Shown here: one piece after another, positions 1 through 64,000 of the stretch
Position numbering within the stretch: the stretch's first letter is position 1
How the letters are laid out: every line of letters begins with the position of its first letter
Assembly: GCA_047605325.1 (NCBI GenBank)
Contig: JASGFX010000005.1
Location: 2,561-66,560, forward strand
Length of the DNA stretch: 64,000 nucleotides
Direction of reading: 5' to 3'
Source: Solirubrobacterales bacterium
GTDB taxonomy: Bacteria > Actinomycetota > Thermoleophilia > Solirubrobacterales > JACPNS01
The notes under the pieces: generated by a model
What the model was told of the DNA's origin: nothing
What the model saw: only the letters and a program-made list of their open reading frames with translations
The model's database searches: none
Program-made: the position numbers and the translations under genes

Positions 1-51
1 CCCTTGACCGCTGGGTTCGAATCGGCGATTATCGAAAGGTGGCGTTAGGCC

Positions 52-1095
52 ATGATGGAGGAGAACTTCGGGTCCGGTCAGGATGACGTGGAGGCCCGCG
101 CAGAGGAAGCTGTGACGGAAGCTCAGGACTTTTCACCCGGATCGGTGGAAGATCATCCGCGATTTGTCGACCCGCAAACGGGCGAGTCGTTCCCGACTGC
201 CCTGCCTCCGGAGAAGCGCCCGTCGGAGCCGACGGTCCACCTCGATGAGTTCGGCAACCGCATTCCGCCGAACGCGCCGGGCTACGAGCACGCTGGTCCC
301 TACGACTTCCACTCGCAGCAGCACCGCGCCCACGGCGCCGAGCGCAGCGCGATCCAGTTCCAGAACGTGCACAAGGCGTTCGGCCGCAACAAGGTCTTGA
401 ACGGCCTCAATCTCGACATCCCCGAAGGTCAGATCTCGATGATCCTCGGACCGTCGGGAACGGGAAAGTCGGTCTGCATCAAGCACATGGTCGGACTGCT
501 CTATCCCGACCAGGGGGACGTGCTCGTGCACGGCGAGTCCGTGCCGAACATGGCCGACGACCGCCTCTTCGAAGTGCGCAAGAAGTTCGGCGTGCTCTTC
601 CAGGACGGCGCGCTGTTCGGTTCGATGAACCTCTTCGACAACGTCGCCTTCCCGCTGCGCCAGCACACCGACAAGTCCGAGGCCGACGTGGCGGAGATCG
701 TCAACCGTCGCCTCAAGGAAGTCGGTCTGGGCAATGACGGCGAGAAGATGCCGAACGAGCTCTCCGGCGGAATGCGCAAGCGCGCCGGTTTCGCGCGCGC
801 GCTCGTGCTCGATCCCGACATCGTGCTCTTCGACGAGCCCGACTCGGGCCTCGACCCGGTCCGCACCGCGCTTCTCTGTGATCTGATCCAAGAGATCCAC
901 GAGGAGAACGGCGGCGCGTACGTCGTGATCACCCACGACATCCTCTCCGCGCGCCGCGTAGCCGAGCACATCGCCCTGCTCTGGAAGGGCAAGATCGTCG
1001 ACTCCGGTCCGGCCACCGAGCTCTTCGCCTCTGAAAACCCCTTCGTCAAGCAGTTCCTGACCGGCGACGCCGCCGGGCCGCTCGGGATGGAGTGA
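52..1095 (+). CDS. mkl: Mce/Mla-type ABC transporter ATP-binding protein (MceG/Mkl-like) with an N-terminal extension of about 95 aa
   Basis: 347-aa ORF. Walker A GPSGTGKS, ABC signature LSGGMRKR, Walker B IVLFDEPDSGLDP, H-loop ITHD. Directly precedes six MCE genes. Confidence 0.85.
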   Translation: MMEENFGSGQDDVEARAEEAVTEAQDFSPGSVEDHPRFVDPQTGESFPTALPPEKRPSEPTVHLDEFGNRIPPNAPGYEHAGPYDFHSQQHRAHGAERSAIQFQNVHKAFGRNKVLNGLNLDIPEGQISMILGPSGTGKSVCIKHMVGLLYPDQGDVLVHGESVPNMADDRLFEVRKKFGVLFQDGALFGSMNLFDNVAFPLRQHTDKSEADVAEIVNRRLKEVGLGNDGEKMPNELSGGMRKRAGFARALVLDPDIVLFDEPDSGLDPVRTALLCDLIQEIHEENGGAYVVITHDILSARRVAEHIALLWKGKIVDSGPATELFASENPFVKQFLTGDAAGPLGME

Positions 1096-1102
1096 ACGCC
1101 CG

Positions 1103-2473
1103 GTGGTAACCCGCTCCCAGAGGCAGATCGCCATCGCGGCGATCGTGGCTGCGATCCTGGTCGTGGTCTGGCTCGTCATGCGCGGAGGCGGATACGAGGT
1201 CAACGCGGTGTTCGAGACTGGCGGCCAGCTGGTCAAGGGCGCCAACGTGACCGTGGGCGGCAAGGCGGTCGGCAAGGTCGAAGAGATCTCGCTGACAGAC
1301 AACAACCTCGCGAACGTCAAGATGAAGATCGACGACGATTCGCTCACACCGCTGCACCGCGGAACCAAGGCGACGATCCGCCAGTTCTCGCTCTCTGGTG
1401 TGGCCAACCGTTTCGTCGCGCTCCAGCCGGGGCCGAACAACGCGCAGGAGATCCCCAACGACGGCGTGATCCCGACCGACGACACCGAGTCGCCGGTCGA
1501 CCTCGACCAGGTGCTCAACAGCTTCACCCCGAAGGTCACCAAGGGACTGCAGGGCTTCATCAAGGGCAGCGCGGCGCAGTACGCCGATGACCCCTCGACG
1601 CCGCTCAACGAGACGACCTACGGCAACATGGCGCTGCGTTACATCGCGCCATTCTTCGACGCCGGCGCCCGCCTTGCTCACTCGGTCGCACAGGACGACG
1701 AGACACTCGCCGACTTCCTCGTGGTCTCCGATCGCGCCTCGACGACGCTCGCCGAGCAGCAGGAACAGATCAAGACGATGTTCACGAACTTGACCAAGTT
1801 CACGACCGCCGTCTCCTCAGAGGCCGACGAGCTCGACCGCGCGCTGGCGATTCTGCCGCAGACGCTTCAGCAGGGCACGATCGCCTTCCGCAACCTGCGC
1901 CCGACTTTCGCCGCGCTTGAAGAACTCTCGAAGAAGTCCGACCCGATCGGCGAGAACGGGGGCGACGGCCTTGCGCCGCTGTTCCGCAAGCTTCAGCCGC
2001 TGGTCGACAACTCCGAGCCGACACTCTCGTACCTGCGCAAGATGATCCGCCAGAGCGGGCCCAACAATGACCTCACAGACATCTTCGCGACGCAGCCGTC
2101 GGTGACGAACGCCGCGAAGACCGCCTTCCCGAACTCCACTCAAGCGATGCAGACGGGTCAGATCGTGCTGCAGTTCCTGCGCCCGTACACGCCGGAGCTG
2201 ACGAGCTGGTTCAGCCACTTCGGGCAGATTGCGGCGAACTATGACGCCAACGGGCACTATGTGCGGGTTTCGACCGTTGCTGCTCCGTACTCGTATGACA
2301 GCGGAAGTGGAACTCTCAAGGTCAACAACGACACCGCATTGGGCGACTTCCCCAAGACCGGCACCGATCGATGCCCGGGCAGCGCCGCGCAACCGGCGTC
2401 CGACGCTTCGAGCCCGTTCACGGCTGGCGGAACGCTCGACTGCAACCCTTCACTCCAGACGCCGGGTCCGTGA
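1103..2473 (+). CDS. MCE family (MlaD-domain) protein 1 of 6
   Basis: N-terminal TM helix (IAIAAIVAAILVVVWLV), then an MlaD-like core YEVNAVFETGGQLVKGANVTVGGKAVGKVEEISL. Long helical C-terminus. Confidence 0.85.
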   Translation: MVTRSQRQIAIAAIVAAILVVVWLVMRGGGYEVNAVFETGGQLVKGANVTVGGKAVGKVEEISLTDNNLANVKMKIDDDSLTPLHRGTKATIRQFSLSGVANRFVALQPGPNNAQEIPNDGVIPTDDTESPVDLDQVLNSFTPKVTKGLQGFIKGSAAQYADDPSTPLNETTYGNMALRYIAPFFDAGARLAHSVAQDDETLADFLVVSDRASTTLAEQQEQIKTMFTNLTKFTTAVSSEADELDRALAILPQTLQQGTIAFRNLRPTFAALEELSKKSDPIGENGGDGLAPLFRKLQPLVDNSEPTLSYLRKMIRQSGPNNDLTDIFATQPSVTNAAKTAFPNSTQAMQTGQIVLQFLRPYTPELTSWFSHFGQIAANYDANGHYVRVSTVAAPYSYDSGSGTLKVNNDTALGDFPKTGTDRCPGSAAQPASDASSPFTAGGTLDCNPSLQTPGP

Positions 2474-3837
2474 TGAAGGTGCTGAAGCGGACATCGAAGA
2501 TGGCCTCGGCGGCGAATCCCCGCAAGCTCAGCGTGCGCTCGCGCCGCCTGACGGCGCTATGCATTGCCGCAGCGGCCATCGTCGTCGTTGTGCTCTCGCT
2601 CGGCGCCAGCGGCGGCGGTAGCTACAAGGTTCGCGCGATTTTTGTCAACTCCGCCGGCATCACCAACGGCGCCGATGTGCGCGTCGCAGGCGCGAACGTG
2701 GGATCGATCGACGGTATCTACGCCGGCAAGGACGGCCTCGCCTCGGTGATCCTTGACATCAAGGATCCCGGCTACCAGCAGTTCTACGCGGACGCGCACT
2801 GCCGCATCCGCCTGCAGTCGCTGATCGGTGAGAAGTTCGTCGACTGCACGCCCGGTACACCTTCGAAGGGCAACCTCCAGACCGACCCGGCTGACGACAG
2901 CCGCGAGATCTTGCCCCACTCACAGACTGGATCGCCGGTCGACCCGGACGAGCTGCTCGACGCGATGCGCGAGCCGCAGCGCGAGCGCTTCCGGGTGATC
3001 ATCAACGAGCTCGGCATCACGCTGACCGGTCGCGGCCAGGACCTTCAGGACATCCTTGATCGCTTCAACCCGACGCTGATGAACGTCAACAAGATCCTGA
3101 AGATCCTCGCCGACGAGAACAAGAAGCTCGTGCAGATGGCTGAGGATGGCGACGAGTCGCTCGAGCGGCTCGCCCGCGCTCGCAAGAGCATCGTCGGCTT
3201 GATGAAGAACGCCGACATCGCGGCGCGCGCTACCAACCAGAAGCAGGCCGAGCTCGCCGAGACGCTCCAGCGCCTGCCGGAGTTTCTGCGCGAGCTCGAG
3301 CAGACCGCGCCGGTGCTTGAGGAGTTTGCGAATCAGGCTGCACCGGTGGCTGCGTCGGCGCGCGCTGCTTCGGGTGATCTCTCTGACTTTGTCTCGGGAA
3401 CTAAGGCTTTCGTCGACGCGGCGAACCCCGCGCTGACGCGGTTCGGTCAAACCGCCGATGTCTTCCGCGCTCAGATCCCGGCACTTCAGCCGGTGGCGGA
3501 GACGCTGAAGCAGATTGGTGACAACCGGAGCTCGGTTACGAACATCAAAAAGTTGCTTACGAGTTTCGACCAGCAGAACGGTTACCCCAACCTCGCAGCG
3601 ATGGCCATCGGACTTGCCGGAGCCGGAAATGGCACGAATGCGTTCGGGCACTTCATGCGGTCTTCGATGGTCATTCGCCAGCGCGGCTGTCTCTTCACAT
3701 GGCAGCACGTCGGGCGACTGTGCTCGGACTGGACCGCGGGGCGAAAGAACTCCGACCCAAGCAACGGCCGGTTCGATCCACAGGCGACCGGCTACGACCG
3801 CCAGCTCCACGGCGAGCGCCGCCGCTCGACTACCTGA
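2473..3837 (+). CDS. MCE family protein 2 of 6
   Basis: Track ORF 2371-3837 trimmed to the ATG at 2473, which overlaps the upstream stop as TGATG. TM helix, then YKVRAIFVNSAGITNGADVRVAGANVGSIDGI. Confidence 0.8.
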   Translation: MKVLKRTSKMASAANPRKLSVRSRRLTALCIAAAAIVVVVLSLGASGGGSYKVRAIFVNSAGITNGADVRVAGANVGSIDGIYAGKDGLASVILDIKDPGYQQFYADAHCRIRLQSLIGEKFVDCTPGTPSKGNLQTDPADDSREILPHSQTGSPVDPDELLDAMREPQRERFRVIINELGITLTGRGQDLQDILDRFNPTLMNVNKILKILADENKKLVQMAEDGDESLERLARARKSIVGLMKNADIAARATNQKQAELAETLQRLPEFLRELEQTAPVLEEFANQAAPVAASARAASGDLSDFVSGTKAFVDAANPALTRFGQTADVFRAQIPALQPVAETLKQIGDNRSSVTNIKKLLTSFDQQNGYPNLAAMAIGLAGAGNGTNAFGHFMRSSMVIRQRGCLFTWQHVGRLCSDWTAGRKNSDPSNGRFDPQATGYDRQLHGERRRSTT

Positions 3838-3851
3838 TGGGAGGCGAGTAG

Positions 3852-5345
3852 ATGCGCCGTCAGGGAGTCGCTGACAACCCCGTACTCGTCGGTGCCGGCG
3901 CGATTCTCGTGATCCTCGTGATGGTGCTGCTGAGCTATAACGCCAACTCCGGTCTGCCGTTCGTCCCGACCTACGACATCACCGCGGACATCCCGAATGG
4001 TGCGGCACTCGTGAAGGGCAACGAGGTGCGCATCGGTGGCGCGCGCGTTGGAACGGTCACCAGCATCAAGCCTGAGAGCAAGGACGACGTCTACTACGCG
4101 CAGATCGCTCTCAAGCTCGACAAGAACATCGGCCCGATCCCCGAGAACTCAACTGTCGAAGTCCGACCGAAGTCGACGATCGGCCTCAAATACGTCGAGC
4201 TGACGTTGGGTGACTCCGACGACACGATTCCCAACGGCGGAAATCTGCCGATTTCGCAGGCCACCACCGCGACCGAGTTTGAGGACCTTCTCGACACATT
4301 TGACAAGCGCGTCCGCGAGGGCAACAAGCGGTCACTGCAGGAGTTCGGCAATGCATTCGCAGGTCGCGGAGCGGATCTGAACACGGCGTTCGGCGAGCTT
4401 GGTCCGCTGTTCGAGAATCTTGAGCCCGTTGCGAAGACTATTGCCGATCCGGCCACTCGCCTCGGCGAATTCATCCGTGTGATCGCGCAAGTCGCGCATG
4501 ACTACGCGGCCAGCGGCGAGGCGGGGTACGAGGTCTGGGTCAATGCTGACCGGACATTCGCGGCTTTCGCGCAGGCGTCGAACGGAATCCAACAGAGCCT
4601 TGAGGAGTCGCCGGCAACCCTTGCCGTGCTCACCGAGAATTTCCCGGCCGAGCGGAAGTATTTCCGTCAGCTGACCGACACGGTCGAACGATTCCAAGAA
4701 GGCGCACCGTACCTTCCCACGGTGGCCACAGACTTCGCGTCGATCACCGACGACGGGCCGAGCGCCTTTAACAAGCTCTACAAGACGGTTCCGGCGTTCA
4801 ACACGACCCTCACAAATCTCGGCCAGTTCGCCGCGGATTCGCAGGTCAAGTTGGGCCTGAATGCATTGAAAAACTTCGTCGTGACGATCAAGCAGCCGCT
4901 CGAATACATCACGCCGGCGCAGACAAAATGCAACTACTTCGGTCTGTTGGTGCGCAACCTCGCTTCCACGGTGAGTTCGCGTGACAACGGGGTCGGCATG
5001 CTGCGGTTCGGGGCTGTTGCGGGATTCCCGAACATCAATGGCGACACAAGTGCTGAGAGCGGACCGGGCGACAGACTCCCGGCGTCGTCGCAGAACGCCT
5101 ACTATCAGAACGGGAGGCTGATCGGAGATGTTTGGAACTATCTGAACAGCAACGGATACCCCGGTACTGGACAAAACGGGATCTGCGGCGCAGGAAACGA
5201 ATTCACTAAGGGCGTGAACCAAGGCGGCACGATCCCCCAGTCTCTGCCAAAACAAACACGCACCACCGAGCCGGATGGAATCAAGCCCGGCTTCACCACT
5301 CAGAACACTCAGCCCATCGGATCCGACCAGGTTGACACGAAATGA
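3852..5345 (+). CDS. MCE family protein 3 of 6
   Basis: TM helix VLVGAGAILVILVMVLL, then YDITADIPNGAALVKGNEVRIGGARVGTVTSI. Confidence 0.8.
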   Translation: MRRQGVADNPVLVGAGAILVILVMVLLSYNANSGLPFVPTYDITADIPNGAALVKGNEVRIGGARVGTVTSIKPESKDDVYYAQIALKLDKNIGPIPENSTVEVRPKSTIGLKYVELTLGDSDDTIPNGGNLPISQATTATEFEDLLDTFDKRVREGNKRSLQEFGNAFAGRGADLNTAFGELGPLFENLEPVAKTIADPATRLGEFIRVIAQVAHDYAASGEAGYEVWVNADRTFAAFAQASNGIQQSLEESPATLAVLTENFPAERKYFRQLTDTVERFQEGAPYLPTVATDFASITDDGPSAFNKLYKTVPAFNTTLTNLGQFAADSQVKLGLNALKNFVVTIKQPLEYITPAQTKCNYFGLLVRNLASTVSSRDNGVGMLRFGAVAGFPNINGDTSAESGPGDRLPASSQNAYYQNGRLIGDVWNYLNSNGYPGTGQNGICGAGNEFTKGVNQGGTIPQSLPKQTRTTEPDGIKPGFTTQNTQPIGSDQVDTK

Positions 5346-6769
5346 CGCTGCACCACGGACAGCCCGAAGGCGCGTCGCTCCGCAAGGCAGGACTCATCGG
5401 CATCGCTGTGATCGCGGTGCTCGTCTACTTCGCATTCACGAAGTCGATTCCGTTCACGCATGGCTACCAGGTCAACGCCTACTTCACCAACGCCGCAAAC
5501 ATTCAGCCGAAGGCTCAGGTGCGAATCGCCGGGGTAAAGGTAGGCACTGTCTCAAGCGTGCAGCGTGGCAACGGCGCTACGACCAAGGTCGTCATGGAGC
5601 TCGACAAGAAGGCGCTTCCGGTCTACCAGAACGCGGCCGCCAAGATTCGCTTCCGCATCTTTCTTGAAGGAAACCCGTTCATCGACCTCCAGCCAGGCAC
5701 TCCCGGCAGCAAGGAGATCAAATCGGGCGGCTCCATTCCGGTCGCCCAAACCGCTGGCCCGGTGCAGCTTGACCAGGTTCTCAGCGCAGTCAACAGCGAC
5801 TCGCGCAAGGGCCTCGAGTCGATCTTCACGGAGATCGGAACGGCTTTGAACACCAAGGGCACCGAAGAGGAGAACGCCACGCAGGAGGACGACGTCAAGG
5901 ATCTGACCGGCGCGCAGGCTCTCAACCGTGCGTTCCGCTACGGCCCCGACGGCTTCAAGGGCGGCGCGCGGGTGTTCGACGCCCTGATCGGTTACGGCGA
6001 TGACGACCAGCTCACGATCCTTCGCGGCATTCGTGATTTCAACACCGCCGTCAACGACCGCGAGGCGCAGTTGGTTCCGCTGATCGCCGACTTCGGTACC
6101 ACGATTGGCGCGTTCGCCGACGACGAGGAGGCGCTGCGCCAGGCGACCAAGCAGTTCTCGCGTCTTTCCTACGAGTCGTACCCGACGCTCGTGCAGCTCA
6201 ACAAACTTCTTCCGGCCCTCACGACTTGGAGCTACACGATCGCGCCGCAGCTGAAGGAAATCCCGGCGACCGTGCGCGCCGCCTATCCGTGGATCGAGCA
6301 GACGAATGACCTCATGGAGGCGCTCGACGATGGCACCGCCAAGCTCGCTCAGAACACCACGGAGCAGTTCGCGGTCGCGCAGGCTGGAACGAAGAAACTG
6401 CTTCCGCAGCTCGACAACGTTGCGCGCTGCTGGAACCACAACTGGTTCCCGACACTTAACGCCGTCGTGCCCGATGGATCGAACACTTCTGGCAAGGAGA
6501 ACTACAAGGAGTTCTGGTACTCACTGGTCGGCTGGAACAGCTCGACGCAGAACTTCACGTCGACTGGTCCTTACCTCCGACTGGGCTCCGGCTCGGCCGC
6601 GACCGTGACAACGCCGTCCGGCAAACTGTTCGGCCCGTCGGCCAACGCGCAGACTGGCACGAGCCCGAAGATCCTCTCGAGTGCGAACCCGCCGGTTCAG
6701 ACGAAGGTTTCTTGCTACAAAAATGCTGCGCCCAACCTCTCGCCTACCCCTGAGAGCGTGACTCCCTAA
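5342..6769 (+). CDS. MCE family protein 4 of 6
   Basis: 4-nt overlap with the previous gene. TM helix, then YQVNAYFTNAANIQPKAQVRIAGVKVGTVSSV. Confidence 0.8.
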   Translation: MTLHHGQPEGASLRKAGLIGIAVIAVLVYFAFTKSIPFTHGYQVNAYFTNAANIQPKAQVRIAGVKVGTVSSVQRGNGATTKVVMELDKKALPVYQNAAAKIRFRIFLEGNPFIDLQPGTPGSKEIKSGGSIPVAQTAGPVQLDQVLSAVNSDSRKGLESIFTEIGTALNTKGTEEENATQEDDVKDLTGAQALNRAFRYGPDGFKGGARVFDALIGYGDDDQLTILRGIRDFNTAVNDREAQLVPLIADFGTTIGAFADDEEALRQATKQFSRLSYESYPTLVQLNKLLPALTTWSYTIAPQLKEIPATVRAAYPWIEQTNDLMEALDDGTAKLAQNTTEQFAVAQAGTKKLLPQLDNVARCWNHNWFPTLNAVVPDGSNTSGKENYKEFWYSLVGWNSSTQNFTSTGPYLRLGSGSAATVTTPSGKLFGPSANAQTGTSPKILSSANPPVQTKVSCYKNAAPNLSPTPESVTP

Positions 6770-8085
6770 TGCACGGTTTGCGCAAAGCAATGAAGCGCTA
6801 CGGCGTGCACCTCGCGGCGATCGTGGTGCTCGTCGTGGTGTCGCTCGGTGTCGGTAGCTACATCCTCTCGCACCAGCGCCTGTATCTGCCCGCCTGGGTA
6901 CCGGTCATTGGGACCGACTTCTACACCGTGAACGCGCAGTTCACGAGTGCGCAGGCAGTCACGCCCGGTCAGGGGCAGACGGTCAACATCGCCGGAGTTC
7001 CTGTCGGCGAAATCGGCAGCGTCACTCTTGAAAACGGGACAGCCAACGTTCAGTTGAAGATCCGTCGCTCGCACGCGCCGATCTACAAGAACACGACGAT
7101 GCTGCTGCGCCCGAAGACGCCGCTGTCCGACATGTATGTCGACATGAAGCCGGGCGACCCGAGCGCGGGCGAGATCAAGGATGGCGGCACGGTTCCGCTG
7201 GCCAACACCAAGCCGACGGTCAACTTCGATGAGTTTCTCTCGCTCTTCGACGAGGACACTCGCGACTACTTCCAGAACCTCCTCACGGCGGCCGGCGAGG
7301 GCCTCGAGGGTCAGGGCGGAAACCTCCGCAATGGCTTCAAACGCTTCCCGACGACCGGCAAGTACGGCGTGCGCATCGTCAAGGAGCTGCAGAAGCGCCA
7401 CAAGAACATCAAGCGCGCGATCACGAATCTCGCGTTGCTCTCGAAGGCGCTCGGCGACAACTCGAAGGTGTTCGCTTCCCTGATCGACTCATCGAGCACG
7501 ACGTTCCGTACGTGGGCGAGCCAGCAGGAGTCGATCCGTCAGATCGTCCAGCTCGCGCCGGAAGCGTTTGGCAAGACAGCCGACGCAGCCGAGGCATCGA
7601 CGCCGGTCATTGAGGACAGCGCTGTCGCGTTCAAGAACCTTCAGCCGCTTGCCAAGAACCTCGGAGTTTCTTTGAAGAGCCTGCGCCCGTTCTTCAAGGA
7701 CCAGGCGCAGGTCACCAAAGATCACTTCATCCCGCTTGCCGAGGACTCGAAGCCGTTGCTGGAGGTTCTCAGTCCGGCCTCAACGAACCTCGCCAAGATG
7801 ACGCCTGACGCCGTCGCTGCCACCCAGTCTTTCAACCGACTTTTGAACATCGTCGGGTTCAACCCGAAGGGTTCAGAAGAGGGATATCTCTACTGGCTCT
7901 CATGGTTCAGCCATATTTCTGCGTCGAGTTTCAGCCGCGCCGATGCCAACGGCATCCTCTCGTCCGGTGCACTGGTCGCCTCATGCAAGGACTTGGGCAC
8001 TGCCGGCGCTGCGGCGCGAGGTGGAAACATCGTTTTCCCGCTTCTGGTCGGCCTCACAAATCTTCCGATCGACAAGGGCTGCTGA
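6769..8085 (+). CDS. MCE family protein 5 of 6
   Basis: 1-nt overlap with the previous gene. TM helix, then YTVNAQFTSAQAVTPGQGQTVNIAGVPVGEIGSV. Confidence 0.8.
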   Translation: MHGLRKAMKRYGVHLAAIVVLVVVSLGVGSYILSHQRLYLPAWVPVIGTDFYTVNAQFTSAQAVTPGQGQTVNIAGVPVGEIGSVTLENGTANVQLKIRRSHAPIYKNTTMLLRPKTPLSDMYVDMKPGDPSAGEIKDGGTVPLANTKPTVNFDEFLSLFDEDTRDYFQNLLTAAGEGLEGQGGNLRNGFKRFPTTGKYGVRIVKELQKRHKNIKRAITNLALLSKALGDNSKVFASLIDSSSTTFRTWASQQESIRQIVQLAPEAFGKTADAAEASTPVIEDSAVAFKNLQPLAKNLGVSLKSLRPFFKDQAQVTKDHFIPLAEDSKPLLEVLSPASTNLAKMTPDAVAATQSFNRLLNIVGFNPKGSEEGYLYWLSWFSHISASSFSRADANGILSSGALVASCKDLGTAGAAARGGNIVFPLLVGLTNLPIDKGC

Positions 8086-8089
8086 GTCA

Positions 8090-9691
8090 GTGATCAAGCG
8101 AGCACCAAGTCCTGCCCAGCTCATCGCGATGATCGTTTTCGCGTTCTCCTGCTTTGCACTGATCCTGTTCCTATGGGTTTCGTTCGGCGGCCCCGTGCCG
8201 CTGAAGCCCCAGGGATACCGTGTGAACGCGACATTCAACGAGGCGGTGCAGCTTGCCACTGAGGCTGATGTCCGGATCTCTGGCGTGCCGATCGGCAAGG
8301 TCAAGAAGGTCTATCCGGACCAGGGTCGCACCGAAGCAACTCTTGAGATTGAACCTCGCTACGCACCCCTGCCTGATGACGTAAAGGCGATCCTCCGCAG
8401 CAAGACACTTCTGGGCGAGACCTACGTCGAGCTATCCCCGGGAACCAAGGGTGCGCCGACGATTCCCGACCATGGGTCGATCCCAGCTGCCCAGGTCTCG
8501 AATCAGGTCCAGCTGGATGAAGTGATCCGCACGTTCGACCAGCCCACTCGCGAGGCGTTCGGCGACTGGCTTATTGGGCAGTCTGAGGCTGTCAAGGGTC
8601 ACGGAGATCAGCTAAACCAAGCCTTCGGTGTGCTCCCGATGTTCTTCACCGATAGCAACAACCTCATGGAGGTTCTGCACCGCCAGGACAAGGCGCTCTC
8701 GCGCGTCTTCCGCAACACTGCGACGATCTTCAAGGCGATCGACAGCCGGCCGGGCCAGCTGACCGACCTGATCATCGCATCGAACAACCTGCTGCGTGTG
8801 ACTGGTAACCGCAGTCAGCAGCTTGTGCAGACCTTCAACGAATTCCCCGAGTTTTTGCGCCAGACACGCCAGACGATCGCGGAGTTCCAGGATTTCTCGG
8901 ATGGCACTCAGAACCTGATTTCGAACACGAACGCATTTGCGGATGCATCCTCTCCGCTGATCAAGAAGTCCGTAAAAGCGGCTGACGACGCGCGTCAACT
9001 CGTGAGCAGTCTCGAGCCGATGCTCGACAAGGCGGATTCGGGACTGCCGGCTACGGACCAGTTCCTCACTCTCGCAAAGCCGACGTTGGCTCAGTTGGAT
9101 CCGTTTCTCGCGAACCTGAACCCCGTACTCGAATTCGTCGGCATGTACCAAAAGGAACTCACGGCATTTGCGGCTAACGATGCGGCAGCGTCACAGGCGC
9201 AGGCCACTATGTCTTCCACAAGATCGGGGCAAGCCTCTTTTGGGCACTACCTACGTGCGTTCACGATGTTTACCCCAGATTCACTCGCGTACTACCCGAA
9301 CAAGAGTGCGAAGACGCGATCAAACGCTTATCCGGTTCCCGGCTGGTACGACAAGCTCGCTTCCGGCCTCCAAGTATTCGACGCAGGCCAGTGTGGGACG
9401 ATCGCGGTTCCGCCCCTTGATCCGGATGACACGACCTACCTGAACCCACCACCTGGGGCAGTGCAACTCGCGCAAATCTTGCCGCAGATAAACCAGATCA
9501 TCTACGGCGGCAACTACACGCCGAATCCGACCAATCCCGTCGGAACGGCGGTATCCGCGAACCTCTCCCAGAGTCCAACCAATGCCGCAAACCTTCTTGC
9601 CCCCAACTGCTCCCAGCAACAGTCAATGACCTTCCAAGGCTCCTCGCTCCAGTTCCCGCACGTCAACCAGGGCACCAACGCCAATCCTTAG
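8090..9691 (+). CDS. MCE family protein 6 of 6
   Basis: Track ORF 7943-9691 trimmed to the in-frame GTG at 8090, 4 nt after the upstream stop. TM helix LIAMIVFAFSCFALILFLWV, then YRVNATFNEAVQLATEADVRISGVPIGKVKKV. Confidence 0.8.
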   Translation: MIKRAPSPAQLIAMIVFAFSCFALILFLWVSFGGPVPLKPQGYRVNATFNEAVQLATEADVRISGVPIGKVKKVYPDQGRTEATLEIEPRYAPLPDDVKAILRSKTLLGETYVELSPGTKGAPTIPDHGSIPAAQVSNQVQLDEVIRTFDQPTREAFGDWLIGQSEAVKGHGDQLNQAFGVLPMFFTDSNNLMEVLHRQDKALSRVFRNTATIFKAIDSRPGQLTDLIIASNNLLRVTGNRSQQLVQTFNEFPEFLRQTRQTIAEFQDFSDGTQNLISNTNAFADASSPLIKKSVKAADDARQLVSSLEPMLDKADSGLPATDQFLTLAKPTLAQLDPFLANLNPVLEFVGMYQKELTAFAANDAAASQAQATMSSTRSGQASFGHYLRAFTMFTPDSLAYYPNKSAKTRSNAYPVPGWYDKLASGLQVFDAGQCGTIAVPPLDPDDTTYLNPPPGAVQLAQILPQINQIIYGGNYTPNPTNPVGTAVSANLSQSPTNAANLLAPNCSQQQSMTFQGSSLQFPHVNQGTNANP

Positions 9692-9727
9692 GATCCCGGC
9701 TGCTCCACCGGCACCTCCGCAGCCGCA

Positions 9728-12271
9728 GTGAACCTTCCTGACATCTATCGCCGTACGGCCGAGGGCGCAGCGCGCTTCTCCCTGAAGAAGCCGCCGCTGG
9801 TGATCGCGGCCGTCGGTCTACTCGCGTTGATCGCGGCTGTGCTGGCGATCGGACTGAAGGCCGACACCGGGATCGAGTCGATCACCGGCAAGCGCTCCGA
9901 CACCTACAAGGCCTCCCAGGTCTGGGCCAAGAACTTCGGTGGCGACCCGATCATCGTCGTCGCCAAGGGCAGTGTCGCGAAGATGATGCTGAGCACCGAC
10001 GTCGCGTCGATGCTCGGCCTCGAGGGGTGCCTTTCGGGCAAGGGCACTCAGAAGGCGCTCGCCAGCATGCCCGAGATCTGCGGCGAGATCGCCAAGCTGA
10101 AGCCTGCCACCGCAGTCTTCGGTCCCGGCACTTTTGCCAACTCCGCGATCGGGTCGATCACCGACACGATCGAGCGCCTCTCCAAGGAGGCCCGCGTCAA
10201 GGGCAAGCAGGCCGGTGAGGCAGCCGCCGAGATCCAGCGCAAGGCAGGCCACGACAAGGCGGCGCAGGAGACCGCCCGCAAAGCCGCCGACGACGCCACC
10301 CGCGTGACGATGGCGCAGTACATGCTGCAGCTCGGCACGCAGTACAACATCGGCGTTGGCAGTCTGCCCGCGCTGAACAACCCCGAATTCATGGCGCGCC
10401 TCATCTTCGACGCCGTCCACGGCGCCGATACGCCGAAGTCTCGCTGGGCCTACGTCTTCCCGAGCAAGAACGCGGCGATCATCCAGGTCCGACTGCGCCC
10501 GGATCTCTCCACCGAGCAGCGCGCCGAAGCGGTCGACCTGGTGAACCGCGCGATCGCCGAACCGAAGTTCGCGCTGAACAACGGTTCCTACTTTGTCACC
10601 GGCGCTCCGGTGGTGCTCAACGGCGTCGAGGATTCGATCCAGCATGCCATCGTCGTGCTGCTGATCGCCGCATTGATCGTGATGGCGATCGCGCTGCTGA
10701 TCGTCTTCCCGGCCGAGCTTCGCCTGTTGCCGCTGGCCCTTGCGCTGATGGCCGCGGCCGGCACCTACGGCTTGCTCGCGATCACCGGATCGTCGCTGGG
10801 GGTCGGCGCCGTGGCTGTGCTCCCGGTGCTAGTCGGCCTTGCGGTCGACTACGCGATTCAGTTCCACGCCCGCGCAGACACCGCGATGCGAGAAGGCGAC
10901 GATCCACCGACCGCGGTCAAGCAGGCCGCGAGTGGGGGAGGACCCCCGGTGCTTGCCGCGGCGACCGCGACGATCGCCGCGTTGCTTGCCCTGCTGCTCA
11001 GCCCGATCCCGCTGATTCGCGGATTTGGCCTCCTGCTCGTGATCGGCGTCGCGCTCGCGATCGTGATCGTAGTGACGGCCGGCTTCGCGACGATCGGCTG
11101 GGCCGGCGGCGCGGCCAAGCGGGCCGAGCGCCGCGAGCCCGCCGAGACCGTCGCCGGCTGGGTGCGCCTGCGCAAGCTCTTCGCGCGCACGACGCGCAAC
11201 CCGCGCAAGACGGTCCGGATCGCGCTCGCATTCGCGGTGATCGGCTGGGTCTGTGGCCTGCTCTTACCGGTCACCACCGACATCCAGCAGCTCGTACCGT
11301 CAAGCCTTGGCGCCGTGAAGGACGCCAAGGAGTTCCAGAAGCTCACCGGCACCTCCGGCGAGGTCGACGTGCTCGTGCAGTCCAAGGACGTCACCGATCC
11401 CAAGGTCGTCAAGTGGATGGTCAATTTCCAGAAGACTGCGCTCGCGAAGGCCGGTTACAAGGGCGACAACCCGACCTGCGCGAAGTCTTCGCTCTGCCCG
11501 GCGCTCTCGCTGAGCGGCCTGTTCGAGAATCAGGAGCTCACCCAGGCGAACATCCGCCGGCTGCTCGACGAGGTCGGCGATTTCGCGCGCGGCGCGGTCA
11601 CGCCCGACCGCAAGATGGCGACGATCGCCTTCGGCTTGCGCCAGAAGTCCCTGAACGAGCAGAAGAAGTCGGTCGACGATCTGCGCAGCCGCATCAAAAA
11701 GGATCCTCCGCCAGCCGGGACGACCGCCACCGTCGTCGGCATCTCGGCGCAGGCAGCTGACGCCAGCGGCGCGCTGAGCAACCCGCTGCGCCGCCTGCTG
11801 ATCGCGCTGGTCGCCCTGGGCTTGCTGTTTCTGGTGGTACGCGGGGTCTCTGGCGCGTGGCGCACTGCCGCGGCCCCGGTGGTCTCGGTTGCGGCGGCCG
11901 CCGGCATTTCGGCGCTGCTGCTCTTCATCATCCGGGTCGACCTCAACCCGATGTCGGCGGCGCTCGGCGTGTTCATCATCGCGATCGCCGGAGAATTCAC
12001 TCTGCTGATCCACATGCAGTACCTGCGTGAGCGCGCGCGCGACGATTCGCTCGAGGTGATCGACGCCTTCAAGCGCTCCTATCGCACGATCGGGCCCGCC
12101 GTCTTTGCCTCCGGGGTCACAGCGATCGCCGGATTCGCGGCGCTCGCAGTGAGCGACATCAGCATGCTTCGTGGCTTCGCGCTGGTCGCCGTGATCGACC
12201 TGACGGTGGCGCTGGCGAGCACGGTGCTGCTCCTGCCCGCGATCACGGCCTGGCTCGAAGAGCGGAAATGA
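9728..12271 (+). CDS. MMPL family (RND superfamily) membrane transporter
   Basis: 847 aa. Two blocks of multiple TM helices, each preceded by a large extracytoplasmic loop. Typical MMPL layout and length. Confidence 0.8.
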   Translation: MNLPDIYRRTAEGAARFSLKKPPLVIAAVGLLALIAAVLAIGLKADTGIESITGKRSDTYKASQVWAKNFGGDPIIVVAKGSVAKMMLSTDVASMLGLEGCLSGKGTQKALASMPEICGEIAKLKPATAVFGPGTFANSAIGSITDTIERLSKEARVKGKQAGEAAAEIQRKAGHDKAAQETARKAADDATRVTMAQYMLQLGTQYNIGVGSLPALNNPEFMARLIFDAVHGADTPKSRWAYVFPSKNAAIIQVRLRPDLSTEQRAEAVDLVNRAIAEPKFALNNGSYFVTGAPVVLNGVEDSIQHAIVVLLIAALIVMAIALLIVFPAELRLLPLALALMAAAGTYGLLAITGSSLGVGAVAVLPVLVGLAVDYAIQFHARADTAMREGDDPPTAVKQAASGGGPPVLAAATATIAALLALLLSPIPLIRGFGLLLVIGVALAIVIVVTAGFATIGWAGGAAKRAERREPAETVAGWVRLRKLFARTTRNPRKTVRIALAFAVIGWVCGLLLPVTTDIQQLVPSSLGAVKDAKEFQKLTGTSGEVDVLVQSKDVTDPKVVKWMVNFQKTALAKAGYKGDNPTCAKSSLCPALSLSGLFENQELTQANIRRLLDEVGDFARGAVTPDRKMATIAFGLRQKSLNEQKKSVDDLRSRIKKDPPPAGTTATVVGISAQAADASGALSNPLRRLLIALVALGLLFLVVRGVSGAWRTAAAPVVSVAAAAGISALLLFIIRVDLNPMSAALGVFIIAIAGEFTLLIHMQYLRERARDDSLEVIDAFKRSYRTIGPAVFASGVTAIAGFAALAVSDISMLRGFALVAVIDLTVALASTVLLLPAITAWLEERK

Positions 12272-12879
12272 AAACCTTCTGGCGAGTGTTCCTGGGCCTG
12301 CTGGTGATCGGGATCATCGTCTCGCTGGTCACGCTCTTTCACGGCAATCGCCCGGTCGGCTCGGAGAACCTCGTCGGCCACGCGTTGCCGGACTTCGCCG
12401 CGCCATTGGCCTCAGGCACGCAGAACGCCGATTCGAACATCTACACCCCGGCGCAGGCGAAGGCGGTGCATTCGACCGCCGCCTGCGATGTCGACCTGCC
12501 GGGGGTGTTCAACTCCTGCCGCGATCTCAAAGGCCACGCGGTGCTGGTCTTCTGGAACAGCACGAAGTCCGAATGCGTCGGCCAGGTCGACACGCTCGAC
12601 GCATTTTCAAAGGCCAACCCGGATGTCAGCGTCGCTGCGCTCGCGTTCGATCAGTCCGAAGGCAAGGTGCGCAGTGTTGCCTCCGAGCGGGGCTGGAAGC
12701 TTCCGGTGCCGATCGATCGCGACGGCGCGGTGGCGGGTCTCTACGCGGTGGCCGGCTGCCCGACGGTGTACTTCTCCGATCGGGGGACGATCACCGGGGT
12801 TAAGCTCGGCGTGCTCACCCAGCAGCAGCTCGAGCAAGGGCTCGAGAAGCGCGCTGGGGCGACCGGAGTCACCGACTGA
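12268..12879 (+). CDS. Membrane-anchored TlpA/ResA-like thioredoxin-fold protein with a degenerate CXXC motif
   Basis: ATGA overlap with the MMPL stop. N-terminal TM helix. VLVFWNSTKSECVGQ aligns to the FWxxWCxxC region with the first Cys replaced by Lys. cis-Pro loop AGCPTVYFSDRGTI. Confidence 0.6.
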   Translation: MKTFWRVFLGLLVIGIIVSLVTLFHGNRPVGSENLVGHALPDFAAPLASGTQNADSNIYTPAQAKAVHSTAACDVDLPGVFNSCRDLKGHAVLVFWNSTKSECVGQVDTLDAFSKANPDVSVAALAFDQSEGKVRSVASERGWKLPVPIDRDGAVAGLYAVAGCPTVYFSDRGTITGVKLGVLTQQQLEQGLEKRAGATGVTD

Positions 12880-13365
12880 ATGGGCAAGCGATCACGACAG
12901 CGCCAGCAGGCCGCTGGGGGCGAGAAGCCCTCGGGGGAGAAACCGTCACTTCGGCAGCGGGCCGACGCGGCCAGTCGCGTCGCCGAGAAGCAGATCAAGC
13001 AGCGCCCAAAGGCGCCGTGGGATCCGTTCCCTCTGACCGAACTCGCCGTGCTCAGCGGATTGATCCTGATGATCGTGGGGGCGATCATGAGCGGCGGGAC
13101 CGGCAAGGGGCTCATGGCCTCTGGAGTGGTGCTCGCCTGCATCGGTGGGCTCGACACCGTGCTGCGCGAGCACCTCGCGGGCTATCGCTCCCATGCAGGG
13201 CTGCTGGCGGGAATGGCCGCGCTCCTCTCGCTGATCGTCAGCTCCGCGATCTTCACTGTGAGCATTCCGGTGCGTGCCGCGATCGCGATTGGTGTGTTCG
13301 CTCTCGTCTTTCCCGCGTTACGATCGAACTTCATCCGTCGTTCCGGCGGACAAGGAGTGATCTGA
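12880..13365 (+). CDS. Hypothetical integral membrane protein
   Basis: 161 aa. Basic N-terminus followed by 3-4 hydrophobic helices. High GC3. Confidence 0.5.
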   Translation: MGKRSRQRQQAAGGEKPSGEKPSLRQRADAASRVAEKQIKQRPKAPWDPFPLTELAVLSGLILMIVGAIMSGGTGKGLMASGVVLACIGGLDTVLREHLAGYRSHAGLLAGMAALLSLIVSSAIFTVSIPVRAAIAIGVFALVFPALRSNFIRRSGGQGVI

Positions 13366-13418
13366 AAATGTCGAATCCATTTCCGTTTGCGGTACCTTGT
13401 TCACTACACCGCAATTAT

Positions 13419-13433
13419 TTGACACGGTGTCAA
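13419..13433. repeat. Inverted repeat TTGACAC-G-GTGTCAA in an AT-rich promoter region (candidate operator and -35 element)
   Basis: Read directly from the sequence. 7-bp arms, 42 nt upstream of the ATG at 13475. The left arm is a TTGACA hexamer. Confidence 0.35.
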
Positions 13434-13474
13434 TAGGAGTAGTTTGGGATTCATTGGGGGAGTCTGAGCAAGAG

Positions 13475-13882
13475 ATGGCCACTCAGCAGGTAAGCACCGG
13501 CTTCGCGCCGGAAATCAAGTCCAGTCGCATGAAGCGGCAGGCTCTGGGCATGTTCGCGATCGGCATCGCCATGTGGGTCGGGGTGCCGGCATTCGTGCTG
13601 GCCGCGCCTGCGCTGCTGAAGAACAGCACGGGCCTCGCGTTTGCGCTCGCAGTCGGGATGATTGGCGCGGTGATTGCGGTGATCGTCCTGGTGAGGCTGC
13701 TCGGCAAGCTCAACACCGCTTGGCAGATCGAGTACGAAGAGCTGAACGACCGTCGCGCTCAGCGAACCCCGCTCGAGCCCGTGATGGTCATCAGCGTGAT
13801 GATCGCGCTGGCAGTATTCGGCATCTGGTTCATGGTCTTCGCCGGCGGCGGCGGAAGCTCGAACGTTTCGGGCAACGCCTGA
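13475..13882 (+). CDS. Hypothetical integral membrane protein
   Basis: Track ORF 13397-13882 trimmed to the ATG at 13475. Three predicted hydrophobic helices. Confidence 0.5.
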   Translation: MATQQVSTGFAPEIKSSRMKRQALGMFAIGIAMWVGVPAFVLAAPALLKNSTGLAFALAVGMIGAVIAVIVLVRLLGKLNTAWQIEYEELNDRRAQRTPLEPVMVISVMIALAVFGIWFMVFAGGGGSSNVSGNA

Positions 13883-13889
13883 CGGCGAG

Positions 13890-14426
13890 CTACTCGACGA
13901 CGATCCCCGGACCGTCGGTGGCGATCTCGACAATGTTGCCGTCGGGGTCGCGGAAGTAGATCGAGCTGTAGTACGTGCGGTTGATCGGCTCCGTCGCCTG
14001 GACGCCGTGCGCGTTCAGATGCTGATGCCAAGCGGTCAACTCTTCGAGCGAACCCGCGCGCAGCGCGAAGTGGTGGTTGACGCCGACGCCGATCGAGCCC
14101 TGCTCCATGTTCGGGTATTCCATGAACGTCACGAGCGAGCCAGGCGTGGCTTCGGCATCGCCGAAGTAGAAGTGGCGCGCGCCCGGGTCATCCTCGTTCT
14201 CGGCACGTTTGACCAACGTGAGGCCGAGCAGGTCGCGGTAGAAGCTCGTGGTGCGCTCGAGGTTTCCGCAGATCGCGGTGACGTGGTGGAGGCCGCGCAG
14301 ACGCAACTGAGGGGCTGCGGCGGACTCTGGGGCGGAGGAGGTCTCTGGCGTCGCCAGAGGCTCTGAGGTTGGCTCTGTGCTCACGAGAGAGAGCCTAACC
14401 GGATGGACGCGGGCGCTCGCGCCCAT
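13890..14426 (-). CDS. VOC (glyoxalase/bleomycin-resistance/ring-cleaving dioxygenase) family protein
   Basis: LHHVTAICGNLERTTSFYRDLLGL ... HHFAL ... SIYFRDPDGNIVEIATD are typical VOC beta-alpha-beta-beta-beta modules. The true start may lie downstream of the ORF start. Confidence 0.75.
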   Translation of the reverse strand: MGASARVHPVRLSLVSTEPTSEPLATPETSSAPESAAAPQLRLRGLHHVTAICGNLERTTSFYRDLLGLTLVKRAENEDDPGARHFYFGDAEATPGSLVTFMEYPNMEQGSIGVGVNHHFALRAGSLEELTAWHQHLNAHGVQATEPINRTYYSSIYFRDPDGNIVEIATDGPGIVVE

Positions 14427-14444
14427 CCGGGTCAGGCGGATTCT

Positions 14445-14828
14445 CTAAGCCGCGACGCGATAGACGACGCTGGCAGCGAGGTCGGGGGCGGGGCGGCCGG
14501 CAGTCAGGACGGCGGCCATCGCGGAGCGCTGACGCTCGGTCAGCGACTTGATGGTCTTACTCTCGTGCAGGCCGATCGAATCCATGAATTTGGCACAACG
14601 AGTGGAACCCCAGCGCTTCTGGCTGGTCAGGAGGTCGGCGATTTCCATGCCGCCGATCTCGTCGGTGGGGTCGAGCAGGACGTCGGCCACTGCGACGTCA
14701 CCCTTTGCGATCCGGCGCTTGAGCTCTGCGCGAGCGAGGCGGATGCGGTTGGCCTGTTCAAGAGCGCGCATGTTCTGGCGTCCTGTCGGTGCGGTCTTGG
14801 CGGCGATTTCTGGGTTTGAGTTGATCAC
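14445..14828 (-). CDS. mihF: Actinobacterial integration host factor (mIHF)-like DNA-binding protein
   Basis: Pattern ALEQANRIRLARAELKRRI...GGMEIADLLTSQKRWGSTRCAKFMDSIGLHESKTIKSLTERQR resembles the mIHF layout. The start may be the internal Met at 14771. Confidence 0.55.
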   Translation of the reverse strand: MINSNPEIAAKTAPTGRQNMRALEQANRIRLARAELKRRIAKGDVAVADVLLDPTDEIGGMEIADLLTSQKRWGSTRCAKFMDSIGLHESKTIKSLTERQRSAMAAVLTAGRPAPDLAASVVYRVAA

Positions 14829-15162
14829 TGTTTTCGTACCTCCCGTGTACGAGGTTCTTGACTGGTCACACGCTTCACAGCAGTTGCTTCACACGGCGCA
14901 GGAAAGCCACCATCGTCCGAGGGCGCACACGACCGTCCGGCTCCCCGCCGGCTTTGATCAAGCGTCTCGATGAAGGTCCCCTTGGCAGATCCGAGAGACC
15001 GTGTCAGCGAGGTGAACCATACGACGGAATGTTTCAGATTTGTGACGCGGCTGTTTTTAAATCCCGCTCAGAGCGAACATTTTCGTCACCGAAAAGATTG
15101 TGAAATCTTGGACAAAGTGATTCCGTCCGATGGGGTCGCATTCCGCACAAATGTGGAGAGGA

Positions 15163-15180
15163 AGTGACTATTGAGTCACT
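15163..15180. repeat. Perfect inverted repeat AGTGACT-ATTG-AGTCACT (candidate operator)
   Basis: Read directly from the sequence. Lies in the AT-rich region upstream of the mIHF-like gene. Confidence 0.35.
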
Positions 15181-15226
15181 ATTTGGCTGAGTGGCCAGTT
15201 TTCTCGCCCGGGTGGGGTAGATGGGT

Positions 15227-15521
15227 TTGACTGCCGTCGTGGACGGTCGGTTTCGCGCTGGTGCTCGTGGAGGTTGGGCCGCTTCGCGGCCGGCGGCGAC
15301 GGGAGTGATCCGTGGCCTGGCGGGGGCGCGCCGGAGTGGATTCCGCATAGGTAAGGGGTTTTTTCTCCACACCCTCTCCCAACGGGAGAGACCATGGAAG
15401 ATTTCCCGCATAGATGCGCCAGTCACCCGCGCCGCGGACCCAACTATCGCCGCCGGCGGCGAAGCCGCCTGCACTCTCAACCACCTACAGCAATCAACCT
15501 GCCGCGCACGACGGCAGTCAA
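15227..15521. repeat. Full-length copy of the structured intergenic repeat family (MITE-like, about 295 bp, long imperfect palindrome)
   Basis: Terminal inverted repeats TTGACTGCCGTCGTG / CACGACGGCAGTCAA. Internal GGCCGCTTCGCGGCC and GCGGCGAAGCCGCC hairpins. Central CTCTCCC-AAC-GGGAGAG hairpin. Related to 34130-34290, 39516-39823 and 47737-47959. Confidence 0.8.
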
Positions 15522-15528
15522 CGGCCAG

Positions 15529-16830
15529 CTACTCGCCAGAATCCCGCATCATGGCCGGATGCTTCGCGGCCACAGCCAGGATCCGCTCAATCGCCTGGTC
15601 AAGATGCTCACGCTGGTGCGTCGCCATCACCGAAGTACGCAGCAGGGCGCTCCCGTGCGGCACGGCCGGGTGCATTGCGACGTTGCAGTACACACCTGCG
15701 TCGTAGAGCTCCTTCCAGACCAGACCGGCTTCCCAATCCTCGCCGACGACGATCGGCACGACCGGGGTGAATGGCTTGATGTCGTAACGCTCGGCCATCT
15801 CGGTGCCCGGATCGACGACGCGCAGGCCGGCATCAGAGAGCTGGGTCCAGAGGTACTCGGCGTTGCCGAGCAGTTTCTCCATCAACGCCTTGCCCTCGTC
15901 GGTCTTGGCGATCTTGACCGCTGCCAGCGCGGCTCCGACGGCCGCCGGCACGGCCGAGGCAGTGAACAGGAATGAGCGCGCATAGAGACGCAGGTAGTCG
16001 ACGATGTCGGCGTCGGCGGCGATGAACCCGCCGCAGCTCGCCAGCGACTTCGAGAACGTGCCCATGCGCAGATCGACCTGGTCCTCTATGCCGAGCAGCT
16101 CACTTGCGCCTGCGCCGCGCTGGCCGAGCACGCCCACGCCGTGGGCCTCGTCGACCATCAGCCGCGCCCCGTATGTGCGCACGAGTTCGGCGATCTTCGG
16201 CAGATCGGCGATGTCGCCTTCCATCGAGTAGACACCGTCGACCACCACAAGCACCCCGCCGCCGTCAGAGCGCGCGCGATCGAGCATCGTTTCGAGTTTG
16301 TCGAGACGGCCGTGCCTGAAGGGGCGCACCTTGGCGCCGGAAAGCTGGATGCCGTCGAGCAGCGAGGCGTGGTCTCCGGAGTCGCAGATCACCGTGTCGC
16401 CGGGCTGGAGCAGCGCCGAGAGGCAGCCGACGTTCGCCTGATAGCCCGTGGTGAAGACGATCGCGTCGCCGGTTCCGTACCAATCGGCGATCTCGCGTTC
16501 GAGTTCGGTGTGGATGTCGATCGTGCCGTTGAGCAGCCGCGAGCCGGTCAGCGCGGTGCCGTACTTCTCGAGCGCGTCGCGTGCACCCTGGATCACCCGC
16601 TCGTCGCCGGTCAGCCCGAGGTAGTTGTTCGAGCCGAGCATCACCCGCTCCATGCCCTCCATGCGCACGACCGGCCCGGCCGGACCCTCGAGCAGGCGGA
16701 AGAACGGCAGCATGTCGTGTTCACGAGCTGCGGCGATGATTTCGGCGCGCTCGTGTTTGCGGGCGCGCTCGAACAGGTCGACCGCGGGCCCCGAAGGCTC
16801 TGTAATCACTTTTGTAGTGTCCACGGCCAT
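15529..16830 (-). CDS. PLP-dependent alpha-oxoamine synthase (8-amino-7-oxononanoate synthase / serine palmitoyltransferase family)
   Basis: 433 aa. LGSNNYLGL, TGYQANVG, DEAHGVG, and GTFSKSL with the PLP lysine. Confidence 0.85.
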   Translation of the reverse strand: MAVDTTKVITEPSGPAVDLFERARKHERAEIIAAAREHDMLPFFRLLEGPAGPVVRMEGMERVMLGSNNYLGLTGDERVIQGARDALEKYGTALTGSRLLNGTIDIHTELEREIADWYGTGDAIVFTTGYQANVGCLSALLQPGDTVICDSGDHASLLDGIQLSGAKVRPFRHGRLDKLETMLDRARSDGGGVLVVVDGVYSMEGDIADLPKIAELVRTYGARLMVDEAHGVGVLGQRGAGASELLGIEDQVDLRMGTFSKSLASCGGFIAADADIVDYLRLYARSFLFTASAVPAAVGAALAAVKIAKTDEGKALMEKLLGNAEYLWTQLSDAGLRVVDPGTEMAERYDIKPFTPVVPIVVGEDWEAGLVWKELYDAGVYCNVAMHPAVPHGSALLRTSVMATHQREHLDQAIERILAVAAKHPAMMRDSGE

Positions 16831-17953
16831 GAACGATATCGCCGTGTCCGAAGTCCGCGGGAAGGCCGATCTGAAGGCGTTCGTCGACTTCCCTTACGAG
16901 CTCTACGACAAGCAGAGCAACTGGGTTCCGCCCTTGAAGATGGATATCAAGGATCAGCTGAATCAAAAGAAGAATCCGTGGTTCGAACACGCCGAGGCCG
17001 AGTTCTTCCTCGCTCGGCGCGACGGAAAGATCGTCGGCCGAATCAGTGCCCACATCGACGAGAACTTCAACAAGTTCCAGGAGAACGACTGGGGCCTGTT
17101 CGGCTGGTTCGAGTGCATAGACGACGCCGATGTCGCAAACGCGCTCTACGACGCGGCGGCTGCATGGCTCAAAGCGCGAGGCCGCGACCGCATGGTCGGG
17201 CCGTTCAGCTACACGACCAACGACGAGTGCGGTGTGCTGATCGACGGCTTCGAGATCCCGCCGGCGATCCTCGAGCCATGGAACTACGAGTACTACCCGA
17301 CGCTCTTCGATGGAGCCGGCTTCACCAAGGCGATGGATCTCTTCATGTACAAGATGGAGATCTCGGACAAGGACAAGGTGCGTCCAGCCGTCTTCGCGGC
17401 CGCCAATCGCGTTGACGAGGGCAAGTACCGCTTCAAGCGCTTCTCACGTCTCACCCTGAACGCCGACGTCGACCGCTTCCTCGACATCTACAACGAGTCA
17501 TGGGAGAAGAACTGGGGCTTCGTGCCGCTGACCGAGAAAGAGGTGCGCCACTACGCCAAGACGCTCCTCCCGGTGCTCGACAAGAACTGGGCCTTCGTGA
17601 TCATCGGCCCAGACGACGACAACGCCGGCGCAGCGCTCACCTTGCCCGACTACAACCAAGTGCTCAAGCACCTCGGCGGCCGGCTGCTGCCGTTCGGCTG
17701 GGCGAAGTTTCTCTGGTACCGCCGCAAGATCGATCGCGTCCGCGTGTTCGCGCTCGGCGTCAAGCCGCGCTACCGCACGACGGGGATCGCGGCAAAGCTC
17801 TACATCGAGCACCTCGATGCGGCCGAGCGCACTGGCGTCGTCGGCGGAACGATGGGCTGGATCCTCGAGAACAACCGCCCGATGAACAAATCGATCGAGG
17901 CGCTGGGTGGGCAGATCATCAAGCGGTTCCGGCTCTACGAGCGGATGCTCTAA
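16829..17953 (+). CDS. GNAT-like acyl-CoA N-acyltransferase family protein (about 374 aa)
   Basis: Track ORF 16625-17953 trimmed to the ATG at 16829. GNAT motif-A-like YRTTGIAAKLY and a C-terminal WILENNRPMNKSIEALGG. Confidence 0.6.
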   Translation: MNDIAVSEVRGKADLKAFVDFPYELYDKQSNWVPPLKMDIKDQLNQKKNPWFEHAEAEFFLARRDGKIVGRISAHIDENFNKFQENDWGLFGWFECIDDADVANALYDAAAAWLKARGRDRMVGPFSYTTNDECGVLIDGFEIPPAILEPWNYEYYPTLFDGAGFTKAMDLFMYKMEISDKDKVRPAVFAAANRVDEGKYRFKRFSRLTLNADVDRFLDIYNESWEKNWGFVPLTEKEVRHYAKTLLPVLDKNWAFVIIGPDDDNAGAALTLPDYNQVLKHLGGRLLPFGWAKFLWYRRKIDRVRVFALGVKPRYRTTGIAAKLYIEHLDAAERTGVVGGTMGWILENNRPMNKSIEALGGQIIKRFRLYERML

Positions 17954-17983
17954 GCCCTCCGAGCCGCCAGTAGACTGCGGGAG

Positions 17984-18391
17984 ATGGCTTTTTCATCGCC
18001 TTTCAAGCGCAGCGCCGAGCCTGCCGACGTGATCTCCCCCGAGGGCGAGCAGCCCACGGGCGAGGAGATCGTGATCGACGCCGAGGCGACCGAGGTCACC
18101 GAGGCGCCCTCGAGCGCCCCGATCCGCCGCGCCGCTGCGGTGCCGGAAGCGGGCGAGACACACGCCGTCGAGAAGCGCTCAGAGCGCGAGATCGCGGTTC
18201 GAAACGTCGCCGTCGCCACTGCCGGCGGCCTGGTGGCGGGTGCCGCGACGATCGCGGTCGCAGCCGTCGCCAAGTCGGCCGCAAAGCACGCTCAGGCGCC
18301 GACGCCCGGACTCTCGCGCCGCCGCAAGAAGGACATCCTGGAATCCCAGTCCTTCCTGATCGACGTGCACGTGCTCAAGTCCGGGCGCTGA
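17984..18391 (+). CDS. Hypothetical protein with one hydrophobic segment
   Basis: 135 aa, high GC3, acidic N-terminus, VATAGGLVAGAATIAVAAVA helix. No family recognised. Confidence 0.4.
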   Translation: MAFSSPFKRSAEPADVISPEGEQPTGEEIVIDAEATEVTEAPSSAPIRRAAAVPEAGETHAVEKRSEREIAVRNVAVATAGGLVAGAATIAVAAVAKSAAKHAQAPTPGLSRRRKKDILESQSFLIDVHVLKSGR

Positions 18392-18400
18392 TCTCGCCTT

Positions 18401-19549
18401 CTAGTTGGAGTTGACCGACCCGGTGTCGTTGTCGTCGGTCTGCTGCGTCGCGCCGCCGCCGTCATCGGGCATCGCGCCCGGAAGCAGATCGTTCGTGATC
18501 GCGTCGGTGTAGGTCGTGCCCGAGGTCTCGAGTTCGCCGTTGTCGTGCATCCACTTGCCGTAGGCGGCCCAGGTCTCGGGGTCCATCCAGCCGAACGGGT
18601 TGTCGCCGATGTTCGTCTGGGCGAGCACCGGCAGCGTGACCTTCAAGCTCGCGAGGTTGAACTTGCGGTCGGCCGCCGTCTTCTTCAGGTCGGGATATTT
18701 GGCGGCGAGCGCATCGAACGCCTTCGTGGGGTGCGCGACAGCGTCCTTCGTGCCCTCCTGCAGTCCGGCGATGAAGCGGCGGTACGTCTCGACGCGGCGG
18801 CCGTCCTTGAGGTTGTCGGAGTTGGCGATGATCACCAGCTCGTTGTAGGTCGGTGAACCGGCCTTGTCGACCGGGGTCACTGTCGGGTGCAGGCCGGCCT
18901 GCTGGAGCTGAACGCCCTCGACGTTCCAGTAGCCCGTGATCGAGGCGTCGGCCTTGCCGGCAACGAGGATCTGCTGGAGCTTGTAGCCCACGTTGACCTG
19001 CTTGACGGTGCTCGGGTCGACCTTGTGGCTCTTCAGGATCGTGTCGAGCGTCGAGGAGTTGTCGTCGCCGGATACCGCGACCGTCTTGCCCTTCAGCCCC
19101 GCGATGTTCTTGATCCCCGACTTCTTGATCCACATCAGCGAGTTCAGTGGCACGTTCACGATCGCGCCGATCGCTTTGATCTTCGCGCCCTTGTCCTGCG
19201 CGGCGAGCACATAACTCGCATAGGTCAGGCCGAGGTCGACGCGGCCGGCCTCGACCTGCTTGATCACACCCGCGCCGTCGCTCGGGATCTGCGGCGCGAC
19301 GACGAGCGCGCGCTTGGTGAAGGCGCCGTCGGCCATGCCCGTGTAGATGCCGGCGTGATTGGCATTGGGCTGCCAGTCAAGCATCAGGTTGATCTTGTCG
19401 GGGCGGACGTTGTCGGGGGTCGTTGGCTCGGCCTTCTCGCCGCAGCCGGCGAGCAGGAGGGCGAGAGCGAACGTGGCGACGATCATGGAGAGACGTCGGG
19501 CGGGGCGGATCAAGGGGATTGCTCCTCGGGTTGTTTGGTGGTTGGTCAT
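18401..19549 (-). CDS. thiY: NMT1/THI5-like ABC substrate-binding lipoprotein (ThiY-type, HMP/thiamine-precursor binding)
   Basis: Track ORF trimmed to the ATG at 19549. Lipobox LLAGC. NMT1/THI5-like core INLMLDWQPNANHAGIY. Last gene of an operon headed by a TPP riboswitch. Confidence 0.75.
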   Translation of the reverse strand: MTNHQTTRGAIPLIRPARRLSMIVATFALALLLAGCGEKAEPTTPDNVRPDKINLMLDWQPNANHAGIYTGMADGAFTKRALVVAPQIPSDGAGVIKQVEAGRVDLGLTYASYVLAAQDKGAKIKAIGAIVNVPLNSLMWIKKSGIKNIAGLKGKTVAVSGDDNSSTLDTILKSHKVDPSTVKQVNVGYKLQQILVAGKADASITGYWNVEGVQLQQAGLHPTVTPVDKAGSPTYNELVIIANSDNLKDGRRVETYRRFIAGLQEGTKDAVAHPTKAFDALAAKYPDLKKTAADRKFNLASLKVTLPVLAQTNIGDNPFGWMDPETWAAYGKWMHDNGELETSGTTYTDAITNDLLPGAMPDDGGGATQQTDDNDTGSVNSN

Positions 19550-20313
19550 CGTTGGTTTGAGCTGTGGCGCTCCCACGGCACCAGCTTGCGCTCGATCAGC
19601 GCCATCAGGCCGTAGAGCGCCAGCGAGCCGGCGGTCAGGATCAGGATCGCGGCGTAGATCCGCGAGGTGTCGAAGTTCGGTGTGCCGCGCTGGATCAGAT
19701 AGCCGAGTCCCTGACTTGCGCCGGCATATTCGGCGAAGACGGCGGCGATGAACGCCCAAGTCGCCGCGATCCGCACGCCGCCGAGCAGTCGCGGCAGTGC
19801 GGCGGGCAGCTCGGCGAGTCGCAGGATCCGCGCGCGGCCGGCTCCGAGCGAGCGCATCAGATCGATCAGCTGCGGATCTGCGCTGCGCAGGCCGTCGAAC
19901 GTGCCGATCACGACCGGAAAAAAACAGGCGATCGCGACGATCAGGATCTTGGTGGTGATTCCGAAGCCGAAGGCGATCACGAGCAGCGGCGCGAGCACGA
20001 CCGTCGGCACGGCCTGCGAGGCGACGACCACCGGCAGCGTGGCGTCGCGCAGAAAGGGGGAGAGGTGGAGCAGCGTGCCGAGAAAGATGCCCACGCCGAT
20101 TGCGAGCAGCAGTCCGAGGAGCGCCTCACGCGCGGTCACCAGAGTGGCGGGGCCGAGGATGTCCAGCTCGCCGGTCAATGTCCGCGCGACGTCGACCGGT
20201 CCGGAGACGACGAGATCGCTGAGGCCGGAGTAGCGGTCGAAGAGCTCCCAGGCGACCAGGATCGCCGCGAAGGCGATGATCGGACTGAGCCAGCGGCTGT
20301 GCCTGGAGGTCAC
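19546..20313 (-). CDS. thiX: ABC transporter permease (ThiX-type)
   Basis: Track ORF trimmed to the GTG at 20313, which overlaps the ATPase stop as GTGA. About 6 TM helices. 4-nt overlap with thiY. Confidence 0.75.
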   Translation of the reverse strand: MTSRHSRWLSPIIAFAAILVAWELFDRYSGLSDLVVSGPVDVARTLTGELDILGPATLVTAREALLGLLLAIGVGIFLGTLLHLSPFLRDATLPVVVASQAVPTVVLAPLLVIAFGFGITTKILIVAIACFFPVVIGTFDGLRSADPQLIDLMRSLGAGRARILRLAELPAALPRLLGGVRIAATWAFIAAVFAEYAGASQGLGYLIQRGTPNFDTSRIYAAILILTAGSLALYGLMALIERKLVPWERHSSNQR

Positions 20314-21125
20314 AGGAGGGCCTCCAGCGCTTCGGCCTTCAGCTCCGCGAACTCGGGCGATGTGATCCACTCGGCGCGCGTGGCGCCCGCCGGGCGACGT
20401 GCGGTGATCTCGTCGACCACGCGGCCGGGGCGCGGCGAGAGGATGACCGTGCGGTCGGCGAGGGTCAGCGCCTCGTCGATGTCGTGGGTCACGAGCAGCA
20501 GCGTGCGTGGCTCGCCGCCGAGCGCGGTCAGCAGCCAGTCCTGCATCTCGCCGCGGGTGATCGAGTCGAGCGCGCCGAAGGGCTCGTCGAGCGCGAGCAG
20601 TTGCCTGCCCGTGAGCACCGTGCGCAGAAAGGCGACGCGCTGGCGCATGCCGCCGGAGAGTTCCCAGGTGCGTGACCGCTCGAAGCCGGCGAGTCCGAAG
20701 CGCTCGAAGACCGGCTGGGCGCGGGCGATCGCCTCCTTGCGGCTGACGCCCTGCGCCTCGAGGGCGAGCGCCGCATTGGCGATCGCCGTGCGCCACGGCA
20801 CGAGCAGGTCGCGCTGCGGCATCAAGGCCACCTCTTCGGCGGTGGCGACCGTGCCGGAGGCTGGCTTGATCAGGCCGGCGGCCAGCGCCAGCAGAGTGGA
20901 CTTGCCGCAGCCGGACGGTCCGACCACCGCGACGCGCTCACGCGGCGCGACCGTCAGCGAGAACCGATCGAGCGCCGTCGTCTCTTCCCGGCCTCGTGCG
21001 GCGTAACGAACCGTCACGTCTTCGAGCAGCAGCGCGGGTGCGGCGGCAGGCGAGCGCTCGGCAACCTCGGTGAGGCCGACCGGCCGCCCCGCGATCGGCG
21101 GGTCTGCGTGCTTGGGCGCTGGCAT
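20310..21125 (-). CDS. thiZ: ABC transporter ATP-binding protein (ThiZ-type)
   Basis: Walker A GPSGCGKST, signature LSGGMRQR, Walker B LLALDEPFGALD. Confidence 0.85.
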   Translation of the reverse strand: MPAPKHADPPIAGRPVGLTEVAERSPAAAPALLLEDVTVRYAARGREETTALDRFSLTVAPRERVAVVGPSGCGKSTLLALAAGLIKPASGTVATAEEVALMPQRDLLVPWRTAIANAALALEAQGVSRKEAIARAQPVFERFGLAGFERSRTWELSGGMRQRVAFLRTVLTGRQLLALDEPFGALDSITRGEMQDWLLTALGGEPRTLLLVTHDIDEALTLADRTVILSPRPGRVVDEITARRPAGATRAEWITSPEFAELKAEALEALL

Positions 21126-21129
21126 TCTT

Positions 21130-21245
21130 GCTTCCTTCGCGGGAATTACCCCACAGGTTCAAAGGGTCCGTGTCGGCGGCGCAGCGCTTTGGGCGGCTGC
21201 GCCCATCCACGATCTCAGCCCGCTTTGCCGCGAGCTCCCCTGATC
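21130..21245 (-). promoter_or_regulatory. TPP (THI-box) riboswitch
   Basis: Minus-strand read: GGGGAGCUCGCGGCAAAGCGGGCUGAGA...(long P3 with GGCGCAGC/GCUGCGCC stem)...ACCCUUUGAACCUGUGGGGUAAUUCCCGCGAAGGAAGCAAGAAUG. Conserved CUGAGA, ACCCUUUGAACCUG and GCGAAGGAA elements are present. The SD GAAGGAAG is embedded in the aptamer 3' side. Confidence 0.8.
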
Positions 21246-21279
21246 GGTACGACTGCCCGCAGCTTACACAGCCGCTCAA

Positions 21280-21589
21280 TTGCATGCCTCGGCCATGCAA
21301 CGCGCTCGCGGTGATTTTCGAGGCTTGGGAATGGGGTTTTGATTGCATGGCCGAGCCATGCAAAAGATCCCCCTTGTTCAAGGGCTTCCGCGGCGCAGGC
21401 AAACCTTGCATGGCCGAGCCATGCAAACTGCGGCGCGGTGCCTTGCAGCGCTTTGCGTTGCAAGGTTGGCCGGCCTCGATTTGCCGCTTGAACATCGGGT
21501 CTTCTTTGCAACACAAAGCGCTGCAAGGAAAACCGCTTGTCCACGCGGCTCGATCTCGTGGAATCTGCTTGCAACGCAAAGCGTTGCAA
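21280..21589. repeat. Array of six regularly spaced 21-bp palindromes (two subtypes), mostly with 42-bp unique spacers
   Basis: Type A TTGCATGGC-CGA-GCCATGCAA at 21280 (one mismatch), 21343 and 21406. Type B TTGCAACGC-AAA-GCGTTGCAA at 21443, 21506 and 21569. Start spacing 63, 63, 37, 63, 63 bp. Confidence 0.85.
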
Positions 21590-21635
21590 GACGCGGTCGC
21601 GGCGGCGGGCTTTCGGCGGCGCGGTGATCCGGCCC

Positions 21636-23090
21636 TCAGCGCGCGCGCACCGACGTCAACTCGCGCACGAAGTCTTCCAGCTGTTTGCTCGTCCAGCACT
21701 CGTAGACCCCGTCGCAGAAGTTCTCGTAGACCCCGATGACCGAGTCGCCGTAGTTCCAGTAGAGCCTCGGCTCGGGATTGAGCCAGAACGAGCGCCCGGC
21801 TCGCTCGGTGACCATGCTGAAGAGGTCGGCGCGTGGTTCGCGGCCGTTGGTGCGCGCATCGCCAAGCACGATCACGGTCGATCGTGGATCGAGGTCAGCG
21901 GCTACTTGGTCGTAGAAGTCGACCCACACGCGGCCGTAATCGGTGTAGCCGGAGATGTCGGCGACGCCGGCCGTGCTCGAGATCTTCTCGGAGGCCGTCT
22001 TGAAGCTGCGCTCCTGCTGGAAGACCTCGGTCACCTCGGCGACGCGCTCGATGAAGACGAACGTGCGCAGGCGGTTGAAGCTGTCGTGCAGCGCGTGCAG
22101 GATCGAGAGGAAGAAGACGCTCGCACTGGTGACGCTGGTCGAGACGTCGCAGAGGACGTAGAGCTCGGGCCTGCGCGGGCGGCGCGGGCGGTAGCGCAGG
22201 TTCAGGGGAACGCCGCCGGTCTCGAGCGAGGCGCGCATCGTGCCGCGCACATCGATCGGGCCGCTGCGCTGGTGGCCGCGTTGCTCGAGTCCCTGGGTGG
22301 CCATCGCGCGCTTGAGCATCTTCACCGACCGATGCACCGCCGCGAGGTCCGCCGCGCCGCCGGAGGGCAGCGCGCGGTTCAGCTCGTTGAGTGGCCTCGT
22401 CGCCGGCAGCTCGCCCGAGTCGGCGATCAGCCTGGCCTCGAGTTCGCGCCGTACGTGTTGCTCGAACTTCTGCAGCTGTTTGCGCAGGTCTGCGCCTTCT
22501 TCGCCGGGCGGCAGGTCCTGCGCGCGCAGCTCGAGCTGGCGACGCACACGCTGCACATCGACGCCGATCACGCCGCTGCTCGATCCTCCGGCGAGCGTCA
22601 TGATCGCGAGCCGTGCCAGGTCGAGGAGGTCCCCGTCGTCGCCGTTCTGCAGCGCCTCCATGATCGCGTCGCGCAGCGCTTCGACGTCGATCTCGCCGTC
22701 ACCATCGCCGTCGCCCTGACCCTCCATCGGCTCGCCGCCTTCGGCAGCCCGCTGTTCTCCGGCGCCCTTTTCATCGCCGGCCTGCTCCTTCGACGCCTCG
22801 AGTTCGGTCGCGCGGAAGAAATAGCGATCGAACACCGCCGAGAAGAGGTCGCGGTCCTCTTGGGACTTCGCGATCGTCGCCGACATCGCGGTCTTGAACT
22901 CTGCGCGCCTCTGCCAGTTCACCGCGCTCAGCGCGTCGAAGGCGTCGAGCAGCTCGGACGTGCCGACCGACATTCCCTCCTCGCGCAGCTCACGGGCGAA
23001 ATCGACCATGATCGGTTCGAAACCGCTCGCGGCCTCCCCGCCCGGACCGCCGGTTGTGAACCTCGCCCAGCTTGGAGTGTCGGCGGCCAC
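21636..23090 (-). CDS. VWA domain-containing CoxE-like protein
   Basis: 484 aa. C-terminal VWA-like region (LYVLCDVSTSVTSASVFFLSILHAL ... VIVLGDARTNG). Acidic linker. Immediately downstream of a MoxR ATPase. Confidence 0.8.
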   Translation of the reverse strand: MAADTPSWARFTTGGPGGEAASGFEPIMVDFARELREEGMSVGTSELLDAFDALSAVNWQRRAEFKTAMSATIAKSQEDRDLFSAVFDRYFFRATELEASKEQAGDEKGAGEQRAAEGGEPMEGQGDGDGDGEIDVEALRDAIMEALQNGDDGDLLDLARLAIMTLAGGSSSGVIGVDVQRVRRQLELRAQDLPPGEEGADLRKQLQKFEQHVRRELEARLIADSGELPATRPLNELNRALPSGGAADLAAVHRSVKMLKRAMATQGLEQRGHQRSGPIDVRGTMRASLETGGVPLNLRYRPRRPRRPELYVLCDVSTSVTSASVFFLSILHALHDSFNRLRTFVFIERVAEVTEVFQQERSFKTASEKISSTAGVADISGYTDYGRVWVDFYDQVAADLDPRSTVIVLGDARTNGREPRADLFSMVTERAGRSFWLNPEPRLYWNYGDSVIGVYENFCDGVYECWTSKQLEDFVRELTSVRAR

Positions 23091-23099
23091 GGGCTGCCC

Positions 23100-24017
23100 C
23101 TAGCGCGGGCGCGGCGCGCCGATCGCGGCGGAGCCCGGCTTGGAGAGCTTCACGCCAACGCGTTCGGCGACGAGGTCCATGTCGGAGCGGTGTTTGACGA
23201 TGATGCTCATCGTCTCTTCGAAGGTCTCGCGGTCGATCTGGTCGACGCCGAGCAGCATCAGCGTGCGCGCCCAGTCGATCGACTCGCTGATGCTCGGCGG
23301 CTTCTTGACGTCGATGTCGCGAACCATTCGCACGACCTCGACGAGCCGCTCGGCGAGTTTCTCGTCGAGGTCGGGCACGTGCAGCCGCACGATTTCGACT
23401 TCGCGGGAGTTCTCGGGGTAGTCGAGCCAGAGGTAGAGGCACCGCCGCTTGAGCGCCTCGGTCAGTTCGCGCGAGTCGTTGCTGGTCAGGAGGACGATCG
23501 GGTGAGTCGTCGCCTCGACGACGCCGAGCTCTGGGATCGAGACCTGGAAGTCGGAGAGGATCTCGAGCAGCAGCGCCTCGAATTCGTGGTCGGTCTTGTC
23601 GATCTCGTCGATCAGGAGCACGACGGGCTCTTCGGACGCGATCGCCTGGAGCAGGGGGCGCGTGAGCAGGAACTCCTCGGAGAAGATGTTGTCCTGCACG
23701 GAATCCCACGCGGCGTCGTCCTCGGCCGCGGCTGCTCCGCTCTGGATGCGCAGCAGTTGCTTCTTGTAGTTCCACTCGTACAGCGCCTTGGCCTCGTCGA
23801 CGCCCTCGTAGCACTGCAGGCGGATCAGCTCGCGACCGGTGTAGCGCGCGAGCGCCTTGGCGAGTTCGGTCTTGCCTACGCCAGCGGGCCCTTCCACGAG
23901 TACAGGCTTGCCGAGCTGGACGGCGAGATAGCTGACGAGGGAAGTGGTCTCGTCGGGCAGGTATCCGGCGGCCTCAAGGCCGCTGCTGACGGCTGCGGGG
24001 GAATCGGGCGTGGTCAT
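23100..24017 (-). CDS. MoxR/CoxD-like AAA+ ATPase
   Basis: Walker A EGPAGVGKT, Walker B VVLLIDEIDK, and the typical MoxR length of 305 aa. Confidence 0.85.
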   Translation of the reverse strand: MTTPDSPAAVSSGLEAAGYLPDETTSLVSYLAVQLGKPVLVEGPAGVGKTELAKALARYTGRELIRLQCYEGVDEAKALYEWNYKKQLLRIQSGAAAAEDDAAWDSVQDNIFSEEFLLTRPLLQAIASEEPVVLLIDEIDKTDHEFEALLLEILSDFQVSIPELGVVEATTHPIVLLTSNDSRELTEALKRRCLYLWLDYPENSREVEIVRLHVPDLDEKLAERLVEVVRMVRDIDVKKPPSISESIDWARTLMLLGVDQIDRETFEETMSIIVKHRSDMDLVAERVGVKLSKPGSAAIGAPRPR

Positions 24018-24047
24018 GGGCCGATGGTATCTGCGGCCGCGGGCCGG

Positions 24048-24503
24048 CTACCCGACGTAGTCCTGCTCCGGATACTCGTCGATGTACCACTCGCGGCCCT
24101 CGCCTGCGCGGATGAACATCCCCGCGAGAAAGACGATCAGGCAGCCGATCACGACGACGATCTCGCTGCGCGTGCTGGCGTTGTCGAAGAAGGCGTTGCC
24201 GAGCGCGACGAGCGCGGTCCAGATCGCGCCGACGGCGAGCAGCGTTCCGTCGGCGAACGGACTCGCGTAGGGGTGGCTCTCGACGCTGCGCGCGAGCACC
24301 CGCACCGACGCCACCGCCACCAGCAGCTGCGCCGCCTCCACCCAGCCGAAGTCGGGGAAACTGAGGATCGATCCGATCGCGATCACCGTGACTCCAGCAA
24401 GCGCGGTCCGCCGCCAGATGTCCAGCGCACGAAAGTGTGTGAACGGGACCAGCAAGATGCGCAGCCCGCGTTCGTGCGGAGGTCTCTCGAGCTTGCGGGC
24501 CAA
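24048..24503 (-). CDS. Hypothetical integral membrane protein
   Basis: 151 aa, 4 hydrophobic helices. TTG start 1 nt after the upstream stop. Confidence 0.45.
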   Translation of the reverse strand: MARKLERPPHERGLRILLVPFTHFRALDIWRRTALAGVTVIAIGSILSFPDFGWVEAAQLLVAVASVRVLARSVESHPYASPFADGTLLAVGAIWTALVALGNAFFDNASTRSEIVVVIGCLIVFLAGMFIRAGEGREWYIDEYPEQDYVG

Positions 24504-24504
24504 G

Positions 24505-25698
24505 TCAGGCGCCCGGCAGCGGCAGGCGCGATATGCGTACGCCGTTGCTCATGTACAGGTAGCGGTCGCCTGCCACCAGCGCCCATCCGGTGCGGCCCTT
24601 GGCCGCAGGCACGCTGCGCAGCTTCTTCGACTGCGGGTCGTAGCGCTTCATTGATTCGTCTGCGAAGACTCCGAAAAAGACATCACCTCGCCAGGAGTCT
24701 GCATCCTTCGACTTCGGCACGGCGACGCCCGACGGCGTGCCGCTGAGTTTCAGCACCGGCTTGCCGTCGCCGCTGCCCGCGCAGTCGGTTCGCGGGGGCT
24801 GCCAGCCGTAGTTGACGCCGGGGCGCACGAGGTTCAGCTCGTCACAGCTGTCGCCGACATCGGCGACCCATAGACGGCCCTTGGTGTCCCAGTCGAAGCT
24901 GAAGGGGTTGCGCAGGCCGCAGGCCCAGATGCGCCGATCCTCGATCTGGCGCTTCGCGCTGTTGTCGGCGTTCCCGCAGGTCGCCGGGTTGCCGCTCGCG
25001 CCTTCGTTGGTCGCATTCGGATTGAGGCGCACGATCTTGCCGAACGGGAGCGAGAGATCCTGCGCGCGCCCGGGCCCCTTCGCGGGGTCGTCGTTCTCAC
25101 CGAGTTCGCCGAGCCCGAGGTAGAGCGCGCCATCGGGGCCGAGGTGCAGCGCTCCGCCGACGTGGTTCTCCGCGCTGCTCGGGTGTCCGGCCGAGAAGAT
25201 CAGCTTGTCGGCCTTGAGCTTGCTGCCGGACGGCTTGAAGCGCCAGACGCAATGCGCCTTGATTCCCCCGCCCGCCGAGGCTTTCGTCGGGTTGGGGCAG
25301 CCAGGGCTGGGGGAGGTGTAGTAGGCCCAGACCTCACCCGACTTGTTCACGGCCAGGCCGAGCAATCCCGCCTCTCCGCCACCGGCGACATGCAGCGTCG
25401 CCAAAGTCGTGCGTTTGCCGTGAGCGACGCGGACGATCCGTCCCGTGTCCTTCTCGGCGTAGAGCAGGCGGCCCTTGGAGTCGAGTGCGAGCCCGATCGC
25501 GTTGCGCGTGTTGTTCACGTACGTGCGCGCCTTCTTCGATGCTGCGGTTTGGGCGGTCGTGGAACTGGCGGCGCCGCTCGAGCAGGCCCAGAGCGAGACG
25601 GCCGCGAACGCTGCGGCGCCGGCTGCGAGGACGGCGCGCGAGCGATCAGTCAATCGGGATCTCTTCGATTTCGAAGTCGTCATCACGGCGGCCGTCAA
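24505..25698 (-). CDS. PQQ-dependent sugar (glucose/sorbosone) dehydrogenase-like beta-propeller lipoprotein
   Basis: Lipobox LWAC. GLLGLA, GGALHLGPDGALYLGLGE, GLRNPFSFDWD, VNYGW motifs. Confidence 0.75.
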   Translation of the reverse strand: MTAAVMTTSKSKRSRLTDRSRAVLAAGAAAFAAVSLWACSSGAASSTTAQTAASKKARTYVNNTRNAIGLALDSKGRLLYAEKDTGRIVRVAHGKRTTLATLHVAGGGEAGLLGLAVNKSGEVWAYYTSPSPGCPNPTKASAGGGIKAHCVWRFKPSGSKLKADKLIFSAGHPSSAENHVGGALHLGPDGALYLGLGELGENDDPAKGPGRAQDLSLPFGKIVRLNPNATNEGASGNPATCGNADNSAKRQIEDRRIWACGLRNPFSFDWDTKGRLWVADVGDSCDELNLVRPGVNYGWQPPRTDCAGSGDGKPVLKLSGTPSGVAVPKSKDADSWRGDVFFGVFADESMKRYDPQSKKLRSVPAAKGRTGWALVAGDRYLYMSNGVRISRLPLPGA

Positions 25699-26038
25699 TC
25701 CTCTCGATCATCGCGTTGATGATGTCGCGCAGCACGACCAGAAGGTCGCGCAGGGTCTTTTCCAGTTGACGCCGCAGATCCGGTGAGAGGGCCTCGCCGG
25801 CGACGCCGCCCAGCCCGTCCAGTATCCGCACGATCGCCTCGACGAGACCCCGGTCGATCCCGGGGCGCGTCGATCCGCCGTGTCCGGCGCGGAAGTCCGC
25901 GTACGGGTCGAAGCCCTCGGCCTCGGGTTCACCGAACTCGGACTCGCGGTCGCGGATGAAGTCGTCGAAGTCGTCGAAACCGCCGGCGCCGTTTCCGTTG
26001 CCGTTCCCGCCGTTGCTGCTGCGTGAGGCCGGGTTCAC
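25646..26038 (-). CDS. Small acidic hypothetical protein (130 aa)
   Basis: GTG start overlapping the ArsA stop as GTGA. High GC3. Gly/Asn/Asp-rich N-terminus and a helical C-terminal half. Its 3' end overlaps the start of the next gene by about 40-53 nt. Confidence 0.45.
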   Translation of the reverse strand: MNPASRSSNGGNGNGNGAGGFDDFDDFIRDRESEFGEPEAEGFDPYADFRAGHGGSTRPGIDRGLVEAIVRILDGLGGVAGEALSPDLRRQLEKTLRDLLVVLRDIINAMIERIDGRRDDDFEIEEIPID

Positions 26039-27234
26039 GAGACCGTCTCCGCGGAACGCTCACTCCGCTCGAAGCTGATGCGCAGCCGGCCGTCGTCGAC
26101 CTTGGCGCCGCTCGGCTTGAAGCCCGTCATCGACGATGGCAGCATGATCGTGCGCTTCTGGTCGCCGACGCGGACGACCACTTCGAGGCCGATCTTGTTC
26201 AAGCCGATGTCCCCCTTCTCGACGAACGGGAGCGTGAGGAGCAGCTCGGCCGTGTCGCCGTCGATGACGATGTCCTGGATGATTGTGTCAAACAGGACCG
26301 CGGGCGCATCGCCTGCGGCGTCGAAGATCTCGCTCGAGAGTCGCGTCAGCATCTCGGTTCCGACAACTTCCTCGTCGAAGTAGGGCGCCGTCAGCACCGG
26401 CACTGGCTCGAACGATTCGCGCACACCGGCGAGGTTCTCCTGCTGCGACTTGCGCCAGCTGCCGAAGTAGCCGCCTTCGGTCTCCTCGGGGAAGAGGCGG
26501 TTGACGATCACGGCGTCGGTCAGATAGCCGTAGAGGTTCAGATACGTGAAGGTGCGCATCGCCTCGCTGATGACCATTTTGTCCGGGGTCATGACGAGGC
26601 GCAGACTGGTGTTGTCGTGGTCGCGGAGGATCCCGTTCATCGCCACGAGGCTGCCGACGAGCCGCTCGATCTCCTCGTAGACCTGCTTGTCCGGCAGCGG
26701 GATGTCGAGGAAAGCCTTGGCGACGGGCCGCGCCGCGCTGATCAGGCGGCGCTCCCACGGGAAGACCTTTTCGATCCACCACTGCGCAACGTCCGGGAAG
26801 CTCAGCAGGCGCAGCGTCTCGCCGGTGGGAGCGCAGTCGACAATGATCACGTCGTAGTCGCCGGAGTCGTGATGGTCCTTGATCTGCAGCAGCGCGAAGA
26901 GTTCGTCAAAGCCGGGCGGGACGGTCAGTTCCTCAGCTGTGATGCGCTCGAGGCCGCGGTCCTGCAGCAACTCTGTGAGCCAGCTCTGGACGGCCGCCCA
27001 GCGGCGCTCCATCTCCTCGTTGGCCTGGACCTGCTGGGCGAAGAGGTTGTCGGTGACTTCAATCGGCTTGCCGCCGAGCGGAACACCCAGCGAGTCAGCA
27101 AGGCTGTGCGCCGGGTCGGTGCTCATCACGATCGTGCGCAGGCCCTCGCGCGCGCAGGCGAGCGCGGTCGAAGTTGCGACCGACGTCTTGCCGACGCCGC
27201 CCTTGCCCGTGTACAAGATCGTGCGCGGTGTCAC
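26035..27234 (-). CDS. ArsA/Get3-family P-loop ATPase with a C-terminal Hsp20 (alpha-crystallin)-like beta-sandwich
   Basis: Deviant Walker A GKGGVGKTS, DPAHSL, DCAPTGETLRLL. The C-terminal 80 aa (IVIDGDTAELLLTLPFVEKGDIGLNKIGLEVVVRVGDQKRTIMLP...GRLRISFE) resemble an ACD. Confidence 0.8.
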   Translation of the reverse strand: MTPRTILYTGKGGVGKTSVATSTALACAREGLRTIVMSTDPAHSLADSLGVPLGGKPIEVTDNLFAQQVQANEEMERRWAAVQSWLTELLQDRGLERITAEELTVPPGFDELFALLQIKDHHDSGDYDVIIVDCAPTGETLRLLSFPDVAQWWIEKVFPWERRLISAARPVAKAFLDIPLPDKQVYEEIERLVGSLVAMNGILRDHDNTSLRLVMTPDKMVISEAMRTFTYLNLYGYLTDAVIVNRLFPEETEGGYFGSWRKSQQENLAGVRESFEPVPVLTAPYFDEEVVGTEMLTRLSSEIFDAAGDAPAVLFDTIIQDIVIDGDTAELLLTLPFVEKGDIGLNKIGLEVVVRVGDQKRTIMLPSSMTGFKPSGAKVDDGRLRISFERSERSAETVS

Positions 27235-27250
27235 CGCGCTGATTATTCCA

Positions 27251-28399
27251 CTACTTCAGGTAGCTCTTGAATTTGTCGCGGGTGTCGCAGAAGACTTGCT
27301 GCTTGGACACCTTGCAGAGCGTGTCGAGGAAGTCGATCGTGAGCAGGTGGTAATTCATGTCGGTCTTCTCGCCGTTCAGCGAGTAGAGCGACCACGAGCC
27401 GGTGTCGAACTCCGGGGTCTCCTGGATCGCAGCGGCGAGGCCCTTGCGATAGACGGAGCGCATGTGCGCGTCGTCGGCCAGCACGTAGTAGGTGCGGATT
27501 CCGATCAGCGACTGCAGGAACATGTTCAGGATGATCAGTTTCGGGCGCCCGGAGTAGCCGAGGAAGTGGTATCCGCCGTCGCGCCTCACGCGCACGCCGC
27601 GTGGGGGAGGCTGCGAGAACGATCGTCCGGCTCGCTTGGCGGCGCGCATGATCGAGCGGTTGTGCATGCGGTAGGCGACGCGCGCCAGCGACTGCATCGC
27701 GGTGCCCTGCGAGATCGCGCTGATCCATGGCGCGGCGCTGCCCTGGAAGTTGAAGTAGTACTCCCACGTGAGCGCGCCGTTGCGGTTGACGCCCCAGTGG
27801 ATCAGTTCGCGGGCGAACGAGCGCTGCGCGCGCCGCGATGGCGGGGTGTCGACGGTCCAGATCGCGTTGAGCTTGGCGAAGTTCGAGAGCGGATGGAACT
27901 GCCAACCGATCCCGGCGAAGTACTGGAAGATGATCCGGCTGTTGCCGAAGCGGCGGTCGGTCGCGACTGCCGCCGGGCCGTTGTGGCGAAACCAGCGGGT
28001 GTTGTTGCTGAGTGTCGTGAACAGCGGCGCCATGCGGTCGCCGGAGATCCGGTGGTCGCGCGCCATCGCCGAGACGATCTTGATCTGCGCCTTCATCGGG
28101 CCGCGACGCACCTTGTACTTCGCGCGCTTAGCGCGCGCCGCGTCGGACTTGCCGCGGATCGGCTTGTTCAGCTTGTTCGAAAGCTGGCGCGCCTTCATAT
28201 AGGTGCGCAGCGCCCAGCGCGCCCGGCTCTTGCTGATCTCGTGACGCTTCTGGAGCGCGTTCAGAGAGCGCTCGACCGGGCCGGCGGCGCCGGCAGTTGG
28301 CGCAGAAACCCCGAGCGCTGTGATCAGAGCGGCGCTGACGGTGATGACCGGCAGCAGCCGACGGATGCGCGGATGCATGGAGGTGTGGCGAAACATCAA
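27251..28399 (-). CDS. Secreted D-glucuronyl C5-epimerase C-terminal-domain-like protein (paralog 1)
   Basis: Signal peptide. WISAISQGTAMQSLARVAYR, LNMFLQSLIGIRTYY and TGSWSLYSL...NYHLL resemble the epimerase alpha/alpha-barrel motifs. The family call is from memory. Confidence 0.5.
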   Translation of the reverse strand: MMFRHTSMHPRIRRLLPVITVSAALITALGVSAPTAGAAGPVERSLNALQKRHEISKSRARWALRTYMKARQLSNKLNKPIRGKSDAARAKRAKYKVRRGPMKAQIKIVSAMARDHRISGDRMAPLFTTLSNNTRWFRHNGPAAVATDRRFGNSRIIFQYFAGIGWQFHPLSNFAKLNAIWTVDTPPSRRAQRSFARELIHWGVNRNGALTWEYYFNFQGSAAPWISAISQGTAMQSLARVAYRMHNRSIMRAAKRAGRSFSQPPPRGVRVRRDGGYHFLGYSGRPKLIILNMFLQSLIGIRTYYVLADDAHMRSVYRKGLAAAIQETPEFDTGSWSLYSLNGEKTDMNYHLLTIDFLDTLCKVSKQQVFCDTRDKFKSYLK

Positions 28400-28402
28400 G
28401 AG

Positions 28403-29710
28403 CTACTTCGAATACTGCGCGGAATTGCCCGCGAGGTCCTTGACTGTGATCGTGACAGCCGAGGACCGAGCCTTCTTCACACTGAAAACACGCTTGCCGC
28501 GCGCGACGGTGGCGGTGGCGCTGCCGCCCCCCGCGACCTTGACGGTCACTGTCGAGACCTTCGAGAGCATGAACGTGACGTAGATCCTGCCGCTCCTGGT
28601 CTTCTTCGAGATCTTCGAGATCGTCGGCTTCTGCGTGAGATAGCTGCTGAGGCGATCGTGCAGATCGCAGAAAACCGCCTCGTCGGAGGTGTCTTCGCAG
28701 AGCCGCGCGAGAAACTCGACGAGCACCTGGTGGTAGTTCAGGTTCGACTCCGCGCCGCCGAGTTCGTAGTAGGACCATGCGCCGGTGTCGGTCTTGGGCA
28801 TCTGCCTTCGCGCGGTGATCAGGCCCTTCTCGAACACGGCCATCGAAGCCGTGTCACCGGTGATCTTCGCGTAGTCGTGCAGCCCGTCCAGCGCCTGGGC
28901 GAACATGTTGAAGATGAACTCGCTGCGGTTGCCGGAGTAGCCGGCGAAGTAGTAGCCGCCATCGCGCGAGACCTTCAGGCCGGTCGGCGCGGAAACGGTG
29001 AAGGCTCTTGCGGCCCTGGTCGCGGCCGCTGTGATCTCGGGGTCTGCGAGCGCGTTGCCCGAGCGCGCGAGTGACTGCACGGCCGTGCCCTGCGAGATCG
29101 AGCTGATGAACGGCGCGGGGCTGCCCGAGAACGGGAAGTAGTACTCCCAGGTCAGGGCGCCGCCACGCAGCACGCCAAAGCTGATCAGCTCCTTGGCGTA
29201 TGCGCTGAGCGCCCTGCGCGCGGCGGCGGACTTGTCGGTCCAGATCGCGTTGAGCTGCGAGAAATTTGCGAGCGGATGGAACTGCCAGCCCCAGCCCGCG
29301 AAGTATTGGTAGTAGATCCGGCTGTCGCCGAAACGCGAACGTGTGCCGACCGCCGCCGGATTCTTCGTCCTGAACCAGTCGACGTTGACCTGCAGTTGTG
29401 AGAAGAGGGGGGTGACGCGGTCGCCGGTGATGCGGTTCTTCCGGGCCAGTGACTCGAGCGTGCGCAGTTGATTGGTCAGCGGCAGCTGCCGTGCGCCTTT
29501 CAGCTTCTTGCGCAGCGAGCGCGCGGCGAGGTAGGTCTTGCGCGCTGCCTTGGCCTTGTCGGCGTCGATCTTGCCCGAGGTCTGGAGGTCGGTGAGCGCG
29601 GTGGTGACGCTGGCACGGGAGGTGCCGACGCCGCCGATCAGCAGCGCGAGCGTGGCCAGCGCGCAGCAGGCGACCAGGCGCGTGGTCAGGTGCTCGGTCG
29701 AAGAATGCAT
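28403..29710 (-). CDS. Secreted D-glucuronyl C5-epimerase-like protein (paralog 2) with an extra C-terminal Ig-like domain
   Basis: Colinear with 27251-28399 (FISSISQGTAVQSLARS, FNMFAQALDGLHDY, TGAWSYYEL...NYHQV). Carries about 70 extra C-terminal residues with a beta-rich pattern. Confidence 0.5.
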   Translation of the reverse strand: MHSSTEHLTTRLVACCALATLALLIGGVGTSRASVTTALTDLQTSGKIDADKAKAARKTYLAARSLRKKLKGARQLPLTNQLRTLESLARKNRITGDRVTPLFSQLQVNVDWFRTKNPAAVGTRSRFGDSRIYYQYFAGWGWQFHPLANFSQLNAIWTDKSAAARRALSAYAKELISFGVLRGGALTWEYYFPFSGSPAPFISSISQGTAVQSLARSGNALADPEITAAATRAARAFTVSAPTGLKVSRDGGYYFAGYSGNRSEFIFNMFAQALDGLHDYAKITGDTASMAVFEKGLITARRQMPKTDTGAWSYYELGGAESNLNYHQVLVEFLARLCEDTSDEAVFCDLHDRLSSYLTQKPTISKISKKTRSGRIYVTFMLSKVSTVTVKVAGGGSATATVARGKRVFSVKKARSSAVTITVKDLAGNSAQYSK

Positions 29711-29800
29711 TCAAAGACGATAAAACCCCGGCATGCGGCTAGTTGCGCTGGGTTTAAGGACCAATTCGGCGGTTCTGTGCGCTGGTAGATTCGCTTCGCT

Positions 29801-30802
29801 GTGGCAGACGAGAAAACCGAATCGAAGCCCGAGAAGGGCAAGGAGAAGGGCAAGAACGACAGCGCAGGCAAGCGCCGCTACTGGCTCTGGATCGCCGGCC
29901 CCGTCGCCGCTTTCCTCGTGCTCGTCGGCCTGGTGCTCTCGACCGGCACGCCCAGCTCCGCGCAGTTGATGAAGCACGCGACCACGAGCTTCGGCGACGT
30001 CAAGAAGGGCACTTTCCGCTTCGCGATCACGATCACGCCCGCCGGCTCCGACGACGCGTCGACTTCGAGCATCGAACTCACCGGCCCCTTCGAGATCGTC
30101 CCGGGCAAGCCACTGCCGCTGGCGCGGATCACCTACACAGTGACCTCGGGCGGGCGCAGCCAGGTCGTGACGCTTCTGACCACCGGTGACAAGGCGTACT
30201 CGCTGATCAAGGGACAGGCCTACGAGCTCCCTGCCAGCGCCACCAAAGACCTCAAGTCGGCCACCAAAGATCTCAGCAAGGGCGGCTCGGGTGACAGCCT
30301 CGCCGGTCTGAAGCTCAACTTCGACAAGTGGCTGATCGACCCGAAGGTCGCGCCGGGCCGCGACATCGACGGCACCGCCACGTGGCAGACCACCGCCGGC
30401 GTGAACGTCGTCGAGGCGATCAAGGATCTGACCGCCTCGGCCGGCGCACTCAGCTCTATCACCGGCCAGGGTGCCGCGTCGAGCGCGCTCAAAGCATCTG
30501 ACATCAAGGCGATCAACAAGCAGATCAAAGACGCGAAGGTCGTCGTGTACGTCGGCCGCTACGACAACATCGTGCGCCTGATGGACCTCAGCATGACCTT
30601 CAAGACTCCGGCCTCTTCGTCCTCGGCCAGCACGGGCATTTCGGGCGGCAAGGCAAACGTGATCATCGGGATCTCAGAACCGAACAAGAATGTCGACGTC
30701 AAGCCGCCGAAGAACCCGCTGCCCTACAGCGCGCTGCAGTCGCTGGTCAACAGCCAGAGCTCGCAGACGGGCACCGCACTCGACGACGGCCTCGGTCAAT
30801 AG
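29801..30802 (+). CDS. Membrane-anchored hypothetical protein (paralog of 30833-31639)
   Basis: Lys/Glu-rich cytoplasmic N-terminus, one TM helix. C-terminal region shares the pattern L-[DN]-[LM]-[ST]-MT-[FL]-KT ... SE-x-N ... PKN with the next gene. Confidence 0.5.
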   Translation: MADEKTESKPEKGKEKGKNDSAGKRRYWLWIAGPVAAFLVLVGLVLSTGTPSSAQLMKHATTSFGDVKKGTFRFAITITPAGSDDASTSSIELTGPFEIVPGKPLPLARITYTVTSGGRSQVVTLLTTGDKAYSLIKGQAYELPASATKDLKSATKDLSKGGSGDSLAGLKLNFDKWLIDPKVAPGRDIDGTATWQTTAGVNVVEAIKDLTASAGALSSITGQGAASSALKASDIKAINKQIKDAKVVVYVGRYDNIVRLMDLSMTFKTPASSSSASTGISGGKANVIIGISEPNKNVDVKPPKNPLPYSALQSLVNSQSSQTGTALDDGLGQ

Positions 30803-30832
30803 GACCGTCCAGAAAGGTAAGCTCGCCGACCT

Positions 30833-31639
30833 ATGAACCGATTCGCGAAGCAGTTCCTGATCCCGGTAGTCGTCGTCGCTCTGGCCGCCCTCGTGGTCGC
30901 CGGTTGCGGCTCGAAATCTTCCTCGTCTTCTGAATCGCCCGACGCGGCGCTCAAGGCGGCGCTCGACAAGACGGCCGGAATCAAGAGCGGCAAGGCCGAT
31001 GTCTCCGGCGCGGTCTCGCTCGGCAGCGTGCCGGGTTCGATCGACATCAGCGGTACCGGCGTCTTCGACACCGAAGCATCTGGCGGCGGCGCGATGAACA
31101 TCACGATCGGCATCAACGTCGCGGGCAGCCAGCAGGAGATCGGCTTCGTGTCGGTCGACGGTCAGTCCTATCTCGTCTCTGGCGACAAGGGCGTCAAGCA
31201 GGGCAAGAACGACAGCGGCGCGACCAGCCCCGACCAGATCGCAAGCTTCATCAAGGCGCTCGGCGAGAATGCCACGAACGTCAAGAAGACCGGCGCGAAC
31301 ACTTACACAGCGACGATCGACGTCAAGAAGATGTTCCAGGAGAGCGACAAGGCCTCGGGCGGCAAGCTCTCCGACCTGAAGATTCCGGGCCTCGGCTCGT
31401 CCACCGATCTCGCAAAGTCGCTCGGTTCGACGGATATCACCGTGACCGTCGACTCAGAGGGCTACGCCTCGAAGCTCGATCTGAACATGACGCTCAAGAC
31501 CGGCAACACCACCGGTGGTCTGCGCCTGAACATCGCACTCAGCGAGATCAACCAGCCGCAGACGATCGAGAAGCCGAAGAACATCGTCTCGAGCACCGCT
31601 GAACTCGGCGGCCTCGGCTCCGCGCTCTCCGGTCAGTAG
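30833..31639 (+). CDS. Putative lipoprotein (paralog of 29801-30802)
   Basis: Signal peptide with lipobox VAGC. Shared C-terminal motifs with the previous gene. Confidence 0.55.
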   Translation: MNRFAKQFLIPVVVVALAALVVAGCGSKSSSSSESPDAALKAALDKTAGIKSGKADVSGAVSLGSVPGSIDISGTGVFDTEASGGGAMNITIGINVAGSQQEIGFVSVDGQSYLVSGDKGVKQGKNDSGATSPDQIASFIKALGENATNVKKTGANTYTATIDVKKMFQESDKASGGKLSDLKIPGLGSSTDLAKSLGSTDITVTVDSEGYASKLDLNMTLKTGNTTGGLRLNIALSEINQPQTIEKPKNIVSSTAELGGLGSALSGQ

Positions 31640-31658
31640 ACGCAGTAGCTTCAAACAC

Positions 31659-32762
31659 GTGAAGCGCTTTCTGCTCTCGTCAGACGGCTGGCCCTACCTG
31701 CTCAGCCCGTTCATCGTCGCCGCAATCGCGCTGAAGTACGGCGGCGCGAGTGCGACGGTGATCTTCGCCGTCGCCGCGATCGCCCTGATCCCGGCCGCGG
31801 CTGTCATGGGCCGCGCGACCGAAGAGCTCGCCGCCCGCTCGGGTCCGGGCATCGGCGGCCTTCTGAACGTCACCTTCGGCAACTTCCCCGAGCTGATCAT
31901 CGCGATCCTCGCCCTGAACAAGGGCCTTCAAGAGGTCGTCAAGGCTTCGCTGGTCGGGTCGATCATCGGCAACATCCTGCTCGTGATGGGCGCGGCGATG
32001 TTCGTCGGCGGCCTCCGTCGCAAGGAGCAGTTCTTCAACCAGACGGCGGCGTCGGTGCAGTCTTCGATGCTCGTCCTGGCGATGGCCGCGCTGATCATGC
32101 CGGCCGTCTACGAGTTGATCGACGGTCAGGGCCTGCCGAGTCCGGGCGACGCGATCGTCAACTTCGATCCGTCGGTCGAGAAGCTCTCGGCGATCGCCGT
32201 GTGCTTCCTGCTGATCTCGTATGTCGGTGGGCTGATCTTCTCGCTCGTCACGCACAAGGACCTCTTCAACCAGGGGCACGACGACGAGATGGCCGCCGAG
32301 GCGTGGCCGGTCAAGCGCTCGGTGGGGGTGCTCGCAGCGGCCAGCGTCGTCGTCGGGCTGATGAGTGAGATTCTCGTCGGCTCGATCGAGGAGGCCTCGC
32401 ATGCGATCGGTCTCTCTGAGTTCTTCGTCGGTGTGTTCGTCGTCGCAATCGTCGGAAACGCGGCCGAGCACTGGGTGGCGGTGCTCGTCGCACACAAGGA
32501 CAAGATGGATCTCGCGGTCAACATCGCGATCGGATCGGCGGCGCAGGTCGCGCTGTTCGTGGCGCCCGTGCTGGTGTTGCTCTCGTTCGTGGTCGGCCCG
32601 CACCCGATGCCGCTGGTGTTCAACGGTTTCGAGCTCGCCGGCCTGCTGATCGCGCTGATCACGGCCAATCTGATCACCTCCGACGGGAGATCCACGTGGT
32701 TTGAGGGACTCCAGCTGCTGTCGCTCTACGCGGTCATCGGCGTGGCCTTCTATTTCGCCTGA
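31659..32762 (+). CDS. Ca2+/H+ antiporter (CaCA family, Cax/ChaA-like)
   Basis: 367 aa, about 11 TM helices. Alpha-repeat motifs GNFPELI and GNAAEH. Confidence 0.85.
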   Translation: MKRFLLSSDGWPYLLSPFIVAAIALKYGGASATVIFAVAAIALIPAAAVMGRATEELAARSGPGIGGLLNVTFGNFPELIIAILALNKGLQEVVKASLVGSIIGNILLVMGAAMFVGGLRRKEQFFNQTAASVQSSMLVLAMAALIMPAVYELIDGQGLPSPGDAIVNFDPSVEKLSAIAVCFLLISYVGGLIFSLVTHKDLFNQGHDDEMAAEAWPVKRSVGVLAAASVVVGLMSEILVGSIEEASHAIGLSEFFVGVFVVAIVGNAAEHWVAVLVAHKDKMDLAVNIAIGSAAQVALFVAPVLVLLSFVVGPHPMPLVFNGFELAGLLIALITANLITSDGRSTWFEGLQLLSLYAVIGVAFYFA

Positions 32763-32877
32763 TCGCGCTTGAAATAGGCGTTTTCGGCGTCCGTACGCAC
32801 GTTCGTTCTTTTTGGTTTTGCCGCTACACTGCGGTGACCGACCAGGCCACTCAAGCCAAACCAGGAGCGACCCACAA

Positions 32878-34041
32878 GTGTCTGTCAACTTTCAGCTTTC
32901 CGACGAGCAGAAGCTCATGCAGGAGACCGCGCGCGAATTCGCCGAGAAGGAGATTCGTCCGGTATCCGAGGAGTACGACCGCGACTCCACCTTCCCGCGT
33001 GACGTGATCAACAAGGCTTGGGAGCTCGGCCTGATGAACACGTCGATCCCCGAGGAGTACGGCGGAGCGGGCCTCGATTTCCTCTCCGGTTCGATCATCG
33101 AGGAGCAGCTCTCGTGGGGCTGCAGCGGCATCGCCACGTCAATTTTCACCAACGGCCTCGCTTCGGCCCCGGTCGAGATCGGCGCCTCTGAGGAGATCAA
33201 GAAGAAGTACCTCACGCAGCTCGTCGAAGAGCCCAAGCTCGCCTCATTCTGCCTGACCGAGCCCGACGCCGGCTCTGACGTCGCCTCGATGAAGACCACT
33301 GCGGTCAAGAGCGGTGACAAGTACGTCCTCAACGGCTCCAAGTGCTTCATCACCAACGGCTCGCACGCCGACTGGTACACGGTCTACGCCAAGACCGACC
33401 CGGACGCCGGCCACCGCGGCATCAGCGCGTTCGTCGTTGAGCGCGACTGGGGCGTCGTCGTCGACAAAAAGGAAGACAAGCTCGGTCAGCGCGCTTCAGA
33501 CACCGCGATGCTCAGCTTCACCGATGTCGAGGTTCCGGCCGAGAACCTGATCGGCGAGGAGAACGCAGGCTTCAAGCTGGCGATGGCCACGCTCGATCGC
33601 ACCCGCCCGGGCGTCGCCGCGATGGCGACCGGCATCCAGCAGGCCGCGCTCGAGGCAGCCGTCGATTACGCGCGCGAGCGCATCCAGTTCGGTGTGCCGA
33701 TCGCATCGCACCAGGCGATCCAGTTCATGATCGCCGACATGGCGACCAAGGTCGAGGCCTCGCGCCTGCTCTACCAGAAGAGCGCGTGGATGCTCGACAA
33801 CGGCCTGCGCAACTCGCTCGTGGCCTCGCACGCCAAGCGCTTCGCCTCAGACTCCGCGATGGAGACCGCCGTCGACGCCGTCCAGGTCTTCGGTGGCTAC
33901 GGCTTCATCAAGGACTATCCCGTCGAGAAGTTCATGCGCGACGCCAAGATCATGCAGCTGTACGAAGGCACCGCCCAGATCCAGCGCATCGTGATCGCCC
34001 GCGAGACCCTGAACCCCTCGCGCGAGACCGTCAACGCGTAG
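32878..34041 (+). CDS. Acyl-CoA dehydrogenase (short/medium-chain type)
   Basis: Trimmed to the GTG at 32878, preceded by AGGAG. CLTEPDAGSD, ITNG, and a C-terminal YEGTAQIQRIVIAR. Confidence 0.9.
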   Translation: MSVNFQLSDEQKLMQETAREFAEKEIRPVSEEYDRDSTFPRDVINKAWELGLMNTSIPEEYGGAGLDFLSGSIIEEQLSWGCSGIATSIFTNGLASAPVEIGASEEIKKKYLTQLVEEPKLASFCLTEPDAGSDVASMKTTAVKSGDKYVLNGSKCFITNGSHADWYTVYAKTDPDAGHRGISAFVVERDWGVVVDKKEDKLGQRASDTAMLSFTDVEVPAENLIGEENAGFKLAMATLDRTRPGVAAMATGIQQAALEAAVDYARERIQFGVPIASHQAIQFMIADMATKVEASRLLYQKSAWMLDNGLRNSLVASHAKRFASDSAMETAVDAVQVFGGYGFIKDYPVEKFMRDAKIMQLYEGTAQIQRIVIARETLNPSRETVNA

Positions 34042-34066
34042 CCAGCGTTTTCCAGCGCTTGTTTTT

Positions 34067-34104
34067 CCAGACCCTCGCCCTTTCGGGCGGGGGTCTGGTT
34101 GTTT
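34067..34104 (+). terminator. Intrinsic terminator
   Basis: CCAGACCCTCGCCC-TTTC-GGGCGGGGGTCTGG followed by TTGTTT, 25 nt after the stop codon. Confidence 0.7.
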
Positions 34105-34129
34105 AAGGGGTTGCAGAGGGGTCCCGCAT

Positions 34130-34290
34130 GAACAAGGGGCAAATCTTCCATCGGGCGACCCGTCAGGGACGCCCGATGGAAGATTCACCGCTAGAAACCG
34201 ACCCACTCGCTTCACCACTCATCGCCGGCCGCGAAGCGGCCCGCACTCGACCGCCTCGAGCAACAACCCACCACCCACGACGGCAGTCGA
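34130..34290. repeat. Half-copy (single module) of the structured intergenic repeat family
   Basis: Central hairpin AATCTTCCATCGGGCG...CGCCCGATGGAAGATT, GGCCGCGAAGCGGCC hairpin, CA-rich tract, terminal CACGACGGCAGTCGA. Confidence 0.7.
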
Positions 34291-34326
34291 CAGCCGGCAA
34301 ACCCCCAGTCAAATACCCTCGCTCGC

Positions 34327-34914
34327 ATGCCCACCAACGCCGTCACCTTCTACTACGACCTCGGCTCGCCCTACGCGTACCTCACGGCAGATCGCATCGA
34401 CGAGCAGGTCGACACCTCGATCGATGTCGAGTGGATGCCGGTCCTGCTGGGCGGGATCTTCAGGGCGACCGGTCGATCCTCCTGGGCCGAAACGGCCAAG
34501 CGCGGCGACGGCATCGCCGAGATCGCTCAGCGCGCCGCCGCCTATGGGATCCCCGAGCTGCACTATCCCGAGCCGTGGCCGAACAACGGACTGACGGCGA
34601 TGCGGGTGGCCACCTGGGCGCAGTCGGCAGGTGCCGGCCGCCGCTTCGCGCGCGCGGCCTTCGAGGTGCAGTTCGCCGACGGCCTGCCGCTGAGTGAGGC
34701 CGAGAACATCGAGCTCGCCGCCCACCGGGCCGGCCTCGACCACCAGTTTGCGCTCGAATCTGCGAGCGATCCCGCGGTGAAGCAGGCGTTGATCGACAAC
34801 ACGCAGGCGGCGATCGACGTCGGCGTGGTCGGCGTGCCGAGCTTCAAGGTCGGCGACGAGGTCTTCTGGGGCGATGATCGCCTCGTCGAAGCGGTAGCCG
34901 CCGCCAGCGCCTGA
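34327..34914 (+). CDS. DsbA-family 2-hydroxychromene-2-carboxylate isomerase-like protein
   Basis: N-terminal FYYDLGSPYAYL and C-terminal GVVGVPSFKVGDEVFWGDDRL, typical of the HCCA isomerase/DsbA-like family. Confidence 0.75.
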   Translation: MPTNAVTFYYDLGSPYAYLTADRIDEQVDTSIDVEWMPVLLGGIFRATGRSSWAETAKRGDGIAEIAQRAAAYGIPELHYPEPWPNNGLTAMRVATWAQSAGAGRRFARAAFEVQFADGLPLSEAENIELAAHRAGLDHQFALESASDPAVKQALIDNTQAAIDVGVVGVPSFKVGDEVFWGDDRLVEAVAAASA

Positions 34915-34940
34915 AAAGCGCTGCAACGTATCCTCCATCC

Positions 34941-35429
34941 GTGGCCGCCAAGCCCAGCAAAGAGACTCCGAAGGACGCAGTGGCGAAGGCCGCGGGCGAC
35001 GCTGCGGGTCAGTACCTGCGCGAGCAGCGCGAGGCCGCGGCCGGTCCTGAAGTTCCGGCGACGACACGCCGTCGCGCCTCTTCCGATCCGCTGGCGGGCG
35101 AGCTTCGCAGGCAGCTTCTGCCGCTCCTCGTGCTGCACTTCGCCGCCGACGAGCCGACCTACGGAAACCAGCTGATCGACCGCATCACCGAGCTCACAGG
35201 CGGAGTGCTGACGGTCAATCCGAACACGATGTATCCACTGCTGCGCGATTTCGAAGCGCGCGGGCTGATCGAAGGGCAGTGGGAGCACCCGGAGCGTCGC
35301 AGCAGGCGTTTCTACTCCCTGACCGCGGACGGCGAGGCCGAACTCGCGCGGCTGCTGCCCGGGGCGAGCGAAGCGCTTGACTCGCTCGCCTCGACGATCA
35401 GTCAGATCAAGACCGCTCTGACGCCGTGA
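34941..35429 (+). CDS. PadR family transcriptional regulator
   Basis: LLPLLVLHFAADEPTYGNQLIDRI...TVNPNTMYPLLRDFEARGLIEGQWE...RRFYSLTADGEAEL. Confidence 0.8.
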   Translation: MAAKPSKETPKDAVAKAAGDAAGQYLREQREAAAGPEVPATTRRRASSDPLAGELRRQLLPLLVLHFAADEPTYGNQLIDRITELTGGVLTVNPNTMYPLLRDFEARGLIEGQWEHPERRSRRFYSLTADGEAELARLLPGASEALDSLASTISQIKTALTP

Positions 35430-35542
35430 ACGAACGTTCGTAAGCGGATATTCTTTCTGCTGTACGGACCGTTGCCGCGAATCGGAATCGCGAGCTTCCC
35501 CATGCGGTCCGCCTCTGTATATCCAGAAAGGTTTTTGCAGCA

Positions 35543-36709
35543 ATGGCAGTCATGACTGCGGCTGGCTCCCGGCCGCTCTTCGAAGACGTCCACGACGACT
35601 ACCGCGCGAGTTTTCGTCAGTTCCTCGAGCAGGAAGTGATCCCCAACCACGAGCAGTGGTCGAAGGACCACCTCGTTTCGCGTGAGCTCTTCACCAAGGC
35701 CGGCGAGCACGGCTTCATCGTGCCGTCGCTCGACGAGGAGTACGGCGGATTCGGTGTCGACGACTGGCGCTTCAACGCAGTCCTCGCCGAAGAGGCCGCC
35801 TACGCAGGCGTCGGCTCGTCCTGGATGGGCCCGATGGTCCACACCGACCTCGGCTTCCCGTACATCCGCGCCGCGGCCAACGACGAGCAGAAGGCTCGTT
35901 GGTACCCGAAGATCGCCTCCGGCGAGATGATCCTCGCGCTCGCGATGACCGAACCGGGCACCGGTTCCGACCTCTCGGCGATCTCGACCACCGCCGTCCG
36001 CGACGGCGACGACTACATCATCAACGGCGGCAAGACGTTCATCTCGAACGGCATCAACGCCGACGCCGTCGTCACCGCAGTCCGCACCAGCGAGGACCCG
36101 CACGCCGGCCTCTCGATGATCGTCATCGAGCGCGGCATGGAGGGCTTCGAGCGCGGAAACCAGATCCACAAGCGTGGCCAGCACGCCAACGACACGGCCG
36201 AGCTGTTCTTCAAGGACTGCCGCGTCCCGGCCGCCAACCTGCTCGGCGAGGAGGGCACCGGCTTCGCACAGCTGATGGCCCACCTGATCCCCGAGCGTCT
36301 CGGCCTCGCGGTCGCTTCAATGGCCGGTTCCGAGGCGGCTCTCGCGCTGACCCTCGACTACGTCAAGGAGCGCAAGGCGTTCGGTCGTCCGATCGGCACG
36401 TTCCAGAACTCGCGCTTCGTGCTCGCCGAGCTGCAGACGAAGGTCACGATCACGCGCGTGTGGCTCGACACGATCATCCAGAAGTTCGTCGACGGCACCT
36501 GCACCGTGCAGGAGGCCGCGATGGCCAAGTACTGGATCACCGACCTCGGCTGCGAAGTCGCCGACGCCGGCGTCCAGCTGTTCGGTGGCTACGGCTACAC
36601 CGAGGAGTACAAGATCAGCGAGTACTGGGTCGACGCACGCGTCAACCGCATCTACGCGGGCACCAACGAGATCATGAAGGAGCTCGTCGGCCGCTCGATG
36701 GGCCTCTAG
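35543..36709 (+). CDS. Acyl-CoA dehydrogenase
   Basis: 388 aa. AMTEPGTGSD, ISNG, and a C-terminal RIYAGTNEIMKELVGR. Confidence 0.9.
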   Translation: MAVMTAAGSRPLFEDVHDDYRASFRQFLEQEVIPNHEQWSKDHLVSRELFTKAGEHGFIVPSLDEEYGGFGVDDWRFNAVLAEEAAYAGVGSSWMGPMVHTDLGFPYIRAAANDEQKARWYPKIASGEMILALAMTEPGTGSDLSAISTTAVRDGDDYIINGGKTFISNGINADAVVTAVRTSEDPHAGLSMIVIERGMEGFERGNQIHKRGQHANDTAELFFKDCRVPAANLLGEEGTGFAQLMAHLIPERLGLAVASMAGSEAALALTLDYVKERKAFGRPIGTFQNSRFVLAELQTKVTITRVWLDTIIQKFVDGTCTVQEAAMAKYWITDLGCEVADAGVQLFGGYGYTEEYKISEYWVDARVNRIYAGTNEIMKELVGRSMGL

Positions 36710-36736
36710 TCCTCTCGTAGACAAGCCAGTTCCCTG

Positions 36737-36775
36737 CCAAACCTCCGCCCGATCGGGCGGAGGTTTGGCATTTAA
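36737..36775 (+). terminator. Intrinsic terminator
   Basis: CCAAACCTCCGCCC-GATC-GGGCGGAGGTTTGG followed by CATTTA. Confidence 0.65.
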
Positions 36776-36795
36776 AGGGCCTACTCTTCGGCCCC

Positions 36796-38748
36796 ATGAA
36801 CGTGACCAAAGCAGCCGTCGTCGGCGCCGGCACGATGGGCGGAGAGATCGCCTTCGTCGTCGCCACGGCAGGCATCCCCGTAGTCCTCAAGGACGTAGAC
36901 CAGAAGTTCATCGACCTCGGAATCGAGAAGGCCACCAGCCTGCTCGACCGTCAAGTTGAGAAGGGCCGCCTCGACGAGGCCGGCAAGCGGGCCGTGCTCG
37001 ACCTGATCGAGCCGGCGCTCGACTATTCGGCGTTCGGCGACGTCGACTTCGTGATCGAGGCAGTTCCCGAGAAGATGGCGATCAAGCAGGCCGTGTTCGC
37101 CGAGCTCGACGCCGCCACGCCCGGTCACGCGATCCTCGCCTCAAACACGTCGGCGCTCAGCATCGATGAGATCGGCGCCGCGACCACGCGCCCCGACAAG
37201 GTCGTCGGATTCCACTTCTTCTATCCGGCGAGCTTCAGCAAGCTCGTCGAGGTGATCGAGGGTGCCACCACATCTTCGGAGACCAGCACCGCCGCCTACA
37301 ACTTCGCGCAGAAGATCAAGAAGTCGCCGATCACCTGCGCCGACGCGCCCGGCTTCGTCGTCAACCGCGTGCTCACCGCGAGCCTCGGCGAAACCTTCCG
37401 CACGGCGGACGATCACGATCTCTCGCCCGAGCAGATCGACGCCGCGGTCGTCTCGATGAAGACTGCGCCGGTCGGACCGGCGACGCTCGTCGACACGCTC
37501 GGCCTCGACACAGTGCTGCACGTGATGGAACACCTGAACGATGAGCTCGGCGACACCTTCTACGTGGCCCCGAAGCTGAAGGAGCTGGTCGAGGCCGGCA
37601 ATCTCGGCGCGAAGACCGGCAAGGGCTTCTACGAGCCTGCCGGCCAGCCGGGCGAGCTGCCAGAAGTCGACCCGGCGGTCGCCGGCGAGCTCGCGCTGCG
37701 CAGCGGCCTCCGCGCGCTGGTCGAGGCGATCCTGATCGTCGAGGAGGCGGTCGGCAACGCCCGTGAGGTCGACCTCGGGATGATGATGGGCGCGGGCATC
37801 GTGCCCGGCCCGCTCGCACAGGCCGACAAACTCGGCCTCGACAACGCCCTGGCGGCGCTGGAGAGCGCAGAGAAGCAGTGGGGCGAAGGCTTCAAGGCCC
37901 CGACCCTGCTGAAGCGGCTTGTCGCTCAGGGGCGCACAGGTCGCGCCTCGGGCCAAGGCTTCTTCGCCTACCCGCAGGTTGAGTTCCCCGAGGACGGCGG
38001 CGTCGCGCTGGAGAAGCGCGGCAAGGTTGCGATCGCCTGGCTGAAGGTGAAGCCGGTCAATCCCGTCGGCGAGACGCTCCTCAGCGGCCTGAAGGCCGCC
38101 CACGAGGCCGCCGAGGCCGATCCGGAGATCAAGGCCATGGTGATCGCCAGCGCCAACAACGCGATCTTCTCGGCCGGCGCGGATCTCAAGGCCTTCGCCT
38201 CGATCGACGACGTCGGCACCGTGCTCGACGCAACCAACGCAGCTTTCAGCGCGCTCGGCACCGGCCGGGTGACCACGATCGCGGCGGTCAATGGCATGGC
38301 GCTCGGCGGCGGCTGCGAGCTGTCGCTGGCCTGCAACGTGCGCCTCGCCGGCGAATCGGCGAGCTTCGGCCTGCCCGAGATCACGCTCGGCATCCTGCCC
38401 GGCTTCGGCGGCACCCAGCGCCTCCCGCGCCTGGTCGGCAAGTCGCTGGCCTTCGAGATGATCAGCAGCGGCGAGGCGATCAGCGCCTGGCGCGCGCTCG
38501 AGGCCGGTCTCGTCTCGGATGTGCTGCCCGATCACGAGCTGTTCGACGCCGCCCTCGCGCTGGCCGAGCAACTCGCCGGTCAGGCGCAGGGCTCGATCGG
38601 CCTGATCAAGGGCGTGCTCGAGGATCCGACGCTCGAAGACGGCATCGCGCGCGAGCGCGCAGCGTTCGTCGAGGCCTTCAACTCGCCGGACGGCAAGGAG
38701 GGCGTGGCCGCCTTCCTGCAGAAGCGCCCGCCGAACTTCACGCAGTGA
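36796..38748 (+). CDS. Bifunctional 3-hydroxyacyl-CoA dehydrogenase / enoyl-CoA hydratase (FadN-type order: HADH N-terminal, ECH C-terminal)
   Basis: N-terminal Rossmann VVGAGTMGGEIA and SNTSALSI. C-terminal crotonase fold AAVNGMALGGGCELSLACNVRLA. Confidence 0.9.
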   Translation: MNVTKAAVVGAGTMGGEIAFVVATAGIPVVLKDVDQKFIDLGIEKATSLLDRQVEKGRLDEAGKRAVLDLIEPALDYSAFGDVDFVIEAVPEKMAIKQAVFAELDAATPGHAILASNTSALSIDEIGAATTRPDKVVGFHFFYPASFSKLVEVIEGATTSSETSTAAYNFAQKIKKSPITCADAPGFVVNRVLTASLGETFRTADDHDLSPEQIDAAVVSMKTAPVGPATLVDTLGLDTVLHVMEHLNDELGDTFYVAPKLKELVEAGNLGAKTGKGFYEPAGQPGELPEVDPAVAGELALRSGLRALVEAILIVEEAVGNAREVDLGMMMGAGIVPGPLAQADKLGLDNALAALESAEKQWGEGFKAPTLLKRLVAQGRTGRASGQGFFAYPQVEFPEDGGVALEKRGKVAIAWLKVKPVNPVGETLLSGLKAAHEAAEADPEIKAMVIASANNAIFSAGADLKAFASIDDVGTVLDATNAAFSALGTGRVTTIAAVNGMALGGGCELSLACNVRLAGESASFGLPEITLGILPGFGGTQRLPRLVGKSLAFEMISSGEAISAWRALEAGLVSDVLPDHELFDAALALAEQLAGQAQGSIGLIKGVLEDPTLEDGIARERAAFVEAFNSPDGKEGVAAFLQKRPPNFTQ

Positions 38749-38785
38749 TGGCGGCGCGGGAGTCGACACTCTGGCCCAGGCGCTC

Positions 38786-39511
38786 GTGAACGCCCGTAGC
38801 GCGGTCGTGCTGACCGGCGCGGGCGTTTCCGTGCCCAGCGGCATCCCCGACTTCAGAACCCCAGAGACCGGTATGTGGGCCAATGTCGACCCTATGGAGG
38901 TGGCGCATATCGACACCTTCCACCGCGATCCTGAACGCTTCTGGAGCTTCTACGGCGAGCGCTTCGCCTCGCTGGGCGACAAACGCCCCAACGGCGCGCA
39001 CGAGGTGCTCGTCGAGCTCGAGCGGCGCGGCCTGATCGACGCGGTGATCACCCAGAACATCGACCGGCTGCACCATATGGCCGGCACTGAGGATCTGATC
39101 GAGGTGCACGGGTCGATCGAGACTTCGCGCTGCCTGGACTGCGGGGCGACCTACGAGCTCGAGTGGGTGCGAGACCGGGCCGCGTCGGTCGGCGTTCCGC
39201 GCTGCACCGAGTGCGATGCGGCCTCGCCGCTCAAGCCTGACGTGGTGCTCTTTGGCGAGATGCTCCCCGAGGCCGCGATCCAGCGCGCCTTTGAGCTTGC
39301 CGGCGGCGCCGACCTGCTGATCGCGGTCGGCAGCTCGCTGGTCGTGCACCCGGTCGCCGGCCTGCCGCAGATCACGCTCAGGAGCGGGGGAGAGCTGGCG
39401 ATCGTCACTCAGGGGCCGACGCCCTATGACGACGAAGCCGTCGTGCGGCTTGACGGCGACGTCGAGGATGAGCTGCGCGGATTGCTTGCGGCCGTTGACG
39501 CGTTGGGTTGA
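38786..39511 (+). CDS. cobB: NAD-dependent protein deacylase (Sir2 family)
   Basis: GAGVSVPSGIPDFR, TQNIDRLH, Zn ribbon CxxC...CxxC (CLDCG...CTEC), GSSLVVHP. Confidence 0.85.
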   Translation: MNARSAVVLTGAGVSVPSGIPDFRTPETGMWANVDPMEVAHIDTFHRDPERFWSFYGERFASLGDKRPNGAHEVLVELERRGLIDAVITQNIDRLHHMAGTEDLIEVHGSIETSRCLDCGATYELEWVRDRAASVGVPRCTECDAASPLKPDVVLFGEMLPEAAIQRAFELAGGADLLIAVGSSLVVHPVAGLPQITLRSGGELAIVTQGPTPYDDEAVVRLDGDVEDELRGLLAAVDALG

Positions 39512-39515
39512 GGAG

Positions 39516-39823
39516 TTGACTGCCGTCTTGGGCGACCGGTTTCGGGTTGCTGTTGGTTGAGTGCGGGCGGCTTCGCCGCCAGCTATGAGGTGAGTGGATG
39601 GAGCCGTGGCAAGCCCCGAATCTTCCATGGTCTCTCCCGGCGGGAGAGACCATGGAGTAAAAGCCCAGTGTTCAAGCGGGATCCTGCTTCAACTCTGCGC
39701 GCGAAACGCAGAGTTGAAGGAAAGGACGGCTCAACCCAGCCGGACAACCTTCATCGCCGGCCGCGAAGCGGCCCACACTCAACTAGCTCGATCAATCAAA
39801 CCGCCGCCCAAGACGGCAGTCAA
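39516..39823. repeat. Full-length copy of the structured intergenic repeat family (308 bp, long imperfect palindrome)
   Basis: 19-bp TIRs TTGACTGCCGTCTTGGGCG / CGCCCAAGACGGCAGTCAA. The arms are roughly 75% identical as reverse complements (by eye). Central hairpin CCATGGTCTCTCCC-GGCG-GGGAGAGACCATGG and a second hairpin TTCAACTCTGCG-CGCGAAA-CGCAGAGTTGAA. Fills the gap between convergent genes. Confidence 0.85.
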
Positions 39824-39835
39824 CCACTCAAGCGG

Positions 39836-42115
39836 CTAGTCGCTCTTCCCAGTCTTCAGCTTCTTGTTCACGCGGATCGCGTAAGCCGATGGCTGGGTCG
39901 GGACCTCGGGGTTCTTGATCTTGCCGAGGTGGTCGAACAGGCGGTACCAGTCCTTCTTGGAGATGCGCTGGCCGGCGCCGGTGACCTTGCCGTTCTTGTT
40001 GATCGTTCCGCTGACGCGGAAGCCGACGTGGATGTGGTCGTTGTGGTCGCCCATCGCCATCGTCGCGCCGCCGAGGTCGAACATCGAGATGATCTGGTGC
40101 GGCTCGAGCACGCCCTGGAGGGTCATGATCTTGCGCACGACCTCTTCCATCAGGCCGCCCGGCTTGTTGTTGTCGATCATCGACTTGCCGTTGACCGCGG
40201 CGATGTCGACGGCCGTACCGGTTGTGTGCTCGGAGACGTTGCCCGAACTCGTCAGCACGCCGTGGCCGCTGATCAGGCTGGAGATGGTGGGGTGGTAGCC
40301 CTCGCTGTCGAGGAAGGCGATGACCGAGAGCACGCGGCGGTCGATCTGGCCGGCCTGAATGTCCTGGCGGCCGCCCTCGTAGATCTTGATCGACTTCTTG
40401 TGCAGGATGTAGCGCTCGAGCTCTTCCTTGCTCATCAGCAGGATCTGGCCGATCGTGCGGTCGCCGGACTTCGAGACCAGCGGGTTCAAGCCGATCGCGC
40501 GGTAGACGGCGGTCGAGTCGAGCAGCTTCCAACCGTCAAGGATCGGCTTCGGGTCGATGACCGGAGCGCCGGAACCAGCGGGGCGGACCTGGAAGTTGAT
40601 GTACGGCGTGCGGCCGTGGGCCTGCTCGCCGAGACGACCGATGATCGTGCCACCGATCAGCTTGGAGCCGACCTTCATCGGCTTGAGCACGACGTCTTCC
40701 TTCTTCAGGCCGTACGGACGGGCGAAGTAGTTGTCGAACGTCTCGTAGTCGCTCATCGCGGTGCCGGTGGTGACGTCGTAGGAGCCGTCGGCGCTGGTGC
40801 GCTCGCGCTCCGGGTGCGCGTAGATGCGCTCTTTGGTCGAGACGCGTGGACCGACGCGCTTGTTCGGGTCGGCGACGGCGGCGGCCTCAGCGGCCTCTTC
40901 CTCGGCGCTCGAACCGTCGCCGTTGGCGCGCGGCACGGGGTAGAGCTTTGAGAGCGATCCGAGGTTTCCGTACTTGTAGTGGTTGCCGTAGCTGTCCTCG
41001 AGGACGATGTAGTTGCCGTCCTTCTTGGTACGGCCCATGTCGACGACTGTCGAGTCCTGGACCGAGATGGCGGGCGCGTTCACTCGCGAGTAGATCTTGA
41101 TGCCGTTGCGGCGGCCTGAACCCTGAACCACAGATGCAGCGTTTCCGTTCTTGACCTTCTTGGGCTTCGTGCTGACGGCGCCCTTGTAGGTGGCGCGGGC
41201 GTAGACCGGGAAGTGACCCTGGGTCAAGCCGGTCAGCGAGTCGATCACGACGTCCGGGACACCGGCGATCAGCTTGGCGCGAAGCATCACCGAGTCGACG
41301 TACCACTGCGCGTGGTTGTAGGCGAAGATCGCGCGCTCGATGTCGCTGTGGCCACCGGCGGCCTTGAGGTACTTGGCAGCGGCGAAGATTGCGTCGACCG
41401 GGTTGTACGGATCCTTGACGCCGTCGTTGTTGCCGTCGACTCCGTACATCTCCCAGGTCGCGGGCATGAACTGCATCCAGCCGACCGCGCCGGCGGTGGA
41501 GACGTTGAGGTTGCGGCCGTAGTCGGTCTCGATCTCGTTGATCGCGGCGAGGATCTCCCAGCGCAGGCCGTACTGCGTGCCGGCGGCCTGGTAGATCGGA
41601 AGCAGGAAGGGCGGGATCTGGAACTGGCTGAGCACGAGGCTGGGGACGCTCGCGGTGCTGCTGCCGGTGTCATCGGCGACATCGAGCGGGTCCTCCGCCG
41701 TGGAAGTGCCACCGTTGGAGCCGCCGCCCGATCCGCCGCCGTCGCTGTCGACTGCGAGGTCCTTGTCGGTGGAGGTGCTCTTCTTCTTTGAAGTCGTCTT
41801 CTTCTTGGTGGTCGTCTTCTTGCTGTTGCTGTCGGACGAACCGGTCGAGCCGCTGCCGCTGCTGCCGGAGGATCCGCTGCTGCCCGATCCGGTGGTCGCT
41901 CCCGAGTCGCGCTTGGAGGAGCCAGTCGTGGTCGAGCCGGGCGTGGAGGTCTGCGACGGGGTGGTGCTGTCCGTGCCGTCGGGGACAAGACCGGGGCTCT
42001 CGCCGGAGGCGCCGGACTCGGCGTAAGCGGTGAACGAGCTGTAGAGCACGCCAAGCAGGGCGCATACGAGCGCCACGATGACGGCGGTAGTCCTGTTTGA
42101 AGGAATGCTCTTCAC
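39836..42115 (-). CDS. Secreted multidomain peptidoglycan hydrolase: lytic transglycosylase (SLT) + degenerate LytM (M23) + LAS/M15 (VanY-like) peptidase
   Basis: TM/signal, then a Ser/Thr/Gly-rich linker. SLT-like AVGWMQFMPATWEMYG. M23-like segments lacking the catalytic His residues (NYIVLEDSYGNHYKYGNL; TPYINFQVRP). M15 motif SEHTTGTAVDI plus DHIHV. Confidence 0.7.
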   Translation of the reverse strand: MKSIPSNRTTAVIVALVCALLGVLYSSFTAYAESGASGESPGLVPDGTDSTTPSQTSTPGSTTTGSSKRDSGATTGSGSSGSSGSSGSGSTGSSDSNSKKTTTKKKTTSKKKSTSTDKDLAVDSDGGGSGGGSNGGTSTAEDPLDVADDTGSSTASVPSLVLSQFQIPPFLLPIYQAAGTQYGLRWEILAAINEIETDYGRNLNVSTAGAVGWMQFMPATWEMYGVDGNNDGVKDPYNPVDAIFAAAKYLKAAGGHSDIERAIFAYNHAQWYVDSVMLRAKLIAGVPDVVIDSLTGLTQGHFPVYARATYKGAVSTKPKKVKNGNAASVVQGSGRRNGIKIYSRVNAPAISVQDSTVVDMGRTKKDGNYIVLEDSYGNHYKYGNLGSLSKLYPVPRANGDGSSAEEEAAEAAAVADPNKRVGPRVSTKERIYAHPERERTSADGSYDVTTGTAMSDYETFDNYFARPYGLKKEDVVLKPMKVGSKLIGGTIIGRLGEQAHGRTPYINFQVRPAGSGAPVIDPKPILDGWKLLDSTAVYRAIGLNPLVSKSGDRTIGQILLMSKEELERYILHKKSIKIYEGGRQDIQAGQIDRRVLSVIAFLDSEGYHPTISSLISGHGVLTSSGNVSEHTTGTAVDIAAVNGKSMIDNNKPGGLMEEVVRKIMTLQGVLEPHQIISMFDLGGATMAMGDHNDHIHVGFRVSGTINKNGKVTGAGQRISKKDWYRLFDHLGKIKNPEVPTQPSAYAIRVNKKLKTGKSD

Positions 42116-42509
42116 GATCCTTGACTCTTCAGCTCAGTGAAACCCGAACCGCACCGATCCATTCGGTGCCCCGCAGGAAACTCCCCACCTGCAGATTCCG
42201 GGTCTGCGAAAGATAGCGGCAAACCATGATGGTTTCCACAGAATCAGCGAAATCTGCAAGGGCAGATTCGTGGCCTTGGAAGCGGAATTCAGAGTTGAGC
42301 TGCATGCGTGTTTCAGTGTGTTTCCAGATAGCGAGATCGGCGGAGTTCGATCTGTCCGTATGCGAGACATCCGGTCCCGCTGCGGCAAGCGCTTGAGAGA
42401 CACATCGACACAACCCGGATCGACCTTAATCGCCGATATTTGAATTGGGTGTGAAGTTTCGGGGAAACCGACTCAAAACAGGGCCGAAATCCTCTATATA
42501 AGCCTCAAC

Positions 42510-42911
42510 TTGAACCTTAGAGTTTACCCTGGCGGGGGAAGATTGCGTATGCTGGGCGGAGCGATGGCAGATCGACAGGACAAACGCGCGCACGACGACG
42601 AACCCGACGGCATCGGCGGCCTGGTCGACGAACTCGCCAGCACCAGGCTGGTCGGCGATGCCCTGACCCGCATCGTCGAGACCGGCGAGAAGGCTTTTCG
42701 CGCCCAGCAGAGCGCACTGAGCGCGTTGGGGCTGCCATCGGGGTCGCAGTTCGAGAGCCTTACGCTGCGCGTGCGGACGATCTTCCACCGTCTTGAAGAA
42801 CTCGAGGACGAGATCGACCGCCTCTCTGCGCGCGTGGCCGCGCTCGAAGCGAAGTCGGCGCCCAAGCGTGGCGCGAGCCGCGCACCGAAGACCTCGCGCC
42901 GAGCAAAGTAG
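42510..42911 (+). CDS. Hypothetical coiled-coil protein (phasin-like pattern)
   Basis: 133 aa. Heptad-like RLEELEDEIDRLSARVAALEAK and a basic tail. No firm family assignment. Confidence 0.35.
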   Translation: MNLRVYPGGGRLRMLGGAMADRQDKRAHDDEPDGIGGLVDELASTRLVGDALTRIVETGEKAFRAQQSALSALGLPSGSQFESLTLRVRTIFHRLEELEDEIDRLSARVAALEAKSAPKRGASRAPKTSRRAK

Positions 42912-42945
42912 AGTTCTGCCCGTCATGCCGACGGGAGAACTCTGA

Positions 42946-43734
42946 ATGCGCGCCGGTCTCTTTCCCGGACAGGGAAGCCAGACGCCCGACATGCCGGTGG
43001 ACACGGCTGGTCAGCAGCCTGCGATGTTCGCCCGTTCGGTCCAGAGCTTCCAGGATGCCGGGGTCGAGTGCGACTACTTCCTCGGCCACTCGCTCGGTTC
43101 GTACGCGGCACTCGTCGCGGCTGGATCGATGAGCGCCGCCGACGGTGAGCGCGTGGTCAGAGAGCGCGGTCTGGCGATGGCAGCAGCCGCAAAAGAGCCT
43201 CCCGGCGCGATGATCGCTCTGCTCGGATGTTCGCCTGAAGGCGCGGCCGAGCTCGCAGCGCAGTACGACCTCACCGTCGCCAACGACAACGCCCCCGGGC
43301 AGATCGTGCTGACCGGGGCGATGGCCGGCGTCGAGGCGATCGAATCCGCCGAGCCCGCCGACCCGACGGCCGGCGACGATGCGCGCGGGCTGCGATTCAA
43401 GCGCCTGCCGGTATCCGGCGCGTTCCACTCACCGTTGATCGAGTCGGCCGCGGTGAGGCTTTCGGCCGCGCTCGCCGATGTCGAGTTCGGCGACGCCTCG
43501 AAGGTGATCGCCAACGGGACGACCGAGCCCTACGTGAACCCCCGCGAAGAACTCGCCGCCGAATTGCTCGGGCCGGTGCGCTTTCGCGAGTGCCTGCTCA
43601 AGCTGTGGGATCTCGGAGTGACTGAGTTCGTCGAATTCGAGCCCGGCGGGGTGCTGACCGGCTTGGTCAAGCGCACGCTGCCCGAGGCGAAGCGCTTCAA
43701 GATCGCCGACTTCCTCGTCGCGGAAGCGAGCTGA
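42946..43734 (+). CDS. fabD: Malonyl-CoA:ACP transacylase
   Basis: FPGQGSQ near the N-terminus, GHSLGSYAAL nucleophile elbow, SGAFHSPL. Shorter than usual at 262 aa. Confidence 0.85.
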   Translation: MRAGLFPGQGSQTPDMPVDTAGQQPAMFARSVQSFQDAGVECDYFLGHSLGSYAALVAAGSMSAADGERVVRERGLAMAAAAKEPPGAMIALLGCSPEGAAELAAQYDLTVANDNAPGQIVLTGAMAGVEAIESAEPADPTAGDDARGLRFKRLPVSGAFHSPLIESAAVRLSAALADVEFGDASKVIANGTTEPYVNPREELAAELLGPVRFRECLLKLWDLGVTEFVEFEPGGVLTGLVKRTLPEAKRFKIADFLVAEAS

Positions 43735-43739
43735 TCGAC

Positions 43740-44708
43740 GTGGCCGAGCTCTTCAAGGCCGGAATGCTCGGCTATGGCTGCGCGCAACCGAGCAAGGTCG
43801 TCAGCTCCGAAGAGGTGGCCGCGCGCTACGACCTCACCAAGGATTGGATCGTCGAGCGCACCGGCGTCGAGTCGCGCCGCGTGCTCGATCCTGAAAAGAA
43901 CGAGTCGCTGCTCGATCTCGTGGCGGCATCGTCGCGCGACGCGCTGGCGGTGGCCGGACGCGATGCGAGTGAGGTCGACCTCGTGGTTGTCGCCACGATC
44001 ACGCCCGACAACGTCTTTCCGGCACAAGCCGTCTCGCTGGCCGAGGCCGTCGGCGTGCCGCAGCGCGCAGTGGTCTACGACCTCTCGGCCGCATGCACCG
44101 GATTCGTCACCGCGCTCGGACAGGCGGCTGCCGCGATCGAGACAGGTCGCAGCAGGCTCGCGCTCGTGGTCGGCGGCGACGCGCTCTCGCGCATTACGCC
44201 CTACGACGATCCCAAGAGTGCCCCGTTGTTCGGCGATGCCGCCGGCGCGGTGGTGGTCGGTCCGGTCGGGCGCGGCGGGATCGGCGCGCTGATCGGCGGC
44301 TACGACCATCAGCATCGGATTCTTTACGCGGACCCTGACGACGGCGACGTCATCCGCATGCGCGGCCGCGAGACCTACACGCACGCGGTGGCGCGCATGA
44401 GCGAGGTCATCCTCGAATCACTCGAGGCGCGCGGCAAGACGCTCGACGACGTCGCGCTGCTCGTGCCACACCAGGCAAACATCCGCATCGTCCAGGCCGT
44501 CGGCGAGAAGCTCGGAATCGACAACTCGCGCGTCTCCGCCCAGATCGCGGACGTCGGCAACACATCGGCGGCTTCGATCCCGGTCGCGCTTCGCCGCGAG
44601 TACGAAGCTGGCAGGCTGGCCGACGGCGGGCTGATCGCGATGGCCGGCTTCGGCGGAGGCTTCGTCTATTCAGCGATCACCGCTGAGATCGAGGGGATTG
44701 CGCCGTGA
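43740..44708 (+). CDS. fabH: 3-oxoacyl-ACP synthase III
   Basis: Active-site AACTGF, HQANIRI, GNTSAASIP. Confidence 0.9.
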   Translation: MAELFKAGMLGYGCAQPSKVVSSEEVAARYDLTKDWIVERTGVESRRVLDPEKNESLLDLVAASSRDALAVAGRDASEVDLVVVATITPDNVFPAQAVSLAEAVGVPQRAVVYDLSAACTGFVTALGQAAAAIETGRSRLALVVGGDALSRITPYDDPKSAPLFGDAAGAVVVGPVGRGGIGALIGGYDHQHRILYADPDDGDVIRMRGRETYTHAVARMSEVILESLEARGKTLDDVALLVPHQANIRIVQAVGEKLGIDNSRVSAQIADVGNTSAASIPVALRREYEAGRLADGGLIAMAGFGGGFVYSAITAEIEGIAP

Positions 44709-45442
44709 GCGAATCATCCGAAACTCGCGTGGCGCTTGTCACCGGCGCCTCGCGCGGAATCGGTCGCGCCACCGCCGCGCTGCTCGCGCGGAACGGGCAT
44801 GACGTCGCGATCACGTACTCGAGTGACGCGGACGGCGCGGCGGAAACGCTCGCCGCGATCGAGGGTGCGGGGCAGAAGGGCCTCGTGATCCAGGCCGACG
44901 TACGCAGCGCCGAGTCGGTCGACGCGGCCTTCAAGGAGATCGAAGAGAAGCTTGGTCCCGTCACCGTGCTCGTAAACAATGCCGGCGTGCGCCACGACAC
45001 GCTTGCGCTCAGGCAGTCCGACGAGGACTGGGGCGACACGCTCGACACAAATCTCACCGGTTCGTTCTACTGCTCGCGCGCCGCGCTGCGCGGGATGGTC
45101 CGCGCGCGCTGGGGCAGGATCGTGATGATCTCCTCGGTCGCCGGACTGCACGGCAATCCCGGTCAGGCCGCCTATGGCGCCTCGAAGGCCGGCATGGTCG
45201 GGCTTGCCCGCACGTTGGCCAAGGAGTACGCCCGCAAGAACGTAACCGTCAACGTGGTCGCGCCGGGGCCGGTCGCCACGGCGATGACCGAAGGGCTCGT
45301 CCACAAGATTTCAGAGGCCGTGCCACTCGGCAGGCCCGGTACGGTTGACGAGATCGCTGCGGCGGTCGTATTTCTCGCTTCCGATGGCGCGGCATACGTG
45401 ACCGGCGCCGTTCTCCCCGTCGATGGCGGCATGACCGCCTGA
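44705..45442 (+). CDS. fabG: 3-oxoacyl-ACP reductase (SDR)
   Basis: TGASRGIGRA, NNAG, YGASKAG catalytic motif. 4-nt overlap with fabH. Confidence 0.9.
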   Translation: MSESSETRVALVTGASRGIGRATAALLARNGHDVAITYSSDADGAAETLAAIEGAGQKGLVIQADVRSAESVDAAFKEIEEKLGPVTVLVNNAGVRHDTLALRQSDEDWGDTLDTNLTGSFYCSRAALRGMVRARWGRIVMISSVAGLHGNPGQAAYGASKAGMVGLARTLAKEYARKNVTVNVVAPGPVATAMTEGLVHKISEAVPLGRPGTVDEIAAAVVFLASDGAAYVTGAVLPVDGGMTA

Positions 45443-45492
45443 TCGCCGATTAACTTTCACATTCAATTCGACCCTGAAAGGCCCGACCAAAG

Positions 45493-45732
45493 ATGGCTGT
45501 GACCTCCGAAGAAGTCCTGAACAAGATCAAGGAGATCGTCCCGAAGTTCGGTGTGAACCCGGACGACGTGACCGATGCTTCGACGCTCGAGGACCTCGAC
45601 ATGGACTCGCTCGACGTCGTCGAGATCATGCAGGCGATCGAGGATGACCTCGGTATTCGCGTTCCGGACGAGGACCTCGAGGACCTCACGACGATCGGCG
45701 ACGCCGTCGCTGCAGTCGTCAAGAACGGCTAG
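45493..45732 (+). CDS. acpP: Acyl carrier protein
   Basis: 79 aa. LDMDSLDVVEIM phosphopantetheine attachment site. Confidence 0.9.
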   Translation: MAVTSEEVLNKIKEIVPKFGVNPDDVTDASTLEDLDMDSLDVVEIMQAIEDDLGIRVPDEDLEDLTTIGDAVAAVVKNG

Positions 45733-45750
45733 TCCGTTCATCTGCGCGCC

Positions 45751-46938
45751 GTGTCTGCCGCACCGTTGACCAAAGTCGTGATCACCGGGATCGGGGCGAT
45801 CTCGCCCGGTGGCGTGGGCGCTGACGGCCTCTGGGAGGCCGCGACGGCCGGGCGTTCGCTCCCCGAGGGCGACGTCGCGGTCAGCCCCGACATCACCGAC
45901 ATGCTCACGATCAAGGAGTCTCGCCGGCTCGACAAGTTCGCGCGCTTCGGTCTGATCGCCGCGCGTGAGGCCGTCGCCGACGCGGGCGTCGACTTCAGTG
46001 AGCTCGACCGCGAACGCTGCGGCGCCGTGGTCGGCACTGGCATCGGCGGCTTCGAGACGATCGACGACGGCATGGAGATCCTGCGCACGAAGGGACCGCG
46101 CATGGTCCCGGCCACGAGCGTCCCGATGCTGATGCCGAATGCCGCGATCGCCGCGGTCACCAAGGACTTCGGCATCTGGGGCCCCGGTCACTGCGTCGTC
46201 TCTGCCTGTGCGTCAGGCAACCATTCGATCGGTGAGGCCAAGCGCATGATCGAGTACGGCCATGCCGATCTCGTGGTCGCCGGCAGCGCCGAGACCGCGA
46301 ACCGCCCGCTCGCCACCAGCGCCTTCCGCGCGATGGGCGCGATGACGTCTAAGGGCGTCTCACGTCCGTTCGACGCGGAGCGCGACGGTTTCGTGATGGG
46401 CGAGGGCGCCGGCATGCTGATCCTCGAGTCCGAGGAGCACGCCAAGGCGCGCGGAGCACGTGTGCTCGCAGAGCTGGCCGGCTACGGCGCGACCAACGAC
46501 GCCTTTCACCTGGTCCAGCCCGATCCCGAGGGCCGCGGCGCCAAGTCGGCAATGACGAAGGCGATCAAGGAGGCGGGCATCGTCCCGACCGACATCGACT
46601 ACATCAATGCCCATGGCACCAGCACCCCGTACAACGATCTCTCCGAGACGAAGGCCGTGAAGGCCGTCTGGGGCGACGCGACACCTCCGCCGATGTCCTC
46701 GACGAAGTCGCTGGTCGGCCACATGATGGGCGCTTCTGGGTCGATCGAGGCCGTTGTGGCCGTCAAGTCGATCCTTGAGAATCGCGCCCACCCGACCGTG
46801 AACCTGAAGACTCCCGACCCGGAGTGCGACCTCGACTACATCCCTGAGGGCGTCCGCGAGTTCGAGATCAACACGGTGCTCTCGAACTCGTTCGGATTCG
46901 GCGGGCACAACGCCTGTCTCGTCTTCAAGGGCGTCTGA
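45751..46938 (+). CDS. fabF: 3-oxoacyl-ACP synthase II
   Basis: Active-site SACASG, NAHGTSTP, HMMGASG, and a C-terminal NSFGFGGHN. Confidence 0.9.
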   Translation: MSAAPLTKVVITGIGAISPGGVGADGLWEAATAGRSLPEGDVAVSPDITDMLTIKESRRLDKFARFGLIAAREAVADAGVDFSELDRERCGAVVGTGIGGFETIDDGMEILRTKGPRMVPATSVPMLMPNAAIAAVTKDFGIWGPGHCVVSACASGNHSIGEAKRMIEYGHADLVVAGSAETANRPLATSAFRAMGAMTSKGVSRPFDAERDGFVMGEGAGMLILESEEHAKARGARVLAELAGYGATNDAFHLVQPDPEGRGAKSAMTKAIKEAGIVPTDIDYINAHGTSTPYNDLSETKAVKAVWGDATPPPMSSTKSLVGHMMGASGSIEAVVAVKSILENRAHPTVNLKTPDPECDLDYIPEGVREFEINTVLSNSFGFGGHNACLVFKGV

Positions 46939-46945
46939 TTCGCTG

Positions 46946-47734
46946 ATGGGCATCCTCGAGGGCAAGAAGCTGCTGATCACTGGGGTTTTGACGCCCCAGT
47001 CGCTGGCTTTTCACGTGGCCCAGCGGGCGCAGGAGGAGGGGGCCGTCGTGGCTCTTTCGTCTTTTGGCCGGATGATGTCTTTGACTGAGCGCACGGCGAA
47101 TCGTCTTGACGGCGACGTCGCGCTTGTGGAATTGGATGTCAATGATGAGGAGCACCTGGCCGCGCTTCCGGCGGCGGTTGATGGGGCTCTTGGCGGATTG
47201 GACGGCGTGCTGCACGCGATCGCGTTCGCACCCGAAGACGCATTGGGCGGCAAGTTCATGAGCGCCCCGGCTGAAAGCGCCGAACTGGCGTTTCGCACTT
47301 CGGCCTACTCGTACAAAGCCGTCGCCGGCGCGCTTCTGCCGCTGCTCGAAAAGAGCGAAGGGGAGGCCTCGCTGGTCGGACTCGACTTCGACGCCACCGT
47401 CGCCTGGCCGATCTACGACTGGATGGGCGTGGCGAAGGCCGCGCTCGAGTCGGTCAACCGTTATCTGGCCCGCGATCTCGGCCCGTACGGCGTGCGCTCG
47501 AACCTCGTGAGCGCCGGCCCGCTGCGCACGATGGCGGCCAAGGGCATCCCCGGCTTCAAGGATCTCGCCGAAATGTGGCCCGCTCATGCGCCGCTCGGCT
47601 GGGACATCGAGGATCCGATCCCAGTCGCAAACACGGTCTGCTTCCTGCTTTCCGACCTCGCCAAGGCGATCAGCGGCGAGATCATCCACGTCGACGGCGG
47701 CTTCCACGCCATCGGCGCCCCCTCGCCCGAATAG
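46946..47734 (+). CDS. fabI: Enoyl-ACP reductase (FabI/InhA type)
   Basis: 262 aa SDR-like. LITGV near the N-terminus, YDWMGVAKAALES (Y-x6-K), GEIIHVDGG. Confidence 0.85.
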   Translation: MGILEGKKLLITGVLTPQSLAFHVAQRAQEEGAVVALSSFGRMMSLTERTANRLDGDVALVELDVNDEEHLAALPAAVDGALGGLDGVLHAIAFAPEDALGGKFMSAPAESAELAFRTSAYSYKAVAGALLPLLEKSEGEASLVGLDFDATVAWPIYDWMGVAKAALESVNRYLARDLGPYGVRSNLVSAGPLRTMAAKGIPGFKDLAEMWPAHAPLGWDIEDPIPVANTVCFLLSDLAKAISGEIIHVDGGFHAIGAPSPE

Positions 47735-47736
47735 CG

Positions 47737-47959
47737 GGCGGATTCAAGCCTCAAATCCTCCATGGTCTCTCCCGGAAGGGGAGACCATGGATCAAACACC
47801 CCTTGAACAAGCCAGATCCGCCTCCAACTCTGCGCGAAAAGCGCAAAGTTGGAGAGAAGATCGCCCGCAGAGAGCACCGCTGATCCTTCGTCGCAGGCGG
47901 CGAAGCCGCCCCAGCTCGACCACCTCCAGCCCAAACAAACCTCGCACGACGCCAGTCAA
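47737..47959. repeat. Half-copy (single module) of the structured intergenic repeat family
   Basis: CCATGGTCTCTCCC-GGAA-GGGGAGACCATGG, TCCAACTCTGCGCGAAAAGCGCAAAGTTGGA, GGCGGCGAAGCCGCC, CA-rich tract, terminal CACGACGCCAGTCAA. Confidence 0.75.
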
Positions 47960-48020
47960 CAACCAAACCAACCAGCGCCCCAAGGGAGGAAACCAGCCAC
48001 CCTCAAGGAAGGACACCCCG

Positions 48021-48782
48021 ATGAACGCAGCAGAAGCAGTGCGAAAGATGGGCTCGCCCGTGATCGAGTTCGATCAGGTGTCGAAGGTCTATGACGATGG
48101 CACCGTCGGTCTGGAAGGCGCCTCGACCGTGATCCGCGAGGGCGAATTCGTCTTCCTCGTCGGACCGACCGGGTGCGGAAAGTCGACCTTCATCCGTTTG
48201 ATGATGAAGGAGTTCGACGCCACCGACGGCCATCTCTACATCGCTGGCCGCGAGATCACGCACATGGATCCCAAGCGCGTGCCCTACCTGCGCCGCAACA
48301 TCGGCGCGGTGTTCCAGGACTTCAAGCTTCTGCCCAACCGCACGGTCTACGACAACGTCGCCTATTCGCTGCTCGTGACCGGGGCCAAGCGCGCCGAGAT
48401 CCGACAGAAAGTGCCGCACATCCTGCGCCTGGTCGGGCTTTCGACCAAGCTTCACAACTACCCCGACCAGCTCTCGGGCGGCGAGCAGCAGCGCGTCAGC
48501 ATCGCGCGCGCGTTCGTCAACCACCCGCCGCTGCTGATCTGTGACGAGCCGACCGGAAACCTCGACCCCGAGACCTCGCTCGGCATCATGCAGCTGATCT
48601 ACCGGATCAACCGCACGGGCACGACCGTCGTCGTGGCGACCCACGACAAGCAGATGGTCGACCGCATGCGCCGCCGCGTGATCGAGCTCAAGGACTCGCA
48701 CATCATCCGCGATGAGCGCGGCGCCGGCTACACGCGCGAATTTGACGCGATCAACGATACGCACCAGGTGGACGCCGCATGA
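48021..48782 (+). CDS. ftsE: Cell-division ABC ATPase FtsE
   Basis: Track ORF trimmed to the ATG at 48021, 8 nt after AAGGAAGGA. Walker [30 protein letters not shown]. Confidence 0.9.
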
Positions 48783-49672
48783 ACTTCCGCTTTTTCATCA
48801 ACGAGGCGTTGCGCACCCTGCGCCGCAACTCGGCGCCGAGCATCGCGGCTTTCCTGACTGTGATGGTCACGACGCTGGTGCTCGGCGTGTTCATCCCGAT
48901 CACCAACATCGCGACCGGCGCCGCGAACGACGTGCGCAGCCGCCTGATGGTCGAAGTGTTTCTCAAGGACGCCGCGACGCAGGCCCAGGTCGATCAGCTC
49001 AAGACCAAGCTTCAGGACCTGCCGTACACGAAGTCGGTGACCTATGTCTCCAAGGACGACGCCAAGGAGAGTCTTTCGGGCACGCTCAAGGAGGCCAGCG
49101 AGCTGCTCGGCAAGAACCCGCTTCCCGCCTCATTCCGCGTGACGCCGAACGACCCAGACCAGGTCGACAAGATCGTCGCCGCGGTGCGTACGACCAACGC
49201 CGACGGCAAGACGACATACATCAGCGCCGCGGTTGATGACGTCCAGAACCGCGAGGACCAGACCGACAAGATCCTGACGATCACCGGCGGCGTGAAGTTC
49301 GCCATGTGGGGCCTGGCGATCCTGCTGATCCTCACGACGGCCCTGCTCGTCGGCAATACGATCCGCCTCTCGATCTACGCGCGCCGCCGCGAAGTCGAGG
49401 TGATGCGGATGGTCGGCGCGACCAGCTGGTTCATCCGCTGGCCGTTCGTGATCGAGGGCGTCTTCGTCGGCGCGGCCGGAGGCCTCACGGCGATCCTGCT
49501 GCTCCTGCTGTTCAAGGAGACGATCATCGACCCGGTCTCAGACCGCTTCGCGCTGTTTGCCGCTCCGGACACGATCAACTTCTGGGCGCTGACACTGATC
49601 CTGATCGTCTCGTCGATCGGCATCTCGGCCGCCGGGTCGGGCCTCACGCTGCGTCGCTTCCTGCGCGTTTGA
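48779..49672 (+). CDS. ftsX: Cell-division permease-like protein FtsX
   Basis: 4-nt overlap with ftsE. One TM helix, a periplasmic domain, then three TM helices. Typical FtsX topology. Confidence 0.85.
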   Translation: MNFRFFINEALRTLRRNSAPSIAAFLTVMVTTLVLGVFIPITNIATGAANDVRSRLMVEVFLKDAATQAQVDQLKTKLQDLPYTKSVTYVSKDDAKESLSGTLKEASELLGKNPLPASFRVTPNDPDQVDKIVAAVRTTNADGKTTYISAAVDDVQNREDQTDKILTITGGVKFAMWGLAILLILTTALLVGNTIRLSIYARRREVEVMRMVGATSWFIRWPFVIEGVFVGAAGGLTAILLLLLFKETIIDPVSDRFALFAAPDTINFWALTLILIVSSIGISAAGSGLTLRRFLRV

Positions 49673-49704
49673 GCAAGGCCAGCATCTAGGGTGCGCGGGG
49701 CAGG

Positions 49705-50903
49705 ATGCGTTACCTGATCGCCATACTCGCCCTCGTCGCGGCACTCTTCGCCGGGATCTACATCGGTGCGTACCCGGACACGCCGGTTGTCGGCGGGCTC
49801 AAGGGCGTGATTGCGCCCGATCGTGCCGAGATCCCTGTCGATCAGGTCCAGAACCTGATCGAGAACGATTTCTACCGCAAGGTGCCCGACTCGAAGGTGA
49901 CCAACGGCTCGATCTCCGGGATGATCGAGAGCCTGAACGACCCCTATTCGCACTACTTCGACCCGGAGCAGAACAAGGCGTTCGAGCAGTCGATCAACGG
50001 CAGCTACACGGGCGTCGGCGTAGCGGTGCTCGAGCACAAGCGCGGCCTGCGCATCACGACCGTCTACGACGGATCGCCCGCGAGCGACGCGAGTCTGAAG
50101 AAGGGCGACGTGATCACCAAGGTCAACGACAAGTCGATCGCAGGGCTGTCGGCCGATGCGGCTGTCGCGAAGGTCAAAGGACCGGAGGGAACGAAGGTGA
50201 CACTCACCGTCGCTGAGCCGGGCGCCAAGAATCCGAACAGACTCGGCGAGGAGCGCGCGGTCACGCTGACGCGCAAGGCAATCGACATCCCGGTCGCCGA
50301 GGGCAAGCTCTATAGGCGCGATGGCCAGAAGGTCGGCTATGTGTCGCTGGCGCAGTTCACGGCCAACGCCGGCCGTCTCGTGCTCGCGCAGGTCGACAAG
50401 CTCAAGAAGCAGGGCGCGAACGCCTGGATCCTCGACCTGCGCGGAAACCCCGGTGGCCGTCTCGACCAGGCCGTTTCGGTGAGCAGCATCTTCGTCCCGA
50501 CCGGAATGATCGTCGCTACCGACGGCCGCTCCGTGACGCGGCGCGAATACAACGCGATCAAGAGCGACTTCCGCACGGCTCAGCCGCTCGTGGTGCTGGT
50601 CGACAAGGGATCGGCAAGCGCTTCCGAGATCACCTCGGGTGCTCTGAAATACCGCGATCGCGGCCTGATCGTCGGTACGCGCACGTTCGGCAAGGGGGTC
50701 TTCCAGGAGGTCACCGAGCTGAAGAACGGCGGCGCGGTGTCGCTGACGATCGGTCGCTACGAGCTGCCGGGCAAGCACTTCATCACCAAGGCCGGCCTGA
50801 AGCCGGACATCACCGTCTCCGAGAACCCGAAGAAGTCCGGCGACGAGCAGTTGAGCGCTGGATTCGCGGCGCTCGCGAAGTTGGCCGCCGGCGACGGCAA
50901 GCA

Positions 50904-50907
<4 letters not shown>
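49705..50907 (+). CDS. S41 C-terminal processing peptidase with a PDZ domain
   Basis: PDZ-like segment GSPASDASLKKGDVITKVND. LDLRGNPGG, and GSASASEI with the catalytic Ser. Confidence 0.85.
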
Positions 50908-52804
<1,897 letters not shown>

Positions 52805-52805
<1 letters not shown>

Positions 52806-53290
52806 TGGCCAAGGGCAAGAAAAAGAAGGTCGACCCCGGCGACATCGCTACCAATCGCGAAGCACGCTTTCGCTATGAGCTCTCCGATCCGGTCGAAGCT
52901 GGGATCATGCTCGTCGGCAGCGAGGTCAAGTCGCTGCGCGAGGGCGGGGTACAGATGAAAGACGCCTACGCCGACGTCAAGGACGGCGAGGTCTGGCTGC
53001 GCAATCTCCACATCGCGCCGTACAAGTTCGCCGGCAACGAGAACCACGAGCCCGAGCGGCCGCGCAAGCTGCTGCTCCACCGCCGCGAGATCGACCGCAT
53101 CGTCGGCAAGCTCGCCGAGCGCGGTTACTCGTTGATTCCGACGCGTGTGTACTTCGCCAACGGCCGCGCAAAGGTCGAACTCGCTCTCGGTCGCGGCAAG
53201 GACGTCGGCGACAAGCGCCAAGCGATCAAAGAACGCGAGATGAAGCGAGAGATGGACCGCGCCGGGGCAGACTTCCGGCGCGGCCGCTGA
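52805..53290 (+). CDS. smpB: SsrA-binding protein
   Basis: IATNREARFRYEL, GSEVKSLR, LLLHRREI. TGATG overlap with rnr. Confidence 0.9.
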
Positions 53291-53296
53291 CTCTCT

Positions 53297-55021
53297 CTAT
53301 TTGCAGACCTTGAACTTCGCGGTCTTGGTCTGCACGCGCCCCTTGGGGAAGCTGCTGTCGACCTTGAAGTACACCTTGACCTTGTACTTGTAGGTCTTGC
53401 CGGCCTTCAGCTTGAGTTTGCTCGAGAGCTTGGCCTTCAGCTTGTAAGGCGACTTCGACGACTTCTTGACGTACTTGTTGTTGATCCAGAGCTTCGCGTA
53501 GCGCACGTGCGAGCGGGCCTTGATCGTCGGGGTCACGCTGAGCGTGGATCCCTTTTTCAGGCACTTGCTCACACTCTTGATCGACACGTTGTAGTTGAAG
53601 CAAGGGGGAGTCGTGTACTTGGTTGGTGAGTCGAACGACTGCACCTGGCCCTGGTAGCTCGTGATGTCGAAGTGCGTCGAGCCGCCGTCGACCGGAGTCG
53701 ATCCGTTGGTCGGGCACTTCTGCACCATCAGCAGGCCATTGTTGCCGCCCGCGATGCTCAGGTCGAAGGTCGAGAATCCGACGCCTGGAATGTTGTCGAA
53801 GGTCGTCTGGATCTGGTTGATGTTGACGAACTGGTTGGTGCCGCGGACGTTGAACTCGATCGCGCCCTTCACGTGGATCCCGAGATCCGGCAGGTTGTGT
53901 CCGGCCGAGGGTTTCACGAGATATGCCTCGCCGGAGAGACCGGCAGTGATCATCGGCGTCGTCAGGTGCACGGTGCCGACTTGGGTTGATGCCGGGCACT
54001 GGAACGCGGCGAAGGCCTCGTTGGTGCAGACGCGGCCGAGCTGGGCGACGTCGATCGTCAGGCCCTTGGGCAGCGTCGCGGTGACGGTCTTGGGCACAGC
54101 GGCTCCGATCGGGTCGGCGCCGAGGCCGTCGATCTTCAGCTGCGTTGAGAACGCCGCGTGGCCACCGCGAGTCGAGCCGTCGGCGTGCGCATCGGCGCCC
54201 ACGTTGAACGGGGCGAGCGTGTCGCAGTTGGGCTCGGTCGGCACGACGTCGGTCTTGAAATAGTCGTTCGTGCCGGTCTGGAACGGGTCGGAGTTGGCGC
54301 CGTCGTTGTTGTTGTAGAACTGCGCGTAGCCCCAGGAGTTCCAAGTGTCGCAGCGCGTCGGGTTGGTGATGAACACGTTGCCGTTGGCGAGCTTGCCGAA
54401 GAGCTTCTGCTCGTACTTGGTGATCTGCACTCGAGCCGAACCGAGGATCGTGTTTGCCGTCGTCGGGAACGGGTCGGTCTCTGCGCGGATGCGGAAGTCG
54501 CCGTCAGGGCCGGACGTGACCGGGTAGAACTTCGCGTACGCGCGGATCGGATCGCCGGCGTTGATGCCGCCGAGCTTGGGCTGGATGTACGCGCCGACGA
54601 CGGTGGGCACCTCGGGATCGGTCTGGATCTCTGAGATCGTGCCGGTCATGTCGGTGAGGTCGATCGGTAGAAGGCCGAAGATGTACGCCTTGGCGCTGAT
54701 TGTCACGACGCCGATCTGGCTCTTGGCGTCGCAGGTCGACGAGTCGAAGGTCTCGCGTGTACAGCGGTCCGCATAGGGGATCGCGTTCGGGTTGCCGACT
54801 CCGCCCGCGGGAAGATCGATCAGGATCTTCTTGACCGTCTCGCTGGTGTCGCTCCCGTAGTTGAAAGTGACGCCGGTCGTCAGGTCGCCGTGGCCGCCGG
54901 TCGCGGTGTCGGTGGTGCCGCCATAAGGCGTTGCAGTCACTGCTGCGAAGGTATTCGGCGCCGCCGCCAGGCAGCAGATGGATACGGCCAGAAGCGCAAT
55001 TCGCAGCTTGTTTGAAAACAC
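53297..55021 (-). CDS. Large secreted protein of unknown function, paralog A (574 aa)
   Basis: GTG start 8 nt after GGAGGA. Signal peptide ...NTFAA. Shares LPAGxxGNP, C...C-x-x-x-SQ[IV]G (twice), PTRCDxW[DN]S, FDN[IL]P and a Lys-rich C-terminal domain ending KFKVCK with 55174-57171 and 57501-59471. Confidence 0.75.
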   Translation of the reverse strand: MFSNKLRIALLAVSICCLAAAPNTFAAVTATPYGGTTDTATGGHGDLTTGVTFNYGSDTSETVKKILIDLPAGGVGNPNAIPYADRCTRETFDSSTCDAKSQIGVVTISAKAYIFGLLPIDLTDMTGTISEIQTDPEVPTVVGAYIQPKLGGINAGDPIRAYAKFYPVTSGPDGDFRIRAETDPFPTTANTILGSARVQITKYEQKLFGKLANGNVFITNPTRCDTWNSWGYAQFYNNNDGANSDPFQTGTNDYFKTDVVPTEPNCDTLAPFNVGADAHADGSTRGGHAAFSTQLKIDGLGADPIGAAVPKTVTATLPKGLTIDVAQLGRVCTNEAFAAFQCPASTQVGTVHLTTPMITAGLSGEAYLVKPSAGHNLPDLGIHVKGAIEFNVRGTNQFVNINQIQTTFDNIPGVGFSTFDLSIAGGNNGLLMVQKCPTNGSTPVDGGSTHFDITSYQGQVQSFDSPTKYTTPPCFNYNVSIKSVSKCLKKGSTLSVTPTIKARSHVRYAKLWINNKYVKKSSKSPYKLKAKLSSKLKLKAGKTYKYKVKVYFKVDSSFPKGRVQTKTAKFKVCK

Positions 55022-55109
55022 GTCTCAGTCCTCCAAGAAATCCGTTTCGCCGGCGAACACCCCGAACGCCGAACGAAAGGCGTATGCCCAAAAACGGGGA
55101 TCGTCAATC

Positions 55110-55146
55110 GCTTAAACGAAAACGGGGCCCGCGCGATGCGGGCCCC
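55110..55146 (-). terminator. Intrinsic terminator of paralog B
   Basis: Minus strand: GGGGCCCGC-AUCGC-GCGGGCCCC followed by GUUUUCGUUU. Confidence 0.75.
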
Positions 55147-55173
55147 GTCTCGGACAAGTGAGTCGTTTTGTGA

Positions 55174-57171
55174 CTACTTGCAGGTCTTGAACTTGTTGGT
55201 CTTCGTCTTGATGACGTGACCGTCCTTGTAGGTGACCTTGTAGCCGTAGTAGTAGGTCTTGTTCTTCTTGTAGGTGCTCTTCTTGAGAGTCAGCTTGAAG
55301 GAGAACGGGTTGGACGAGTCCTTGGCGCGGCTCTTGGTGCTGGAGGACTTGGAGCCCGTCAGCAGCTGCACGTTGGCGACCGTCGACTTGGCGATCAGGT
55401 TCTTCGGCGAAACGCTGAGCTTCTTGCCCTGCTTGACGCACTTGGTGACCTTGCCGGGGTTGTCCACGCCATAGCACGGAGCCAGTGAGGTGGCCGAGCT
55501 GCTCGAGGCGTTGGCGCCGGTGTAGCCGTTCATCGCGAAGGTGATCGGGCCATCATCCGGCGTGCTGCCGTCACCCGGGCACTTGCGGTTCAGCAGCAGC
55601 GAGTTGTTCGAGTCGCCACCGTTGATGTGGACCACGAAGCTGTCGAACGGCAGCGACGGGAGGTTGTCGAACGTGGTCTCGATCATGTTCGCGCTGGTGC
55701 CGACGAACTGGGTCGTGGCGTCGAGTCGGAACGTGAACGCGCCGGCCGGATCGTCGTTCGGGCCGTTGACCCAGATCGACAGGTACGGCAGACCCTGGGT
55801 GGCGCCGCGCGTCATGTACACGCGGCCGTGCTGCGTGGCGCTGAGCACCGGCGACGTGATGTCGGCGGTGCCGATCTGGCTGTTGGCCGGGCAGCTGTCG
55901 GTGACAAGCTGAGCCTGCTCACAGACGTTGCCGAGCGCAGCGGCGTTGACGGTGATCGTCGACGGCAGCGTCGTGACCAACTTCTTGGTCTTGTCGCGGT
56001 CGTCCGAGTTCGGGTTTGCGATGTTGACCGTCAGACCGGGGTATGCGCCGCGGGCGTTGTTGTCGACGGCCGCGGTGGCGCCGGCGGTCAGTGCGGGCTT
56101 GCTTCCGCTGCAGTCAGCAGTGGTGGGAGCAGAGTCGAACTCGGCGTACGAGCCGCTGCTGTCTCCGCCGCCCGGGTTTGCGGTGCCCTCGAGGGTGTGC
56201 GTCTGGGAATCGGTGCCGTGGGCGGCCACAACCTCGTTGCCAACTGGTCCGCTCGTGCCGTAGGTGCGCGCGTAGAGCGTTGAGTCCCAGTCACCGCACG
56301 TGGTCGGGTTGGTCTGGAACGCTGAGACTGCGGCGGAGTTGCCGTGCTCGCGTGGGTCGCCCCAGAGGCTCTGGGTGATTCCGGTGATCGCGCCGGTCAG
56401 CGAGTTGTCGGCGAGGCCGGCGGCCGGGCTGAGGTCCGGACGATCGATCAGCTCGGAGACTGAACGCAGGCGGTAGTCGCCCTGCGGTCCGCTGGTCACC
56501 GGAGCGATCTGAGTGCGCGAAAGTGCCGCAACGACGCAGTTGGTCTCAAGCGAGAGTGCGGCGCAGTTGGTCGAGGTCGTTTCGAACACGGTGAAGAGGG
56601 TCGTGGGGACCTCCTGCAGCGGGTCGGCCGACTGAACGACGTAGATCTTGCCGTCGAGGACCTTTGTGGCGATGCCACCGGCACCGGGGTCGTCCTTGAG
56701 GGTGAGGGTTGCGGTTCCGACCTGGGCGGAGGCGGGGCACTGTGCACCCGGCATCGGGCCATAGCCCGGCTTGAGCGCGTTCTTCTGGTACGAGCGCATC
56801 TGATCCTGGGTGCAGCGCGCAGCGAATGGAATCGCGCGTGGGTTGCCGTAGAAGCCGGCCGGCGTGTCGAGGATCCACTGCTTCAGGTCGTCGCCCGTGC
56901 GGCCAAAGCCGTCGTAGCAAGGGTTCGGGTAGGGCGGCACGGAAAGCGTGCAGCCGCTCGGGCTGCTCGGCATGCCGTCATAGGCATAGTGGTGGGTGAC
57001 GGTGAGGTCGCTGTGCGCGCCGGGCGTCGGGTCATCGAAACTGACGTCCACTCCGCTGCCGGCGGTGATGAAGTCTGCATTCGCAGCAGCAGGCATGACA
57101 AATGCCGCAAGCGCGGCGGCGGCCACGACGGCCAGACACAACCTCAGGCGAGTTGCCTTTGGACGGTTCAT
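55174..57171 (-). CDS. Large secreted protein of unknown function, paralog B (665 aa)
   Basis: ATG preceded by GGAGGA. Signal peptide ...PAAANA. Same motif set as paralog A. C-terminus KFKTCK. Confidence 0.75.
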   Translation of the reverse strand: MNRPKATRLRLCLAVVAAAALAAFVMPAAANADFITAGSGVDVSFDDPTPGAHSDLTVTHHYAYDGMPSSPSGCTLSVPPYPNPCYDGFGRTGDDLKQWILDTPAGFYGNPRAIPFAARCTQDQMRSYQKNALKPGYGPMPGAQCPASAQVGTATLTLKDDPGAGGIATKVLDGKIYVVQSADPLQEVPTTLFTVFETTSTNCAALSLETNCVVAALSRTQIAPVTSGPQGDYRLRSVSELIDRPDLSPAAGLADNSLTGAITGITQSLWGDPREHGNSAAVSAFQTNPTTCGDWDSTLYARTYGTSGPVGNEVVAAHGTDSQTHTLEGTANPGGGDSSGSYAEFDSAPTTADCSGSKPALTAGATAAVDNNARGAYPGLTVNIANPNSDDRDKTKKLVTTLPSTITVNAAALGNVCEQAQLVTDSCPANSQIGTADITSPVLSATQHGRVYMTRGATQGLPYLSIWVNGPNDDPAGAFTFRLDATTQFVGTSANMIETTFDNLPSLPFDSFVVHINGGDSNNSLLLNRKCPGDGSTPDDGPITFAMNGYTGANASSSSATSLAPCYGVDNPGKVTKCVKQGKKLSVSPKNLIAKSTVANVQLLTGSKSSSTKSRAKDSSNPFSFKLTLKKSTYKKNKTYYYGYKVTYKDGHVIKTKTNKFKTCK

Positions 57172-57434
57172 TTAGGTTTCCTCCGTTCACGCCCTGACGC
57201 GCTCCCCAGCGATCGTCGAGCGGATGTTCATTCGACGTCTCGGCCTCGCAAGGTCGAAACACTCCCTTGATACTGCAACCTACTGGACTTCCGGGACAGT
57301 TTGCGATTTCTCTCACAACTGTCCAGTTGGTCACTAAGTAACAGTCCTGTCACTAACTTCAACGATAGAACACGGACCTGTCAAGAAGGTTTCGGCGGAC
57401 TAGCCCATTTGTGTTAATTGCGCGCTAAACGCCA

Positions 57435-57470
57435 GAAAAAACGCCCCCGGTGGAATCTCCACCGGGGGCG
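57435..57470 (-). terminator. Intrinsic terminator of paralog C
   Basis: Minus strand: CGCCCCCGGUGGA-GAU-UCCACCGGGGGCG followed by UUUUUUC. Confidence 0.8.
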
Positions 57471-57500
57471 TTTGGAGTGACGGATCGCCGTCGGATTTCG

Positions 57501-59471
57501 TCAGCGACAAACCCGGAAGAAGGCGCTGCCCGTGTTGAGCACCGTGCCGTCCTTGTAGGTCACGCGGTAGGCGAAGCGGTAACGCCATCCGCGGTTGTAG
57601 AGCTTGCGCGAGATCGTGTGGCGCAGCGCGAACGGCGAGGAGCCGCGGCTGGCGCGGGTGCGCATGCCCTTTCTGTTGTGGCCGATCCGTACTTCGACGC
57701 GCCTGACCAGCGCCGCCGAGCGCAGGCCCTGCGGAGTGAAGGTCGCCGAGCGGTTGAGGCGCAGACAGCTGTTGCGGGTCGCCGGGGTCGACACGCCGTA
57801 GCACGGCTTCATCGAGGTGGCCGAGCTCGAGGCGGTGGCGCTGCCGCCCCAGCCGGTGGTTGCGAATGTGATCGGTCCGTCGGCCGGCAGCGAGCCGTCG
57901 GCCGGGCACTTGCGGTTGAGCAGCAGCGAGGTGGCCGACGAACCGCCAGTGATGTTCACGGTGAAGTCCGTGAACGGCGTCTGGGGGAGATTGTCGAACG
58001 TGGTCTCGATCATGTTCGCGCTCGGGCCGACGAACTGGGTCGTGGCGTCGAGTCGGAACTTCACCGCTCCGTCGACGAAGATCGAGAGGTAGGGGAGGCC
58101 TGCCGTGGCGCCCTTGGTGATGTACACGCGCCCGGTCAGACCGGCCGCGATCAGCGGGGTGGAGATCGTCGCGGTACCGACCTGGCTGGCGGCCGGGCAG
58201 GTGTCCGCGGCGAGGTCGGTGTCCGAGCAGACGTTGGTCAGCGCGTTGACGTTGATGCTGACCGATGCGGGCAGCGTCGTGATCATCTTCTTGGGCTGTT
58301 GGTGGTCGGACGGGTCGCTGTCGGCGACCTTGATCGAAAGCGACGGGTAGGCTCCGCGCTCACCGCTGCCGAGCGTGCCCGTGCTGCTGGCTCCGATCGT
58401 TGGCATCTGCGCGCAGTCGCTGCCACTGGGCGTCACTGAGTCGGTGTTGGAGGTCTGGTAGTTGTTGTCGCCGGGGTGGTTTGGGTCCATTGCGGTCGAC
58501 CCACCAGTCGGGTTGGCCCAGTCGATTGCGTATGACTTTGAATCCCAGCTGTCGCAACGGGTGGGCATCGTCAGGAACGGCGTGTCGCCTTGGCCGGCGG
58601 TCGGGAAGTTGTCGTTGGGGTCGACGAGGCCATAGAGGTGCTGATCGATCCGGCGAATGTGCAGGGGGGTACCGCCAGAGCCGAGGCCAGGATGGCCGTA
58701 GGCGGTGGGCAGCAGCGCCGACGGTGGATTTGTGTACTCGGCTGGAATCGTGCGGATTCGGAAGTCAGTTACATCGTCCAGGTCGGCGGAGCGATTCGTG
58801 ACCGGGGCGAGCACGCTTTTTGTCTTAGGCTGGATCAAGCATGGCGTTCCGGGGGCCGTCGTGCACGTGTTGCCCCCGTAGGCTGAGAAGTCGAAGTTCT
58901 GGTACGAGGCGCTGGTGAAGAGCGTGCCGAGCGTGGTCGGAACCTCCGGGTCGGTTTTGAGGATGTAGATCTTGCCCACCATCGGGCCGCTGAGGGCGGA
59001 CATGTCTTGGCCCGCAAGAATGCACTGGAGCGGCGCTGCAGGGCATGTACCCGAGTTGGCGTCGTTCACGAGGTAGACCTTCGCCTCTCCAACCTGCGAC
59101 GAAGCCGGACACGAGCCCGTGAAGAAGGTGTTGTACGCAGCGGCGGCTCCCGGTGTCGGGTCGAATGAGGCCGGGTCGCAGCGATCTGCTTCGGGAACCG
59201 CATTCGGGTTTCCGACCAGGCCTGCCGGCGAGTCGACGACCCACTTCTTGAGATCCTGACCGGCTCCTGTCGAGGCGGTCGGTTCAGGCCCATTGCCGTA
59301 CTCGAACTCCTGGATGATCGTGTAGTCGGTGTGCGCACCGGGCACTGTCGAGCCGTAGACCGTCGAGGCCTCGGTGGTGATGCCGAATGCCGATGGTACG
59401 AAGACGACGATCGCTGTGATCAGCGTCGCGACAATGCTCAGGCAAAGGCGAGCTGCCTTTGATGGCGTCAT
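57501..59471 (-). CDS. Large secreted protein of unknown function, paralog C (656 aa)
   Basis: Track ORF trimmed to the ATG at 59471, preceded by GGAAGGA. Signal peptide ...PSAFG. Same motif set as paralogs A and B. C-terminus FFRVCR. Confidence 0.75.
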   Translation of the reverse strand: MTPSKAARLCLSIVATLITAIVVFVPSAFGITTEASTVYGSTVPGAHTDYTIIQEFEYGNGPEPTASTGAGQDLKKWVVDSPAGLVGNPNAVPEADRCDPASFDPTPGAAAAYNTFFTGSCPASSQVGEAKVYLVNDANSGTCPAAPLQCILAGQDMSALSGPMVGKIYILKTDPEVPTTLGTLFTSASYQNFDFSAYGGNTCTTAPGTPCLIQPKTKSVLAPVTNRSADLDDVTDFRIRTIPAEYTNPPSALLPTAYGHPGLGSGGTPLHIRRIDQHLYGLVDPNDNFPTAGQGDTPFLTMPTRCDSWDSKSYAIDWANPTGGSTAMDPNHPGDNNYQTSNTDSVTPSGSDCAQMPTIGASSTGTLGSGERGAYPSLSIKVADSDPSDHQQPKKMITTLPASVSINVNALTNVCSDTDLAADTCPAASQVGTATISTPLIAAGLTGRVYITKGATAGLPYLSIFVDGAVKFRLDATTQFVGPSANMIETTFDNLPQTPFTDFTVNITGGSSATSLLLNRKCPADGSLPADGPITFATTGWGGSATASSSATSMKPCYGVSTPATRNSCLRLNRSATFTPQGLRSAALVRRVEVRIGHNRKGMRTRASRGSSPFALRHTISRKLYNRGWRYRFAYRVTYKDGTVLNTGSAFFRVCR

Positions 59472-59713
59472 GGTGGGTTCCTTCCAGTTAGACCCGGTGC
59501 ACGCTCCCCAGCGCCAGTCCGAGCAATCGTTTGTGAGCTGCCCTGGCGCATCCGCGCCAGACAAACCGTTCTGACTGAAACCTACCGCGATTCGAGGACG
59601 GCTGACACGATCGCGGAAGTGTCTTTGCGGTCACTTGGTACGGCGGCTTGGGGGCGGTCGGTGAGTAGGATCACTGTCGCATCAAAAACTGAATAGATGC
59701 ACCTCACACACAC

Positions 59714-60068
59714 GGGGACGCCAGGTTTCGACGCGGCCGATTTCGTGGGTGGAGTTGCGAGCCGAGGTTGTCTGGAGGCCTCGTTAAACCCCAGGCAAAA
59801 CCATAAATGCGGACTCTCACGAGTACGCCCTCGTCTAAATAGACTGAGGCATCCGTCCAGCCTGGGCCCGTGGGCTGGGTAGCGGGTGTCAGCCAACGGG
59901 CTTGACCGAAGCGCGCGCATCAGGCGCCCGGTGACATTCAACTGACGCTGGCTCTCCCGGACCCTGCCGGCCTGGCTAACGGAGAGCGAGATCCAGAAAG
60001 CCGGACACGCTCGTAGACGCTTTATTCCACGCGGTTGCGGACGCGGGTTCAATTCCCGCCGTCTCCAC
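59714..60068 (+). ncRNA. ssrA: tmRNA (SsrA)
   Basis: 5' GGGGACGCCAGGUUUCGAC. 3' GGACGCGGGUUCAAUUCCCGCCGUCUCCA, a T-arm plus an acceptor stem with the G3:U pair. CCA is not fully encoded. Tag ORF GCG GAC UCU CAC GAG UAC GCC CUC GUC UAA at 59809-59838. Confidence 0.9.
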
Positions 60069-60146
60069 TTTGGGTCGCTGACTCGCACGTATTCGCCGAT
60101 GCTCGGGCTCCGGACTTTGGTGCCTTGTAGCGCTTATACTGAACTA

Positions 60147-60431
60147 ATGGCGACACAAACGAAGAAGCGCGTTTCGGTTGGGGTTCGTGAGCTTCACAAT
60201 CGGACCAGCGCCTTGATGCAGATGGTCGAGGACGGTGCCGAGATTGAAATCACCAAGCACGGCAAAGTCCTTGGAGTGCTGCGGCCGTCGGTTCCAGATG
60301 CGTTTTACGAGAGGCTCAAGTCGGAGGGGCGCATTCGAGAGGCTCGCGTTCGCGACGACTGGGTGCCAGAGCCGATTGCGCTTCCGCCGGGCGTCACGAT
60401 TTCGGACTTGATTGACGAGCAGCGCCGCTGA
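60147..60431 (+). CDS. Type II antitoxin (Phd/YefM-like; VapB role)
   Basis: Track ORF trimmed to the ATG at 60147, which sits 6 nt after a TATACT -10-like hexamer, so the transcript may be leaderless. VRELHNRTSALMQMVEDGAEIEITKHGKVLGVL is a typical Phd/YefM N-terminus. Confidence 0.7.
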   Translation: MATQTKKRVSVGVRELHNRTSALMQMVEDGAEIEITKHGKVLGVLRPSVPDAFYERLKSEGRIREARVRDDWVPEPIALPPGVTISDLIDEQRR

Positions 60432-60859
60432 TCGTCTACTTCGACAGCTCGGCGTTGGCCAAACTCATGCTTCCGGAGGATGGGAGCGATTGGGCTCGCG
60501 CCTGCTGGGCGCAGTCGGAGGCGCGTCTGGCTTCGAGTCTCGCCTACGTCGAAGTTCGCGCGGCTCTGGCCGCGGCTCGCAGGTCGGGCCGGCTGACGAA
60601 AGCCCTGCACGTCCGCGCCAAGCGGGAATTCGAATCGATCTGGGAGCGGATCGACGAGTGCGAACCGACCATTGAGGTGATCGCCGCTGCGGCCGGATTG
60701 GCAGAGCTCCACTCGTTGCGCGGCTACGACGCGGTGCACCTCGCGACGTCCGTGCATGAATACCGACACGAGCCGCTCTTCATGCTCACTTGGGATCAAC
60801 ATCTCGCCCGCGCGAGCCATGATGCAGGGGTCAACGTGATCCACACCCACGACGCGTAA
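60428..60859 (+). CDS. vapC: PIN-domain toxin (VapC)
   Basis: The conserved N-terminus (L)IVYFDSSAL, with the first catalytic Asp, lies upstream of the first ATG (60455). The only candidate start is CTG at 60428, overlapping the antitoxin stop as CTGA. Further acidic residues at EV and GYDAVHLA. Confidence 0.6.
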   Translation: MIVYFDSSALAKLMLPEDGSDWARACWAQSEARLASSLAYVEVRAALAAARRSGRLTKALHVRAKREFESIWERIDECEPTIEVIAAAAGLAELHSLRGYDAVHLATSVHEYRHEPLFMLTWDQHLARASHDAGVNVIHTHDA

Positions 60860-60869
60860 GCTCCGCGCC

Positions 60870-61790
60870 ATGCCCGCACACGCCAAGCAGCCGATGCCGG
60901 AAGTCCCCGGCGTCGAGCACATCTATTTGAATGCCGGCGGCCTGCGCATGCATGTCGCCACCGCCGGACCCGAAGGCGGCGAGCCGATCATGTTGCTGCA
61001 CGGCTGGCCCCAGCACTGGTGGCTCTGGCGCAACGTGATTCCGGTGCTCGCCGATGCCGGCTACCGCGTGTACGCGCCCGATCTGCGCGGGCTGGGCTGG
61101 ACCGAGGCGACTCCGCGCTACCGCGACTACGACAAGCGCCAGTTCGCGCGCGACATCGTTGCGTTGCTTGACGTGCTGGAACTCCACGAGCCGATCAAGC
61201 TCGTGGGACACGACTGGGGCGGGTGGACCGGCTTCGTAGTTGCGATGACGCATCCCGAGCGCGTCGAGCGCTATCTCGCGATGAACATTCCGCCGCCGTG
61301 GCTCGATCCTCGGCCGTTCAATCTCGGGCGCGCGGCGAAGGCGACATCGCGGCTCTGGTACCAGGTGGTCATGGCGACTCCCGGTCTCAACTGGGCGGCT
61401 CAGGTCGGCCCGGCGAAATCGGTCTTCGAGGATGGGATCGTGAAGGGCTCCGTGCGTCGCGAAGTCTGGGGCGACGGAGTGCTCGACGTCTTCCTAGATC
61501 AGTTCGAGGACGCCGATCACCGCCGCTCGTCGAAATTCATCTACCGCCGCTTCCTGCTCACCGAGCTGCCGCAGATCCAGGCCGGCAAGTATCTCGACGG
61601 GAAGCTCACCGTCAAGACTCATCTGTTGTTCGGCCGCGGCGATCAGGCGATCGACCCGGACGTGATCGACGCCGACCACTCGCGCCATGCCGACGACCTC
61701 ACGATCGAGTTCGTCGAGGATTGCGGACATTTCATCGTCGATGAGCAGCCCGAGACCGTCGCCGCCACCGCGCTGAAGTTTTTCGCCTGA
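60870..61790 (+). CDS. Alpha/beta hydrolase (epoxide hydrolase / haloalkane dehalogenase-like)
   Basis: HGWPQHWW, nucleophile elbow GHDWGG, and a C-terminal GHFIVDEQPE with the catalytic His. Confidence 0.85.
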   Translation: MPAHAKQPMPEVPGVEHIYLNAGGLRMHVATAGPEGGEPIMLLHGWPQHWWLWRNVIPVLADAGYRVYAPDLRGLGWTEATPRYRDYDKRQFARDIVALLDVLELHEPIKLVGHDWGGWTGFVVAMTHPERVERYLAMNIPPPWLDPRPFNLGRAAKATSRLWYQVVMATPGLNWAAQVGPAKSVFEDGIVKGSVRREVWGDGVLDVFLDQFEDADHRRSSKFIYRRFLLTELPQIQAGKYLDGKLTVKTHLLFGRGDQAIDPDVIDADHSRHADDLTIEFVEDCGHFIVDEQPETVAATALKFFA

Positions 61791-61802
61791 CGGTCGCGGG
61801 CG

Positions 61803-62621
61803 CTAGACCCCGGCGAGCTGAGTCATGCGACGCTCCGCCGCTTCGGCGAGGCCGCGGAACAGTCGTTCCTGCTGGTCGTCCTGGCGCGTCTGGCTCTCGG
61901 TGTGCCACTGCACGCCGAGCATGAAGTCGCGGTCGGTTGCCTGGATGCCCTCGATCACGCCGTCCGGCGCCCACGCGATCGCTTCGAGATTGCTGCCGAG
62001 TCGATCGCAGCACTGGTGATGGAAAGAGTTCACCTTCGTCTCGGTGCGCTCGAGCGCACGGTGGATCTTCGACCCCTCCTTGATCGTCACGTCGTGCGTG
62101 GCGAAGGCGCCGCCCTCTTCCTGCGAATGGTTGATCGTGCTCTCTGGGAAGTCGTGCGGGATGTGCTGGTGCAGCGAACCGCCGCGGACGATGTTCATCA
62201 GCTGCGTTCCGCGGCACACGGTGAGGATCGGCATGCTGCGAATGTCCGCCTCGCGGATCAATCCCATCTGGAACGTGTCGGTCAGCAGATTGGTCGGGCC
62301 GAGCTCGTCGCTCGGCGCCTTGCCGTAGAGCGACGGGTCGATGTCCGGGCCGCCTGAGACGAACAGCGCGTCGATGTTGTCAAGCACCTGGTCGATCGCA
62401 CCCGGCATGATCGGCGGGATCACCAACGGGATCGCACCCGACAACAGGATTGCGCGCAGATACTCGACGCTGATCACGAAGTCTTCGCGCGGCGGGTCGC
62501 CCTTGGGCACGACTCGCTCGCGTTCGGCGGGACGAAATTCCGAGCTCGAGACTCCGATCGTCACGCGACGGCTGGGAGAGCTGAGGCCGATCGGTCCGTC
62601 GGCTGGCACCAGGTCGTTCAA
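61803..62621 (-). CDS. Class I glutamine amidotransferase-like, peptidase C26 (gamma-glutamyl-GABA hydrolase PuuD family)
   Basis: GGPDIDPSLYG, CRGTQLMN with the catalytic Cys, NSFHHQ, GVQWHTE. Confidence 0.8.
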   Translation of the reverse strand: MNDLVPADGPIGLSSPSRRVTIGVSSSEFRPAERERVVPKGDPPREDFVISVEYLRAILLSGAIPLVIPPIMPGAIDQVLDNIDALFVSGGPDIDPSLYGKAPSDELGPTNLLTDTFQMGLIREADIRSMPILTVCRGTQLMNIVRGGSLHQHIPHDFPESTINHSQEEGGAFATHDVTIKEGSKIHRALERTETKVNSFHHQCCDRLGSNLEAIAWAPDGVIEGIQATDRDFMLGVQWHTESQTRQDDQQERLFRGLAEAAERRMTQLAGV

Positions 62622-62675
62622 CTTTGAACCTCTGACAAAACTTTCTGAGACGCTTGCAAGACGCAGTCTGCCCGA

Positions 62676-63836
62676 TCAGGCGAACTGTTGTGCAAGGGTG
62701 CCGACCAGTTCGGTCAGACTCGCGCCCGAGCGCACGATCTCGCGTTGGCGCTGCGCGCCGGTGCGGAAGTCCGTGTCGATCAGGGCCTCGAGTTCCGCTT
62801 CGCAGCCGAGTTCCTGCGCGTGCGGACGCGCAGCCTCGACCAGCCGCGGCAGCAGCTGCGCGATCGGAACGCGCGTCGATGTGTCGGCGTCGATCAGTTC
62901 CGCGTCGAAGCCGTCACGCGCGGCGAGGAATCGATTCTCATTGAGCGCCTCCTGAACCGAGAGCTGCTTCTCCGAGTAGAAGCCCTCCTCGATCTCGAGC
63001 TTGGCGACCGACTGCACAAGCGCGACGAGTGATGCTGTCGTCTCCGAATCGATTTGCGCGTCCATCGTGCGGATCTCGATCGTCCCGAAGCGCGGCTGCG
63101 GGCGCACGTCCCACCAGAGATAGGTCGGCTCCGGGAAACAGTCGGCGCGAATCATCAGATCGACGGTCTCCACATAGTCGGCGTAGTCGTCGAACTTCAG
63201 CGGGATCCCGACGCGCGGGAAGGCCTGGAAGAGTGGGGTGCGAGCCGACGCGAGGCCCGTGTCGCGGCCCTGCCAGTAAGGCGAGTTCGCAGACAGCGCG
63301 AGCAGCAGTGGGACGTGGGCGCGCATCCGGTTGTAGAGGCGGATCGCGCTCTCCTCGTCGCCGATGCCGACGTGCACGTGCAGCGCGAAGGTCGGCTCGC
63401 GCCGTGCCAGCTCGCGCATCGAGCCATAGAGCCCTTGGTAGCGCTCACCGCTCGAGATCACCGTCTGGTACCAGACTGCCTGCGGGTGAGTGCCTGAGCT
63501 CGCCACTTTGAGCGCCAGCGGCTCGAGTTCGCGCTTGAGGCGCGTGCGCACGTCGTGCAGGTCGTTCACGGCCTCGCTGACCTTCTCGTTGACTCCAGTC
63601 GCGAGCTCGACGGCCGAGCCGTGCGTTTCGGCGGTCAGGCGCTCGGCGAGGTTGGGGGAGACGGTCCTCAGGACGTAGTCGATGCTCTGGGCGAGGGTGA
63701 GATCCTGCGTATTGAGCAGCATCACCTCTTCCTCGATGCCGACGGTCCAATCCGGAAACTTGCCGCCGCCCCAGGAGGACCAGGCTGGCTGGGTGGATGG
63801 TGGTTCCGGGGCCGCCGGCGGGGTGGGCGTGGTCAT
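62676..63836 (-). CDS. Carboxylate-amine ligase, glutamate-cysteine ligase family 2 (YbdK/GCS2)
   Basis: Track ORF trimmed to the ATG at 63836, which overlaps the upstream stop as ATGA. GIEEEVMLLN, ELATGV, SGTHP, HVHVGI. Confidence 0.8.
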   Translation of the reverse strand: MTTPTPPAAPEPPSTQPAWSSWGGGKFPDWTVGIEEEVMLLNTQDLTLAQSIDYVLRTVSPNLAERLTAETHGSAVELATGVNEKVSEAVNDLHDVRTRLKRELEPLALKVASSGTHPQAVWYQTVISSGERYQGLYGSMRELARREPTFALHVHVGIGDEESAIRLYNRMRAHVPLLLALSANSPYWQGRDTGLASARTPLFQAFPRVGIPLKFDDYADYVETVDLMIRADCFPEPTYLWWDVRPQPRFGTIEIRTMDAQIDSETTASLVALVQSVAKLEIEEGFYSEKQLSVQEALNENRFLAARDGFDAELIDADTSTRVPIAQLLPRLVEAARPHAQELGCEAELEALIDTDFRTGAQRQREIVRSGASLTELVGTLAQQFA

Positions 63837-64000
63837 ACGGCCTTCATGCTCCTTCTCTGTGACTCTGCGCGAAAGCGGATTGCTGCGTCGGCCAGGCCGG
63901 CGAACAGCGCTTCGTGCTCGTCGCGGTTTGTCAGGCTCTCGGCGTGCCATTGCACACCGAGGACGTAGTCGCGGTCGAGGGCCTCGATGCCTTCGACGAT
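63833..64000 (-). CDS. Second peptidase C26 / PuuD-like amidotransferase (3' end only; continues beyond the window)
   Basis: Minus-strand translation ...LGVQWHAESLTNRDEHEALFAGLADAAIRFRAESQRRSMKAV*, colinear with the C-terminus of 61803-62621 (GVQWHTESQTRQDDQQERLFRGLAEAAERR). Confidence 0.6.
   Translation of the reverse strand: MVEGIEALDRDYVLGVQWHAESLTNRDEHEALFAGLADAAIRFRAESQRRSMKAV

Follow-up and report, generated by a model that had tools for sequence, protein, structure and literature searches.

The window analysed here, a 64-kb stretch of a Solirubrobacterales genome, holds six related modules at four intergenic sites, arranged as two full palindromes (copies A and B) and two half copies (copies C and D) of 165-310 bp. 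The element is an unnamed, non-coding palindromic DNA repeat of a few soil actinobacterial (Solirubrobacterales) genomes, and its copies have the positions and the anatomy that a sequence-only reading of the window had described. The features are as follows.

15226..15522, no strand: copy A, full, with left arm, decayed central hairpin and right arm (repeats I8 and D12; profile)
15226..15303, minus strand: left arm core of copy A, with terminal TTGACTGCCGTC at 15227-15238 and GGCCGC-TTC-GCGGCC at 15277-15291 as read on the plus strand (E = 1.4e-15)
15365..15398, no strand: central hairpin of copy A, partly decayed, core CTCTCCC-AAC-GGGAGAG, with CCGCATAGGTAAGGGG and a T-run at its left (repeat D20)
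15443..15522, plus strand: right arm core of copy A, with GGCGGC-GAA-GCCGCC at 15455-15469 and terminal GACGGCAGTCAA at 15510-15521 (E = 2.4e-17)
34127..34291, plus strand: copy C, half, with a CATGAACAAGGGG motif at 34127-34139, a central hairpin of 19 pairs at 34142-34185 and a right arm core at 34215-34291 whose mini-hairpin lies at 34227-34241 (profile)
39515..39824, no strand: copy B, full, between convergent SIR2 (plus) and SLT/M23 (minus) genes (repeat I1; profile)
39515..39592, minus strand: left arm core of copy B, with the terminal motif at 39516-39527 and GGCGGC-TTC-GCCGCC at 39566-39580 (profile)
39624..39656, no strand: central hairpin of copy B, TCCATGGTCTCTCCC-GGC-GGGAGAGACCATGGA, 15/15 pairs
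39685..39721, plus strand: optional second hairpin of copy B, TTCAACTCTGCG / CGCAGAGTTGAA
39747..39824, plus strand: right arm core of copy B, with the mini-hairpin at 39759-39773 and the terminal motif at 39812-39823 (profile)
47737..47960, plus strand: copy D, half, with a central hairpin at 47759-47791, a CCCCTTGAACAAGCC motif, a second hairpin at 47822-47854 and a right arm core at 47884-47960 (mini-hairpin 47896-47910, terminal GACGCCAGTCAA 47948-47959; profile)

Copy A lies between the 3' end of a minus-strand aminotransferase gene (stop codon 15529-15531) and the region upstream of a small H2TH_5 gene; both neighbours are on the minus strand, so that, as a correction, they are not convergent genes. 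The right end of copy A is 7 nt from the aminotransferase stop, and copy B has its left end 4 nt beyond the stop codon 39509-39511 and its other end 12 nt from the stop at 39836-39838; the adjacency to gene ends at 15529 and 39511 that had been noted earlier thus holds, with distances of 7 nt and 4 nt in place of the 5-8 nt given then. Copy C is situated downstream of a terminator-like hairpin (34067-34098) and 36 nt upstream of the start of a DSBA gene, and copy D begins right after the FabI stop codon (47732-47734) and ends 52 nt before the start of an FtsE-like ABC gene. All flanking genes are housekeeping genes with no common function, and arm orientation bears no consistent relation to them. 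The neighbouring genes were considered as the source of a trans-acting factor and set aside on the same ground; the gene with a LexA box beside one arm-bearing locus of a relative (L001) is imuB-dnaE2.

Each module consists of a hairpin unit joined to an arm of 78-80 nt, in which the mini-hairpin GGCSGC-GAA-GCSGCC is followed by a C/A-rich tract of 37-40 nt and then by the terminal 13-mer GACGGCAGTCAAC. The mini-hairpin occurs six times in the window, once in each arm, in agreement with the GGCCGC-GAA-GCGGCC-type hairpin that had been ascribed to every module, and the second hairpin is optional as had also been proposed, being present in copies B and D only. Every arm contains GCGAAGC exactly, where it caps a GC stem of 6 bp, and the palindromic layout provides one such hairpin per strand; GCTTCGC, its complement, is frequent across the GC-rich window. 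The tract often contains CCTCC and has a C content of 0.34-0.48 and a G content of 0.14-0.30 (window overall, 0.32 and 0.33); its sequence is not conserved, whereas the length of the arm is fixed. The central unit is composed of a CAAGSSS-type motif, about 7 A/T-rich nt and a GC-rich stem of 13-19 bp, and arms stand on one or both sides of it with the terminal motif pointing outward.

The module is a mosaic, and its central hairpin is a member of a distinct family of REP-like hairpins, which is also found without arms, both in the window (21270-21600 and 36735-36770) and in related genomes, where units of this kind stand alone at gene 3' ends. This mosaic make-up was missed by the sequence-only reading. 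Neither in the window nor among those recovered from the relatives did an arm occur alone; each is joined to a hairpin unit. Left arms resemble left arms (those of copies A and B share CGAAACCG, and L004_L and L005_L of the MAG mag.17g are 86% identical) and right arms resemble right arms (those of copies A and B and that of site B in the CAYVWQ01 MAG share CAATCAAC), a pattern that we read as the result of the copying of whole elements. Centre type and arm subtype have also been reshuffled: the arms at sites D and x of the CAYVWQ01 MAG are 85% identical and their centres differ. The second hairpin of copy B is homologous to that of copy D, with a compensatory T-A to C-G change as read by eye.

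A profile built from the six modules (nhmmer) recovered exactly those six in the 64-kb window, at E = 7e-34 to 2e-42, and its sole additional matches were the palindromic centres on the opposite strand; likewise, the 13-mer at up to one mismatch was found in the window at the six arm ends only. A repeat search of the window placed I8 inside copy A and I1, 81 nt long with 75% complementarity, inside copy B, which bears out the long imperfect palindrome with about 75% complementary arms described before. The same search connected copies through D5, D8, D12 and D20, with D5 marking 115 nt at 77% over which copies B and D are homologous across centre, second hairpin and arm. Across the window genome and two relatives, 18 arms were recovered at E <= 1e-12, and the next-best matches were chance matches at E >= 4e-5; among these, pattern matches in Caulobacter, Pseudomonas, Azospirillum, Halalkalicoccus and others (L006-L009, L011-L013, L015-L019) fell in coding sequence and were rejected. 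A real intergenic, non-coding family with terminal inverted repeats is thereby confirmed, and it matches no named family: at the gathering threshold, Rfam returned only a tmRNA elsewhere in the window, and at E <= 5-10 the best matches over copies A and B were unrelated miRNA and viral models (E 0.2-7). Searches with copy B by blastn returned nothing among plasmids and one chance 37-nt match among phages, a pattern scan of viral contigs returned 0 matches, a pattern scan of metagenomes returned one spurious match in a coding region, and a literature search for the terminal motif returned unrelated papers only.

Further copies, for which a search of relatives had been suggested, were found in two other Thermoleophilia MAGs and, with one genome per species over 185,579 species, in those two only: CAYVWQ01 (GCA_964455545.1) with about five sites and mag.17g (JBIQMF01) with at least three, counts obtained with an exact pattern that recovers about 80% of known arms. 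In CAYVWQ01, four stretches carried exact-pattern matches and one more site was located through synteny; four of the approximately five sites are on one 144-kb contig, with L001 on another. Three stretches carried matches in mag.17g. Of the four window sites, A, B and D are also occupied in CAYVWQ01, and at least two arms look orthologous between the two genomes, namely the right arm of copy B (84% identical to its CAYVWQ01 counterpart, reciprocal best match) and the left arm of copy A, which shares a lineage signature with the decayed left arm at site A of CAYVWQ01, so that site A is older than the split between the two genomes.

Closer relatives have no arms at the corresponding sites, yet REP-like hairpins are kept there; the arm-less genomes include GCA_964597975.1 and GCA_023404495.1. 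Site D is empty in L020-22, L023, L025 and L026, with a remnant in L030; site B lacks arms in L025, L029 and L030; and site A lacks them in L031 and L033, with only a TGACTCGGCAGTCACC remnant in L032. At least five of these relatives have a protein identity to the window genome equal to or above that of CAYVWQ01 (L020, L025, L029-L033). Insertion polymorphism is present as presence/absence differences at sites A, B and D, which are arm-less in L020-L033 and occupied in the window genome and CAYVWQ01, and which may reflect either gain or loss of arms. Arms have also decayed or been lost at individual sites, orthologous arms among them: in CAYVWQ01 the left arm at A and the right arm at D are decayed and there is no left arm at B, and the window genome has no left arm at C or D.

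Between the window genome and CAYVWQ01, four-fold degenerate sites are saturated (0.51-0.59 identical), and the mini-hairpin and the terminal block are nevertheless essentially invariant across the six window arms and seven CAYVWQ01 arms, which argues for constraint on the arms. What makes the element notable is that its two short signature blocks have persisted without change beyond the time over which neutral DNA would do so. Arm identity reaches a maximum of 86% and a mean of 68%, and hence gives no sign of current activity. Central stems have 0-1 mismatches in 13-19 bp and stay near-perfectly paired while the stem sequence turns over, whereas arm-to-arm complementarity is 71-88%. Mismatches between arms comprise 37 G·T and 37 A·C, without wobble bias, so the arms do not appear to be selected for RNA pairing with each other, and a giant hairpin of left and right arms as the selected RNA was rejected on this mismatch spectrum. 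A terminal hairpin GCCG...CGGC was likewise rejected as a conserved structure, being paired in only 78% of cells.

Copies A and B, like four full copies from relatives, are bounded on both sides by terminal inverted repeats (TTGACTGCCGTC / GACGGCAGTCAA). In these six full copies the longest abutting direct repeat was 0-3 nt with a 4-nt shift allowed, which leaves no target-site duplication; neither the window nor the surroundings of 11 copies yielded an IS or transposase gene, no Y1 transposase was found in the window, and the CAYVWQ01 and mag.17g MAGs contained no pair of exact-pattern matches more than about 200 nt apart within one stretch, and none more than 1 kb apart, that would mark a candidate autonomous element. 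The suggestion of a MITE-like element accordingly stands as far as small size, lack of coding capacity, intergenic position, terminal inverted repeats and presence/absence differences are concerned, and fails on target-site duplication. The high copy number expected of a REP-like family, tens to hundreds of sites per genome, is contradicted by the about five and at least three sites in the two MAGs. The inverted units, at 78-80 nt long and 130-250 nt apart, also depart from the REPIN layout of short palindromes (about 20-40 nt) with a short spacer. As for the GTAG (or CGTC) tag at one end of a REP palindrome, CGTAGACAAG or CATAGGCAAG is present in some central units at a distance of about 15 nt from the stem and not adjacent to it, and arms contain GCCGTC, not as a stem tag. 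Among other candidate identities, an integron attC site was rejected because the two ends, GTTGACT ... AGTCAAC, stand in the reverse of the order RYYYAAC ... GTTRRRY and do not match at the third purine, and because the flanks are conserved housekeeping genes in synteny; inverton, DNA uptake sequence and LexA box were considered and dropped on reading the sequence.

The explanation we favour, at about an even chance, is that of a mosaic DNA repeat of REP/BIME/MITE type, old, low in copy number and non-autonomous, which is recognised by a putative trans-acting protein. The GCGAAGC-containing mini-hairpin and the terminal 13-mer, 37-40 nt apart, are probably the recognition sites of this sequence-specific protein, the candidates being transposases, recombinases and domesticated descendants of such enzymes. 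Such a protein would have placed copies of complete left-centre-right units at further intergenic positions, leaving no target duplications, and either its own action or an associated selection would hold intact arms near the consensus; arms would decay or be deleted where the relationship had been lost. In seven cases (the right arm of A and both arms of B in the window; A_R, B_R, D_L and y_L in CAYVWQ01) the ends fall 3-12 nt beyond a stop codon, so that the copies are probably transcribed as parts of 3' UTRs, in which the centre and the paired arms may fold into a long stem that could hinder 3' exonucleases or give an RNase III substrate, as with REP and Correia elements; a side effect of the copies at the RNA level is likely. 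Points in favour of the mosaic repeat are the discreteness and rarity of the family, the resemblance of left to left and right to right arms, the patchy occurrence of the arms, the reshuffling of centres and arms, the constraint on the blocks and the upkeep of the central stems; the lack of target-site duplications, of a transposase or autonomous element where these were looked for and of recent copies, the low and clustered copy number and the sites shared with CAYVWQ01 count against it. The sequences themselves establish the family, with its architecture, distribution, constraint and lack of coding capacity, and from them movement, the protein and an effect on RNA are inferred. A more novel and rather doubtful reading takes the d(GCGAAGC)-bearing arms to be not junk but a domesticated recognition system, with few vertically inherited sites and, on each strand, one ssDNA mini-hairpin and a 13-nt tag at fixed spacing. 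In it, a lineage-specific protein (HUH/transposase-like, a primase or a restart factor) would read ssDNA at operon boundaries, with selection keeping intact sites and decay following where the protein was lost.

The main rival supposes a host-selected cis element, whose arm blocks are bound by a protein of the host or serve as a signal in RNA or ssDNA form; it would stand at certain operon boundaries in one chromosomal region, maintained locus by locus through purifying selection, and its likeness to mobile repeats would reflect a distant origin only. We regard it as possible but clearly less probable. Conservation per locus over a saturated divergence is expected of a host-selected element and not of passive junk, and the invariant blocks, the three shared sites with the reciprocal best match at B, the signature that dates site A before the split, the low and regionally clustered copy number, the constant arm length and the lack of young copies all fit it. 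The relatives that lack arms at the same sites, at least five of them no more distant by protein identity than CAYVWQ01, and apparently able to manage without arms, speak against it, as do the arms decayed or lost at single sites in both genomes, the indifference of arm orientation to neighbouring genes and the lack of any function common to those genes.

An unlikely alternative makes the copies structured RNAs of 3' UTRs, serving as bidirectional terminators or as processing or stability sites, or with the outward C-rich, G-poor arm as a Rho loading site. It would account for the ends just past stop codons, for the fold of full copy B (-189 kcal/mol, z = -14), for central stems that stay paired as their sequence changes, for the base content of the tract and for the half copies C and D, in which it is the C-rich strand that carries the upstream gene in sense orientation. 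The bidirectional terminators proposed by the sequence-only reading are not supported, since no U-tract follows the hairpins: on either strand the central hairpins are preceded by T-rich and followed by A-rich sequence, a terminator scan gave no more than weak partial matches inside the copies, and canonical hairpin-plus-T-run terminators do occur in these genomes (57439-57473, 34067-34098 and L033 9991-10035). Its proposal of a structured-RNA family gains little from covariation, which in the arms is limited to one covarying pair of positions, and nothing from wobble pairs or Rfam; a terminator or rut role would, moreover, leave the invariant 13-mer and the loop sequence unexplained. The full copies might instead be by-products of inverted duplication by fold-back (template switching) at terminator hairpins already in place, with the half copy as the primary unit and with spread by local duplication or gene conversion without transposition. 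This agrees with the attachment of each arm to a hairpin unit, with the hairpin units alone at the same sites in relatives, with the clustering of copies within tens of kilobases and with the lack of target duplications. It is likewise unlikely in our judgement, since left and right arm subtypes conserved over sites and genomes are a better fit to copying of the whole left-centre-right unit, and unlinked arms (L001 on its separate contig, and mag.17g) would still require a dispersal mechanism. Least probable by far is that the module is an independent small-RNA gene, with, for example, CCUCC in the C/A-rich tract as a seed against Shine-Dalgarno regions; the 5' hairpin, the stable internal hairpin and the unstructured C-rich tract with frequent CCTCC recall such a gene, but a scan found no promoter-like site in or beside the modules (by eye, an inward TTGACT has no -10 partner), the modules do not end in a terminator, their tract lacks sequence conservation, the modules overlap head to head in full copies and Rfam has no match.

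The mosaic repeat that we favour resembles the REP/BIME elements and REPINs of Proteobacteria, which are also extragenic, mostly just downstream of genes, with inverted pairs of palindromic units and mosaics of hairpins and other motifs, and which likewise make no target duplications. Genome-specific hairpin sequences at conserved sites and long vertical persistence followed by decay, as described for those systems (PMC3333891, PMC3116915, 10.1101/2021.07.10.451892), are shared with the present family. Its conserved units are much longer and farther apart than REPs, which measure about 25 nt and lie a few tens of nt apart, and the one relative genome scanned whole has about five sites where REP systems have >100. 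A survey of GTAG/CGTC REPs lists none in Actinomycetota, the phylum of this family (PMC3733652). With the Correia/NEMIS elements of Neisseria and ERIC MITEs the family shares small size, intergenic non-coding character, terminal inverted repeats, long hairpins on transcription and presence/absence differences; it differs from them in having no target-site duplication, in conserving two subterminal blocks and not just terminal repeats, in having no known parental IS and in its much older, more diverged copies (mean identity as above). The closest conceptual match to arms that flank a REP-like centre is provided by families of long terminal inverted repeats of moderate abundance, which coexist with REP-like hairpins, have no sequence relation to the REP hairpins and flank RAYT genes (Di Nocera et al. 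2013, PMC3733652), whereas the arms here flank a hairpin only. The d(GCGAAGC) sequence forms a documented, extraordinarily stable ssDNA mini-hairpin in single-strand recognition signals such as the phage G4 origin and ssiA (PMC13037366). In the present family it is embedded in a longer stem.

REP, BIME, REPIN and MITE elements are well studied in Proteobacteria and hardly in Thermoleophilia. The family joins a site-fixed REP-like hairpin with sequence turnover to long arms with invariant blocks at a very low, regionally clustered copy number, which makes it a tractable case for what keeps such elements, be it selfish copying, gene conversion or host function. If the reading as a domesticated system were true, Actinomycetota would have a REPIN-RAYT-like 'resident replicator' or a system of ssDNA signalling whose architecture is new. 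Genes whose presence tracks that of the arms among close relatives offer a route to the responsible protein. ORFs that cross the copies, such as 15221..15706, are not conserved, nor are their frames, and the arms differ by 1-2 nt indels, in line with the earlier judgement that no convincing ORF is present; the elements should be masked or annotated, as spurious ORFs of this sort are otherwise called across them.

The four repeat sites that the sequence-only reading had described as structured intergenic repeats built on a module of about 150 nt are present in the window as claimed. A profile built from six half-elements aligned in a common orientation found exactly those six modules (E = 7e-34 to 2e-42) and no further copy in the 64-kb window, and the arm pairs were also recovered by independent repeat finding. 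In a scan of the window, the 13-mer GACGGCAGTCAAC (≤ 1 mismatch) was confined to the six arm ends, and GGCSGC-GAA-GCSGCC occurred once per arm. Genes, which were called by codon-position GC content and Pfam, included housekeeping genes on both sides of every copy, with distances from stop codon to element end of 4, 7, and 12 nt.

Repeat copies, connecting repeats, and armless hairpins in the window
Copy A, 15226-15522: full palindrome between two minus-strand genes, an aminotransferase gene and a small H2TH_5 gene; contains an inverted arm pair (repeat I8)
Copy C, 34127-34291: half copy between an acyl-CoA dehydrogenase gene and a DSBA gene
Copy B, 39515-39824: full palindrome between convergent SIR2 and SLT/M23 genes; arm against arm, 81 nt at 75% complementarity (repeat I1)
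Copy D, 47737-47960: half copy between FabI and an FtsE-like ABC gene
D5, D8, D12, D20: repeat families connecting the copies, from repeat finding
21270-21600: hairpin cluster without arms, TTGCATGSC...GSCATGCAA and CTTGCAACGCAAAGCGTTGCAAG
36735-36770: hairpin without arms

The module is a mosaic of two components, an arm and a central hairpin unit. Arms were 78-80 nt long in 18/18 examples and ran from TC(A/G)YCGCC through a 6-bp stem with a GAA loop (containing GCGAAGC) and a C/A-rich tract to the terminal 13-mer, the tract (37-40 nt; C 0.34-0.48, G 0.14-0.30) being variable in sequence and constant in length. The central unit consists of a CAAGSSS-type motif (fuller forms, CATGAACAAGGGG and CGTAGACAAGSSS), about 7 A/T-rich nt, and a GC-rich stem of 13-19 bp; copies B and D have an extra hairpin between centre and arm. 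Full copies comprise a left arm, a centre, and a right arm, their terminal motifs pointing away from the centre, and half copies a centre and a single arm. No arm without a hairpin unit was found in the profile search of the window or among the profile-scored arms.

Hairpin units without arms are present both in the window and in relatives. The cluster at 21270-21600 holds six REP-like hairpins, three of the form TTGCATGSC...GSCATGCAA and three CTTGCARCGC..GCGYTGCAAG, interspersed with CCSCTTGWWCA(AGGG) motifs, a layout that the reported elements share at their centre and that also flanks the copies of M, the Solirubrobacterales MAG mag.17g (L004, L005, L010; L numbers denote DNA stretches from other genomes). 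At 36717-36780, CGTAGACAAGCC comes before the hairpin TGCCAAACCTCCGCCCGATCGGGCGGAGGTTTGGCA, of which a near-identical copy lies at sites B and C of MAG CAZRAA01 (L029), and variants beginning GCCATACC and GCCAATCC lie at site A of CAZRAA01 (L033) and site C of L030. This hairpin looks like a separate repeat family common to several genomes. Over about 300 kb, 14 of 45 strong hairpins had a CAAGSSS-type motif within 25 nt.

Syntenic DNA was fetched from nine further relatives via homologues of FabI, SIR2, and the aminotransferase, and sites A-D were compared between the window genome (W), the MAG CAYVWQ01 (Y), and the remaining relatives.

Occupancy of the syntenic sites
Site A: W, full copy; Y (L002), right arm, centre, and decayed left arm; L031, hairpin unit, no arms; L033, hairpin with a T-run
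Site B: W, full copy; Y (L028), centre and right arm only; L025, L029, and L030, only REP-like hairpins, each with its own sequence type
Site C: W, half copy; Y, unoccupied; L029 and L030, only a conserved terminator hairpin
Site D: W, centre and right arm; Y (L003), left arm, different centre, and decayed right arm; L030, centre and remnant CACGACCGCAGTCACC; L020-22, L023, L025, and L026, nothing

At site A of L032 (9407-9425), the aminotransferase stop codon lies within a short palindrome, TGACTCGGCAGTCACC, which looks like a fusion of both element termini and could be a deletion footprint or an ancestral target. Any assignment of gain or loss at a site draws on protein identities rather than on a resolved phylogeny; by identity to W, the armless relatives equal or exceed Y (FabI: 95% in L020, 93% in L030, 91% in Y; SIR2: 86-89% in L025, L029, and L030, 83% in Y).

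A scan for the terminal motif plus mini-hairpin in one genome from each of 185,579 species returned 18 stretches; the whole-collection scans matched exact patterns, to which about 80% of known arms conform. Profile scoring and reading of the 18 stretches left real copies in two MAGs only, namely Y (a Thermoleophilaceae MAG, GCA_964455545.1; L001, L002, L003, L014) and M (JBIQMF01). The remaining stretches were rejected as chance matches inside coding sequence, and a single metagenome-scan match was rejected as spurious. Viral contigs gave zero matches to the arm pattern, plasmid and phage searches gave no meaningful match, and no counterpart was found in Rfam or in a literature search. Because only about five sites are occupied in Y, four on a single 144-kb contig, the family is low-copy and regionally clustered there, unlike the far more abundant REP sequences of E. 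coli.

Four-fold degenerate sites are saturated between W and Y (identity 0.51-0.59), and matches between their arms persist nonetheless, so the family is older than the W-Y split. At site B, the right arms (W_B_R, Y_B_R) are each other's best match, with 84% identity, and the left arm of W copy A (W_A_L) and the decayed Y_A_L have in common the signature CGCGAA(A)CCGACC, which adjoins orthologous flank (CTACCCCACCCGGG in W, CTACACCACCCGGG in Y). All six W arms and seven Y arms retain an intact mini-hairpin and terminal block; these signature blocks are kept by something beyond neutrality. Mean arm identity was 0.73 within W, 0.71 between W and Y, and 0.71 within Y, with M arms forming a separate group and 86% the highest pairwise value; the family shows no recent copying burst. 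Arms are decayed at Y A_L, Y D_R, and the right side of L010, and missing at W C_L, W D_L, and Y B_L. Left and right arms form distinct subtypes common to several sites (in mag.17g, L004_L and L005_L are 86% identical, L004_R and L010_L 81%), which indicates that entire left-centre-right units were copied. Centre type is independent of arm subtype, since sites D and x of Y have arms 85% identical around different centres and the centre type of W site C recurs at site D of L030; centres thus turn over or are exchanged separately from arms. On the decayed side of the L010 element (2955-3080), a unit roughly 62 nt long that ends in CACGACGRCAGCCAAACC is tandemly duplicated, and motifs resembling GGGTTGAC are iterated beyond the terminal repeat in L004, L005, and L010.

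Among the 18 arms, a covariation sample too small for strong statistics, the sole supported structure was the 6-bp GAA stem, in which one position changes from C-G to G-C in 4/18 arms, no pair is broken, and the remaining pairs do not vary; a putative terminal hairpin was paired in just 78% of cells. Central stems have 0-1 mismatches per 13-19 bp (copy A excepted), whereas arm-to-arm complementarity within the same elements is 71-88%, and the central hairpin has therefore been maintained despite sequence change. A full copy folds strongly as RNA (-189 kcal/mol, z = -14), and copy A folded as DNA gave z = -4.9; the strong fold of full copies simply reflects inverted duplication. Arm-to-arm mismatches (37 G·T, 37 A·C, 131 other) have no wobble bias and thus give no sign of selected arm-arm RNA pairing. 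U-tracts are absent 3' of the hairpins, although canonical terminators occur nearby. We regard an RNA terminator, processing site, or Rho loading site as rather improbable, a fold-back duplication with no transposition as improbable, and independent sRNA genes as very improbable indeed.

The best-supported reading, which we hold with about even confidence, takes the family to be a mosaic repeat of REP/BIME/MITE type that is old, low-copy, and non-autonomous and whose arms would be recognised by a sequence-specific trans-acting protein. No target duplication accompanied any of six full copies, and no transposase was found in the window or adjoining any copy. GCGAAGC is a classic ultra-stable single-stranded DNA mini-hairpin (PMC13037366), and this tip together with the lack of target duplications may indicate recognition as single-stranded DNA, the mode of IS200/IS605 and RAYT systems. 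Its nearest parallels in the literature include REPIN-RAYT systems, which are inherited vertically, duplicate slowly, and decay after RAYT loss (10.1101/2021.07.10.451892); another is the long-TIR families accompanying some RAYT genes (PMC3733652). The family departs from the definition of MITEs in having no target duplication and from that of REPINs in size, spacing, and copy number, and is therefore assigned to neither. Its main rival is a cis element selected by the host, for which per-locus conservation and the low, clustered copy number speak; the repeat is, however, absent from relatives equally close or closer, and we consider this explanation unlikely, if worth keeping in view.

Several other features were observed around the copies and in relatives. 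Upstream of the H2TH_5 gene (14445-14828), a minus-strand non-coding stretch of about 390 nt (14829-15215) is strongly conserved across five genomes with saturated synonymous sites (mean column identity 76%), with long invariant blocks (among them TCGCTCTGAGCGGG, GTCACAAAT, AACATTCCGTCGTA, CGCTGACACGGTCTCTCGGA, CTGCTGTGAAGCGTGTGACC) and an AGTGACT-N4-AGTCACT palindrome. It has zero Rfam matches, covariation is uninformative with five sequences, and candidate readings are a structured leader, an ncRNA, or a complex regulatory region. At 52-12271, an MMPL transporter gene comes after six or seven Mce/MlaD-type genes in a row, an arrangement kept in L031-L033. Direct repeats of 273-280 nt at 75% identity lie in two adjacent C5-epimerase-like paralogues (27680-27952 / 29063-29335) and in another pair of adjacent paralogues (55465-55744 / 57792-58071), the latter being large minus-strand genes at 55174-57171 and 57501-59564, the second with no Pfam match. 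A tmRNA gene lies at 59714-60070 on the plus strand (Rfam RF00023, 161 bits), and upstream of it are ftsE/ftsX, an S41 peptidase gene, an RNase R-like gene (50904-52805), and smpB (52805-53290), identified by synteny with annotated relatives. Just beyond the right arm in L001 (2585-2605), CGAACATATGTTCG is a palindrome resembling an actinobacterial LexA box, upstream of imuB-like (IMS family) and dnaE2-like genes; this locus looks like a standard SOS mutagenesis cassette with no relation to the repeat.

What the first reader, a model, noticed from the sequence alone, without database searches (positions are those of the whole stretch)
21280..21589. Phased array of six 21-bp palindromes, most with unique 42-bp spacers (63-bp period), between the VWA gene and the TPP riboswitch
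There are three copies of TTGCATGGC-CGA-GCCATGCAA (21280, 21343, 21406) and three of TTGCAACGC-AAA-GCGTTGCAA (21443, 21506, 21569). Both fit TTGCA-NN-GC-NNN-GC-NN-TGCAA. Start-to-start spacing is 63, 63, 37, 63, 63 bp. Four of the five spacers are exactly 42 bp and unrelated to one another; the spacer between the two subtypes is 16 bp. A 63-bp period is six turns of B-DNA, so all sites within a subtype face the same side of the helix. That fits cooperative binding of a dimeric protein, as in centromere-like, iteron-like or silencer arrays. Alternatively, each unit is a 9-bp stem with a triloop in RNA, giving a hairpin array at the 3' end of the upstream eight-gene cluster that could act as terminators, stabilisers or a REP-like cluster. 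The architecture is literally regularly interspaced short palindromic repeats. However, the repeats are shorter than known CRISPR repeats, there are two repeat types, and no cas genes are in the window.
Basis: seen in the sequence. Interest (0 to 1): 0.7.

Follow-up and report, generated by a model that had tools for sequence, protein, structure and literature searches.

The report
REP-like palindromic repeat cluster, Solirubrobacterales
The six evenly spaced palindromes are real, but they are two side-by-side copies of a small hairpin-forming repeat element that is scattered through the DNA between genes in this group of soil actinobacteria. That makes them a new family of an ordinary kind of bacterial "junk/terminator" repeat, not a CRISPR array or a protein docking array.

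Summary
The six 21-bp palindromes TTGCA-N11-TGCAA lie at the stated coordinates, spaced 63, 63, 37, 63 and 63 bp (6 matches against 0.03 expected). Each spacer carries a second motif, P2 (about CCCCTTGAACAAGGGG), joined by a 6-nt pyrimidine linker to one flanking palindrome.

The repeating unit is therefore a 63-nt module. Each triplet is a 147-bp inverted-repeat composite, and two sub-families (A and B) abut here.

The window comes from a Solirubrobacterales MAG. The same module, always at exactly 63 bp, occurs next to unrelated genes in seven other Thermoleophilia contigs. Variants with co-varying stems occur in syntenic relatives. Some relatives lack the array at this site or carry one at a neighbouring junction.

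Three more hairpin-plus-P2 modules lie elsewhere in the window. Every site touches a gene 3' end.

Best reading: a lineage-specific extragenic palindromic repeat family resembling REP/BIME/REPIN elements. No mobilising enzyme was identified, and no RAYT or GTAG signature was found. The CRISPR, iteron and operator-array readings are not supported.

Interest is modest. Open points are the strict 63-bp unit, the P2 motif, and different hairpin families occupying the same intergenic sites in different genomes.

The parts
21280..21426 (.). Composite element A (147 bp): palindrome, spacer with P2 next to the right palindrome, central palindrome, spacer with P2 next to the left palindrome, palindrome. 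It is an inverted repeat centred on 21343-21363.
   Evidence: Folded as single-stranded DNA it forms one long hairpin: -52.9 kcal/mol, z = -6.0.
21443..21589 (.). Composite element B (147 bp). Same architecture as A, with stem sub-family TTGCAACGC/GCGTTGCAA.
   Evidence: Covariance-model hits of 43-52 bits for its two modules.
21427..21442 (.). 16-bp junction between composites A and B.
   Evidence: This is the only interval that is not 63 bp.
21280..21300 (.). PAL1, TTGCATGCCTCGGCCATGCAA (8 of 9 stem pairs). It ends 13 nt upstream of the conserved -10-like block of the thi promoter.
21343..21363 (.). PAL2, TTGCATGGCCGAGCCATGCAA (9 of 9 pairs). Centre of composite A.
21406..21426 (.). PAL3, identical to PAL2.
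21443..21463 (.). PAL4, TTGCAGCGCTTTGCGTTGCAA (one G-T).
21506..21526 (.). PAL5, TTGCAACACAAAGCGCTGCAA (two A-C, which read as G-T on the other strand). Centre of composite B.
21569..21589 (.). PAL6, TTGCAACGCAAAGCGTTGCAA (9 of 9 pairs). It lies 47 nt downstream of the coxE-like stop codon.
21322..21336 (.). P2 motif, degenerate copy (GGCTTGGGAATGGGG), followed by TTTTGA and PAL2.
21370..21385 (.). P2 motif (minus strand reads GCCCTTGAACAAGGGG, then GATCTT and PAL2). It also matches a terminator-like hairpin plus T run on the minus strand.
21484..21499 (.). P2 motif CCGCTTGAACATCGGG, followed by TCTTCT and PAL5.
21533..21548 (.). P2 motif CCGCTTGTCCACGCGG, preceded by PAL5 and GGAAAA.
21636..23090 (-). 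Context: VWA_CoxE gene whose 3' end precedes the array.
   Evidence: P0001 is 100% identical and comes from a Solirubrobacterales MAG.
21115..21251 (-). Context: TPP riboswitch leading the thiamine-precursor ABC transporter operon (ATPase 20310-21125, permease, NMT1/THI5 binding protein).
21261..21266 (-). Context: -10-like hexamer TAAGCT inside a block (TGTAnnCTG) conserved upstream of the riboswitch in six loci.
   Evidence: Alignment A2. That it is a promoter is an inference.
34124..34183 (+). Related solitary module: P2 (CCGCATGAACAAGGGG), 4 nt, then a hairpin with a 14-bp stem (TCTTCCATCGGGCG...CGCCCGATGGAAGA). It lies 83 nt after the stop of an acyl-CoA dehydrogenase gene.
39625..39719 (.). 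Related module, family C: hairpin H1, 8 nt, P2, 7 nt, hairpin H2. It lies between the convergent SIR2 and lytic transglycosylase genes.
47760..47854 (.). Second copy of family C (H1, 8 nt, P2, 8 nt, H2). It starts 26 nt after the stop of an enoyl-ACP-reductase-like gene.

Best explanation
**What it is.** The array is two abutting copies, sub-families A and B, of a 147-bp composite inverted-repeat element.
- The building block is a 63-nt module: about 16 weakly conserved nt, then the P2 motif CCCCTTGAACAAGGGG, then a 6-nt pyrimidine linker, then a 21-bp perfect palindrome.
- Two modules placed head to head share the central palindrome. That produces three palindromes exactly 63 bp apart.
- The module belongs to a lineage-specific superfamily of extragenic hairpin repeats in Solirubrobacterales/Thermoleophilia. 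In organisation it is equivalent to REP/BIME/REPIN elements.

**Shown.**
- It is non-coding.
- It is dispersed to unrelated intergenic sites within and between genomes.
- It is present or absent at orthologous sites.
- It is confined to spacers that contain a gene 3' end.
- Its stems stay self-complementary while their sequence changes.

**Inferred.**
- It spreads and is homogenised by a DNA-level process acting on hairpin-forming single-stranded or cruciform DNA. This would be a trans-acting enzyme not yet identified, together with local tandem duplication and inversion between palindromes, which would also explain the flipped loops and flipped spacers.
- When transcribed as the tail of the upstream operon, the stable stem-loops, including the P2 hairpin with its U-rich run, probably end or stabilise that transcript. 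That would insulate the thi promoter lying 13 nt beyond PAL1.
- The 63-bp period is the module length, not a ruler for cooperative protein binding.
For: **The same module in other genomes.**
- TTGCATGCC-N3-GGCATGCAA occurs at exactly 63 bp in L039, L115, L090 and L092 (genome scan) and in L128, L144 and L150 (metagenome scan with the gap free from 27 to 57).
- That gives 14 intervals of 63 bp outside the window and 4 inside it.

**Spacer homology and the P2 motif.** Alignment A4 holds 27 oriented units.

**Unrelated neighbours.**

**Presence or absence at orthologous sites.**
- The coxE-thi spacer is 510 bp here. It is 156 bp in L167 and L188, 234 bp in L189 and 255 bp in L171, all without an array.
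- L167 instead has a roughly 300-bp array inserted between coxD and coxE, where other loci have a 9-bp gap.
- L190 has a decayed array in the coxE-thi spacer.
- L169 has two arrays.

**Dispersal within one genome.**
- L167 and L192 carry the same CTGCGCACC family and the same linker at two sites on one contig.
- L039 and L115 carry an identical palindrome and loop on two contigs of one MAG.

**Stem covariation.** 94.9% of cells are paired and 5 of 9 pairs show compensatory changes across five families.

**More modules in the window.**
- P2 has 8 hits against 0.34 expected.
- Three further hairpin-plus-P2 modules lie at 34.1, 39.6 and 47.8 kb.

**Position.** None of about 13 independent sites lies between divergent genes.

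**Folding.** Composite A folds as one long hairpin, z = -6.0.

**Published parallel.** REPIN families show fixed neighbour distances (71 and 110 bp), ordered tandem clusters, and unrelated REPINs inserted beside each other (PMC3116915).
Against: - No transposase or RAYT has been linked to the elements. None was found in about 0.3 Mb of Thermoleophilia DNA held. That is a weak negative.
- The palindromes are perfect and lack the 5' GTAG-type tetranucleotide of classical REPs.
- No target-site duplication or sharp element boundary could be defined.
- The copy number per genome is not known.
- Different hairpin families occupy the same intergenic sites in different genomes. That could instead mean in-place evolution of a host-selected 3'-end element rather than mobility.
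- The unit length has no indels in 18 intervals. This hints at a constraint on length that simple selfish spread does not predict.
Confidence: 0.6

Rival explanations
1. Host-selected 3'-end signals. The hairpin-plus-P2 modules would be this clade's transcription terminators or mRNA 3' stabilisers, possibly read by a P2-binding factor. They would be inherited vertically at each intergenic site, and arrays would be local expansions. There would be no transposition.
For: - Every site touches a gene 3' end, 25-115 nt after a stop codon.
- P2 flanked by an A run and a T run looks like a bidirectional intrinsic terminator, and the scan tool calls one at 21369-21384 on the minus strand.
- The same intergenic sites (SLT|SIR2, FabI-like|ABC, ACAD|DSBA, coxE|thi) hold modules in several genomes.
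- One neighbouring hairpin is 100% conserved between genomes.
Against: - Arrays of 3-6 hairpins are more than a terminator needs.
- Some orthologous sites are empty, or the genes there overlap (L191, L167, L188).
- An array sits inside an operon between coxD and coxE in L167.
- The L190 copy is decaying.
- The P2 helix is only 61% paired, and in family C it cannot form a stable hairpin.
- Departures from pairing are A-C as often as G-U, so no RNA strand is favoured.
- Identical palindrome and loop at unrelated sites within one genome indicate copying.
Confidence: 0.22
2. A phased array of operators for a dimeric DNA-binding protein, acting as silencer, iteron, centromere-like or nucleoid-organising sites. 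The 63 bp, six helical turns, would put all sites on one face of the helix.
For: - The dyad symmetry is perfect.
- The period is exactly 63 bp in 18 intervals, with no indels, although the spacer sequence is poorly conserved.
- PAL1 lies just upstream of the thi promoter block.
- Outer positions YTGC...GCAR are conserved.
Against: - The module occurs at promoter-less convergent gene ends and beside unrelated genes.
- There is no rep, par or regulator gene partner.
- Related families have 64-65 bp units and 83-93 bp gaps.
- Inner stem positions vary yet stay complementary, which contacts with double-stranded DNA do not require.
- Two or more stem families coexist in one genome.
- The array is absent from the thi promoter in most relatives, which keep the riboswitch and the -10 block.
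Confidence: 0.08
3. A degenerate or novel CRISPR-like array with 21-bp repeats and 42-bp spacers.
For: Regular spacing of short palindromic repeats.
Against: - The spacers are homologous to each other and carry P2.
- The units occur in both orientations and the loops flip.
- Arrays have 2-6 units.
- There are no matches to phages, plasmids or viral contigs.
- No cas genes are adjacent in any of about 12 loci.
Confidence: 0.01
4. MIRU-like intercistronic repeats carrying mini-ORFs that couple translation. The ATG inside TTGCATGCC, preceded by AAGGGG, opens a 14-codon frame that ends at the TGA of the next P2.
For: - The period is a multiple of 3.
- Such a frame exists in the L115 units.
- One array lies between coxD and coxE.
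Against: - Other stem families have no ATG.
- Units are inverted within arrays.
- Many arrays lie between convergent genes.
- The 37-bp step in the window breaks the frame.
Confidence: 0.02

Closest known systems
REP / BIME elements of Enterobacteria and REPINs of Pseudomonas (REP doublets mobilised by RAYT transposases)
   Same: - Short GC-rich extragenic palindromes at gene 3' ends and between operon genes.
- Copies occur in both orientations, joined by conserved linker motifs.
- Each family has a fixed neighbour distance (71 and 110 bp in P. fluorescens, 63 bp here).
- They form ordered tandem clusters, and unrelated families sit side by side.
- Several families coexist per genome.
- A doublet or triplet folds into one long hairpin.
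- Occupied sites persist across species (PMC3116915).
   Different: - The palindrome here is perfect, with a 9-bp stem and a 3-nt loop, and has no 5' GTAG-like tetranucleotide.
- A second conserved motif, P2, is part of every unit.
- No RAYT was found.
- The host is an actinobacterial class for which the searched papers describe no REP or RAYT system.
BIME-1 / RIP elements of E. coli (two inverted REPs flanking a central motif that binds IHF)
   Same: Family C in this window (hairpin, 8 nt, P2, 8 nt, hairpin) and the palindrome-linker-P2 arrangement have the same layout: a conserved non-hairpin motif between two hairpins.
   Different: P2 does not match the IHF consensus, and no binding protein is known. 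This is a resemblance recalled from general knowledge and was not tested.
Conserved-sequence intrinsic terminators of mycobacteria (the 'TRIT' class) and MITE-borne terminators
   Same: A repeated, sequence-conserved stem-loop at convergent gene ends. P2 with its A and T runs looks like a bidirectional terminator.
   Different: The most conserved part here, the 21-bp palindrome, has no U run. Units form arrays. The TRIT comparison rests on my own recollection and was not checked in a paper.
CRISPR arrays
   Same: Regularly interspaced short palindromic repeats.
   Different: - The spacers are homologous to each other.
- The units invert.
- The repeat is shorter than any CRISPR repeat.
- There are no cas genes, no leader and no protospacer matches.
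MIRU (mycobacterial interspersed repetitive units)
   Same: An actinobacterial intergenic tandem repeat of tens of bp, sometimes found inside operons.
   Different: MIRUs are direct repeats in one orientation with small overlapping ORFs. The units here are palindromic, invert, and lie mostly at gene ends.

Membership tests
REP / BIME / REPIN | Short (about 20-40 nt) palindromic unit able to form a stem-loop | tested here: met
   The unit is a 21-nt palindrome. 94.9% of stem cells are paired across 24 copies, and 5 of 9 pairs show compensatory changes.
REP / BIME / REPIN | Extragenic position, typically at gene 3' ends or between genes of an operon | tested here: met
   All of about 13 independent sites touch a gene 3' end and none lies between divergent genes.
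REP / BIME / REPIN | Many dispersed copies per genome | tested here: inconclusive
   - Four module sites lie in this 64-kb window.
- Two sites lie on one contig of GCA_023404495.1.
- Two contigs of one MAG carry the module.
REP / BIME / REPIN | Copies in alternating orientation with conserved linker motifs and a family-specific spacing; a doublet folds as one hairpin | tested here: met
   Right-facing and left-facing modules share a central palindrome. The P2 motif and linker are conserved. The period is 63 bp in 18 intervals. Composite A folds as one hairpin, z = -6.0.
REP / BIME / REPIN | Conserved 5' tetranucleotide (GTAG-like) beside an imperfect palindrome | tested here: not met
   The palindromes are perfect and symmetric. 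The flanks are a pyrimidine linker on one side and variable sequence on the other.
REP / BIME / REPIN | A cognate single-copy RAYT (Y1/HUH transposase) gene flanked by the repeats | tested here: inconclusive
The rest of each genome could not be searched.
CRISPR | Direct repeats in a single orientation separated by unique spacers acquired from foreign DNA | tested here: not met
   - The spacers align with each other and share P2.
- Units and loops are inverted within arrays.
- There are no phage, plasmid or viral matches.
CRISPR | Adjacent cas genes or a leader | tested here: not met
   The neighbours are metabolic or transport genes in all loci examined.
Iteron / centromere-like (parS, parC) arrays | Linked to a replication or partition gene, and specific to one locus or replicon | tested here: not met
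   No rep or par gene is nearby. The same module sits at unrelated chromosomal sites, and tmRNA and housekeeping genes lie in the window.
Intrinsic (rho-independent) terminator | GC-rich stem-loop followed directly by a U run, downstream of a gene | tested here: inconclusive
   P2 plus linker fits at 21369-21384 on the minus strand and in many units (GGGG followed by TTTTCC). However, the P2 helix is only 61% paired and the 21-bp palindromes have no U run. There are no transcript data.
MITE | Terminal inverted repeats with target-site duplication, and a related full-length IS | tested here: inconclusive
   The composites are inverted repeats. Comparisons of filled and empty sites gave no clean boundary or duplication, and no related IS was seen.

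The most novel reading that the evidence does not exclude
The hairpin-plus-P2 modules may be a clade-wide system not previously recognised, rather than a mere REP look-alike.
- P2 would be a conserved motif read by a dedicated protein. That protein could be a mobilising enzyme other than RAYT, or a termination or processing factor.
- The flanking palindromes would be rewritten in concert across each genome, so that the same intergenic sites carry different genome-specific stems.
- The strict 63-bp unit would reflect a structural ruler of that protein-DNA complex.
Probability: 0.15. Interest if true: 0.6.

Novelty: new member of a known kind. Interest (0 to 1): 0.33.

Why it matters
- It removes a false lead, since this is neither a CRISPR-like nor an iteron-like array.
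- It documents what appears to be an undescribed extragenic palindromic repeat family in Thermoleophilia, an abundant but poorly studied class of soil actinobacteria. The papers searched describe no REP/RAYT system for this class.
- These repeats break MAG assemblies. Three arrays sit at contig ends.
- They mark variable intergenic hot spots and may shape operon boundaries, here between a MoxR/VWA cluster and a riboswitch-controlled thiamine-precursor transporter.
- If the mobilising or binding factor for the P2 motif is found, the family would allow a test of whether REPIN-like systems exist outside Proteobacteria.

Tried and rejected
- **Literature by sequence.** A search for the 9-mers returned only cloning primers.
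- **First genome-wide scan.** The pattern (gap 16-46) was too loose.
- **Rfam.** Nothing beyond spurious microRNA-like hits caused by pairing between palindromes.
- **Viral contigs, phage and plasmid databases.** No arrays. There were 13 single chance hits for one variant.
- **RAYT search.** Nothing in the loci held.
- **Sigma-70, sigma-54 and ECF promoter readings of P2 and the palindrome.** The hexamers and spacings do not fit (and by eye).
- **Known actinobacterial operators compared from memory** (HAIR, LexA Cheo box, PHO box, Rex). None fits.
- **Mini-ORF (MIRU-like) reading.** Rejected because it holds for only one stem family and one orientation.
- **Tying loop orientation to spacer orientation.** Inconsistent in L115.
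- **G-U strand test.** In oriented units, departures from pairing are 3 G-U against 6 A-C, so no RNA strand preference is evident.
- **Element boundaries or target duplications from filled and empty sites.** The sequences are too diverged.

Full report
**1. The observation**

Six matches to TTGCA-N11-TGCAA lie at 21280, 21343, 21406, 21443, 21506 and 21569.
- Shuffled windows give 0.03 matches. Allowing one mismatch adds none in 64 kb.
- Spacing is 63, 63, 37, 63, 63 bp, as reported.
- The quoted sequences are only partly right. Copy 1 is the flipped form of copies 2 and 3 with one stem mismatch. Copies 4 and 5 are flipped or mutated forms of copy 6.
- Judged by the 3-nt loop, the orientation pattern is (-,+,+)(-,+,+).
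- Tandem Repeats Finder sees no array, because only about a third of each unit is well conserved.

**2. Context**

Everything nearby is on the minus strand.
- A MoxR-type AAA gene (23100-24017) and a VWA_CoxE gene (21636-23090) come first.
- The array follows, then a TPP riboswitch (21115-21251). It scores 42 bits, below Rfam's gathering score of 54, because of a 35-nt insert.
- Next comes an ABC transporter with an NMT1/THI5-type binding protein.
- The VWA protein is 100% identical to one from a Solirubrobacterales MAG.

**3. The same thing elsewhere**

A scan of 185,579 species genomes for two such palindromes 16-46 bp apart returned mostly unrelated tandem repeats.
- It also returned four Thermoleophilia MAG contigs (L039, L115, L090, L092) with TTGCATGCC-N3-GGCATGCAA at exactly 63-bp intervals.
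- A complete metagenome scan with the gap free from 27 to 57 bp found three more high-GC contigs (L128, L144, L150), again all at 63 bp.
- The total is 14 intervals of 63 bp outside the window and 4 inside it.
- Flanking genes differ at every site: PEPCK, a lytic transglycosylase, a sugar transferase, a hydrolase, a TetR regulator and tRNA-Gly.
- Two of these arrays sit at contig ends.

**4. The spacers are not unique**

Printed in register and then oriented, the spacers share three features:
- a motif P2, about CCCCTTGAACAAGGGG, often preceded by GAAAA and followed by TTTTCC;
- a 6-nt linker joining P2 to one flanking palindrome;
- about 16 weakly conserved nucleotides with the consensus GATTCTGCGCC-GAGAAA.

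The repeat is therefore a 63-nt module. Modules occur in both orientations. The commonest arrangement has a right-facing and a left-facing module sharing a central palindrome. This holds for window triplets A and B and for L039, L090 and L144. It gives a 147-bp inverted repeat that folds as one long hairpin (RNA fold of the whole region, z = -7.2).

The window thus holds two such composites of different stem sub-families, 16 bp apart.

**5. Relatives of this locus**

Ten syntenic loci were fetched through CoxE homologues that are 75-88% identical.
- **No array at this site.** The coxE-thi spacer is 510 bp here. It is 156 bp in L167 and L188, 234 bp in L189 and 255 bp in L171, all without an array. 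The riboswitch and a TGTAnnCTG block upstream of it are conserved in these loci.
- **L167.** It has instead a roughly 300-bp array of CTGCGCACC-N3-GGTGCGCAG inserted between coxD and coxE, where the other loci have 9 bp.
- **L169.** It has two arrays of YTGCACACC-N3-GGTGTGCAR flanking an inserted pair of genes.
- **L190.** It has a decayed array, with stems no longer complementary, in the coxE-thi spacer.
- **Geometry of these variants.** Units are 64-65 bp and are arranged as two doublets in inverted orientation, 62-93 bp apart. They carry the same P2 motif.

**6. Stems co-vary**

Across 24 palindromes from five stem families, 94.9% of cells pair and five of nine pairs show compensatory changes. 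No shuffle reaches the covariation score.
- Outer positions (YTGC...GCAR) and the loop-closing C-G are conserved. Positions 5-8 vary but stay complementary.
- RNAalifold recovers only this helix. P2 pairs in only 61% of cells, so it behaves as a sequence motif more than as a hairpin.
- In oriented units, departures from pairing are A-C (6) at least as often as G-U (3). No RNA strand is favoured, which points to a DNA-level palindrome.

**7. More members in the window**

A covariance model of the module, run without filters, found only weak hits outside the array. Those hits, together with a P2 search (8 hits against 0.34 expected), revealed three more modules.
- **34124-34183:** P2 followed by a hairpin with a 14-bp stem.
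- **39625-39719 and 47760-47854:** two copies of a third family with the layout hairpin H1, 8 nt, P2, 7-8 nt, hairpin H2.
- All three lie 25-115 nt after stop codons.

**8. The same sites carry different families**

The transglycosylase gene beside the 39.6-kb module is the orthologue of the gene beside the L115 array. At that orthologous site:
- this genome has family C;
- the L115 MAG has a 5-unit ATGCC array;
- L192 has a 4-unit CTGCGCACC array of the same family and linker as L167, about 20 kb away on the same contig;
- L191 has nothing, because the genes overlap.

Two other orthologous spacers show the same pattern. This demonstrates dispersal within a genome. It also leaves two possibilities open: either these sites are insertion hot spots, or resident elements are rewritten to match each genome's current stem family.

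**9. Interpretation**

The features match the organisation of REP/BIME/REPIN elements:
- extragenic hairpins at gene ends;
- units in both orientations with conserved linkers;
- a spacing specific to each family;
- ordered clusters, with unrelated families inserted side by side;
- several families per genome;
- decay of some copies.

The published REPIN description has the same hallmarks (PMC3116915).

Two defining REP features are missing or untested. There is no GTAG-like 5' signature, and no RAYT was found in the little DNA available. I therefore file this as a REP-like family, not as a proven REP/RAYT system.

The operator or iteron reading fails on genomic distribution and on the covariation. 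The CRISPR reading fails on spacer homology, on orientation, and on the absence of cas genes and of phage or plasmid matches. No paper in the library describes such repeats in this class.

**10. What remains odd**
- The unit length has no indel in 18 intervals, although the spacer is poorly conserved.
- P2 is conserved across hairpin families without being a good hairpin.
- The same spacers are repeatedly occupied in different genomes.

These points keep a more novel reading alive, in which a protein reads P2 and imposes a structural ruler. I put that at about 15%.

Noticed in passing
window 21115-21251 (-): The TPP riboswitch scores 42.2 bits, below Rfam's gathering score of 54.3, because of a 35-nt insert. 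It is nevertheless conserved, together with a ThiXYZ-like ABC operon and an upstream TGTAnnCTG block, in six syntenic loci.
   Followed up: partly
window 36736-36769; L192 15296-15329: The hairpin GCCAAACCTCCGCCCGATCGGGCGGAGGTTTGGC, between an acyl-CoA dehydrogenase gene and a 3-hydroxyacyl-CoA dehydrogenase gene, is 100% identical in a genome whose proteins are only about 78% identical.
   Followed up: no
L166 11524-14100; L169 11871-14811: The spacer between the VWA gene and the thi operon is a variable spot. One relative has a penicillin amidase gene inserted there. Another has an aldehyde dehydrogenase gene plus a MimR_N/GAF regulator gene, flanked on both sides by palindrome arrays.
   Followed up: partly
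L188 16176-17016: An 840-bp intergenic region is built from three 93-bp tandem units, a centre with about five P2-like motifs and a long hairpin, and then three 93-bp units in inverted orientation.
   Followed up: partly
L039 980-1130: A tandem repeat of about 18-19 bp (GTCTGCAGCTTTGGTTTC...) lies immediately beside the palindrome array, upstream of the PEPCK gene's 3' end.
   Followed up: no
L044, L082, L093, L094 (one Saccharibacteria MAG); also L086, L107, L126, L149: Other phyla carry dispersed doublets of 21-bp palindromes with the same TTGCA...TGCAA ends. An example is TTGCAAGGAnnnTCCTTGCAA, 59-61 bp apart, with two conserved spacer types on four contigs of one MAG.
   Followed up: partly
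L139 6380-6501: Three direct tandem copies of TTGCATGCGAGACGCATGCAA occur at a 50/51-bp period with nearly identical spacers, in a 49%-GC metagenome contig. This is a different, simple tandem repeat.
   Followed up: no
L173 2000-2045: In the relative whose CoxE is 86% identical, the coxE stop is followed by a single long hairpin (GACCAAGGCCTCGCAC-TTG-GTGCGAGGCCTTGGTC) between convergent genes, in place of an array.
   Followed up: no
L022, L025, L030, L040, L050, L056, L059, L074, L106 (Planctomycetes): A 48-bp tandem repeat containing TTGCAGACCTTGTAGGTGCAA recurs in many Planctomycetes genomes.
   Followed up: no
window 59714-60070 (+): A tmRNA gene (161 bits), which indicates that the window is chromosomal.
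   Followed up: no

Follow-up and report, generated by a model that had tools for sequence, protein, structure and literature searches.

The window analysed here, a stretch of 64,000 nucleotides from a Solirubrobacterales bacterium, carries between smpB and the tmRNA gene ssrA three paralogous genes of an undescribed protein family; this gene cluster is shared by a clade of Solirubrobacterales from soil, all uncultured, and most likely encodes cell-surface proteins. On balance, the three genes probably encode Sec-exported, disulfide-stabilised surface proteins of a family centred on this order, and a wall-associated coat or a fibrillar adhesin is the best reading of their role. This reading is based on signal peptides, all-beta Ig-like structure models, even cysteine counts and a polycationic C-terminal domain. 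A preliminary description of the same DNA had proposed a lineage-specific family with an envelope or adhesion role, or an old insertion at ssrA; the genes are indeed real, paralogous, exported and unannotated, and a function in the envelope or in adhesion remains the most plausible interpretation, whereas the island and the restriction of the family to one lineage have to be given up. The Thermoleophilia, in particular the Solirubrobacterales, are Actinomycetota that abound in soil and of which very few have been cultured; almost no envelope biology is known for them.

The smpB gene (52805–53290, plus strand), recognised as an open reading frame with a Pfam SmpB match here and in relatives, is the final gene of a conserved run, ftsE-ftsX-ctpB-like S41 peptidase-rnr-smpB, which was assigned in the window and in relatives through Pfam matches to SmpB, RNB, S41, FtsX and ABC. 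The ssrA gene (59714–60070, plus strand) is identified by ARAGORN and by Rfam RF00023 (161 bits), and ARAGORN predicts the tag peptide ADSHEYALV. The gap of 6.4 kb between the two holds three minus-strand open reading frames of 574, 665 and 656 amino acids, and their coordinates and lengths are as first described. Paralog A (53297–55021, minus strand), a “short” type with a GTG start, is convergent with smpB and is supported by its open frame, the alignment and the tree. Paralog B (55174–57171, minus strand) is a “long” type with an ATG start, supported by its open frame, an AF2 model and the tree. Paralog C (57501–59471, minus strand; open frame, P0028, tree) is a second “long” type, whose frame extends further upstream to a TTG at 59564; a Shine-Dalgarno (SD) sequence, GGAAGGA, stands ahead of the ATG, and the NCBI record likewise has 656 amino acids. 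The divergent intergenic region between C and ssrA (59472–59713) comprises the leader of C and, presumably, the ssrA promoter.

The best reading of the expression signals is that the genes are transcribed separately, each with a leader and a terminator of its own. Individual SD sites, already noted in the preliminary description, are located at 55034–55029 (A, GGAGGA), at about 57184–57179 (B, GGAGGA) and upstream of 59471 (C). The strong terminators claimed for B and C are also borne out: the hairpin of B (55113–55150, minus strand) folds at -32.3 kcal/mol (z -5.7), and that of C (57430–57473, minus strand), with perfect 16-bp arms in an inverted-repeat search, folds at -34.6 kcal/mol (z -7.0), each followed by a U-run. 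Both were confirmed by sequence reading and folding, and a simple terminator scanner flagged neither. A hairpin-forming inverted repeat immediately past the stop codon of A (53244–53296, minus strand; -31.4 kcal/mol, z -3.4) extends into the smpB 3' end and is devoid of a U-run; it may act as a bidirectional transcription stop shared with smpB. The fraction of C-ending codons in the paralogs (0.63–0.65) is barely above the window average (0.58) and is equalled by two other genes of the window, and therefore the codon bias does not demonstrate very high expression.

Paralogy of the three proteins is evident from 34–40% pairwise identity and about 170 invariant alignment columns, which include eight cysteines as well as proline and glycine positions. 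In each protein the only hydrophobic stretch is the N-terminal segment, which by inspection and hydropathy is a signal peptide, as previously supposed. By inspection, the signal peptides are of the cleavable Sec type: the n-region is basic, the c-region follows the small-x-small pattern (TFA|A, ANA|D and AFG|I), and neither a lipobox nor a twin-arginine motif is apparent in any of the three. The mature proteins contain even numbers of cysteines (10, 14 and 14), and their body is acidic (pI about 4.5–4.8) and rich in Thr, Ala, Ser and Gly. The C-terminal 95 or so residues are strongly basic (pI 10.3–12, with 22–29 Lys and Arg versus one or two Asp and Glu; in A, pI 10.6 and 29 Lys and Arg) and end in an invariant cysteine. 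A His-x-Asp motif close to the mature N-terminus reads PGAH[ST]D in paralogs B and C and GGHGD in A; its counterparts in distant relatives are AGAHPD and variants thereof.

Each protein is composed of a signal peptide, two tandem beta-sandwich modules of roughly 200–300 residues and a polycationic C-terminal beta domain. The modules arose by internal duplication, as a module-2 profile matches module 1 with E-values down to 3e-8. The AF2 model of B is all-beta with a pLDDT of 83, and module 2 alone (residues 355–570) reaches 91. For these models Foldseek retrieves only Ig-like, Fn3, MG, cohesin, pilin or MSCRAMM domains of extracellular proteins; the matches are generic, and the module has no close PDB neighbour (query-normalised TM-score at most 0.41, no module-level match at E <= 1e-3). 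Among them, alpha-2-macroglobulin or complement-like MG proteins were considered and rejected: matches to C3, C5, A2M and TEP1 reach a TMq of only 0.09–0.13, the three paralogs contain nothing similar to the thioester motif CGEQ, and a global MG architecture is missing. The statement that no known family is recognisable also stands, since Pfam, NCBIfam, PHROGs, PADLOC and PDB sequence-profile searches gave either nothing or scores far short of the threshold; the PDB profiles were built from 3 and then from 29 sequences, both without a match.

A possible mechanism of surface retention is the following. Once exported, the modules would adopt a rigid Ig-like fold secured by cysteine pairs, the polycationic C-terminal domain would tether the protein to anionic polymers of the wall without a covalent bond, and the “long” and “short” forms could co-operate as a surface coat or a short fibrillar adhesin. 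Non-covalent anchoring via a basic wall-binding domain is known from the SlpA-type S-layer proteins of Lactobacillus. These systems have in common with the window paralogs the Sec signal peptide, the acidic body rich in Thr, Ala, Ser and Gly and a strongly basic domain set apart from it, and at the gene level an organisation as individual units with strong terminators, a long conserved 5' leader and side-by-side paralogs. Yet the window paralogs show no sequence or fold similarity to SlpA-type proteins; SLH, CWB2 and LysM wall-binding modules are absent from Pfam and NCBIfam results, and the richness in cysteine is unusual among S-layer proteins. For the very high abundance and the two-dimensional lattice of S-layer proteins, proxies in the window are limited to a slight elevation of optimal-codon use, the strong terminators and the long conserved leader.

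Fibrillar adhesins built from Big or Fn3 domains, SiiE, MSCRAMMs and Gram-positive pilins offer a second comparison, since they too consist of repeatable beta-sandwich domains, two in the window paralogs and up to 31 in relatives. The respective Foldseek matches are weak (6xi3, SiiE 2yn3, ACE19 2okm and BcpA 3rkp). In size the module is roughly double a classical Ig domain, and it has conserved cysteine pairs of its own. Unlike these adhesins, the paralogs possess no Pfam stalk or adhesive domain, no LPXTG motif and no identified adhesive head; Cna-B, SpaA, FctA or similar pilin and adhesin domains were not detected in Pfam or NCBIfam. A sortase-anchored surface protein or pilin was rejected as a candidate, given that all three proteins are without a pilin domain and, at the C-terminus, without an LPXTG-like sorting signal or a hydrophobic segment. 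No recognisable sortase occurs among the Pfam-annotated neighbours of the paralogs.

An alternative is that the proteins are freely released rather than attached to the wall, for instance as toxins, enzymes or proteins that bind a substrate or metal, in which the basic C-terminus would serve, e.g., target or DNA/eDNA binding. We regard this as fairly unlikely, albeit worth weighing. A signal peptide without a covalent anchor or recognised wall-binding domain is compatible with release, the recurrent His-x-Asp motif could bind a metal or ligand, and the copper-binding Ig-like protein YcnI is among the weak fold matches. However, a search of Pfam, NCBIfam and PDB sequence profiles revealed no similarity to catalytic domains, an array of up to 31 tandem modules is typical of stalks rather than enzymes, and the polycationic terminal domain is conserved throughout the superfamily. 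A derivation from phage tail or receptor-binding proteins, or a role as part of a defence system, deserves next to no credence. While Foldseek against viral models yields tail and Fn3 proteins with E-values of about 1e-5 to 1e-6, these are generic Ig/Fn3 strings (TMq 0.1–0.2), PHROG and PADLOC searches gave no match, no other phage genes are adjacent, and tail proteins do not typically carry a Sec signal peptide.

A profile search returned 3,603 cluster representatives (50%-identity clusters) at E <= 1e-3, all of them unannotated; the few members with a source name belong to Solirubrobacterales or Actinomycetota. The cluster next to smpB is specific for the clade, as the term “lineage-specific” had implied; the module itself, occurring in about 3,600 such clusters, is not. 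The signature common to paralogs and relatives consists of at least two modules with LPxG...C...CPxxSQ[VI]GT, an N-terminal His-x-Asp, a signal peptide and a basic C-terminus, the latter two being always present in the relatives, the largest of which have up to 7,161 amino acids and contain the module up to 31 times. Thousands of sequence clusters without annotation, confident models and the lack of a close solved relative make the family a concrete candidate for the principal surface constituent of this group of organisms, and the module a candidate for a new domain entry in Pfam or InterPro.

Hypothetical proteins of about 1,000 residues from Solirubrobacteraceae (e.g., P0034, P0037 and P0045) are homologous to the window paralogs (E-values between 1e-15 and 1e-4 for a single query, and 1e-43 to 1e-50 for the profile) and equally uncharacterised. 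They share the AGAHPD-type N-terminal motif, the LPxG...C...CPxxSQ[VI]GT signature and the basic C-terminus, but possess three to five modules where the window paralogs have two. Unlike the window cluster, their genes do not lie near smpB or ssrA and are paired with NHL/PD40/Fn3 beta-propeller proteins; the window locus has no such partner, and thus the role of the family may vary with its context.

Within the clade, the cluster occupies the same place, in two to four copies, in seven of seven genomes with usable context. It adjoins smpB in the relatives L001, L002, L004, L005, L010 and L011, and beyond the cluster a tmRNA gene was found in five of these six (the contig of L010 starts inside the tmRNA 5' end). 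The cluster is found in every sampled clade member, down to about 36–41% protein identity, and paralog C is the ortholog of the ssrA-proximal gene in L004, L005, L010 and L011. The tree comprises two deep clades, “long” and “short”, of which each genome keeps at least one member each. The relatives hence do show the same genes at this position, a finding proposed beforehand as potentially refuting if coupled to an annotated function; such a function is annotated in none of them. The nearest sampled outgroups (SmpB 72–74% identical) retain ftsE-ftsX-ctpB-rnr-smpB, and a tmRNA gene is missing there up to a distance of 9 kb, so that the supposed contiguity of smpB and ssrA is not supported for this lineage. 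Literature searches on the Thermoleophilia S-layer and on smpB-ssrA synteny retrieved nothing relevant.

tmRNA genes are known integration hotspots, and integrase-borne islands lie 3' of ssrA, where they duplicate its 3' end. The suggestion that the cluster is a remnant of such an island draws on this knowledge, on the copy number differing between genomes and on a variable toxin-antitoxin pair on the 3' side of ssrA, i.e., opposite to the cluster. It is largely refuted and exceedingly improbable. The cluster lies 5' of ssrA, the wrong side for an island; the 6.4-kb interval contains only the three paralogs, without an integrase domain in Pfam or NCBIfam; and the last 28 nucleotides of the tmRNA occur a single time in the window even if up to three mismatches are allowed, leaving no att repeat. 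GC content (0.61–0.67) and GC3 (0.84–0.89) are similar to those of the neighbours, codon usage is native, the distribution in the clade is not patchy, and no plasmid or phage homologs were found with PHROGs or by tblastn against plasmids. The cluster therefore resembles ssrA islands solely in placing non-housekeeping genes next to the tmRNA gene, and differs in side, machinery, composition and clade-wide conservation. A tempting inference is thereby corrected, as such a neighbourhood need not indicate an island.

A position tied to trans-translation, e.g., through co-regulation of the long paralog and ssrA from a shared bidirectional control region, is very unlikely as well. In six relatives (L012 being a truncated contig) the long paralog is divergent from ssrA, and the region between them shows 67% nucleotide identity, unusually high beside proteins that are 36–70% identical to B. 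In the window, however, gene C stands between the conserved leader of B and ssrA; the orientation of ssrA is reversed in L011, outgroup smpB genes have no ssrA nearby, distant family members are nowhere near either gene, and no mechanism is evident. On the best reading, the cluster belongs natively to the chromosome and is passed on vertically, with gains and losses of copies, and its position between smpB and ssrA reflects inherited synteny rather than a functional link or an island.

An additional feature, outside the surface-protein reading, is the conserved 5' leader, which carries a hairpin with a GGGG loop. The leader and promoter region of B (57172–57430, minus strand; about 250 nucleotides), delineated by sequence reading and alignment with relatives, is homologous to the entire interval between ssrA and the long paralog in those genomes, and contains, besides the SD, an invariant CGCU-GGGG-AGCG hairpin at 57200–57211. 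The leader of C harbours a GCGCU-GGGG-AGCGU hairpin at 59501–59514, and that of A a hairpin read from the sequence at 55052–55070 (minus strand; GGCGTTC-GGGGT-GTTCGCC), which has a GGGGU loop about 20 nucleotides 5' of the SD and orthologs with differing stems in relatives. A scan of GTDB representatives and a leader-motif scan of metagenome DNA returned only four loci each, and in the alignment of 12 leader sequences RNAalifold finds short hairpins only, with three compensatory pairs. The sole match in an Rfam E-value scan of the leader is the terminator hairpin of C. A CsrA-type reading, which would combine the GGGGA hairpin with the GGA-containing SD, was not adopted, since leaders of the short type have GGGGU and lack GGA. 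More speculatively, and with rather low probability, the long and short paralogs might form the outermost layer (S-layer or fibril coat) of the cell from a novel, disulfide-locked beta-sandwich that would be a signature of the order, under the control of a new cis-acting RNA leader with GGGG(A/U)-loop hairpins common to all paralog types. The conserved leader in itself provides a small lead towards a new regulatory RNA motif.

The interval between smpB (52805-53290, forward strand) and the canonical tmRNA gene ssrA (59714-60070, forward strand; tag ADSHEYALV) harbours three open reading frames on the minus strand, termed A (53297-55021, 574 aa), B (55174-57171, 665 aa) and C (57501-59471, 656 aa counted from the ATG after the SD sequence). 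The gene smpB is preceded by fab genes, ftsE, ftsX and genes for a CtpB-like S41 peptidase and RNase R, while ssrA is followed by a Phd/YefM-PIN pair, an alpha/beta hydrolase, a C26 amidotransferase and a GCS2 ligase. As read from the sequence, an SD precedes each of the three genes at proper spacing. Folding yields strong hairpins followed by a U-run at the ends of B (-32.3 kcal/mol, z -5.7) and C (-34.6 kcal/mol, z -7.0), and a consensus terminator scanner detected neither. The three proteins can be aligned over their full length; they are 34-40% identical, and Cys, Pro and Gly are invariant at many positions. The sole hydrophobic stretch of each is N-terminal and combines a basic n-region with a small-x-small cleavage motif. 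In none of the three did inspection reveal a lipobox or a motif of the Tat, LPXTG or thioester type. Searches of A, B and C against Pfam, NCBIfam, PHROGs, PADLOC and PDB sequence profiles gave no meaningful match. The preliminary description had proposed three opposite-strand paralogs of these lengths separating smpB and ssrA, each with its own SD and a signal peptide, strong terminators for B and C, and no recognizable family, and all of this is borne out by the open reading frames, the tmRNA call, the alignments, the fold energies with their z scores and U-runs, and the searches. A Solirubrobacterales MAG encodes a “hypothetical protein” with the same sequence as B, and the neighbour of that protein is identical to C. 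The three proteins constitute a real, well-conserved and completely unannotated family, for which a good structural model is available.

Each protein is composed of two copies of one module, since the N-terminal half of the paralogs is recognized by a profile built from residues 360-570 (E down to 3e-8). Each copy opens with an xGA[HY]xD-L-T-V-type motif and contains LPxG..NP.A...C......CP..SQ[VI]GT. Cys is invariant at eight positions in an alignment of 29 homologs and even in number in mature A, B and C, a pattern consistent with at least four disulfides. The last ~95 residues form a seven-stranded domain with 22-29 Lys and Arg versus one or two acidic residues (pI 10.3-12), and the protein outside this domain has a pI of 4.5-4.8. 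Within the second module, a stretch of 280 nt (55465-55744 in B, 57792-58071 in C) is 75% identical between the two genes at the nucleotide level. This value is far above the 37% overall identity of the two proteins, and either stronger constraint or gene conversion may lie behind it.

AF2 predicts B to be an all-beta protein of several domains (pLDDT 83, pTM 0.76). At full length, the model matched nothing but tandem arrays of Ig, Fn3 or MG domains (TMq 0.1-0.2), including cohesin-Fn3, adhesin repeats, complement C3/C5, gp130 and phage tail proteins. A phage or defence origin of the family, to which the tail proteins might point and for which PHROGs and PADLOC gave no meaningful match, is highly improbable. 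Module 2 of B, modelled alone, is a beta-sandwich predicted with very high confidence (pLDDT 91, pTM 0.87). It had no PDB match at E <= 1e-3, and its best partial matches (TMq <=0.41), namely integrin calf/thigh, YcnI, BslA, a DUF4466 protein, ACE19 and BcpA, are all extracellular Ig-like sandwiches. We classify the module as undescribed and the proteins as members of the already known class of Ig-like-repeat surface proteins.

The position of the cluster had been taken as an interruption of a contiguous smpB-ssrA pair and, possibly, as an old insertion at the ssrA hotspot. The premise fails for this lineage. Two outgroup genomes (SmpB 72-74% identical) retain ftsE-ftsX-ctpB-rnr-smpB, followed 3' of smpB by a two-component system (PspC/LiaF-like sensor, histidine kinase and response regulator), and they contain neither paralogs nor a tmRNA gene within 9 kb. 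Adjacency of smpB and ssrA is not general in the class, since both outgroups lack a tmRNA gene within this distance. A functional link to trans-translation has very little to recommend it. A genomic island at ssrA would account for the location next to the tmRNA gene, yet GC content (0.61-0.67), GC3 (0.84-0.89) and per-codon usage of A, B and C match the neighbouring core genes, the smpB-ssrA interval contains no integrase and no repeat of the tmRNA 3' end was found. Islands that target ssrA lie 3' of the gene, whereas the cluster lies 5' of it. Moreover, the same cluster occupies the same position in six other genomes of the clade, with three copies in L001, L002, L010 and L011, four in L004 and two in L005 (handles for the relatives' loci). 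It is convergent with smpB in all of them, and the tmRNA gene is found on its far side in L001, L002, L004, L005 and L011; the L010 contig starts inside the tmRNA 5' end. The preliminary description had named the same genes at this site in relatives, with a well-annotated function, as grounds for refutation; the relatives do carry the genes there, but none has an annotated function. Given the native composition, the absence of integrase and repeat, the 5' position, the shared site and the outgroup arrangement, the cluster is an old, vertically inherited, clade-defining core cluster, and an island is scarcely credible.

Two observations concern the tmRNA gene itself. In L011, a Thermoleophilaceae MAG, it is inverted (7254-7609) and co-directional with the paralogs rather than divergent, the result of a local inversion of ssrA. 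Directly 3' of ssrA, the Phd/YefM-like antitoxin and PIN toxin pair is present in the window (60099-60859, forward strand) and in L004 (8115-8806), while L002 has an unrelated 101-aa open reading frame there and L001 and L005 have nothing. The pair is variable cargo, located 3' of the tmRNA gene and hence on the side that is the classical hotspot; the window yielded no att repeat.

The family is not lineage-specific, as had been supposed, but part of a large, order-wide superfamily. A single-sequence search retrieved ~30 full-length relatives, from Solirubrobacterales or Thermoleophilaceae MAGs or else from metagenome contigs, plus weak matches to proteins of 900-1,150 aa. When a profile was run against 1.84 billion representatives, 3,603 proteins passed a threshold of E <= 1e-3; of these, 2,176 also passed E <= 1e-10 and 556 passed E <= 1e-30. 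Among them are very large proteins, of up to 7,161 aa and with 31 module copies. Named sources are “hypothetical proteins” from Solirubrobacteraceae, Solirubrobacterales or Actinomycetota. Most listed full-length homologs have a signal-like N-terminal segment, most have a Lys/Arg-rich C-terminal stretch, and none of those scanned has a Pfam domain. The ~1,000-aa relatives are not near smpB; their genes immediately follow those of NHL/PD40/Fn3 beta-propeller proteins, and some of these arrangements are duplicated triads. At two such loci (L007, 1-13524; L008, 6404-13198), distant homologs (900-1,065 aa) are part of repeated triads in which a large NHL/PD40/Fn3 beta-propeller protein comes first, the module protein second and a ~260-aa secreted protein without Pfam match third, which may represent a conserved extracellular partnership.

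A neighbour-joining tree of 21 paralogs resolves two deep clades, a “short” one (548-585 aa, including A) adjoining smpB and a “long” one (596-665 aa, including B and C) adjoining ssrA. Every genome sampled has at least one form of each. The short clade underwent lineage-specific duplications in L001 and L004, and among the genomes sampled only that of the window has two long genes, with B and C in separate long sub-clades. This birth-and-death pattern retains an obligatory long-plus-short pair and therefore suggests that the two forms act together. The intergenic DNA of L001 (~12040-12300 and 14009-14513) contains two copies of a ~45-nt element, TTGCG[GA]CGCTCCGTCGTTTGGACGGAGCG[TC]CGCAAGGTTTGG, as well as two tiny called open reading frames between paralogs, and the element may be a small repeat or debris of a lost paralog.

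Export signals, beta-sandwich architecture, conserved Cys, bipolar charge, a module that can be repeated in tandem, a transcription unit for each gene and stable inheritance form the basis of a functional reading, and the earlier placement in envelope biology, judged probable, appears correct. We lean, with some reserve, towards wall-associated surface proteins: the basic C-terminal domain would hold the protein on anionic wall polymers, and long and short forms would cooperate as a coat or short fibrillar adhesin. The main alternative, a freely released binding protein, we regard as unlikely. The significance of the family would grow if an S-layer or coat role, or an RNA element in the leader, proved true.

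The ~250 nt upstream of the long gene share 67% mean nucleotide identity among 12 sequences, above the conservation of the proteins behind them, which are 36-70% identical to B. The leader of B (57172-57430, minus strand) starts right after the C terminator, and a weaker copy similar to it precedes C (59472-59650, minus strand). Leaders upstream of a long paralog also occur in L001, L002, L004, L005, L010-L013, L015 and L016. Because the leader precedes B and begins after the C terminator, C and its terminator separate it from ssrA, which it adjoins directly in other genomes. The leader contains the invariant block CGCUGGGGAGCG...AACGGAGGAAACC..AUG, which comprises the CGCUGGGGAGCG hairpin and the SD. 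RNAalifold found only short hairpins with three compensatory pairs, and an Rfam search gave no match. All paralog types have a GGGG(A/U)-loop hairpin ~10-20 nt upstream of the SD, with its 3' end 19-29 nt before the start codon (55052-55070, 57200-57211 and 59501-59514, minus strand; also in short-type genes of L002, L004 and L010). Since the stems differ (CGCU/AGCG, GGUGCAC/GUGCGCC, CGGCGCGC/GUGCGUCG, GCGGCGCAC/GUGCGCUGC) and the loop is retained, the comparison supports a candidate shared cis-regulatory RNA element, and one may ask whether it serves as a protein-binding or ribosome stand-by site.

Elsewhere in the window, a minus-strand gene (39836-42115) encodes a protein of 759 aa that has an SLT lytic transglycosylase domain and a weak M23 peptidase match. 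It shows the highest preference for C-ending codons in the window (0.667) and is probably another well-expressed envelope protein.
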